DNA of 46,727 nt from Raillietiella orientalis (Eukaryota), in assembly GCA_036172245.1 (NCBI GenBank), contig JAYWIR010000108.1:124001-170727 (forward strand), read 5' to 3'. Position numbers and translations under genes: made by a program. Below, piece by piece: positions 1 through 46,727 of the stretch. The notes under the pieces are model-generated. The model was not told the origin of the DNA. It saw nothing but the letters and a program-made list of their open reading frames with translations, and ran no database searches. Positions within the stretch are counted from its first letter, which is position 1, and each line of letters opens with the position of its first letter.

Positions 1-1310
1 GCCCTTGCGGCTAGCTTATGGATGACGCCATGGTGCGATCCGGCATGGCTTCTCGCCAGAAGAGCGACCGACTGCGAAGGATTGTCCTCGATCCTCGTGG
101 CCTACCTCCGCAGCCTCTCCAACTGTGGTCACGATGTGCGCCAGATGGTCGCCCTGATGAGGGAGAATACCTGGATCTCCTGCATCCCCGCGAACTGCAC
201 TGCCTGGCTTCAGGAGTCAGCTTCCGCGTGGGCTAAGATCAAGGGCACGAGCGAGGCGGAATACAACTGCCTACGACGAGGACCGTACGCTCGACAGCCG
301 CTGCAGGATATCATCAACACGCCCCGGAAGTTTCTGTGGGCTTCTTTCAGCCCCCTTGCCCCCGTTCTGTCCTCCCTGAAAAACAGTAGGAACAGCAACG
401 AGCTGGCATCGTGGGAAGTGTCCTGCCTCATCCGAGGCAGGAAGAAACCTTTAAAGGCGTGGACGACTCGGGAGCTCACAAACGCTGCCACCCCGAGCGT
501 CCCGCCTCACGGACTTGCGCGCTGGGGAGAGCTGCTCGCAATACCTCCGGAGGAGGTGAAGTGGCCCCCAGCGTGTTGTGATTGCAACACACTTCCGTTG
601 AAGTGGCAGGAGACGGCGTTGCTATTTCTGCACTGGGGACTGTTAAGCAGAGCACGCCTGTCTCACTGGACACTGGGAAATGTGGATGCCCGCTGTGTGG
701 AGTGCGGAGAAAGAGAAACCTTCCCGCATCTCACCCTCGAGTGTGTCGCCCTGGATGGACTCTCGAGTCGAATCGCCCCAATCCTCCATCTTCCAGTAGG
801 CGACCCTCAGGAAATTTACCGTCGCCTCTTTCTGCGTGACGACCTGCGCCCCGCTGCGTCTCTAGCAGTCCTCTGCTGCGTGCGCGGCATTGTGCAAAGG
901 TGGCGCGCCAGATGAAGAGGCTCAAAATGCATGGTCGCCATCCACTGGACAACGATCTCTTTAGAGACGGCGACAAGGTGACGTCTATCTTTCACGATAA
1001 AAACTGAACTTGACTGCATCCTCAACAGGATGCGGAGGACCGACCCAGGCGCCCAGTGATCCCTTCCCTGCTCCCCCCCCTCTCCCCATACAACTGTTTC
1101 CCTCCCCCGTTATCTCTCTTTTTGTTTGTTTTTGTTCTAGTTTTTCCTTTCCATGCGCCTCGGGAATGGACCTAACCGGTCTATGCACCGGCAACAGACA
1201 CGTCAACCAAGGTGGGAAAACCAAGTGTTTCCCACAATTAACTTTTGAAAGACTTTATTATCTAATTTTTGTAAAAAAGTAGAATAATAAATGCCCCGGC
1301 ATATCCGGGT
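1..1310 (+). mobile_element. L1/Tx1-like LINE: 3' part of ORF2, 3' UTR and terminus
   Basis: ORF 22-915 carries LPLKWQE..LHWG and the zinc-binding motif CVECGERETFPHLTLEC. T-rich UTR, then AATAAA plus CCCGG hairpin at 1286-1309. Confidence 0.9.
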
Positions 1311-4300
1311 GGCAAACTTCGGCTGCAGCGGAGTATTCCTGGCCAGCGTCATCGAGCAGACAAGCCGCTCCAGACTGCCAAACCTGGCGCTCGGCCCTGG
1401 TCTTATACTCCGCCAGACACCGGACGCCCGGGCATCGTGAAAAGGTACACGCCTGCAGATAGGATCTGCTGTTCGCGATAACCTCCCGGAAGCCGCGTGG
1501 AAGCAGGTGCAAGGGAAACCGGCTGCAGAACTCGCGAACCGATCTTTTCAGATCGTCCCAGTCCTCGAGTTCACAGATGGAGAAGCCCCGGAGGTGTTGG
1601 CGGAGATGCTCCGCCGCCTCCGAGTTGCTAGGCCAGTCGGCCGGCAACCTTCAGACATTCATCGAAGGCCCTTTTCCAGTCGGAAGGATCTCGAACTTTA
1701 GTCTAGGATGATCCGAAATCGCGGACAGCAGGCGTTCTCTCCGACCTACTCGTAAGAGCAGGTTTTCATCGAGGAACGCATGGTCCGGCGAACTCTCCAT
1801 CATGGGCTCACCAGCAAGCAAGTTTTGAACGCGCACGGACGCGCATACCTCGCTCAACAGTTGCTTCTCCCTCAAGCGGCATCTCTCCTCTGTTAGCAGG
1901 TGGACGCTGAAGTCTCGTGCAAGGAGGCTCGCCACGTTAGGGCCGGAGTCAGCGTGCCAGCGGCTGCGCAGGCCACCCAGGAATGCAAGTCGCTGGGCGT
2001 AATGCCGGCCGCCGCTCGGCGAGTAGATGTTCGTTACGACCAGGTCAATCGATTCGGACCACTTGAGGACAAGTTGGCCCACACGACCTTCCTCGTCGAA
2101 GCAAACGTTCCGCATCACCTTCGCCACCCTGCCTCGGACGAGGAACGCGACTCCGCACGTGTGCGCGGAGCCTTGCCGCCAGTGTACCGTCCCGCCCGCG
2201 CGCTCTTCCAGATCCGATGCCTGCCTTACGGAGATGCTATGTATCTCCTGCAGCAGCACCAGATCGAAAGCGCGCAAAGCGTTGGCTACCGTCCGCCTTT
2301 TGTCAGCATCACGTAGCCCATTGACATTCCAACAGGCCACGCTGACGCGACGAGCGGACGCGAGTCCACGCATCACTGCTGCGGACATGACGGCGTGCTC
2401 CTCGCCCCGTCCGGCGAGAAGTCAGCTGGTAGGAGAGCGGATTGGGAAGCGGAATCGCTCCCGTTCGCCGCCACATCGCGCTTAGCTCAGTCCTGGGAGC
2501 CGAGGATCATCGCCTCGGTCTCCGTGCAGGAGCCGGAACCGCCTCCGGCAACAGGCTCGTGCTTTCGCACTTTAGCCCGGCGCGCTACCAGCTTACCACG
2601 GGATGCGCGCTCCATTTGTTTGCACTCGGACTCCACCTCGAAGTCCGAGTGCCTGGCGCGAGACTTGCTTTTTGCCAGTCTCTTTTTGTTTCGGCAGGTG
2701 GATGCTTGCCCTGCCCGCGCGGGGGTCGTCGCAGTCGCCAACGCAGCTTCCGGAGCTTTGGCTTCCGCAGCCGCCTTCTCGCGCGAAGCGACGGAGACAG
2801 AGAACGCAGCCGTAGTGCGTACCTGGGTACGCCCCTTCTTCCGCGTACTTCCCTTTTGCCTCCCACCTACCTTTAGGATGGGGAATATTGAAGGGTCAAC
2901 CTTCTTCTTCCCCTTTGTAAGCGTCCTGGAGACTCGAGTCCAGCCCGCGTCGGGGAAGCCCTCCTGGGAGGCCGACGCCTCCCTCAATTGTTTGGCCGGA
3001 GATGCCGGCCCAGGTTTCGCGCTCGCGGCGGGAGACGGCTCCGTCCCCGTTACACACTGCACCTGCTCGTTAGCCGATGCGGGTGAAACGGCGGTCATTG
3101 TCGTCGTCCCGCGAGGCGCTATTGCAGCCTTCGCTGCTCGTGCCTTCGGCGTGGAAGACGTGATCTCCACCGCCGTAGGAGGAGACTGCCGTTCAGAGGC
3201 ATCTCCGAGGGTACCCGCGCACGGTTTCCCGTGTGCTGCGCTGGACGCGCAAGCGGACCCGGACGGTTCAGCAGCCTTGATAGAGTGCGTACCCGCACTC
3301 TTAGGCTGCTTCGAAGGGGGCGATTTGCCCCCAGGGCGACGTGGCATCTTTCCCGTCTGCGCGGTTGTCTGGGATGGTGGCTTTCCTGAAGCAACCGCGC
3401 CCTTTTTCGCGGGACCGCCACTCGAAGATGCCCCGCCCTTCGCGTTCGATTTCTCCCGTGGCACAACGGAGGATCTTTTTGGCGCGGACGGGGTAGATTG
3501 TTAGCGGCTTTTCGCCTGCCGCTACCTCTCCAGCTCGGCGCACGCTTTGATGGAGTGGCCGAGCTGTTTACAATAGCGGCAGTTGCGTGAAGGGCACGTC
3601 CACGGACGGTGGCCCTCTGCACCGCAAATGCCGCAAGCCGGTCGCTGACCGGAAAATTTAAGGTAGACGATCGCATCGCCCACCTGCAAGTGCGGAGGCA
3701 TTTGCCTCCTATCCGCCATGGTGACACGCGCCATGGCATGTCCGCTGTGGAGAGATGCAATCCTTTTAATCGGATTCTCTGCTCCCCACAGCGCGTGCAC
3801 CGTGGCGAATGCACTTAGTGCAGCGACGAGCACGCGATCGTGCGTGTCCACCTGGACGGCGGATAATCGGACCACGAACGACTGGTCCATGGCTGACGGG
3901 ACGACCTCCTTACCGCGAATATTTAGCGGGTTGCGGAGAAAGCGCTGGACTAGGAATGCGTCTTCTCGTTGCACCTCCCATTGTCCGAACGCGTTAACCG
4001 GCATGACGGCCATAAGGTCGTCCTGTCGGACCCCGACGCGCAAAAGATCGTCCCACAAATTCTCTCCGACCCCGTCGGAGATAGAAGCACTCACCCGATA
4101 GCAGAGCGCAGGCTTGTAGCCATGGGCTGCATATGCCTGCAGCTCTGCTCCGTCGGGCGGTGCTCCGTTGGCTGCCGCCGCCCTGAGGACGGCGGCGAAG
4201 CTTCTCGCCGGTGGCGAGAAACAAGAATCAGAGGCGGACCGGACATCTGGAGTAGAGTATCAACTGCCAGTAGCAGCTTGCACATACATCTTTTGCTGCA

Positions 4301-4389
4301 GGGGCTCCGTGGACATCCCAGTGACGCACTAGGGCACACCACACACAAGAAGACGGAAAGGAATCACGCTCGAGGAGCAACACAGAACA
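1311..4389 (-). mobile_element. L1/Tx1-like LINE: 5' part (ORF1 + AP endonuclease), 3'-truncated
   Basis: ORF1 3522-4094 has CGICGAEGHRPWTC and CRYCKQLGHSIKAC knuckles; K/A-rich tail 2487-3464. Endonuclease 1651-2388 has WNVNGL, LLQE, NIYSP and SDH. Broken by stops and frameshifts. Confidence 0.92.
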
Positions 4390-7300
4390 CGTCCGTGCAG
4401 CGTTGTCGTCGAGCGTATTCCCGACCGCTGCGAAGAAGAACTCGCCGCTAGCGACGACAGCCCCTCTGTTGACTCTGTCAACAGCGAGGGGAGCGAGCCG
4501 GAGGCGGCGAACGTCATCGACACCACCATCGATGACATAGCCTTCGCGCGAACCGCGGAGGAGCTGAAAGCCTCGTTGCAACCAGAACCCTCCAAGGCTA
4601 GAAAGAAGGCCGTAAGGCGTCCGCCCTCCCCTCAGGAGTCCACCACTTCCGACCTCGAGGTGGAGGCCGGAAGCGCAGCCTCCGTTTCCACGGTAGGACG
4701 CATGAAGGCTGGACGTAAGTCCACAAAGCCAAGGAAGCTCGTATCCCCCCTCGAAAGAGAAGAGATGGCTTCCGTAAGCGAGGGTGCCATGAGCGTGGAA
4801 AACTCTTGGGACCCGTCGCCCGAGAGACTCCCACGCACGGACACGGAGAGGATGGAAGGGGTGGAGGCCGAAGAGGTGCCTCAGGTGCCTGAGAAGGCCG
4901 AAACCCCCATGGACATCCCGCCCGCCTCGCAAGAGGAGGGCTCCCCCACACCTTAATCTTCCCAGCAGTAATGCCGGGAATCTCCTCCCGCCGTCGACTG
5001 CACATCGCCGTTTCGAACGTGAACGGCATGACAGACGCCAAAAGGAGACGGGACAGGGCCGCACTTCTGGAGTCCTACGACCTTGCGCTGCTGCAGGAGA
5101 TCCACGTGATCTCTGCAGAACAAGCGCAAGAGAAAGAACTGATCTCCGGGAAGCGGCTATGCTACAGGTGTGGGAGAGCGAAAAGTTGCGGTGTCGCCTA
5201 CCTGCTTCGGTTAGCCGTCGAGGCCTCGGCTCAAGGCGTGCGTTTCGACGATCACGGTCGTGTCGGTCAGCTGACTCTCAGGTGGTCCGACTCGATCGAT
5301 TTGATCGTCACAGACGTGTAGACACCGAGCGGCGGGGAACTGATGACCAGGAGGACGAGAAAAGAGTTTTTCCTTGCCCTCCGCCCAGACTGGCTGACCG
5401 AACCAGGCGTGCGGAATTCGCATCTGGTTGCAGGCGATTTCAACGTTCCACTGAAACCAGATGGGCAGAATCCAAAGCGAGACCTGGTCAACGAGGTGTG
5501 CATGGCGGTGCACACCTGTAATTTGTTGGCCAGCGCACCGGTTATGGCAGACAGCATTGACCACGTGTTTCTTGACGAGCACCAGTGCCCTCGCGTGGAC
5601 AGGTGCGGCAAGTTACCGTGCGAGCTGTCCGACCATAGCCAGCTAGTCCTCGAGATCGATACGCGCGACAGGGGCCCTTCCTCGTCAGCGTGACGTCTCC
5701 CAAGGGACAGGCTGAAGCTTCCAGATGCGGCCGAAAATCTCCGAACGTTCATACGGAGCTTCAAGCTGCGGACACTCCAGGATTGGGACCGCTTCAAGCG
5801 GTCGCTTCAGGAGTTCTCCGACCAGTTCCCTTTGCACCGCCTACCAACGGGTTTTGGGACCGCTGTCCGTAAAGAAGGAGCCTACCTGCAGGCCCGTCGT
5901 TACGCCAGGACCCTTGACATCCGCAGACTGGCGGAATTTAAAGCGAGAGCCTAGAGACAAGCGTGGCAGTCCGGGTCGGCCAGCTTACTGGACGATCAGG
6001 GCCAGGAGCATTCAGCACCCGCCCAAATCCGCGGCCTGCTGCGGAGTTACTACCCTTCCCTGTATGCCAGGGCACCTCCGGAGACGAACGTCTCACGACT
6101 CTTACTTCCGGAAGACGCTCCAGCGATCGTGGAGGAGCAGAGAAAGACCCTCGAAGAGCCTTTCACAATGGACGAGATCCTCTCGGCCATCGGAAAGCTC
6201 AAGAGACGCAAGGCTTCAGAGGAGGACGGCCTGCCCGCGGAGTTTTATCAAACTTTCGCGGCTGAGCATAGCCTCCTCGTACAGCAACTCACCTTGCTGA
6301 TACGCGAAACACGTGACGTTCCCGCCTCGTTTCGTCCGGCAAAGGTGCGGCTCCGCCCTAAGGGAGGAGATCTGAAGAGCGTGAACAACTGGCGTCCCAT
6401 CACAATAGTCAATGCGGACGCCAAGCTGCTGGCTAAGGTTTGGGCAGAGCGGTTGGGAAGGGTTGCCAACATGTTCAACAGCCCGGAACAGACATATGCT
6501 GTTCCTGCGCGAAGCATTGAGGCAAACCTGTTCCACGCTTCCACCTGGCTAGAGCTCCAACACGAAAGGAGCTTGGTGCGCATCCGGAATTCCGGTGCGT
6601 GCGCCGGCAATTAATTGGATGGTCAAGTGGGGGAGTGAGCCCTTGCGGTAGCAATCGACTTGCGGAAAGCATTCGATTGCGTCGACCAGAATCTCCTTTT
6701 AAAGCCTCTGCAACGCTTGGGATTTCCAGCCTCATTTGTATCCTATCTCCGCTCCTGGTGGGACGACGCACTCATCAACGTTACGTTCAGCGGGCAGACC
6801 GTGCACGTCGTGCCGGTACAGCGGTGGATCCAGCAGGGAGACAGCCTGAGCCTCTTGCTCTTAAGTACCTACTTTGACTTGGTACTGAAAGCGTAAAGGG
6901 GAACTCTGGCGCACCTGTCGCACGACTGATCCTGTACGCCGGCCGTCTTAGCATACGCGGACGATCTTCTGCTTCTGCTCCCTATGTACACCACGGCTGC
7001 GGCGGTCGAGGAGTTCTTCGACCTGCTGCATCGGGGAACCGGACTTACGGTGAACAGGGCGAAGTCGTCCGTGATGCCAGTTGGTGCTGCGTGGGCAGGG
7101 CGGCAGGACTGGGTCCGTTTGGGGATCCCCACAGTAAGGTACTTTAAGTACCTTGGTGTGCCATTGGGGAAATACTCCCCTGCAGAAGCGTGGTCCTGCT
7201 GCCTCCAAAAAGTAGAGAGAACGATCGGCCCGTTCCGAGGCGGCAGGTTTTTCCTGCTCAACGGGCCGCGGTTTGGAAAACGTTCGCGGCTCCTCTCCTC

Positions 7301-8760
7301 CGCCCCGTGCTTTCTGTTTGCCTTCCACAGAGAGAATTAAAAAGCCGACAAACGACCTTCTCCGTATCGCTTTTTGGGGCAACGGGAAGGCCCGATTCCG
7401 CTTAAAGTACTTGTGCGCGTCTCGTCGGGACGGTGGTCTGGGACTCCTGACGCTGTAGTGGCTGGAGCTTCAGCTCCAGTTCCGAATGTCGGTACTCGTT
7501 CCAGAGTTGTGGTCCACCTGTTGATGCATCCCTGCACGTATCCTTCTCCAGCAAGCCACCGGCAAGACGGGACATACGTCGTTTCTTCCACTCCGTCGCC
7601 GCGGCATCCGATGCGGACTCCAGCTACGGCGAATGGCTGCGCTGTATCGGAAAAACCCAGCATTGCTGACCTGTCGCCCGTTGAACGATAGTGCCTGGTT
7701 GCAGAAAACCGTTCGAACGTGGGGACAGTTCGGCATGCAACGCTCCCAAGAGGAACAAAGGTTCCTGTTTGGGGGTTACAGAAGTTGCACGCTCCGCGAG
7801 TTCCTGAAGGATGCAAAGAAGAGAGCGTGGGCAGGAAGAACCCCCCCTGCTGCTGCGCTGCCCTCCCTGATGGAAGATCTGGACAGCGATGTTGCGGCGA
7901 AGTGGGTGGTTACAGTAACAATCTTCGGAAAGGAGAAGAAGATAGGAGAGTGGAAGTCGGGCCACTTAACAGACGCTGCGTCCCCGAGTACGCCTCTCAA
8001 TGGACTTCTGCGCTGGAACGCGCTGCTCGATGTTCCCATTGAACATCTGAAGTGGCCTCCGGTGCTCATGAACACTTCCGCCCTCCCCTTAAAATGGCGG
8101 GAGTCCGCTCTCCTGTTGCAGCACTGGGGACTCCCCTGCAACGCCCGCAGACACCACTCGACCTGAGGAGCGGTGGACCCCAATTGCGTGAGGTGTGGGG
8201 AACGGGAGTCTTTCCCCCACCTGCTAGTGGATTGTGTTGCCCTTCGGCCCCTTTGGTTTCGCTTTGCCGCGGCCATCGGAATCCCCTGCGGCAACCCCAG
8301 GGACGCACTGAAAGCCCTCTTCATTCCGACATCCTTGGGTTTGCGGCCTCGTTAGCATCTTTGTGCTGCCCACGCGGGATCGTCACCGCTTGGAGCAAGG
8401 CTACGGGAGGACAACGCGACGAGGGTGCCATCCAGCCAGCCTCCCAGTTTTTGAGGAGAACGTCCCGATAGCCGCACCTGGATGCAGAAATACAGGAGAA
8501 GCTTGCCGGTATCCTGCAAAGGATGCAACGGCCCCACCAGCAACTGTGATCCCTTCCCTTACCCTCCCAACCTTTCTTTTCTTTATTGTTTTGTTTTTTT
8601 TTTGCCTTCTTCCCCCTGCTGCCGTGGTGGACCGTACCGGTCTTCGAACCGGTGACCCGGCAGTCTCTGTGTTTCTTCGTGCGTGTCTGGAGGAATGGTC
8701 CAGCCACCGTGCGTCTTTGCAAATGTTTGTTTTGTAATAAACGCCTTGGGGAAATCCGGA
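4390..8760 (+). mobile_element. L1/Tx1-like LINE: ORF1 tail + nearly complete but pseudogenised ORF2 + 3' end
   Basis: Endonuclease from 4971 (NVNGM, LLQE, GDFNV, DHVF, SDH). RT with NWRPITIVNAD, DLRKAFD, IQQGDSLS, YADD, FKYLG. CVRCGERESFPHLLVDC at ~8185. AATAAA at 8736. Many stops and frameshifts. Confidence 0.93.
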
Positions 8761-10318
8761 TGAAAATCGATCTCCAGAAGGCGTTCGAATGTGTAGACCA
8801 GGAACTACTCTTGGAGCTCCTGGGTCGTATGTGCTTCCTACCCTCCCTGATTTTTTGCCTGCGCTCTTGCTGGCGGAATGCGATGATTACCGTCTCTTTC
8901 AGCGGTCACAAGGTGTATGGCGTGTTGGTGCGACGGGGCATAAGGCAGGGAGATAGCCTCAGCCCCCTGCTCTTCAGCACCTACTTTGTGTTGGTGCTGA
9001 GAGCGTACATGGTGAGCTTGGCACCCTTGCCGAGCTCGTGCCCCGGCACGTCCGCCGTAGCAGCGTACGCCGACGATCTTCTGCTCTTGTTGCCAATGTC
9101 CACCCCGGCAAAGGCGGTGGGAGACTTCTTCGATGTGCTCAGTCGCGGGACCGGACTGCAGGTTAACCGGACGAAGTCGTCGGTTGTGCCAATAGGTGCG
9201 GCGTATGCAGGGCAGCAGGACTGGGTCCGTGTAGGGATCCCCGCGGCGAGGTGTTTCAAGTACCTTGGTGTGCCGTTGGGGGATTACTCCCCTGCGGAAA
9301 CGTGGTCCAGCTGCCTCCAAAAAGTCGAGACGGCGATCGGCCCGTTCCTGGAAGGCAAGTTTCACTTGCCGGAACGGGCCGCGGTTTGGAACGCCTTCGC
9401 GGCCCCCATCCTCCGCCCCTTACTTTTTGTTTGCCCCCCCACCGTGGAATCCAAGAAGAGGACGAAGGACCTCCTCCGTATCGCTCTTTGTGGCAAGGGG
9501 AGGTCCCGAGTCCCTCTGAAGGACTTGTGCGCTCCGCGTCGGGACGGCGGTCTTGGCCTCGTGACGCTGGAGCGCGTGGAGAAGCAGCTGCGGTGGCGAA
9601 CCCTTGCCTTCGCACGGAAGATGTGACGCACCCCTTGGTGCAGTCTGGACCGGCTCCTCGGCAGCTGTGTGTCCCGGTGCGATGGACTCGCGTCTTTTCT
9701 TTTGAGCCGTGGCCGGAAGATGCGAAGATGCGGCCTACTGCTCGGGCACATGGCAACATTGGCCAAGGAGAACAGCTGGAAGGTTTGCTGTCCCGTCAAC
9801 TCCCCCGCCTGGCTGGAGGAGAACATCGGAACGTGGGCAGTGGTGAATCAGAAAAGCCACGAAACGTGGAATCGTCTCCGATGCAGCCCCTACGCCCCCT
9901 GTACTCTGAGGAATGTCCTGGAAAATCCAGCTAAAAGCACGTGGGCAGAGACGACCTGCCTAGCTACGGCGCTGCCCTTTCTGAAGAGGGCACTTCACAG
10001 CAGCCGGACGCGAAGGTGGCAAGTCTCCTGCTGCATCGAGGGACGCGAGAAGTTGATCAGGGGCTGGACAACAGGAGAACTGGCCGACGCCACGACCCCG
10101 AGCGCCCAGCCGCGAGGACTAAGAAGATGGGGCGAGCTGCTGGCCATCCCTATGGATGTGCTGAAGTGACTTCCGCTTCTTCAGAAATCCAGGATCCTGC
10201 CAATTAAGTGGAAAGAGTCGGCGCTGCTGTTGTTGCATTGGGGTTTACATTGCAACGCGCGCCGCTTCCACTGCACGAGCGGAGCTGTGGATCCTGCGTG
10301 TGTCAGGTGCGGAGAGCG
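8761..10318 (+). mobile_element. LINE ORF2 fragment (RT core to zinc-binding motif)
   Basis: IDLQKAFE, GIRQGDSLSPLLF, AYADDLL, FKYLG and RRDGGLGL in ORF 8586-9626. Ends at CVRCGER. Confidence 0.92.
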
Positions 10319-10733
10319 GCGAGGACCGTTCGTTCGACAGCCGCTGCAGGATATTATCAACACGCCCCGGAAGTTTCTGTGGGCTTCCGTCAGCCCCCTT
10401 GCCCCCGTTCTGTCCTCCCTGAAAAACAGTAGGAACAGCAACGAGCTGGCATCGTGGGAAGTGTCCTGCCTCATCCGAGGCAGGAAAAATCCTTTAAAGG
10501 CGTGGATGACTCGGGAGCTCACAAACGCTGCCACCCCGAGCGTCCCGCCTCACGGACTTGCGCGCTGGGGAGAGCTGCTCGCAATACCTCCGGAGGAGGT
10601 GAAGTGGCCCCCAGCGTGTTGGGATTGCGGCACACTTCCGTTGAAGTGGCAGGAGACGGCGTTGCTATTTCTGCACTGGGGACTGTTAAGCAGAGCACGC
10701 CTGTCTCACTGGACACTGGGGAATGTGGATGCC
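10319..10733 (+). mobile_element. LINE ORF2 C-terminal fragment, near-identical to 277-690
   Basis: Direct nucleotide match to 277-690 with only scattered substitutions (RQPLQDIINTPRKFLWAS...HWTLGNVDA). Confidence 0.9.
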
Positions 10734-12245
10734 GAGTACCCAGGTGACAACGCCGAATCCCCGATGCAGATGTTGCACAGGGAGCTGTTCGCAGAACTCC
10801 CGGACCGAGTCCTTAAATAGGTCCCAATCCGCGAGACACTGGAGGGTGACGCCTCGCAAGAATTCGCGAAGATGTTCTTTCGCTCCTGACAGGCGCGTGC
10901 AGTACCCTAGCATACGCCAATCCCTGGATAGCGGTCCCTAGTTGCGCGGGCGCATCTCGAATGAAAACCAGGAATGTACAAACAGCGTCGATCAAAGTGT
11001 CCCTCGTTTTTCGACCCGTGTGCACAACTCTTCGTCGAGGAGGACGTGGTCCACGCTGCTGACCATCCCGCTTATTTCTGTCATCAAGTTGCGCGCGCGC
11101 ATGGCGGCGCACAACTCGTTGAACGCGTATCCCTGTGCTCGGTGCTGATCTGCGAGCAGACGGACGTTGAAATCCCCTGCTATCAGATGCGCCTTTCGCA
11201 CGTCCGCGTTCACCAGCCATTCGCGCTCCAAGGTTTCCAGTAACCCGTTGCGCTGCTGGTATCCCTGTTTACCGCTAGAAGAGTACACATTGGTGACGAT
11301 GAGGTCGATCGAATCGGACCATCTGAGAATCAGTTAACCAATCCGTCCGTCGTCCCCAAAGCGCACGCACTTCACGGCTGCGTTGATGGCTGGCTTTAGG
11401 AAGAACGCGATTCCACAAGTGTTGCGGGCGCCGCATCGCCAGTACAACCGCCCTCCCGCGATCGTTTCGATCTCCTGAGCGTCTTTTGCGGTGATCACTT
11501 GGATCTCCTGCAAAAGCACCAGGTCGAAATCTCGCATGGTGGCGGCTGTATCTCGTCTGTTTCCGTCGTCGCGCAGCCCGTTAAAATTCCAACTGGCCGC
11601 GTGGATCCGAAGGCGACAGGCAAGTCCAGGTGTTATTCCTGGGATCCTGGCGGAGGTGCTCCCGCCACCGTTTGGGGCGGGTCGCTGGACGGGTTTGGCG
11701 TCTCGCCCACCAACTCCCCATCCTTCTTACGTACCGACGTCTCCAGCGGCCCGTGCGAAGGGGGTGTTGTTCCTACCTGTTGGCCCACATCCATTGGTGC
11801 GGGTGGTTCAGGTTCGGCGGTTTCAGAGGGCATTGCTAACCCCTATTTACCCTCCTCCATTGAAGTCGCCTCCTCGTCGGCTTCCGCACGTGGGTGATGC
11901 CCGACTTGGGCACTCACGCTGCCATCCACTGGTTCCTCCACCATTGGATCCCCCTCGCGGGGAGGCGGAATGCTCCTTCGGGGTTTCTGGGATTTTCGCC
12001 TCGCTTACCTTGGTGGTGCATCCGCAGAGGAGGATACACTTCCGGCCTCCCGGTCCGACTCACCTGCGAGGGCCACTGTAGCCTCTGCCGGCCTTCGTTA
12101 CCCCTTTCGCGAAGGGTTCTCGCGTTCGGCAAGAGTTGCCGCAAGCTCCTCGGCGGCCTTCTCGAAGGCTGCTTCCTTGATTTCGGCGATTTTGTCGTCC
12201 GGCTGCCCCTCTTTGCAAGCAGGAGGTGGGTTTCCGCGCGCAACG
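10734..12245 (-). mobile_element. LINE fragment: ORF1 tail + AP endonuclease
   Basis: DFDLVLLQEI (11334-11537) and HLIAGDFNV..SVDHVLLDEE (10992-11288). Acidic/Pro-rich ORF1 tail upstream. Confidence 0.88.
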
Positions 12246-12550
12246 TTGGAAACTAGCGTCCCATCCCTGTATTGAATGCGGACGAAAAGTTGCTCGCCAA
12301 ACTCTGCGCTGAGCGCCTTGGACGGGTAGCGGATTCCGTGGTCAGTCCGCAACAGGCATACCCTGTTCCCGGACGAACCAATGAGGCCAACCTGTTCCTC
12401 GCCAGCACATTCTGGAAGTTGCAACAACGCGAGGAGCAGCTACGTCGGCAAAGTCCTGAACTCTCCATTGACAGGGGGGAGAGAAGCCAGGAAGAAGATG
12501 CGAAGCATAGAGCCCTTGCGGTCGCAGTAAATTTCCGTAAAGATTTCGAT
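12246..12550 (+). mobile_element. Short LINE RT fragment
   Basis: RPIPVLNADEKLLAK..SPQQAYPVPGR..ALAVAVNFRKDFD. Confidence 0.85.
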
Positions 12551-12554
12551 TTTG

Positions 12555-14961
12555 ACCCGGATTTCGCCGGGGCGTTTATTATAAAACAAACATTTACAAA
12601 GACCTGCAGTGGCTGCACCATTGCTCCAGCGACGCACGAAGAAACAAAGAGTCTGCCGGGTCACCGGTACGCAGACCCGTAAGGTCCACCACGGCAGCAG
12701 GGGGAAGAACGAAAAACAAAAAACAAAACAAAAAAACAGAAAAGAAAAGTTGGGAGGGTAAGGGAACGGATCACAGTTGCTGGTGGGGCCGTTGCATCCT
12801 TTGCAGGAGGCCGGCAAGCTCCTTCTGTATTCCTGCATCCATGTGGGGCTATCGGGACGTTCTCCTCAGGAACTGGGAGGCTGGATGGATGGCACCCTGG
12901 TCGCGTGGTCCTCCCGTAGCCTTGCTCCAAGCGGTGACGATCCCGCGTAGGCAGCACAAAGCTGCTAACGAGGCTGCTGGTCGAAGGGCGTCGGCAACTA
13001 AGGGGGCTTTCAGTGCGTCCCTGGGGTTGCCGCAGGGTATTCCAATGGCCGCAGCAAAGCGAAATAAAAGTAGCCGAAGGGCAACACAATTTACTAGCAG
13101 GTGGGGGAAGGAGTCCCGTTCCCCACACCTGACGCAATTAGGGTCCACCGCTCCCCAGGTCCAGTTGTTTCGGCGGGCGTTGCAGGGGAGTCCACAGTGC
13201 TGCAACAGGAGAGCCGACTCCTACCATTTTAAGAGGAGGGCAGAAGTGTTCATAAGCACCGGGGGTTACTTCAGATGTTCAATGGGAACATCGATCAGCG
13301 CGTTCCAGCGCAGAAGTCCATTGGGAGGCGTACTCGGGGACGCAGCGTCTGTTAACTGGCCCGTCTTCCACTGTCCTATCTTCTTCTCCTTTCCGGAGAT
13401 TGTAACTGAAACCTCCCACTTCGCCGCAACATCGCTGTCCAGATCTTCTATCAGGGAGGGCAGCGCAGCAGCGAGAGGGGTTCTTCCTGTCCACGCTCTC
13501 TTCTTTGGATCCTCCAGGATCTCGCGGAGCGTGCAACTTCTGTAACCCCTAAACAGGAACCTTCGTTCCTGTTGGGAGCGTTGCATGCCGAACTGTCCCC
13601 ACGTTCGAACGGTTTCCTACAACCAGGCACTACCGTTCAAAGGGCGACAGGTGAGCAATCCTGGGTTTTTCCGATACAGCGCAACCACCCTCCGTAGCTG
13701 GAGTCCGCATCGGTTGACGCGGCGACGGAGTGCAAGAAACGACGTCAGTCCCGTCTTGCCGGTGGCTTGCTGGAGAAGGAGACGTGCAGGGTCGCACCAA
13801 CAGGTGCACCAAAACTCTGGAACGAGTGCCGACAATCGGAACTGGAGCGGAAGCTCTAGCCGCTCCAGCGGCAGGAGGCACAGACCACCATCCCGACGAG
13901 GAGCGCACAAGTCCTTTAAGCAAACTTGTGCCCTTTTGTTGCCCCAAAGGGCGATACAAAGGAGGTCCTTTGTCCGCTTTTTAATTCTCTCTGTGGGGGG
14001 GCAAACAAAAAGCAGGAAGCAGAGGAGAGGAGCCGCGAACGTGTTCCAAACCACGGCCCGTTCAGGCAGGAAAAAGCTGCCGCCTCGGAACGGGCCGATC
14101 GCCGTCTCTACGTATTGGAGGCAGCCGGACCACGCTTCCGCAGGGGAGTAGTCCCCCAACGGCACACCAAGGTACTTGAAGTACCTCACCGTTGGGATTT
14201 CCAAACGGACCCAGTCCTGCTGCCCTGCCCACGCCGCACCAACAGGCATTACGGACGACTTCGCCCTGTTCTCCGTAAGACCGGTTCCCCGATGCATCAG
14301 GTCGAAGAACGCTTCGACCGCCGCAGCCAAGGTGGACATAGAGAGCAGCAGCAGAATGTCGTCCGCGTATGCTGAAACGGCCTGCGTACTGGCACAGTCG
14401 TGCGGCAGCTGCGCCAGAGTTCCCCTGTACGCTCTCAGTACCAACTCAAAGTAGATACTGAAGAGGAAGGGGCTCAGGCTGTCTCCCTGCCGGATCCCAC
14501 GCCGCACCAGCACGCCGTGCATGGTCTGCCCGCTGAAAGTAACATTGATGAGCGCGTCGCGCCAGCAGAAGCGCAGATAGGCCACTAATGATGTCGGGAA
14601 GCTGAAGCGTTTCAGAAGCTCCAGAAGGAGATTCTGGTCGACGCAATCTAATGCTTTCCGCAAGTCGATTGCGACCGCAAGGTCTCCTCCCCCCACCCGA
14701 CCATCCAACCCCTTGCCGGCGCACGCACCGGAATTTTGACTGCGGATCAAGCTCCTTTGATGTTGGAGCTCTAGCCAGGTGGACGCGTAGAACAGGTTCG
14801 CCTCCATGCTTCTCCCAGGAGCAGCATATGTCTGTTCCGGGCTGTTGGAGATGTTGGCAACCCGCCCCAGACGCTCTGCCCAAACCTTTGCTAGCAACTT
14901 GGCGTCCGCATTCACTATTGTGATGGGACGCCAGCTGTTCATGCTCCTCAGATCTCCTCTT
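12555..14961 (-). mobile_element. 5'-truncated LINE: RT to 3' terminus; same subfamily as 4390-8760
   Basis: ORF 13617-14942 (441 aa) has WRPITIVNAD, DLRKALD, GIRQGDSLSP, AYADD and FKYLG. CVRCGERDSFPHLLVNC follows. AATAAA plus hairpin at 12580-12556. Confidence 0.94.
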
Positions 14962-17408
14962 CTTCACAAAAAAGGGGAGAAAAACAGAAAAACGCTCGGC
15001 GCGGCGAAGCCTCAGGCTACCGAGCCGACGGAAGCTCGCGAAGAAGGCGAACTTTCACCTAAACCTCGCAGCGAATTTTTCAAAGCAGGAGAGAGTGCGC
15101 CGAAAAGCAAGAAGCCTCCTGCTGTCGGCATTGCAATCGCGAAGCCTCCTATCGAGAACTCGGCAAGTGTCGAGGAATGCGGTCGCTCGCCCGATACGGG
15201 AAAATCGCGCCTGCGGGCAAAAAACTCCGTGACGCTTGAACCTACCGCGGCCAAGGTGCCCCGGGCACCGAGTAACGCGACGAAACAGCCGGCAAACCCG
15301 CTGCGCTCGCGCGCGGACGCAGCGCCGACTGCGGCCAAGGAAGAAACTGCTAGAGCGAGCACAACCGCTACAGCTGTGCCTCCAGCGGTCGCAAAGGCAC
15401 AGCGCGAATCCACCGATCTGAAAAAGGCAGCGCCTCTCGCGATCGCTAAGGGAGTCGCTTACGCCTGCGCGAAGGCAGCAGTTCAAGAGGCAGCCAAGGC
15501 AGAGCCTCTTACATCCGCGGACGCAGAGCCATCTAAGGATGGCGAAGATAACTGCGACGCGAAGGAAGACGGCTGGATGCAGGTGAGAAAAGGAATTAAA
15601 AAGAAACCATCGAGGTCCTCGCAGCTCTGTGTGAAGGTGAGTGGGCTAAAGAAACCCGCGAAACCATCCCCAAAAAAGATTGCGATCCTTTCCCCCTGTG
15701 CAGTCATCCTCTCGTGGATGGAGCAGAGAGCTGCTGCAGCGGCTAAAAGGACGAAAGTCCCAGCCGCAGTAGCAGAAAGCGCTAAAAAACAGGAAGCAAA
15801 TGATTTTCCCAATTCCGGGAAACAGAAGTAGCGCCTGGCAAGCGCTCGACTGCCGCATTCTGATCCAGAGTCCGACAGAAAGAGCACACAGAGCGACAAC
15901 CGCCCGAAACCGCGCAATCGCCTCCCGAAGACCCGCAAGGGCGTGGTTGCCGAAGAGGATCTGTTGCCGGGGAGCAAAGGGGAGGGGATCGACCTCACTT
16001 AGGAGCTACCGGCAAAGAGCAGGGAGGTTTTAAACGGATTTGTCCAGTCTCCAGGATCTGCCGATCTGTCTTGTGACCACTCGCCGGACAGGACAAGAAA
16101 CCTGTGCTCACCTTGCCAGCGTTAATGCGAGAAGTCGCCTCTCTTCGTCGGTTCAGCGTAGCCTGTTGGGACGTTAATGGGCTGCGCACGGACGGAAAGA
16201 AGCGCGGCGTGTCAGACACCCTGCGACATTTCGACTTGGCGATCCTTCAGGAGATCCATTACATCTCCGACACGGAGGTTGCCGTAATTGAACAGCGCGC
16301 GGTTGGCACCCTGTACGGGCGAGAAGGTTCTGCACAATCGTGCGGAGTCGAATTTCTCATTAATGGTAGTATAGCGGGAGCGGTGCGCAGCGTTCGATTG
16401 AACCAGAAAGGGAGAATAGGCCAACTTGTACTCAATTGGTCAGATTCAATCGACCTCGTAATGACGAACGTTTACGCGCCAAGGGGCTTTTATCGGCGCG
16501 CCGAATGAATTGAGTTCTTCGACGTGCTGGGGAGCAAGTAACTTAGGAACTCCGGAGCCAGAGTGGCGCATCTCGTCGCTGGGGACTTTAACGTCCACCT
16601 GCTTTCCAGCGAGACGTGGTCCCTGGCGAAACGGTCGCGGGTGGAAGAGGCATGCGCGTCGGTGCACACGCGTAACCCGGAAGCCGGCGAGCCTGGACTG
16701 GAAAGGTGCGTGGATCACGTCTACCTCGATGAACACCTACACTCACCAGTGAGAAGGAGAGCCAGGGTGCCGTCCACGTTATGCGACCATGATAGGCTGG
16801 AGTTCGAGCTACTATCCGCCGGGCAAGGGACCTCCGAACAACGGTTGGAGGATGCCGGCGGAATGGCTCAGTCATCTGGAGGCGGCGGAGCATCTTCGCC
16901 ACTTTCTTCGCGGCTTTGCCATCCAGCAGCTCGTAGACTAGGACCATCTTAAAAGATCAGTTCGCGAGTTTTGCGACCGGTTCCCCTGCACTTTCTACCG
17001 CGCGGCTTTGAGAAGGCGTGGCCAATAGCAAAGAATTTCTGCAAACGCGCACCTTTTCTAGACGTGCGGAAGTCCGGCACCTCGCAGAGTACAAGGCGAG
17101 GGCCGAGCGCCAGGTCTGGCAGTCTGAAACGGCTATTCTAATCGAAGACCAAACGGGAATGCACGACTAATGCCGAAGTACGGCGAACACTGAGGCGTAA
17201 CTTCTCCTTGCTCTACGCCAAATGCCAGACGGAGAGAATCCTCTCGGAACAGCTTCTGACAAGAAGTGAACAAGGCATCGGCGAGAAGGAACGCGCCCGT
17301 CTCTGCGAGTCCTTCTCGTTGGAGGAAGTTTCTTCCGCCATCGTAGTACTCAAGAGCCGGAATACGCCAGGTGAGCACGGGTTGCCCGCGAAGTTCTTTC
17401 AGAGCTTG
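14962..17408 (+). mobile_element. LINE fragment: ORF1 tail, AP endonuclease and linker
   Basis: K/A-rich tail to 15831; ACWDVNGL, ILQEIH, NVYAP (16104-16508); AGDFNV, VDHVYLD, CDH; ends at KSRNTPGEHGLPAKFFQ. Confidence 0.9.
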
Positions 17409-18030
17409 CTCATGTTCCGCCGCGTCCGGGAGCTTCAGCCAGTCCCCTGGGAGACGCCACGCTGAAGAGGGGGGGCCCCTGTCGCGCGGATGGATCTCGA
17501 GGACTAGCGGGCGATGGTCGGACAGCTCGCACGGTAACCAGCCGCGCCTGCCAACGGGAGGGCACAGGTGCTCGTCAAGAAACACGTGGTCGATGCTGTC
17601 TTCCATCCCCGGTGCACTGGCCAACAAATTACAGGTGTGCGCCGCCATGCACACCTTGTTGACCAGGTCACGCTCGGGATTCTCCCCATCTGGTTTCAGG
17701 CGAACGTTGAAATCGCCTGCAACCAGATGGGCATTCCTCACGTCTGCTTCGGTCAGCCAGTCTCGCCGGAGGGCGAGGAAAAACTCTTTCCTCGCGCTCC
17801 TGTTCATCAGGTCCTTGCCGCTTGGTGCGTACACGTTCGTGACGATCAGATCGATCGAGTCGGACCACCTGAGAGTCAGCTGGCCGGCACGACCGTGATC
17901 TTCGAACCGCACGCCCCGAGCCGCGGCCTCGACGGCTGGCCGAAGCCGGTAGGCGACCCCACAACATTTCGCTCTCCCACACCTGTACCATAGCCGCCCT
18001 CCGGAGATCCGTTCGATCTCTTGCGCTCGC
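17409..18030 (-). mobile_element. LINE AP-endonuclease fragment
   Basis: NVYAP, HLVAGDFNV, SIDHVFLD and SDHRP in ORF 17133-18032. Very similar to 5130-5740. Confidence 0.9.
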
Positions 18031-19401
18031 ACAGTGCAGACATGTTTCCGCGTCTATCCGCGCCAACGATCGGGCAACTTTGTGCCTGCGTTTTTGCTCG
18101 CACTTGTGTGTTCCTGTGCAATCTGCCAAGTAACATAGTGCAACATCGCCAGTACACAGGATAGTGTGGAGGAGCAAGCCACTGGATGCACATCAGCTGC
18201 ACTTGAAGTGGCCGCATCCTCCGTAATGGTTTACTCGCCCCCGGTGACGAGTTACGCCGCCGTTACCTCCCAAAGACCAGGACCCTGCGATGCGGAGTTC
18301 CAGGCATATGTGTCATCAGGATACATGCCTGCACTCCGTTATAAGGTCAGTGGGCCACTTAACGGGTGAATCGGTCGTGTGCTCAATGATGAGCTCGTCC
18401 GGATAGGCGTTCGCGAAGAGGAACTCCCTGCCATAATGCCTGCTGGCAGGATGGAATATACGAAGATTCGGTGCAAGAACGCAGCACTTGTGAAGCGCCT
18501 TCTCCATACGCCGTTGACCATCGATGGCAAGGAAGTCCTACCTACCGCGAGGGACGACTCTTTTGTCGATCAATTGTGCGACATCGAACCGGAAATCTCC
18601 GACCGCGATGTCGTAAGTGTGCTAACGAAGTTCGCCACCGTGCACGCTCTGGGGAGGAGGCCAAATCCTCTAAAGGATTTCCCCTCTGTCCACATTGGAC
18701 AAGCCTCCGCGCGGATCACCGTCGCGAACAGGCGTGTTGTGCCTGAGCAGCTGCAGGTGAACGGCACGGTCGTTCACCTGAGGTTCATAGGCCAGACTCA
18801 AGCGTGCGAGCAGTGCGGCAAAGAGGGGCATCGAATTAAAGAGTGCCCCTCTCCAAGATGCCGCTATTGCAAAGATTCCGGGCACGAAATCAAAAAGTGC
18901 CCGGTACTTGCAAGAAAAAGAGCCGCAGCGAAAATTTGTCGGGTTCAAGAGACCACTGCACGAAAAGTCGCAGCAGCAAATAAAAAACGTCGTCCGCAAA
19001 AACTCAAAAAAAACCACGAGCGATCCGCGGATGAAAGGAAAGCATCCCCGCCCGCAACGCCCCGAAAGGGGAAAGTCACGGCGGGGAAGCCAATTAAAAA
19101 GGGGCGCGAGGGTTTGACGCGTGCCGTGCCTTCCCTCTCTGATGAACTCCCAGGCACCTCTCCGAGCCAGGAACCAGGAAATCTCCGTAACACCCTGGAG
19201 TGAAAGGTAGGAAAACAGGTTGATCGCAACAGTGCGAAGACTTCTTGCGCCGTTCCGTTGTCCCTTCGGAGTTCCGGACAGCCCCACTGCAGCGCAGGCC
19301 CCACTGCAAAAGCTAGGAAAGCCGTAAAAAGCAGCGTCGCGACGAGCAAAAGCACGCTGCATGCAGTCGCCCCATCGCCGACTCGGCAGTTTTCCCCAAG
19401 T
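18031..19401 (+). mobile_element. LINE 5' fragment: 5' UTR + ORF1 (gag-like, two CCHC knuckles)
   Basis: ORF 18379-19203 has CEQCGKEGHRIKEC and CRYCKDSGHEIKKC. Homologous to 3522-4094. Confidence 0.88.
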
Positions 19402-21560
19402 CCCACGAGGGGTGGGGTAAATTTATTTTTCTAAAATTTTTCTATAAAAACATTCACACTACAATCTCATCCATACCATTAGCACTTTTTTTTTTACCAC
19501 TATGAAGTCCTTGGGTTCTCACAAGTTCTGCACTCATGGTGGGTTTCGTACTGTTTGGTCCCGGGCGTCGTCTTCTATCCTCTTCAGGATGAATCGGTAC
19601 GTCCAGGCTTGGATTTTCCCACAGTTTCTAATGCCGATTTCCCTCTTCAGGAGCCCTTGTAGGATCTCCATCGGTGGTGCGGCTCTTCTGGCTTTCCTCA
19701 TTTTCCACCACCGCACAAGTATGGCGGTGATGAAGAGGGCGATGGTCGTCCTCACCATGGGATTCTAACAGGGAACATTACCATTCCCCTGAAACATCCC
19801 GGCGAGGATCTCCATTACGGATCTGTTCGTAAGTCCGATGATCCTTCTCAGGATCAGCCAGACATGCAACAATGTGGGACACGTCAAGACGTGAAGTCTC
19901 GTGTCGATGTCTCCACATGCTGTGCAGTCTCGATCTTCCCTTCTTCCGGTGTAGTGCTGCAAACGGGACCCACTCTGGATTCCTCCATGATAAAACATCA
20001 GGAGGTCATCCTGGGTGCCCGGCGGAAGGTCACTCCTCCAGAGCGTCGTGCCAATCGCTAACAGGTTGATCCGGTCACTCCCGTAGAGATCGGCGGCTTC
20101 CTGGAGGGCACTGATATCAATGTGTTCTTCTTGAATTAGTCTTCGGAGGTTTGTTTTGATTACCCTGGACCACGCAAAGTCGTTGTGGTTGAACCACAAT
20201 TCGCGAGTCATGTGGGTAAACCTTCCTAACATCATCTCTATATACCTAAGTATACGAGTGTGATGTAGGTACCCTCCACGTTTCCAATCCTGGATTCGTT
20301 GAAGGGTAACTCTGGACCACTGGTGGATCCAGCTTCTCGTGTCCGGCGGGACAGGAAGCATCCAAGGGATCACCAGGATGGACTCGTCCTGCCAGAGTTC
20401 CCTACTTCTCGGCACGATCTTGATTTTGTGCTTTCGCACCAGCCGTTGCTTGCTCGTCCAGGTTGGGTCGATTTTTTTCCATACGCCTGCTCGGCCTAGC
20501 AGCGCAGTCATCAGGCCTTTCGAGTTGTTCAACAACAACGCGTAGGCCCTGTGCGCGGCATACGGCCAGTCATCCCAGTGAGTGGCAATGTCCAGGATGT
20601 GTCGCGTATCCATGATTTCTATGGAGTGTGCAAGCGACTTCATCCCGGAACCGCCTTCTTCCCTGGGACGACACAGGAGTTTTAGTCAGACTCTTGGGCG
20701 ATAGTGGCCGCACAGTGTTTTTCTCTGCAGCTTGTCGAACTCCCTCGTGGTTTCCTTGTTCATCCTCGCGAAGGCCGCCCGGAAGAGCACTTTTGGAAGG
20801 AGTACTCCGTTCCATATGTTGGCCTTTCGCTTCATTCCAAGGTCCGTTCGGGTCTACTTGGCTGCTTTCTTGGCCGTTTTACCTAGGATCTCGGTCCACA
20901 ATAGCTTCGACGCAGAGCCGTCGCCGATGTAGACTCCCAGTTACTTGGCCGTGTCCACCGTACGGAATCCACTACCCGTTAGAGTGGAGAGATCCAGTAT
21001 TCCGACGGGCAAAATCTGGCTCTTCTGGAAATTGATTTTTAAGCCCAAGCCCTGTTCCATCAGGGCCGCCACACCCAGAAACGCACGCTGATTTTTCTCT
21101 CCCTTGATGAAGGAGAGTAGATCATCGGCGTATGCCAGATGGGTAAGACGCTGGCTATCGATGGTAATCCCGCTTAGTCGTCCGCTCTTCTCGATAAAGG
21201 ACGACAACGCCTCCATATAGATGACGAACAGCATCGGACTTAGCGAGTCGCCCTGTCGGACTCCTCGTTCCATCCTGATTGCTGCCGTCTCCTGGCCGTT
21301 GATCTTGATCCGGCAGTACTGGTTCTGGAGTACCGCCCTCACGAAGTTGCTGAAGTGTTCCGGAAGCCCTAGCTTCTCCAGAACCTTCAGCAGCATCCCG
21401 TGGTCGATGGAGTCGAAGGCCTTCTCCATGTCAGTGAACACCAGCACCAGGTTCTCGCCGACGTATCGACTGAGTCCAACAGTGGCCTGGGCACACTTGA
21501 CATTGTCCGACATGTGTCGTCCTGGGACTGCACATGTCTGGACCGGAGACATTCCGGAGG
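19402..21560 (-). mobile_element. 5'-truncated L1-like LINE of a second, divergent family (RT to 3' end)
   Basis: FTDMEKAFDSIDH, RGVRQGDSLSPMLF, HLAYADDLL and GLKINFQKS (ORF 20941-21849). C-terminal CTACGDIDTRLHVLTC (19765-20643). Lower GC and a different C-terminal sequence. AATAAA plus hairpin at 19427-19402. Confidence 0.92.
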
Positions 21561-24004
21561 TCTCCTCCCTTCGAGAGGAGACCTCAGGAAACTTTGCAAC
21601 TGGCGTCCGATCACGATTGTGAACACGGACGCCAAGTTGATTGCCGGGCTGTGGGCTTCGCGATTGGGGCAGGTGTCCAATTTCATGATTAGCCCGGAGG
21701 AGAGTTACGCTGTTCCCGGGCGAAGTATGGAGGACAACCTCTTCTTCGCGAGCACATGGATGCCCGCGCAGAGGAGTAATAAAGAAGGTAAAGGGAAAAT
21801 TTGCAACCCTACTTTGGGGCCGCCAGTGGTACAGGGAAGGCACCCTCATGCGGGAAAGGGGGCCTTAGCGATCGCAGTCGACCTCCATAAGGCATTCGAC
21901 TGTGTTGACCAGGAACTCCTCTTGGAGCTCCTGGGTAGCATGGGCTTCCCACCCTCCTTGATTACCTACCTGCGCTCTTGCTGGCGGAACGCGATAGTCT
22001 CAATTTCTTTCAGTGGACAAAAGGTGTATGGCGTGCCGGTGCGGAGGGGCATAAGGCAGGGAGACAGCCTCAGCCCCCTGCTTTTTGGCACCTACGCGGA
22101 GTTGGTGCTGAAAGCGCACAGGGTGACTCTGGCCCCCTTGCCGAGCTCGTGCCCCGGCACGCCAGCCGTTGAGGCGTATGCCGACGATCTTCCGCTCCTC
22201 TTACCTATGTCCACCCCGGCGAAGGCAATCGGAGATTTCTTCGACCTGCTTATGCGTGGGGCCGGATTACAGGTTAACAGGGCGAAGTCGTCAGTGTTGC
22301 CAGTTGTAGCGACGTTGGCAGGGCAGCAGGACTGGGTCCGTCTGGGGATCCCCACGGTGAGGTGCATCAAGTACCTCGGTGTGCCGTTGGAGGATCTCTC
22401 CCCTGCGAAAGCGTGGTCCAGCTGCCTCCAGAAAGTCGAGACGGCGATCGGCCCGTTCCTGGAAGGCAAGTTTCACTTGCCGGAACGGGCCGCGGTTTGG
22501 AACGCCTTCGCGGCCCCCATCCTCCTCCCCTTGCTTTTTGTTTGCCCCTCTACCGTGGAATCCAAGAAGAGGACGAAGGACCTCCTCCGTATCGCCCTTT
22601 GGGGCAAGGGGAGGCCCCGAGTCCCTTTGAAGGACTTGTGCGCAACGCGTCGGGACGGCGGTCTCAGCATCCTGACGCTGGAGCGCGTGGAAATCCAGCT
22701 GCGATGGGGGACCCTCGCCATCGCAGCGAAGATGTGGAGCACCGCTTGGTGCATTCCGGACCGCCTCCTGGCCAGGCGTGTGAATCGCTGCGAAGGACTC
22801 GCATCGTTTCTTCTGTGGCCTGGCCGGAAGATTCAAAGATGCGGTCTAATGCTCGGCCGCATGGCAACCCTGGAAAAGGAGAACGACTGGATGGTTTGTG
22901 GCCCTGCCAACTCCTCCGCTTGGCTGGAAGAGACTGCTGGCACCTGGGCTAAGCAGAATTAGAGATGCGAAGACCGGATGAACTGCCTGCGAGTCGGCTT
23001 ATACGCCCGCCGCACTCTCCGTGAAATTCTTGAATTTCCACCGAGTTGCACGTGGGCGGAAGGCACACCCCTTCTTACGGCGATGCCCTTCCTCCCAAGG
23101 GCGCTTCACGAAAGCCGCAAGCCAAGGTGGCAAGCCTGCTGCCGTATCGCAGGCAGAGAGAACATGATGAGCGCCTGGACCATGGGAGAGTTGACAGATG
23201 CAACGACCCCTAGTCTCCAGCCGCGTGGATTAAGAAGATGGAACGAGCTGCTCGGCATTCGATTGGATGACCTGAAGTGGCCCCCGGTTCTAATTGGATC
23301 CAGGATTCTCCTCCTGAAGTGGCAAGAATCGGCGCTTCTGTGGCTGCATTGGGGTCTACCGTGCAACGCGCGCCGCTTCGACTGGACGCGGGGAAGAGTG
23401 AATCCTGCGTGTGCCAGGTGTGGGGAGCGGGAGTCGCTCCCCCACCTCTTAGTTGAATGCCCTGCCGTCCGGATTCTTTGGGATCGTCTGAAAACGGCCC
23501 TGCGGATAACGGATGGTGGCAATGTTGAATGTATCTTCAGTCTTGTCTTCGTGCGGGAAGCCCTCAGTCCAGCCGCAGCCCTGGCAGCACTTTGCTGCAT
23601 TCGTGGTATCGTGGCGGCCTGGAGTGATGCCGAAGATGAAGACTGCATCGTGAGGGACGTCATCGAGTATGCTTCTAACTTCCTGCAGAGAGCTACCCAA
23701 TGGCCCCACCTAGGAAAGCTGAAAATGGAACTAGAATGCATCCTGCAAAGGATGGGCGCTCCCATCAGTTTTCTGTGATCCCTTCCCGGCTCTCCAAACT
23801 TTTTTTTTTTTTGTGGTTTGTTTTTCTCTTTTAGTTTATTTTTGTTTTTTCCCCCATCCCCCTCCACTGCCGAGGAGAGCCACACCGGGCTGCGTCCCGG
23901 TGTCCCGGCAGTTCCGGCATTCCGTGGCCGTCAGTGGGGCCTTGTACCACGTTCTGTATTGACCGTTGAAATGTTTTTCAATAAACGTCCCGGCGTATCC
24001 GGGT
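21561..24004 (+). mobile_element. 5'-truncated LINE: RT to 3' terminus
   Basis: ORF to 22962 (NWRPITIVNTD, DLHKAFD, GIRQGDSLSP, AYADD, IKYLG) and 22978-23778 (CARCGERESLPHLLVEC). AATAAA plus hairpin at 23980-24003. Confidence 0.94.
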
Positions 24005-26600
24005 GGCATCGCCGGAACCTGGAGGAAGTTGATGGAGGGGAAACTGGTCACAGAACTCTCGGACTGAGCGTTTTATTTTGTACCAGTCAGCGAGAGTCTG
24101 CAGTTCGCAACTACGCAGAAATGCGCGCAGATGTTCGCGCGCTCCTGCGAGTCGCAACCAGTCCCCCGGCTGGCGCCACGCTCCGGAGGGTGGACCTCTG
24201 TCGCGCGGATGAATGTTGATCACTAGCCGAGGGTGATCGGACAGCTCCGACGCAATTGCTCCTCGAGTCCCCACCAGCGAACACAAGTGGTTATCGAGGA
24301 ACACGTGGTCGATTCTGCTTCTCGCCCCGGCTTTATCGGCCAACAAGTTGCGTGTGTGCATAGCCGCACACAACTCGTTCACCAATTGTGCTCGTATGTC
24401 GTGCGCTTCCGACAGCAGGCGGACGTTGAAGTCTCCCGCTGTCAGATGCGCCCGCCGCACGCCTGCTTCGGACAGCCAGTCTCGCCGCAGGGCTTCGAAG
24501 AACGCAGTGCGTTTTGCGCGCCTGTGGCTGGTGCAGGGCGCGTACAGGTTCGTGACTACGAGGTCGATCGATTCGGACCACTTAAGGACAAGTTGTCCGA
24601 CTCGACCTTGCTCGTCGAACTGTGCACTGCGCACCGCATTGGCGACAGCCGGCTTCAGCAGGAAAGCCACTCCGCGGGAGTGGTCTCCTCCACCACGCCA
24701 AAGTAGCCTCCCCCCTGTGAGCCTCTCGGTTTCCTGGACGTCCTCTGCTCTGAGGGCATGCACCTCTTGAAGAAGTGCCAGATCGAAAGGTCGCAGGGTG
24801 TCGGCCACGCTACGCCTCTTGCTTTCGCTACGCAGCCCGTTGACATTCCAACAGGCTATACGCAGCTGCCGGCAAGAGGCGATTCCACGCATCATACTAG
24901 TGATGGTGGTGGCGTGTGTATTGCCGCTCCTGTTCGGGAGGCGGCTGGTCGTTGTCCATCTGCGGTAGTGGCGTTTCGGCAACGACCGGAACGTCCGCAG
25001 CCGGACTGAGGTCGATAGGAAGTACCGAAGGGATGCTGCCGATGGAGGGATCCCGCGACCTCGCGGACATCGCCTCCTCGCTATCCGAGCGCATCTCCTC
25101 CTCCGCAGCCTGAGGGGGAGAGACGCGCATAGGGTTGCGCGACTTCCGGCCCGCCTTCCTCTTCGGAAGGGCGACGGTGGGAGGGTTTCCGGCTTCCGCC
25201 TCGGACCCGGAAGTTTCCGGGCCCTTAACTTCCGCCGGACGTCTGACGGCCTTCTTTGCAGGCTTAGGCGGCTGCATTAAGGTGGCCGCTAGTTCCACCG
25301 CCGCCTTCGCGAAGTTTTTCTCGTCGCTGCTGCTCGCGTGTTTGTCGCAGGATCCCTACGGCGGTTCCGCGGCGTTCGCGACGGTTGCGGGAGTCGCGTT
25401 CGCCGATCGACGCTCGATCGACGGAACGCGCTCGATTGTAACGCGGCATTCCTTTATGGACTCGCGCGGCGAAATTTTTGGTTTGCCGACCGCGGGTTTT
25501 TTCGGAACGCTTGCGTTCTTATTTTTGTTATTTTTTGTAGGTATTTTTGTTTTTTTTTTTGTGTTTCTTTTGTTTTTTTGTTTGAAACGACTTTCCAGTT
25601 TTCCTCGTCGGCAGTTGGCTCAGAAGTCTCCTTTTGAGGCTCCTGCTCCTTGTGCACGACTTCTTCTGAGGTCGGCTGTTGGTCGCTTGTTTTTTCGTTT
25701 TCTGCCTTCTTCCTCTCATTTGTCGAAGGGGCTGAAGGCGTTGTCGCGGCGTTTTTCGGGCAAACAGCACTAGTGTGGCCCTTCGCGCCGCAGGTTGGGC
25801 GTGTGGCATCCGGGCATCTCTTTTTAAGGTGCCCGAATGCGTTGCACAGCTCACAGTATTTTTCCTTCCCCACGTACCAGAGGTCGACGAGCTCGTCGTT
25901 GACTTCAAGCTTGTGGGGAAGTTCTTTGTTTTCGCGGAGAGTTACGCGCGCGGCCACTCGCCCACTGAATGCGCCTCGATAAGTAAAGGCGTTGGGCTTC
26001 GACCACATCGCGTATATCACCGCGAATTTGTTGATTTCAGTGCGGATGGCTTCATCGGTGATCCGCACCGTTGTACCCGTAAGGTGGATCACCATAGAGT
26101 GATCCACCGTTTGTGGGAGGAGATTCCGCCCTTCGAACGGAACGGGCGTGCAGAGGAGTTTGTGTGTGAGCGCTGCATCTTTGCAGATCAGCTCCGCGAA
26201 CTGCTCGCCGCTCCGAATCGAGAGGCAAAGAATCTCCTCGTCAGAGATTCCCATCCTACGGATGGCGTTTCCAAATTTCCGCGTTGTAAGCGGTGAATAA
26301 AGATTTCCTACCTTGTAAAGGAGGGCTGGGTTGTAGCCCTCCTTTATGTAGGCCTGCACTTCGGCGGCCACGTCCGTCGGAGCCGCCGCGGTCACCTTGT
26401 TCCACGCCCTCGCCGGGGTGGCGGGGGCTGATTTTCTGGTGGGGCATGACCCCACCTCCATAGGTTGGGGAGACGTGGGCCTCACGTCTCCCGTCGCAGG
26501 TACTGCGACGTGTTCAGGCATTTCTGCCTTCCAACGGCCGCACTTCCAATCCACACAACACCCAGTTTTGGCTTCGCTCACGGGAGCTGACCAAAAACGC
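24005..26600 (-). mobile_element. LINE 5' part: ORF1 + AP endonuclease, 3'-truncated
   Basis: ORF1 25454-26602 has CELCNAFGHLKKRC and a second, decayed knuckle. Endonuclease in ORF 23978-24982 has ACWNVNGL, LLQE, NLYAP, GDFNV, SRIDHVFL and SDHP. Confidence 0.93.
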
Positions 26601-26639
26601 ATGCGGCACCGGCGCAGGTTTGCCGCATTAGTTTATGGA

Positions 26640-27560
26640 AGGTAGGGCAATAATCACCGGGTTAGCCGCTGCTGAGCGTGTGTCAACCGGCGGTATATTG
26701 CGGCGAGATTCCTTTTTGTCTCCTCTGTCAAATGAGGCCATCTAGCGGATGCAACCATGTAGAAGGATGCTTTGCTGATTACCTCTTTGTGCTGTCCGTT
26801 GATTACCAACGCTTGGCGGACGGAAACTATCGCGCGTATGCAACCGATGGCTGCAATCCTTGCGCTTAGGGACAGCCCGCTCAGCGTATAGAATCGTCGC
26901 AGCAAGTCTCATGCGGTGTCCACGGGATGCATTAGTGCTGTTGCCAGCCTACGCCACAGTCCTCGTAGGACACCGCAGTCCGGAAGTAGGTGCGGAATCG
27001 ACTCCGTCGATCCGCACCGAACGCAGTTCGCAGACGCAAGTCCCCCGGAGTCACGATGCCAACGCTCGTTGCACTGAAAACCCCAGTGAACGAAAAGCAG
27101 CACGGCTTGTTTCCAAGCAAGGGGGAGCAGCGAACTGTCCATACACTGTGGAGGGACTACAAGTTCTTCGGGGGTGACAGCAAGTTCTTCTTCCCACCGG
27201 AGGAGTCCCTTTGCTGTAACACTAAAAGTGGCGGCGTGCGCCAACTCACTTGTCTTCCAGGCGCCAAGGATTTTGGTTTTTCCCGCTATAGTGCAGGCAA
27301 CCTTCCACCTCGCCGGTTGGTAACTTTCGTTTCTTGCCCTGAGGGCAGACAGCGCTGCGGCAAGAGGCGTGGCAGCCAGGGTAGAAAACTTCACCTCGTC
27401 CTGCAGTACTTCTTCCAAGGATCGTGGAAAAAATTGGCGCAGGGAGCGAAGATCTTCAAAGTGTATTCCTTGGAACGCCGCCCAGGATTCAACAGATTCA
27501 ACTTTGAGTTTCCGCGCAGTCCAAGGTTTCCAAGGGGCTTGGGGAACCTTTGTGCTGCCA
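26640..27560 (-). mobile_element. LINE ORF2 C-terminal fragment
   Basis: LPLAWKQAVLLFVHWG and CVRCGSTESIPHLLPDC in ORF 26909-27571, continued in 26654-26905. Confidence 0.88.
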
Positions 27561-28095
27561 TCGGACTCCAACTCGGAGTCGAAATTTCGTGTGCACGATA
27601 AATGTTTTTTCTACCTGCTCTTTTGCTGGCAACTTGGACGTGCTCCAAAATTCAGCGAGGGTGCCACCGTCGACGATCCCCCTCTTAAGGTCTCGGCGTT
27701 GTCAACTTCCCTTTCGGGGCAGGCGGCACCGACCGCGCACTCAACCGCAGCGGAAACTTTTTCCTGCGAATTCCTTGACGTACGGGGATGCCTCCTCACC
27801 CCTCCTACTTTTCGGATGGGTAAATGGGAAGGATCTTTTGTCTTTCTCTGTTTCTTCTCCGCTTCCCCCTACAAGAATCCAGACGGCCTCTTCGTCTTTC
27901 AGGTTGCCTCGGCTCGATACGAGGGCCTTTCGAATTATTCCCGTTGGGCTATGAAAGCCAGTTGCTTTCTCGCCACCTTTGCCTTTTGCACGTTCTTATC
28001 GCAAGGTACGGACAAATTCGCAGGATTCTTGAGAGTCGAGCGAGGCTTAGGAGTCTTTCCCGACTAACGACTCGCTAAGGACGGACTGTCTTCAC
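27561..28095 (-). mobile_element. LINE ORF1 Lys-rich tail fragment
   Basis: Minus strand reads KDPSHLPIRKVGG, resembling VDPSIFPILKVGG in ORF 2487-3464. Confidence 0.6.
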
Positions 28096-28949
28096 ATTTT
28101 GCACTTAAAGGAAGTTATATGTGAGGTAGGCAAAAGAAGAATATGTGTAAATTGCGTATGTTAAGACTGGGAACGGAGAATTCTATGATAGAACTGTTGA
28201 ATGTAAAAAATAGTTTGTGCACATAAGTTCATGCAAGCGGGATTCGGAATTCATTTGAAGATTGAATGGGTGTATCTTTTAATATTGCTAATAAAGATGG
28301 TCTGAATATCAGTGCAGATTAAGTGCAGAAAAAAGAGTTGAAGGATCAAATGCAAAGAAGCTTGAAATTATTATGATCATGTTAATTGTAAATAATCGGT
28401 GGTTGTGGTGGCGGATAATGATAATTAATGTCATAGTAAACAAAACCCTATAAGAGAAATAGATAATGGCGATAGAATAATTGTTAGTAAACAGTTAGCT
28501 ATTATGAAAATCAACGACTAATTAATCATTTAAGTAGATCTTTAAATAGATATTTTAATTTGAGTTTTAATGTTTGACATTATAATAACATCCTCAAACA
28601 AACCAGTCAACTATTTATCAAAAAATGCACACAACCAGTTGTTTCGATTATAAAGGAATAATAAGAAAATATGACAACTGTAAGATAAAATTCGAAAACA
28701 TAAAAAAATGAAACATGTTTTCAAATGCACAAAAGACAGAAAATGTAGCATCGATATCTTTGGAAGATATCAGTTCTGTGCGGGATGCGGAATCGAGAAC
28801 GTAAACGAGGATAGAAAAAGTCCATTTAATTCTGCTTTTATCGCTAGATCGGCACATATGGACCTATAAAGAAAGGGTACCTGTGCAACAAGCTTCTTAT
28901 TTAGAATAATTCAAAATTCCAAAAAATATAAACAGCAAAATGCAAAGAC

Positions 28950-28955
28950 TTTATT
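28950..28955 (-). terminator. Polyadenylation signal of gene A
   Basis: AATAAA on the minus strand about 30 nt after the TAG stop at 28984. Confidence 0.6.
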
Positions 28956-28983
28956 CTACTCGAATTAAATAATAATAACACTT

Positions 28984-30978
28984 CTAGTCAGTTAAGCCCT
29001 TCAACTTTACAGTGAATGTCGTTCCAGCTGTCCATGTGCATATCAGTTTGCTAGGTACAGGCTTCACATTCCGGCCTCGACGGAGCCTAAAAAAATTCCC
29101 AGGCATTTGTTCGGAATCGAAAGTTATCCATTAAAATACGGGAAAGCATTCATAGGATAGAAAACCTTGCTTCCGCAAATTACATTCCTGCCAGAGGATG
29201 TGAGAAAGAAGGAGCAAGGAGAAGTTTGAAATAAATAATTGCAAACTCACTCTCTCCGAAAAATTTCTGAAACCTGTGCTAATTCACACAAAAGTTTTAC
29301 ATAACAGAGATGCACACAAATCAAAGAGATATTCCCGTTAACGCATTTTGTATAATGAACACAAGAAAGTAGGAACGACTTCTAGACAATGCTTTCCAAG
29401 AAGCCATGCACAACATTAGGGGTCTTAAGGATCTATGTATTCTATTGCAATGAGGCCAGAAGCAAAAGCTACCAAACTGAAAAGAAGAATGCACAAAAAT
29501 ACATACGTTTCAACTCTCCCAGAAAAAGTTAAAGAACAAGAACGGTCTGGTCCCTCAAGGAAGAAATTAATCTGCTCAGAAGCACGAGGTCCCTGCACCT
29601 GAAATCAAAAAATATTTGCGGCTCTGATAAAATTTACTCACCTCAATGTCCAAACTGCAACGACTTCTTGGTGCAGGATGTTTACGATTACTCAGCCACA
29701 CTTCACAATTAGTTCCAGTGTTGTCAAAATAAAGAAGGCACGGTCCTGTCTGACTTGTAAAATACAGCTGATCTTCTATAATTCTATCCTCATTCAAAGT
29801 GACGTTATTACACAGAGAGAGACATTGGCTATCCCTACTACAGAAGAGAAGAACAATCGAAACCTAAAAAAAACAAACTCTCAGTGAACTGGAAACAACC
29901 GGAAATGAAAACGAAAAGCAGATTGCGCAGAATTGAGCAAGCAGTTTAAAAAACGTGAAACGAGGGCATTCTAGATGATCGCAATGCTTGATATCACGAC
30001 GAGTAGTGGACGCAACTTAGTGAAGAGCACTTCCACAAGCCACACGACTCCACAAAGAATCAGGTGACTTTTCCGTTGAGCGCCCTCCATACAAGTGGTA
30101 ACGTCCAAAGGGCATTACGTTGAAAATCACATCTGACATGAGAAAGCCAAAAACATAAAGAGGATGACGACGGAATTAGAAAGCAACCACGAAGAAAAAA
30201 TACACGGAAGCCTGCATTTGAAAACGAAACAACAGACAAAAGCAATGTGACAAAGAATGCGCGAAAACTTGGAAAGGGAGGACAAAACTATTACTTTACA
30301 AGTAGGCAGACTCAGAATCCGCACGCAAGTGCTCTTCGATGGATGGACGCATGCCAAGCGCGCACGTGACTCTCTGAAGGTCGCAGCAAACGTTCACCGG
30401 ATCCGCGACTCCGCATCCAAATTTATTCCGGTCATCTCCAGAACCCATCGGTAACCAGCAGGGTTGGCTGCCGTAAAAGCGCACATGGTGAGAAAAGAAA
30501 CACTGCACACCAAGGAAGATTCCCGGAAGAGTAAGTCAACCATGTCTGAAATTCGGAGAAGACGTAACAGCAGCACATACGCCATGTAAAGTTCCAGACT
30601 CTCAAAGCAGCAATCACTTCTTCAGAGCGTACCACGGAGCCCAAGTCTATCGAGAAACTCGGCACAAATTGAAAAAATTCTGTTCTGCGGCGCGATCAAC
30701 GGAAGTGGAGACGAAGTTTCGTTTCGACGGTAGCAACGCGCGAGCCCCAGGAGAAAACAGACCACATTCTTCCGCAGTCGGCATGCGAACTAACAGAGGG
30801 CCAAAGAAGCGTAGCGTTTCTCTTAGTTGCGCGATGAAAGTCGACTACGCGACGCCGGATAAAAGAAGTTGCACGCAAGAAGAGGAAAAGCGGTCCGACC
30901 AGAGATGCAATAGCTCTTTCTACTAATGCTGCTTACGATGGTTAACAAGATGCGCCACAGCATGCTGCTGCCTTCCAT
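28984..30978 (-). CDS. Spliced gene A: small Cys-containing putative secreted protein, 152 aa (paralog of gene B)
   Basis: Hand-built model. Exon 1 30978-30937 (MEGSSMLWRILLTI, donor GTAAGC); intron 1073 nt ending TTTTTTAG. Exon 2 29863-29642 (VSIVLLFCSRDSQC...GPCLLYFDN...CEVWLSN...RCSLDIE, donor GTGAGT); 43-nt intron ending TTTCAG. Exon 3 29598-29507 (VQGPRASEQINFFLEGPDRSCSLTFSGRVE, donor GTATGT, phase 2); 420-nt intron ending TTTTTAG. Exon 4 29086-28984 (LRRGRNVKPVPSKLICTWTAGTTFTVKLKGLTD*). TATA upstream, AATAAA downstream. The structure mirrors gene B. Exon 1 assignment is an inference, and an extra small exon in intron 3 cannot be excluded. Confidence 0.8.
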
Positions 30979-31043
30979 AACTTCGCACAGGACGAGTGGT
31001 TTCTTGAGCGCTGCATTCAGCAGAGGCGCGGATTTTCTGCAGC

Positions 31044-31050
31044 ATTTATA
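31044..31050 (-). promoter_or_regulatory. TATA box of gene A (TATAAAT)
   Basis: ATTTATA on the + strand, about 70 nt upstream of the exon 1 ATG at 30978. A CCAAT pentamer lies about 25 nt further upstream. Identical to the gene B copy. Confidence 0.6.
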
Positions 31051-31399
31051 CCGAATTACGCACATTTCCAACCAATAGCAGCCATGGTCAACACTTGGAA
31101 CGACAGGAGTCAAATGTGTCGAAGACACATGGTTCTGGATTGCCTCGCATCGTGGTATCGGTGATGCATTCCTAAAGGATTGCCAGCTGCAGGAACCTTA
31201 GCTGCAAATCAGACGAGCGAAGTCTCCACGAATCTGCGCTACAAAGATTCGTTTACGATTATCGGCAAAACGCCGTGAGAAGGCACGGATCACTGCAGCC
31301 TCCCGCTCCGCCCGGCAAAACGGCAAAGAAACTCATGCAACCAAGGGAGATTTATTTCAACATATGCTGTTTCCACAGTAGCTACCTACAAGAAATACC

Positions 31400-34100
31400 T
31401 ACATATCAAGTGACGCAAAACGAATGATCTGCGTGTCGTAGAAAAAGGACCTCGCAGCTTGATATCGAAAACTACATGTCCACAGGAACAAAGGAAGTTG
31501 AAAGGCCACAAAAAGCAATGCGAGGTCGCAGGCGTTTTTTTGCTACTTGAGGCTGCGTTGATCCAATGTTGCTCGTCAGCTAAGAGGTGCACGAGTGAGG
31601 TATTACTCGAACAGATACATACTATCAGACTGTCGCAACGCTTCCAAAACGAACGTCCCAAACGAGTCCAGTTTGCTATTCGGAATACTCGCCTCCAGCC
31701 AGATTTGATGCAAGAACGCAAAATCTATATCGACAAAAAGGTGCGTCCTTTCCAGTTGCGTCGTCCGTTATCCAACACAGATGTGCGGCATTTCGTCAGC
31801 AGGTAGGGAAAACATGCAGAGAGTGGGAGTTCTCGGAGCTTCCAGGAAGGCCGTCAACTTTTCAGCGTGTTTTGCTGGAATTACGGGATTACGCTTTTTG
31901 TGGTGCGATCGCTGTTGAACTGCAGAAGCTGTGAAGTGAAGGCTTCACTGAATGAGACGGCGTTTTCCATAAAGTCAGTGACATGATAGATTTAACCGCA
32001 AGCACGAGTTGCATCGCGTGATAGTTGAGAAACAACATACGCCAAACTTCCTTCATGGACCAGTTCTCAGTCCATTAGCTGTCAACTGCACTCCCCATGC
32101 TGCGGCTTTCCAGCGCAAGCAGCATGCCGTTGGCCAAGAAGCAGAAAATCTCTTACAAATTGCCAATTCTAGCTTGCATTCTAGCTTATTCTAGCTTATT
32201 CTTAGCTCTAAAAACGAACGACAGTTTCGGATGTTTTCATAGAGATTCTAGGAAAGAACGCCGCTGGCTTCCTCCATGGATCAGGGCACATTCGCTTTTG
32301 AAGGAACAAATCGGAACTGGAGAAACACGAAGAAATCTGCGAGAGTAAAGAGAAAGCGATCGAGATCGATACAGAAAGGAGAGATCTGGCAGAAGAAAAC
32401 GATAGCATTGAGAAGTTCGTCGTTCGTGGACGCACAAAGGAGAGGAAAAAGTTTCCTATCACGGTAATGATGGCGAATCCCGACAGCTGAATGGGCATTT
32501 CTTGTGCAATAACTCGACGGTGCGAGATGACGATTCCGCGTTCACTAAAACTTGCACGGCAGCAAAGAGCTCAAAATCGCTTTCTTATCGAGCAGATTGG
32601 ATCCTTGTGCCAACTGCTCCTCAGGATCGACTCCTAGTTTTCTTAGAGCTAAACTCTTCTATGAGAATCACAGTCGCGGGCACATGGCAAAGATTCCTCG
32701 AAACAACAACTGGCGATCTCGGAAGGCTAGAAATTCCTACAAGAGTGTGTGCGGCGAAGAGTCGGAAAACAAGCAGTACGCATTTCTCCAGGATGTCACC
32801 AAAAGGAAACAAGGTTTGGCAGCCGCGTTGACAGGACGCTGGACTGAGCATCCTCATGCAAAACACGATGCAGAATCATCATCTGATTTGGGAGTTCTCC
32901 CCAGCGGCAAAGTTTCCAATGACCTATACTATTCCGATCCCGGCAAGGATAGGCTGGAATTTTTTTTCATCTACTGCGACCCAAAAATGCCCCGACTTGC
33001 ACATGAGCACCAATAGAAGGTCGATGCGGCCCTGTTCAGTGATTAAAGAAAAAAAAGGTGCTCCGTATACATTCTCATTCTGAGCTCATGCTCATTGCTC
33101 GTACCAGCAAAGCATCGAGGGAAGAAAGAAGACGTCGTTTCCTGGAAGTAATATAACTGCTTTCGCGAAAACGATCCCGAGGAACAGCATAAACAAAAAC
33201 TTGACGACAAGTAAAGGAAGATCTGCAGCAGTATCGTGAGGCGCACAATTCTGTTGGTTGTTTGTTTCCAGTGTCAGCTGCCTGACGCTTGGGATTTCAC
33301 CGCTGTTCCTGGAGGAGATATTTCCAAGACCGATTCAGATTGAAACCTCGTTGGCTGAACTGGTGATGCCCGTACGTACTTTGAATAGCTTCGGGTGCTT
33401 TCCGTTACGCGGCACGACTGGGCCACGTGATCCCGCATTGGACCATGCCATGCAACACACGGTAACATCAGTGATGCAGAAAGACCAGGATTCCAGATGG
33501 AGCCGAATTGGATGAAGGGCTGCTGCTGCTGCACACGCTCTGAGTGTTCCGTTGTGCCAGAAATTTTTGTGGCTCCGCCGACTTTCCCGCAGTCGTAGAG
33601 TTTCGTTCGTGCGGGAAAAGTGCTCGATGCGCAACTGCAGTGAGAGAGCCACGATCGTCAGCAGCTTCGCGTCTCCGACTTTTCACTCTCATGAGTGCGG
33701 AGCGTTATCAGATACACATATAATGTTACACCCAGGAAGACTGCACTCGGTGGCGGCGCCCAGAGACGCCTAGGATGGGGTAGTGTGGGTGTGAGGAATA
33801 CGTGGCCTTCCGTTGACGTTTGCGAGGAATCTCTGTGATTCCTTCGCTCCACTTAACTTTATCCTGAGTTCTGCAATGGAAGTGTTCAAATCGTTTGGGC
33901 GATCATGCTTTCTGCCCTTTCTTTTCCACCAGGAAAAGCTTTCTTCTTCCTTATCCAGACGAAAACTTTCTTAACGCATTCAAGCACCACCATTTTAAGG
34001 TTCTCTATTTCTTTTATTACCTCATCTGTCCCTACAATTTTGTTTCAGACTTTCGTTTCGGTAAGTGGTGTGGAAACACGCGCGCCGCAGGTGCGCTTCT
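31400..34100 (+). mobile_element. Ancient, heavily decayed non-LTR retrotransposon inside the left arm (different family from the flanking elements)
   Basis: Degenerate motifs occur in the correct order across frames. ORF1-like: IRLSQRFQNERPKRVQF..KIYID (~31620-31735). APE-like: ITVMMANPD (~32460), YRADW, YYSDPGKDRLEFFF (~32925-32970). RT-like: TSLAELVMPVRTLN, PNWMKG, RAGKVLDAQL, CDSFAPLNFILSSAMEVF (cf. QGDxLSPxLFxLxME) and LPYPDENFL (cf. YADD). Confidence 0.6.
32166..32207. repeat. Short tandem repeat (ATTCTAGCTT) x ~4; mirror copy at ~37470-37511
   Basis: ATTCTAGCTT-GC-ATTCTAGCTT-ATTCTAGCTT-ATTCTTAGCT read directly. Confidence 0.75.
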
Positions 34101-35579
34101 TGTTAGTCGGGAAGCGGATGGCGAGAATACGCACCTGCGTGCTGTAAGTCTGTGCGGGCAAAGAATGGGGACCGTGCGTGCCGAGAACTTTCCGTCCATG
34201 TTTTCGGAACGAGAGGAGATCATAGAGAGAGCCAAAGAAGGGGAACGTTTTTGACCACCACGGTAGCCGTGGTCGATTATTAGGTTCATCCAGCCGTTCC
34301 CTTTCCTTTCCAGGTTTGCGGCATGAAAATATCTTATACGGGGGCACTCCTCACGATCGAGGGTATACCTGGTCTGACGCATCCGCCTTGGTTCCCGAAT
34401 AGGAAGAGCACAAATTCCAAATTGAAGGGTACGCTGAGGACCGTCTACGGAACATCGGGATGAAGAAAGGGCTACAGGACACCGTTAGATACTAAATCGC
34501 AGATTCTTCCGGAGAGTTTCTAATCGTTGACATCCTGTGTGAGAACTTGAAACTGTGTGTATATAAAGTACGAAGAAAACTGAAATCAAATGCTTCTCAG
34601 AGCGCTGTTCCGTCGCCGCAATGCTTCCTGAAAACATGCTTAAAACACATCAGAAAAAACGCAATTTTTTTCCTCCCATCGAACGGCTATATAAAAAAAG
34701 TGAACTTTGCTTAAGAGCAAGTCGACCAAACCGTTGACGAGGAGTGAGTGAGAAATACTCCTTTGAAAGAGATGGATTACTGCATGCTAGGTAACGCTTT
34801 GAAGTCAGTATTTCTTTTTCGGATGAAAGCCCGGACTCGTTGACCAGGAAAGGCTAGTAAGATGCTGAAAAAATTCTAGTGAACCAATACAGATCTAAAA
34901 CTACTGACTTCCATTTGGAAAAACATGTGTTTTGTAAAACTTATAAACAGATGTGTTTTGAATTTTTGTAGATGCCACCTGCGCATCACGTAATTCTTAA
35001 GAAAGCATTCTTCAGAGAGTTCATAAAGCATTTCATGCAAAGAACTAGCAGCTCTTTTTTATGAAAGGGGAGTAACAAAAAGAATTTATGTCCATCGATT
35101 TGAGCGTGGAACTTCTGCGGCAAAGGGAGCACGTTAACAGAACCGCAAGCAATACAAATCTTAGTCAAATACGTACACGCAGATTATTTTAGCAGAAAAA
35201 TTCCTGTTCCTTGAAAGATGCTGCTTCTCCAAATGATGACCGTGAGAACAAAGAGGCGCGATCGCAACCAATAGCACCGATCTTCATTGCCCTTGTATAC
35301 TATGTTGCTATGTCCTTTGAAAACCCACAAGACTTGAAGGCATTATACGTGACTGGATTGCAATTAGAGCAACCACAAGTAGCACCCACGCTGCTACATC
35401 CGGTAAAGCTACTTTAGATTTCTCACGTCACTAAGTAGTCAGTAGATGAAGATCTGCATCGCTAACTCCGTTCGGATATTTCAACTCATCGTGACAAAGG
35501 AAACATGTTGCCCCCATTCCGTGCTGCTGTTGAATGCCAGTTCAGCAAACATGGATGACGTGTCACCAAGAACGCCAAC

Positions 35580-38280
35580 TTCCGAACACCTGTCGCTTTC
35601 GTGTTTCCACAGCACTCACCGAAAAGAAAGTCTGAAACAGAATTGTAGAGAGAGGAAAGGTAATGAAAGAAATAGAGAACCCTAAAATGGTGGTGCTTGA
35701 ATGCGTAAGGAAAGTTCCCGGTGAGCATAGTTAGAAGAAAGCTTTTCCTGGTGGAGAAGAAAGGGCAAAAAGCATGATCGCCCACACGATTTAACACTTC
35801 CATGGCAGACCTCAGGATGAAGTGGGGTGGAGCGAGGGAATCACAGAGACCCCTCCCAAACGTCAACGGAAGGCGACGTATTCCTCACACCCAAACTACC
35901 GCATCCTAGGCGTCTCTGGGCGCCACCACCGAGTGCAGTCTTCCTAAGTGTATCATTATCTGTGTATTTGATAAGGCACCGCACTCATGAGAGTAAAAAA
36001 TTCAAAAGCGCGAAGCTGCTGACGATCGTGGCTCTCTCACTGCAGTTGTGCATCGAGCACTTTTCCCGCACGAAAGAAACTCTACGACTGCGGGAAAGTC
36101 GGCGGAGCCACAAAAATTTCTGGCACAACGGAACACTCAGAGCGTGTGCAGCAGCAGCAGCCCTTCATCCAATTCGGCTTTCTCTGGAATCCTGGTCTTT
36201 CTGCATCACAGATGTTACGGTGTGTTGCATGGCATGGTCCATTGCGGGATCACGTGGCCGAGTCGTGCCGCGTAACGGAAAGCACCCGAAGCTATCCAAA
36301 GTATGTACGGGCATCACCAGATTAGCCAACGAGGTTTCAATCTGAATCGGTCTTGGAAATATCTCCTCCAGGAACAGCGGTGAAATTCCAAGCGTCAGGC
36401 AGCTGACACTGAAAGCAAACCACCAACAGAATTGTGCGCCTCACGATACTGCTGCAGATCTGCCTCCACTTGTCGTCAAGTTTTTGTTTATGCTGTTCCT
36501 CGGGATCGTTTTCGCGAAAGCAGTTATATTACTTCCAGGAAACGACGTCTTCTTTCTTCCCTCGATGCTTTGCTGGTACGAGCAATGAGCATGAGCTCAG
36601 AATGAGAATGTATACGGAGCACCTTTTTTTTCTTTAATCACTGAACAGGGCCGCATCGACCTTCTATTGGTGCTCATGTGCAAGTCGGGGCATTTTTGGG
36701 TCGCAGTAGATGAAAAAAAATTCCAGCCTATCCTTGCCGGGATCGGAATAGTATAGGTCATTGGAAACTTTGCCGCTGGGGAGAACTCCCAAATCAGATG
36801 ATGATTCTGCATCGTGTTTTGCATGAGGATGCTCAGTCCAGCGTCCTGTCAACGCGGCTGCCAAACCTTGTTTCCTTTTGGTGACATCCTGGAGAAATGC
36901 GTACTGCTTGTTTTCCGACTCTTCGCCGCACACACTCTTGTAGGAATTTCTAGCCTTCCGAGATCGCCAGTTGTTTCGAGGAATCTTTGCCATGTGCCCG
37001 CGACTGTGATTCTCATAGAAGAGTTTAGCTCTAAGGAAACTAGGAGTCGATCCTGAGGAGCAGTTGGCACAAGGATCCAATCTGCTCGATAAGAAAGCGA
37101 TTTTGAGCTCTTTGCTGCCGTGCAAGTTTTAGTGAACGCGGAATCGTCATCTCGCACCGTCGAGTTATTGCACAAGAAATGCCCATTCAGCTGTCGGGAT
37201 TCGCCATCATTACCGTGATAGGGAACTTTTTCCTCTCCTTTGTGCGTTCTTGAACGACGAACTTCTTAATGCTATCGTTTTCTTCTGCCAGATCTCTCCT
37301 TTCTGTTTCGATCTCGATCGCTGTTTCTCTACTCTTGCAGATTTCTTCGTGTTTCTTCAGTTCCGATTTGTTCCTTCAAAAGCGAATGTGCCCTGATCTC
37401 GGGAGGAAGCCAGCGGCGTTCTTTCCTAGAATCTCTATGGGAACATTCGAAACTGTCGTTCGTTTTTAGAGCTAAGAATAAGCTAGAATAAGCTAGAATG
37501 CGAGCTAGAATTGGCAATTTGTAAGAGATCTTCTGCTTCTTGGCCAACGGCATGCTGCTTGCGCTGGAAAGCCGCAGCATGGGGAGTGCAGTTGACAGCT
37601 AATGGACTGAGAACTGGTCCATGAAGGAAGTTTGGCGTATGTTGTTTCTCAACTATCACGCGATGCAACTCGTGCTTGCGGTTAAATCTATCATGTCACT
37701 GACTTTATGGAAAACGCCGTCTCATTCAGTGAAGCCTTCACTTCACAGCTTCTGCAGTTCAACAGCGATCGCACCACAAAAAGCGTAATCCCGTAATTCC
37801 AGCAAAACACGCTGAAAAGTTGACGGCCTTCCTGGAAGCTCCGAGAACTCCCACTCTCTGCATGTTTTCCCTACCTGCTGACGAAATGCCGCACATCTGT
37901 GTTGGATAACGGACGACGCAACTGGAAAGGACGCACCTTTTTGTCGATATAGATTTTGCGTTCTTGCATCAAATCTGGCTGGAGGCGAGTATTCCGAATA
38001 GCAAACTGGACTCGTTTGGGACGTTCGTTTTGGAAGCGTTGCGACAGTCTGATAGTATGTATCTGTTCGAGGAATACCTCACTCGTGCACCTCTTAGCTG
38101 ACGAGCAACATTGGATCAACGCAGCCTCAAGGAGCAAAAAAACGCCTGCGACCTCGCATTGCTTTTTGTGGCCTTTCAACTTCCTTTGTTCCTGTGGACA
38201 TGTAGTTTTCGATATCAAGCTGCGAGGTCCTTTTTCTACGACACGCAGATCATTCGTTTTGCGTCACTTGATATGTAGGT
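35580..38280 (-). mobile_element. Mirror copy of the ancient decayed non-LTR retrotransposon in the right arm
   Basis: Same motifs as the left copy. This copy reads RGLCDSLAPPHFILRSAMEVLNR (ORF 35486-35866), closer to the RT consensus RGLRQGDxLSPxLFILAMEVL. Confidence 0.6.
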
Positions 38281-39741
38281 ATTTCTTGTTAGTAGCTACT
38301 GTGGAAACAGCATATGTTGAAATAAATCTCCCTTGGCTGCATGAGTTTCTTTGCCGTTTTGCCGGGCGGAGCGGGAGGCTGCAGTGATCTGTGCCTTCTC
38401 ACGGCGTTTTGCCGATAATCGTAAACGAATCTTTGTAGCGCAGATTCGTGGAGACTTCGCTCGTCTGATTTGCAGCTAAGGTTCCTGCAGCTGGCAATCC
38501 TTTAGGAATGCATCACCGATACCACGATGCGAGGCAATCCAGAACCATGTGTCTTCGACACATTTGACTCCTGTCGTTCCAAGTGTTGACCATGGCTGGT
38601 ATTGGTTGGAAATGTGCGTAATTCGGTATAAATGCTGCAGAAAATCCGCGCCTCTGCTGAATGCAGCGCTCAAGAAACCACTCGTCCTGTGCGAAGTTAT
38701 GGAAGGCAGCAGCATGCTGTGGCGCATCTTGTTAACCATCGTAAGCAGCATTAGTAGAAAGAGCTATTGCATCTCTGGTCGGACCGCTTTTCCTCTTCTT
38801 GCGTGCAACTTCTTTTATCCGGCGTCGCGTAGTCGACTTTCATCGCGCAACTAAGAGAAACGCTACGCTTCTTTGGCCCTCCGTTAGTTCGCATGCCGAC
38901 TGCGGAAGAATGTGGTCTGTTTTCTCCAGGGACTCGCGCGTTGCTACCGTCGAAACGGAAGTTCGTCTCCACTTCCGTTGATCGCGCCGCAGAACAGAAT
39001 TTTTTCAATTTGTGCCGAGTTTCTCGATAGACTTGGGCTCCGTGGTACGCTCTGAAGAAGTGATTGCTGCTTTGAGAGTCTGGAACTTTACATGGCGTAT
39101 GTGCTGCTGTTACGTCTTCTCCGAATTTCAGACATGGTTGACTTACTCTTTCGGGAATCTTCCTTGGTGTGCAGTGTTTCTTTTCTCACCATGTGCGCTT
39201 TTACGGCAGCCAACCCTGCTGGTTACCGATGGGTTCTGGAGATGACCGGAATAAATTTGGATGCGGAGTCGCGGATCGGGTGAACGTTTGCTGCGACCTT
39301 CAGAGAGTCACGTGCGCGCTTGGCATGCGTCCATCCATCGAAGAGCACTTGCGTGCGGATTCTGAGTCTGCCTACTTGTAAAGTAATAGTTTTGTCCTCC
39401 CTTTCCAAGTTTTCGCGCATTCTTTGTCACATTGCTTTTGTCTGTTGTTTCGTTTTCAAATGCAGGCTTCCGTGTATTTTTTCTTCGTGGTTGCTTTCTA
39501 ATTCCGTCGTCATCCTCTTTATGTTTTTGGCTTTCTCATGTCAGATGTGATTTTCAACGTAATGCCCTTTGGACGTTACCACTTGTATGGAGGACGCTCA
39601 ACCGAAAAGTCACGTATTTCTTTGTGGAGTCGTGTGGCTTGTGGAAGTGCTCTTCACCAAGTTGCGTCCACTACTCGCCGTGATATCAAGCATTGCAATC
39701 ATCTAGAATGCCCTCGTTTCACGTTCCTCAAACTGCTTGCT
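35587..39741. repeat. Right arm of the ~4.15 kb inverted repeat
   Basis: Reverse complement of 29936-34093. Near-identical in the core, more diverged towards the inner end. Confidence 0.98.
38627..38633 (+). promoter_or_regulatory. TATA box of gene B (TATAAAT)
   Basis: GGTATAAATG about 70 nt upstream of the ATG at 38699. ATTGG (reverse CCAAT) at 38601-38605. Confidence 0.6.
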
Positions 39742-40799
39742 TATTGCTGCTAAATCTTTTTCTCCGCATTTGACGTTTCGCATACTTTACCAAAATCACT
39801 CACTGTTTGTTTTTCGTAGGTGATTCCTGGATTTTTATGCTTCAAGGAAAGTGGTTCCGATTCTTCTGACATAGAAAAGTTTACTGCTGCTCAGGATAGG
39901 GCTCTCTCAGAAGTAGTGGGCTTCGAAGATCAACGCGGACCTTGTGTTTCTTTTTTTACCAACCGTGCAGGAGCATGCGAGATAGCTCTGACTAATTCAC
40001 GTTCCACGTTGGGTCGTGGTGTTTGCTCGGTGTCTTTATTTGTAAGCTGATTTCTCATACGCACTGATCTTATTAGCATTTCAGTCATTGAATCCCCTAA
40101 CTAGTGTGGAATTTAGTTTCTTTTTAACGGAATTCAGTGGAAGCTGTTATCTGACGGTAGGAGGTTTAACTTGGAGGTATGTGTTACTTGTGCTGACTCC
40201 ATGTTTGTATATTGGCACTAGTTGAGAAAGTTTGAGTGTTGATTTTCGTTTGTTTTTCTGTAGTTTTTAGCTCTCCTCAAAAAGATTTTCGAGTGTCTGT
40301 ATATTCCAAGCCGGTTTCTGTGTCCTTTGGTATTCGTGGACGTACTCTTTTTTTCGTATCTTTCTATAATCGTAGTATAACTTAGCGTAATATTAGTGTA
40401 ACTTCGTACATTTTTGTATAACCTCACTTTGACCTAATTTGTTAACGTTTGTACACCTTATAATGTTTCTTTTTAAAGTTTTCGGTATTTTTGTAATCTG
40501 TTTGCGGATTTCCGGATTTTCAGTTGTTCTTGATATCGAAAACGCGCAGTTTTGAATGAACGTGCTTATGAACTATTGATTGATTTGTCTATTGGTTTTA
40601 ATGTATTCTCTAATTTCGTGTTTATCCTTGAATATACTTAAGGTTAGAGCCTGGATTCCATTATGGAGTTGCTCCTAGCAAGTTAAAGTGTAGTTGGTCC
40701 ACTCTTAGAGGAAGCCGTTTCACAGTTACAATCAGATCTCCACCTATAATTGCTCGGAAGGTCTTCAACGTTACCTCTGAAGATTCTTCTGTAGAATGA
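38699..40799 (+). CDS. Spliced gene B: small Cys-containing putative secreted protein, 170 aa (paralog of gene A)
   Basis: Exon 1 38699-38740 (MEGSSMLWRILLTI, donor GTAAGC); intron 1079 nt ending TTTTCGTAG. Exon 2 39820-40041 (VIPGFLCFKESGS...GPCVSFFTN...CEIALTN...VCSVSLF, donor GTAAGC); 43-nt intron ending TTTCAG. Exon 3 40085-40176 (SLNPLTSVEFSFFLTEFSGSCYLTVGGLTW, donor GTATGT, phase 2); 466-nt intron ending TAAG. Exon 4 40643-40799 (LEPGFHYGVAPSKLKCSWSTLRGSRFTVTIR...SSVE*). Exons 2 and 3 have exactly the same lengths as in gene A (222 and 92 nt). Confidence 0.8.
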
Positions 40800-40808
40800 G
40801 CTTTTAAG

Positions 40809-40814
40809 AATAAA
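40809..40814 (+). terminator. Polyadenylation signal of gene B
   Basis: AATAAA 9 nt after the TGA stop at 40799. Confidence 0.6.
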
Positions 40815-41379
40815 AACGTTCTGACCATTACTTTGAATGTTTTTGAATGGTAGTTATTTACAGCTGGAAAAAGATACAATAGGAATTCTCACTTCGTGAC
40901 TCGATCATTAAGAGACGAGGTCGAATATAAGGATGAAATGCTCGCATTATTCTTTCTACGCATATTGAAATTTTCTTCTTGAAAACACATGTTGCAGAAA
41001 GAATCTCCTGAGCCCTATCTTGCGTAACAGAACTTCGTTCGAAACACATAAAATAGCAGCTGGATCCGGCAATCATTTATTTCTCCAAGCAACGAGTCTC
41101 GTCTACTCACTATGCTGCAGTTTACCGTTGACCTTTCTGCAAACCCTGTCGCTTGCCATCATCACGATATCCAGGGTTTTCAAAGAAAAATCAGTGTTAC
41201 TTCTAGGGCTTTGTAATTGCTTTTCCCGATTTTCCACGATAGATAATGACAATATCGTCACGTTGGCTACGTGTAAAATGTCCCGCATGGAAATCATACG
41301 TCCTCCTTCATGTGCAGACATATTGTTAAAACAAAGCAGTGTACTTGGTCAGCAATAGGTACATTGCTACATTCTGCTA

Positions 41380-42030
41380 CTCCGAAATGATGTTCGGCGA
41401 TTGGCGCGCGTGCAGGGCAAGCTTCCACCTGCCAAAACAAAAAGAGACAAGCGAAACGCCAGTCTCGCGTTAGGCATTCGGAGTCCGAGTGGGGTCCGAT
41501 TGCAAAGAAACAGAGCGCGCATTCCTGAGTAACGCGGAAGTGCGCCGGTGTAAAATGCGCAAGCACGAGCCTGTTGCCAGAGACGCTTCCGGCCCATGCT
41601 TGGAGCCCGAGATGATGATTCACGGCTCCCAGGACTCAGCTGGGTGCGATGTGGCTTTGAACACAAGCGATTCCGTTTCCCAATCCTCTGTGCTCCTGCT
41701 GAGTTCTCGCCGGACGGGGCAAATAGTACGCTGTCATATCCGCAGCAGTAATGCGTGAACTCGAGTCCCCTCGTCGTGTCAGTGTGACCTGTTGGAACGT
41801 CAAGGGTCTGCGCAACGCTGACAAAAAGCGGACGGTAGCCAACGCCTTGCGCGCTTTTGATCTGGTGCTGCTCCAAGAGATACATACCATCTCCGAACGG
41901 CAGGCATCGGATGTGGAAAAGCGCGCGCGTGACGCTACACTGGCGGCAAGGCTCCGCGCATACGTGCGGAGTCGCGTTTCTCTTCCGGAATGGCTACCTT
42001 CCAAGATCCCTAAGGTGGTACCGAAACGTT
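41380..42030 (+). mobile_element. LINE fragment: ORF1 tail + endonuclease N-terminus; close relative of 1311-4389
   Basis: RRVSVTCWNVKGLRNADKKRTVANALRAFDLVLLQEIH (41751-). The upstream DNA matches the reverse complement of ~2390-2720. Confidence 0.9.
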
Positions 42031-42289
42031 CCCACAGGAACCGGAGGGCAACACAGTAACTAAAATGTGCGGGAGGGATTCTCGATCCTCACATTCAGTA
42101 CACTTAGGATTCACATTTCCTCGTGTCCTCGAAGGGAGTGGAAGTGGTTTGGCATCGCTCAACGGTCCATATAGTGTTTAGGGTTTGGAAAGTTTGTCTG
42201 GCGTGTGAGAGCGCTGGTGTCCGATGGCAGAAACGCCTAAGGACATTGCGATGGAAACTGAGAAAGGAAAGGCAGCTTGCGCTCTTCCA

Positions 42290-44170
42290 GCCATGAAAGT
42301 AAGAGCATCCGCCCATACGGAATACGGAGCACTTGCCCCGTCGGAAACGGGGACAACCGCTTCTTCTCGATCCTCTTTGCCTTTGATGTTCTAGCAACGA
42401 CGACACTCCAACACCTCGCCGCTGGCAAAGAGGGTCGAGAAGGAGTGTCGTCGTTGCTAGAACATCCGGGCTGCAGCTGCAGGACAGACTGCCTACAAGG
42501 ACAGCGGCTACAAACCTTCGCTAATCAATAAGGTGGGCAATGTATTTGAAGAGAAAATTGCACGTTCCTTTGAGATGGAGCTGCAAAGACTGAATGTAAG
42601 GGAGAAAGACCTTGCGGGCCTCTTCCTCCTTAGTGGGGGGCAGCGAGTTGAGCTGACTTGCAGAGAGGAAAGTCTGTCGCAGCGCCTACTCGACACCCCA
42701 ATTACGGTTGACGGCCGCAGGATCTTCCCTATGGAGGAGGACCGCTCCGTAGTGGTCCACCTCACGGGCGTATCACTCCGAATAGACAAAACCAGCGTCC
42801 ATAAGGAGTTGTCAAAACATAGTAGAGTGCACGCGTATTGGGCCAAACCCAATGCCTTCCGAACGTACGGAAGACTATTCAGTGGCATGGACGCCGCCCG
42901 CGTCACATTACGATAGAATGGTGGGCTTACCCACAAGCTAAACCTCGGCGAAGAGAAAGTCGATGTTTGGTACGTTGGAAAAATCAACTATTGTGGTCAT
43001 TGCGATGCCACAAGACACTTAAAAATACGATGCCCTAACATCCAATGCCACTTATGTGGAAATAAGGGCCATATTCGAAAGGTGTGCCCAACAAGAGAAA
43101 TCCTGGTCCAACCCCCTGCGAAAAAGGCAAAGTGAAAGCGGTGAGGAGAGATGAATAACAGAGAACAGGCTGTTAAAAGCCAGATTCCAGTTCCTGAACC
43201 CTTCCAGCAAACATTGGTTGAGAGCACTCTGACGATGCTGCCGACGGCGGAGGCTGGCAGACTGTGCAGCCAAGAAGAAAGCCCGGGACTTTCGAAAGAA
43301 ACCATGGGAAAACAAAATCGCAGAACAAAAAATTGTTTTGCGTGAATCTTCGCAAATGTTCGGTGGAAAAACAGCGTGTAAAGGCACTCGATGCCGACAC
43401 CGAGGGAGCAATTTTCCCCTCGCGTCTGCCGGAGCAGCGACGGTCGATGGTGAACCATCTGAGGAAAGAGAGAGGAAACCGCGTGCTGCGCTCAATGCCA
43501 TCGAGGAGGACGCCTTCGAGTAGGCGGTGCAAAAACTCGCGGCTGAACTGCAAGGCCGGGAGAAAAACTCGTGGAATGTCTTACGAAGGCCGGCCGCAAG
43601 GAAGGCTCCGGAGGCAAGTGATGCCGTTCCGGATGGCGGAAGTGCGTCCTCCTAAGCGCAAGCGCTAGCAGAAAAGACGGGACGCAAGTCTCAGATTCCC
43701 AGAAAGTGCATCCGAACAAAGAAGTAGGGAAATGAACCGGAACCGAAGAGGGAAGCCGGCAGCGTGGGAGGCGAGGGCGGGAATCTCTCATTCCCCGACA
43801 CCGTGCAGCTGACGACCCTTATAGAGGAAGAAGTGCAGGTGGATATAACCCCTCCTTCCTTTGCACGGTCCTGACGACGATTCGGCTCCCATATGGAAGG
43901 GAGAAGCGGTGCGTGACGCAGCCCCTTCACCTAGAGTTCCGCCCCAAAGTTGGCGGACGCGTCAGAGCCAATTTCCCAGGAATAACTCCTGGACTTGCCT
44001 GTCTTTGTCGAATCCGCGTGGCCAGCTGGAACGTCAACGGGCTGCGCGACGACGGCAACAGACGAGATACGGCCTACACACTGCGTGATTTCGACCTGGC
44101 CCTGCTGTGGGAGATATACGTGATCACCGCGGCAGATGTCCTGGAGATCAAGACTATCGCAGGGGTCGGC
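42290..44170 (+). mobile_element. LINE 5' part: ORF1 + start of endonuclease, decayed
   Basis: ORF 42533-42916 is homologous to 25454-26602. Read-through gives CGHCDATRHLKIRC and CHLCGNKGHIRKVC. RIRVASWNVNGL at ~44010. The 5' boundary is uncertain. Confidence 0.88.
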
Positions 44171-44178
44171 TGTGTATC

Positions 44179-46727
44179 ACCCGAATGTGCCGGGGCGTTT
44201 ATTGTAAAACTATCCGGGAACAATGCTCCCGGACAAAGGATACAGAGAAGACGAATAGGGTAGGATCCCCCGCACGCAGGTCGGTATACCAAAAGTCCGA
44301 AACGGGAGGCAGGGACCACAAGTACACCAGTATAAAAAATATTAATAAAAATATGGAGGGCAGTGGACAAAGGCCTTTGGTTCGGCCGTTTTCTCCTTTT
44401 ATAACCGGCGATGGATACCGGCGATATCTCTCATTTCGCTCTGTGGTAGATGGGTTCACTCGGCAGCCCACCACATGCTTGCGCTGGCTAATCCGGTGGG
44501 CTGACGAAGGACGGCCAGCTTCTCCACTTCTCGGTGGGCCTTGTCGATGGTGCGGGTGCAAAACAAGGTTGCAACGACAGCACCTAAAGACAGGGAGCCT
44601 GGTGTGAAGAAGCGGCGCTTCAAGTATCTGGCGGTGTCCTGGTGCAGGAGAGCTAGGGCCAGCCGCCAACACAGTACTAGGAGAACACCGCAGTCCAGGA
44701 GCAGGTGCTCCAGCGTCTCGAATTACCCGCACCGTTTACAGTTTGAGAAGACAACTCCCCCGAAAACGCTGTCGTCCGCTGGTTGGAAAGAAAACCCCAA
44801 TGCACCAGCATGATGACGTCCTGCTTCCACAAAAGGGGGAACACGGAAGTGTTCAAACAGGAGGAAGGGACAACAAGTACTTTGGGGGGCACACTAAAGC
44901 GTTCACTCCATTAAAGTAGTCTTTTCGAGATGTAGCGAGGCGTGACAACGTCTTAGAGCTCGCAAGTCATCCAGCCGCCAATGATTCGTGTTGTTCCTGC
45001 AATGGTGCATGCGACCTCCCATCTCGCCTGTTCGCAGCTGTCATCTCTTGCTCTGAGGGTTGACAGCGCATCGGAGAGAGGCGTGACGGCAAAGGCGAGT
45101 CCACTGAATCTGGCAATGCACACCTCATCCAACGTGCAGTATGGGAAGAGGTAAGCGCACCGGAGTTCCGAAGGATAGCACTTTGGTGCTTTGCCCAGCC
45201 ATGCAAAGGTTCCTCCCACCAGGATTGAAAGTTCGTTGGCGCACAGGGCTAACATGCGGAGGTGCACCTGCAGATCGATTCTCTCCAGCATCACAAGGCC
45301 CATGCCAGCATCACAACGCGGAGGCGCCAAGTCTTTAAGGCGGATACTGGACCTCGCCGGTCCCCACAGGGCGTTCCGCAACAGGCGTTGCGCTTGACGC
45401 ATAGCCGAGTAGAAAGGAGGACAAACAAAAAAGAAAGGACGGAGGAGGGGGGCAACAAATATGTTCCACACGTAATCCCGTTCCGAGAGGTGAAAGCTGC
45501 CGCCTCAGAACGGGCCCAGAGCAGTCTGGGCCTTGTGAAGGCAGTCCGACAACGGTTCTGCTAGACAGAAGGCGCCCAAGGAAACGTCAAGGTACTTGAA
45601 GAACCTGCCCGTTGGGATCCCTAAGCGGATCCAGTCGGACTGCCCCTCCCACGAAGAGCCAATCGGTACAACGGTTGATTTCGTCCTCTTGACGCTCAGG
45701 CCCACTCAACGACGAATGAGCTCGAAGAAGTCCTCGATCATGGACGGCGGGGAGGACATGGGCAGCAGCAGGACAAGGTCGTCAGTATAGGCGGCCACGG
45801 CCATTGTTCCCCGGCAGGAGCAAGGCAGGCTGGCCGGCGTCAGCCTGTACGACCTCGACACCAACTCAAAGAAGATGCTGAAGAGCAGGCAGCTTAAGCT
45901 GTCTCCCTGCTCGATACCCCGCCGTATGGGAATGCCGTACACGTGGTGCCCGCTGAAGGAGATACAGCAGTAACGCGTGGTGCCAACAGAAGCTCAAGTA
46001 AGCGATGAGGTGCGTCGGGAAGCCTAGGCGTCCCAGAAGCTCTAGAAGGAGGTCCTGGATTTCTCTGTCAAACGCTTTGCAGAGATCGACGGCGAGCGCT
46101 TAGGCTCTTGGCGTTCCATCGTGCCTTGAACACCGCCGCTTACCTTTGGCAGCTGCGATTTTGGCTGCCTGGCTCTGCTGCTCCACGCGCTGCTGCATCT
46201 GGAAACATGTTCGCGCGTAGAGGAGATTCGCGTCCATGGGTCGCCTCGGAACAGCATACATCTGCTCCGTACTTATTCAGCAGTCCGCGATTTTTTCCAG
46301 GCGCGCGACCCATAGCTTCAACAACAACTTGAAGTCCGAATTCACCAAGGTGATCGGACTCAAGCTGCTGAGGTGGCGCAAATCTTCGCCTTTCAGGAAT
46401 ACATGCACCTTTGCTGAGCGGAAAGAAGCGTTAACATCCCCCGTCTTACTCATCAGCGAGGAAAGGCTTCGCACCCGAAGGACGAGCTCCGCAGCGAAGC
46501 AATGAAAGAACTCCGCGGACAGGCCATCCTTGCTATGCGCCTTACGCCTTTTCAGGTCCGCGAAAACGAAAGATACTTGTTCCGCCGTGAAGGACCAATC
46601 CAAACTAGAACGTTCCTTCTCATCGATAGCAGGGTTACCCGTCGGAAGAAGCAGCTCAGAGAGACTGCGTTTCGTAGGCCCCTCCTCGTACAACGAGAAG
46701 TAGTAGCGCTTGACTGCGCGGTGCACG
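44179..46727 (-). mobile_element. Decayed LINE ORF2 (linker, RT, C-terminus) to 3' terminus; runs off the window end
   Basis: KRRKAHSKDGLSAEFF, SPITLVNSD, RRGIEQGDSLS, AYTDDL, FKYLD and PLLWKQ..VHWG. AATAAA plus hairpin at 44203-44180. Confidence 0.9.

Follow-up and report, generated by a model that had tools for sequence, protein, structure and literature searches.

In conotoxin, beta-defensin and snake-venom PLA2 genes a conserved signal end and intron stand beside diverging mature exons. The human G-gamma and A-gamma globin genes are a duplicated pair with 5′ conversion, in which the border of the converted tract lies in intron 2. Three reported systems are relevant here. SIGLEC11 and SIGLEC16, paired receptors of primates, are described as head-to-head paralogues lying a few kb apart, of which ~2-3 kb of upstream DNA and the 5′ exons are held 97-99% alike by repeated, fragmented conversion (PMC5701461). 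Sex-chromosome palindromes are reported to have arms of more than 8-10 kb, which are >99% identical and contain whole gene families (PMC8327919, PMC8981503, PMC8600007). For conotoxin superfamilies it is described that the introns are conserved and that the mature-peptide exon is the most variable part (PMC3862624).

The locus described here was analyzed in a window of 46,727 nucleotides (the whole stretch of DNA, to which all positions refer). A repeat search of the window yielded four contiguous arm pairs, together spanning 29913-34093 and 35587-39764, and blastn joined the two arms in a single 4183-nt alignment with 96.8% identity. The inverted arms enclose a unique spacer:

29913-34093, palindrome arm 1, 4181 nt, carrying the 5′ part of gene A (upstream DNA and TATA box, then exon 1 and the greater part of intron 1)
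34094-35586, unique spacer, 1493 nt, not palindromic and without a recognisable gene
35587-39764, palindrome arm 2, 4178 nt, the inverted mate of arm 1

An inverted repeat with outward-pointing genes had already been proposed by the sequence-only reading, and both searches bear this out, with a measured arm length of 4.18 kb in place of the 4.15 kb given there. Its description of the arms as near-identical applies to two tracts with 0.1-0.7% divergence; elsewhere the arms differ by 6-11%, giving a fragmented mosaic of five segments with two levels of divergence (coordinates of arm 2):

35587-36467, 8.5% divergence from arm 1
36468-37222, 0.13% divergence from arm 1 (755 nt)
37223-37530, 6.2% divergence from arm 1 (308 nt)
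37531-39593, 0.68% divergence from arm 1 (2063 nt)
39594-39764, 11.1% divergence from arm 1

The 128 substitutions between the arms (135 differing columns in the alignment) are strongly clumped, with the low-divergence tracts adding up to 2.8 kb. The longest clean run of 569 nt was reached in none of 100,000 uniform placements of the differences, and 19 of the 34 differences in the core fall within 308 nt (P=3e-11). The arms are identical over the stretch 38599-38882 (283 nt), which includes the TATA box of gene B. The substitutions comprise 73 transitions and 55 transversions and are direction-symmetric, and thus show no RIP-like bias. Identity is graded at both arm ends; next to gene B it decays from ~39594 and has gone by 39764, 55 nt short of the acceptor of exon 2, so that the earlier placement of the end of near-identity ~75 nt before the exon 2 acceptors was a fair one.

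The clumped divergence together with the outcome of the 100,000 placements suggests that the 5′ module, comprising exon 1 and ~95% of intron 1 together with the TATA box and ~3.1 kb of DNA upstream, was homogenised at least twice, in agreement with the earlier proposal of a homogenised regulatory half; the three divergence classes of the locus point to at least two later episodes, and the continual homogenisation assumed in that proposal would go beyond these. It is unlikely that the pattern goes back to a single recent event, in which one 5′ module was copied over the other, either by segmental duplication in inverted orientation or by a template switch during replication, and after which the copies decayed in the ordinary way, with local hot spots of mutation but without recurrent conversion. 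The comparison comprises these two copies, and the 6.2% island at 37223-37530 includes a 10-nt tandem repeat and could be mutation-prone, which would both suit such an event. Yet, it cannot yield 0.1-0.7% beside 6-11% divergence, a distribution for which the uniform placements offer no match, and the graded edges at both arm ends resemble variable tract ends.

Highly improbable is an assembly artefact, either as a fold-back chimera or as a misjoin of two loci in the spacer. What could be said in its favor is that none of the independent sequences seen, whether reads or contigs, crossed a spacer-arm or arm-gene border. A fold-back would, however, be expected to have identical arms and no spacer, whereas this palindrome has a spacer of 1.49 kb, 135 differing columns and graded edges, and its symmetry extends past the arms in the form of diverged homologous exons.

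A transposon as the source of the arms was rejected, as they exhibit neither terminal or internal repeats nor a Pfam domain, a homologue of the longest ORF or another copy in the window. None of 13 ORFs of the arms and the spacer matched a Pfam family below E=0.1, a search for a homologue of the longest arm ORF (P0006) yielded none, and for non-coding RNA in the arms and intron 1 no Rfam family reached the gathering score in the scanned region 27500-42000. The arms thus lack any gene or transposon hallmark that would explain their conservation otherwise. Likewise, blastn unveiled neither a third arm copy nor a third set of coding exons in the 46.7-kb window. LINE fragments are present on both sides of the locus. 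The LINE reverse transcriptase of the window has one relative with 64% identity and all other relatives at ≤30%; its ORF's closest relative, P0001, leads to generic reverse-transcriptase clusters, which are mostly eukaryotic with one bacterial entry.

The two predicted genes lie head-to-head, with each of them beginning in an arm. Gene A (minus strand, ATG at 30978) has four exons and would encode 152 aa; gene B (plus strand, ATG at 38699) also has four exons and would encode 170 aa. Their features are as follows:

38627-38633, plus strand, TATAAAT of gene B, 66 nt upstream of the ATG
38699-38740, plus strand, exon 1 of gene B, 42 nt, encoding MEGSSMLWRILLTI, with a GTAAGC donor next to it
38741-39819, plus strand, intron 1 of gene B, 1079 nt, the first 1024 nt inside the arm
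39820-40041, plus strand, exon 2 of gene B, 222 nt, without Met, in-frame TAG directly upstream
40085-40176, plus strand, exon 3 of gene B, 92 nt, preceded by the 43-nt intron 2
40643-40799, plus strand, exon 4 of gene B with TGA stop; AATAAA at 40809-40814
31044-31050, minus strand, TATAAAT of gene A, mirror copy of the gene B box
30937-30978, minus strand, exon 1 of gene A, 42 of 42 nt the same as in gene B
29642-29863, minus strand, exon 2 of gene A, 222 nt, without Met, in-frame TAG directly upstream
29507-29598, minus strand, exon 3 of gene A, 92 nt, preceded by the 43-nt intron 2
28984-29086, minus strand, exon 4 of gene A with TAG stop; AATAAA at 28955-28950

As exon 2 lacks a Met and directly follows an in-frame TAG in both genes, an upstream start exon is required. 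Each arm mirrors the other in the TATA box, in exon 1 and over ~95% of intron 1, all six predicted introns are of the GT-AG type, with a weak acceptor at exon 4 of gene B, and TATAAAT and AATAAA stand at the expected places in both genes. Exons of 222 and 92 nt, an intron 2 of 43 nt and the phases 0,0,2 are common to both gene models, just as had been read from the letters. Splicing and expression of A and B are predicted from sequence logic. As each gene already owns a full 5′ module, switching by an invertible promoter was rejected; recombination between the arms would merely flip the spacer.

Outside the arms the exons of A and B are homologous and colinear. The proteins share 42 identities over 138 aligned residues (30%), and their local alignment score of 173 (z=30.6) was matched by none of 2000 shuffles. 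By exon, 21 of 74 residues are identical in exon 2, 10 of 24 in exon 3 (local alignment) and 12 of 32 in exon 4, close to the 20/74, 10/31 and about 12/33 counted by hand before. Identity of the exons by codon position is 0.38/0.46/0.41 in comparison to 0.26 expected by chance, with third positions near saturation. In both predicted spliced products cysteines are located at residues 56, 67, 83, 109 and 135, a correspondence that holds only if the splice models are correct. In a hydropathy scan, exon 1 and the start of exon 2 together formed the kind of hydrophobic core that signal peptides typically have. Designating exon 1 as the signal-peptide exon is therefore appropriate for the first 14 residues; exon 2 contributes the remainder of the hydrophobic core, which is not the same in A and B. 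Taken together, A and B are probably small secreted cysteine-containing proteins, as judged from their predicted sequences.

Searches for relatives of these proteins used single exons as queries in the case of Pfam, PDB and profile searches, which lowers their sensitivity. Exon 2 of A and exons 2 and 4 of B, scanned singly, matched no Pfam family below E=0.27, and no significant profile match to a SAG/SRS or 6-Cys-like domain was found in these scans. The exon 2 profile had no match among PDB sequences, and B exon 2 as a query against longer proteins yielded no homologue. A profile of both exon 2 copies gave three matches (E 1.5e-6 to 5e-4) among 1.84 billion representatives, two to bacterial-type adhesin or RTX-like proteins and the third to a protein that has a teneurin-like galactose-binding-domain match. 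The matched proteins are all long and highly repetitive, and the matches were judged spurious. In metagenomes, a protein-pattern scan returned 121 pattern matches, none of which was confirmed, and an exact 24-nt exon 1 pattern returned no match. With no relatives of A or B in the searched libraries, the coding case is carried by the comparison of A with B.

That A and/or B are not expressed coding genes, and represent decaying relics or misread non-coding DNA, is quite improbable. That neither an RNA run nor a homologue came up in the runs and databases searched would fit with this idea, as would the weak exon 4 acceptor of B. Against it, both frames are intact across four exons, cysteines and phases are kept, and the exons exceed chance identity while intron 3 does not.

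Indeed, intron 3 of A and B shows 29.5% identity at a chance expectation of 29.3%, in line with the earlier statement that the introns do not align. Together with the 30% identity of the proteins this indicates an old duplication, as the sequence-only reading had also assumed. For the much younger appearance of the 5′ module, gene conversion is the most likely explanation. The GC content of intron 1 (47%) exceeds that of intron 3 (33-37%); this higher GC in the arms fits with the GC-biased conversion reported for X-chromosome palindromes (PMC8981503), and it may also reflect the plain difference in composition between 5′ and 3′ parts of genes. The diverged arm tracts need not be old sequence that escaped conversion; they could have been imported from a third copy.

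A search of sequencing runs listed no RNA run and one DNA run, X1. This run includes 0.08 of the sampled words, and its contigs are 151-305 nt long with a depth of 2-5, leaving many bins, including exon 1, uncovered. They match the unique parts of the window with 98.7-100% and the arms with 90-98%. Three contigs over the spacer and intron 3 of gene B exhibited 0/239, 1/151 and 4/305 differences, and five contigs over the arm 3/150, 14/146, 5/151, 12/244 and 12/138, while a comparison of the two arms of the window shows no more than 1-2 differing positions in the first four of these five intervals. X1 contigs thus differ from the arms by 2-10%, which is above the difference between the arms, with the caveat that these contigs are short and shallow and that their origin is uncertain. 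That the arms are matched worse than the unique parts is not predicted by a simple two-copy model. No X1 contig was seen to bridge a spacer-arm or arm-gene border, at patchy coverage.

The excess of differences over the arm is what might be expected if the 5′ module were common to a larger dispersed family with hypervariable mature exons, in which the mosaic results from ectopic conversion among many copies, with the palindrome as one local example; conotoxin superfamilies are described as following the same logic (PMC3862624). Such a family is nevertheless doubtful, as the 46.7-kb window contains no third copy of arm or coding exons, exon 1 is not covered by any X1 contig, and the differences in these short contigs of low depth may be due to sequencing error or to an origin in a different strain or organism.

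We consider it probable that A and B are ancient head-to-head paralogues whose 5′ modules, which make up the arms of a small palindrome, have been repeatedly homogenised by intrachromosomal gene conversion. Conversion tracts would stop within intron 1, at the limit of usable homology, and exons 2-4 and introns 2-3 would be too diverged for conversion and continue to drift apart. As a by-product, two distinct mature proteins would come under a practically identical promoter with a common signal-peptide start and might thus be co-regulated. There is little probability that the palindrome is instead a selected regulatory device, serving shared control and fixed-ratio co-expression of two subunits or alternative recognition forms, or the node of a larger orphan family that spreads one 5′ module by conversion in a conotoxin-like, independently arisen manner. 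If it were a regulatory device, diverged secreted proteins would be kept under literally identical control. The heterodimer, mating or antigen system put forward earlier would likewise be candidate roles only. In the preferred case of recurrent conversion, the locus would be one where conversion affects little else than regulatory and intronic DNA in a pair of diverged genes, with age layers readable from the sequence. Should expression data agree, it would offer a natural test of whether identical promoters lead to identical expression of different products, and of where conversion tracts end as homology decays.

Compared with the globin pair, the border within an intron is a likeness, whereas the globin genes are direct and not inverted repeats, with near-identity along the whole of their coding regions. 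With the conotoxins the locus shares a conserved signal end and intron beside fast-diverging exons of a secreted cysteine-containing peptide (PMC3862624). Conotoxins, however, form large dispersed or tandem families that are not tied to a palindrome, whereas two copies are present in this window; positive selection is demonstrated for conotoxins (PMC3862624), and they have no sequence similarity to A or B. Sex-chromosome palindromes, as far as they are described, likewise consist of inverted arms round a unique spacer, with the high identity being put down to conversion. They differ from the 4.2-kb arms found here, which reach 96.8% overall and 99.3-99.9% in two tracts only and hold no more than exon 1 (14 codons), with the gene bodies outside. 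In comparison with these palindromes the view that this locus is the reverse of the typical case stands, but it overlooks the precedent of SIGLEC11/SIGLEC16 (PMC5701461). There, as here, the paralogues are head-to-head, upstream DNA and 5′ exons are homogenised and the 3′ parts are distinct. The converted part of the SIGLEC pair is, by contrast, described as the ligand-binding domain, and here it consists of 14 signal-peptide residues (MEGSSMLWRILLTI), the rest being promoter and intron; moreover, the proteins are unrelated to A and B, and recurrence lineage by lineage is established in the SIGLEC pair only. On the present evidence, the locus is a neat case of a process known from other gene pairs and not a new kind of system.

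The inverted repeat described by the sequence-only reading is genuine: a repeat search of the window returned four contiguous arm pairs, which jointly cover 29913-34093 (arm 1) and 35587-39764 (arm 2), and blastn joined them into a single 4183-nt alignment with 96.8% identity. No third copy of the arm was found by blastn in the 46.7-kb window, and no mirror symmetry was present within the 1493-nt spacer. The arms hold the 5′ modules (upstream DNA, TATA box, exon 1 and most of intron 1) of two head-to-head genes, A and B, which are predicted to encode small secreted proteins:

30978-30937, 29863-29642, 29598-29507, 29086-28984, minus strand: predicted exons of gene A (product 152 aa)
34094-35586: unique spacer, 1493 nt
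38699-38740, 39820-40041, 40085-40176, 40643-40799, plus strand: predicted exons of gene B (product 170 aa)

All six introns have GT-AG ends. The preserved exon lengths, 43-nt intron and intron phases that had been claimed were recovered with the same values in A and B (exons of 42, 222 and 92 nt, an intron 2 of 43 nt, phases 0,0,2). Both genes carry TATAAAT 66 nt 5′ of the ATG and AATAAA about 10-30 nt after the stop codon, and the locus limits proposed earlier run from the AATAAA of one gene to that of the other. As exon 2 of either gene contains no methionine and is directly preceded by an in-frame TAG, an upstream start exon is required. Exon 1 (MEGSSMLWRILLTI) and the start of exon 2 together encode a signal-peptide-like hydrophobic core of about 12-16 residues. 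Since this core is completed by exon 2, exon 1 holds just the first part of the predicted signal peptide, the rest of which differs between A and B.

With exon 1 excluded, the spliced products of A and B aligned with a local BLOSUM62 score of 173 (42 of 138 aligned positions identical), a value reached by none of 2000 shuffles (28.4±4.7; z=30.6). Exon by exon, 21/74, 10/24 and 12/32 residues are identical, and cysteines occupy residues 56, 67, 83, 109 and 135 in both products. Judged from the sequence, nothing internal to the data supports the gene models better than this colinearity, which extends over three splice junctions. Nucleotide identity between the exons was 0.38, 0.46 and 0.41 at codon positions 1, 2 and 3 (chance: 0.26), and that of intron 3 was 0.295 versus 0.293 by chance. 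The protein divergence together with this chance-level intron 3 implies that the duplication is old. The 3′ flanks (28001-28981 and 40800-41300), both very AT-rich (32-39% GC), share no similarity, so that the ancient duplicated unit apparently extends no further than about the stop codons.

Exons scanned singly against Pfam matched no family (best E=0.27), and a profile built from exon 2 of A and B had no match among PDB sequences. Against 1.84 billion representative proteins this profile yielded three weak matches, all to very long and highly repetitive proteins. Two of these proteins are adhesin-like or RTX-like and of bacterial type, and the third has a teneurin-like galactose-binding-domain match; the three matches were judged spurious. 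Word-indexed and metagenome searches for relatives found nothing. A and B are thus two proteins without detectable relatives in the libraries searched exon by exon, and a whole-protein profile or structure might still place them in a known fold.

The arms differ by 128 substitutions and 7 indel columns, which are strongly clumped.

Divergence between the arms (arm 2 coordinates)
35587-36467: 8.5%
36468-37222: 0.13%
37223-37530: 6.2%
37531-39593: 0.68%
39594-39764: 11.1%

When 128 differences were placed uniformly 100,000 times, no placement gave a difference-free run as long as the 569 nt observed, and in the core of the arms 19 of 34 differences are packed into 308 nt (P=3e-11). No difference falls within 38599-38882 (283 nt), a stretch that takes in exon 1 together with the TATA box and the first part of intron 1. 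Both arms contain a tandem repeat with a 10-nt unit (AGCTAGAATA-type; 32166-32207 and 37470-37499, 3.9 and 2.9 copies by TRF), which sits in the 6.2%-diverged island between the two near-identical tracts. The substitutions are directionally symmetric (73 transitions, 55 transversions), which rules out a RIP-like signature.

The clumped divergence and the chance-level intron 3 together indicate three or more layers of different age. The simplest reading of this pattern would be that, after an old duplication, the arms were homogenised in two or more episodes whose tracts ended at different points, with gene conversion acting from arm to arm. The evolutionary scenario put forward earlier, an old duplication with a later homogenised 5′ module, is thus supported in outline. 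Intron 1, within the arm, has a GC content of 47%, versus 33-37% in intron 3 of the same genes. This fits GC-biased conversion, as reported for X-chromosome palindromes (PMC8981503), and is also compatible with ordinary 5′/3′ composition differences.

One unrelated public DNA sequencing run contains short contigs that match the locus (depth 2-5). Over the spacer and intron 3 of B these differ from the window at 0/239, 1/151 and 4/305 positions, and over the arm at 3/150, 14/146, 5/151, 12/244 and 12/138. As the window's own arms differ at no more than two positions in each of the first four arm intervals, these low-depth contigs give a weak hint of other versions of the 5′ module, either in further paralogues or in a different homogenised haplotype of another strain. 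At this depth they also suggest that the near-identity of the arms does not simply stem from sequence constraint. The contigs match at 90-95% in the promoter-proximal arm and intron 1 (38373-38518, 39229-39755) and at 98.7-100% in the spacer and intron 3 of B; at 39278, 39658 and 39697 some of them have the arm-1 state, and they show further differences of their own.

Outside exon 1, arm sequence has the appearance of promoter, upstream and intron DNA, and neither a second gene nor a mobile element was found there. In 13 ORFs from arms and spacer no Pfam family scored below E=0.1, no homologue was found for the longest arm ORF (P0006), and the arms showed neither terminal or internal repeats nor an Rfam family. 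The locus is flanked on both sides (1-28000 and 41400-46727) by densely packed LINE fragments that lie in either orientation and match RVT_1, Exo_endo_phos, zf-CCHC and zf-RVT; the fragments come from several copies with 64-97% identity to one another and have a GC content of 55-57%, versus 32-48% in the 13-kb gene locus between them. The closest database relative of their reverse transcriptase is one protein at 64%, all others reaching at most 30%. ARAGORN called a 98-nt tRNA-Gln(TTG) within a reverse-transcriptase ORF (22592-22689, plus strand); this call is probably either spurious or due to a tRNA-derived segment of the LINE. CpG observed/expected is about 1 over most of the window, and the lack of any sign of CpG depletion in LINEs, arms and spacer argues against a vertebrate-like methylated genome.

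Parallels to the A/B locus exist in gamma-globin, beta-defensin and snake PLA2. Sex-chromosome palindromes have architecture and mechanism in common with it, but unlike it are larger, over 99% identical and contain whole genes inside their arms. The closest precedent found is SIGLEC11/SIGLEC16, which are described in PMC5701461 as head-to-head genes about 9 kb apart. Fragmented conversion has recurred in every primate lineage and keeps their upstream region and first exons 97-99% alike, and the 3′ parts differ. There, however, the homogenised part codes for the ligand-binding domain, whereas that of A and B encodes almost no mature protein. Conotoxin genes (PMC3862624) follow a common logic, with conserved introns beside a hypervariable mature-peptide exon. 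The A/B locus represents a novel and unusually clean form of what is most likely partial gene conversion, acting between paralogues in inverted arrangement.
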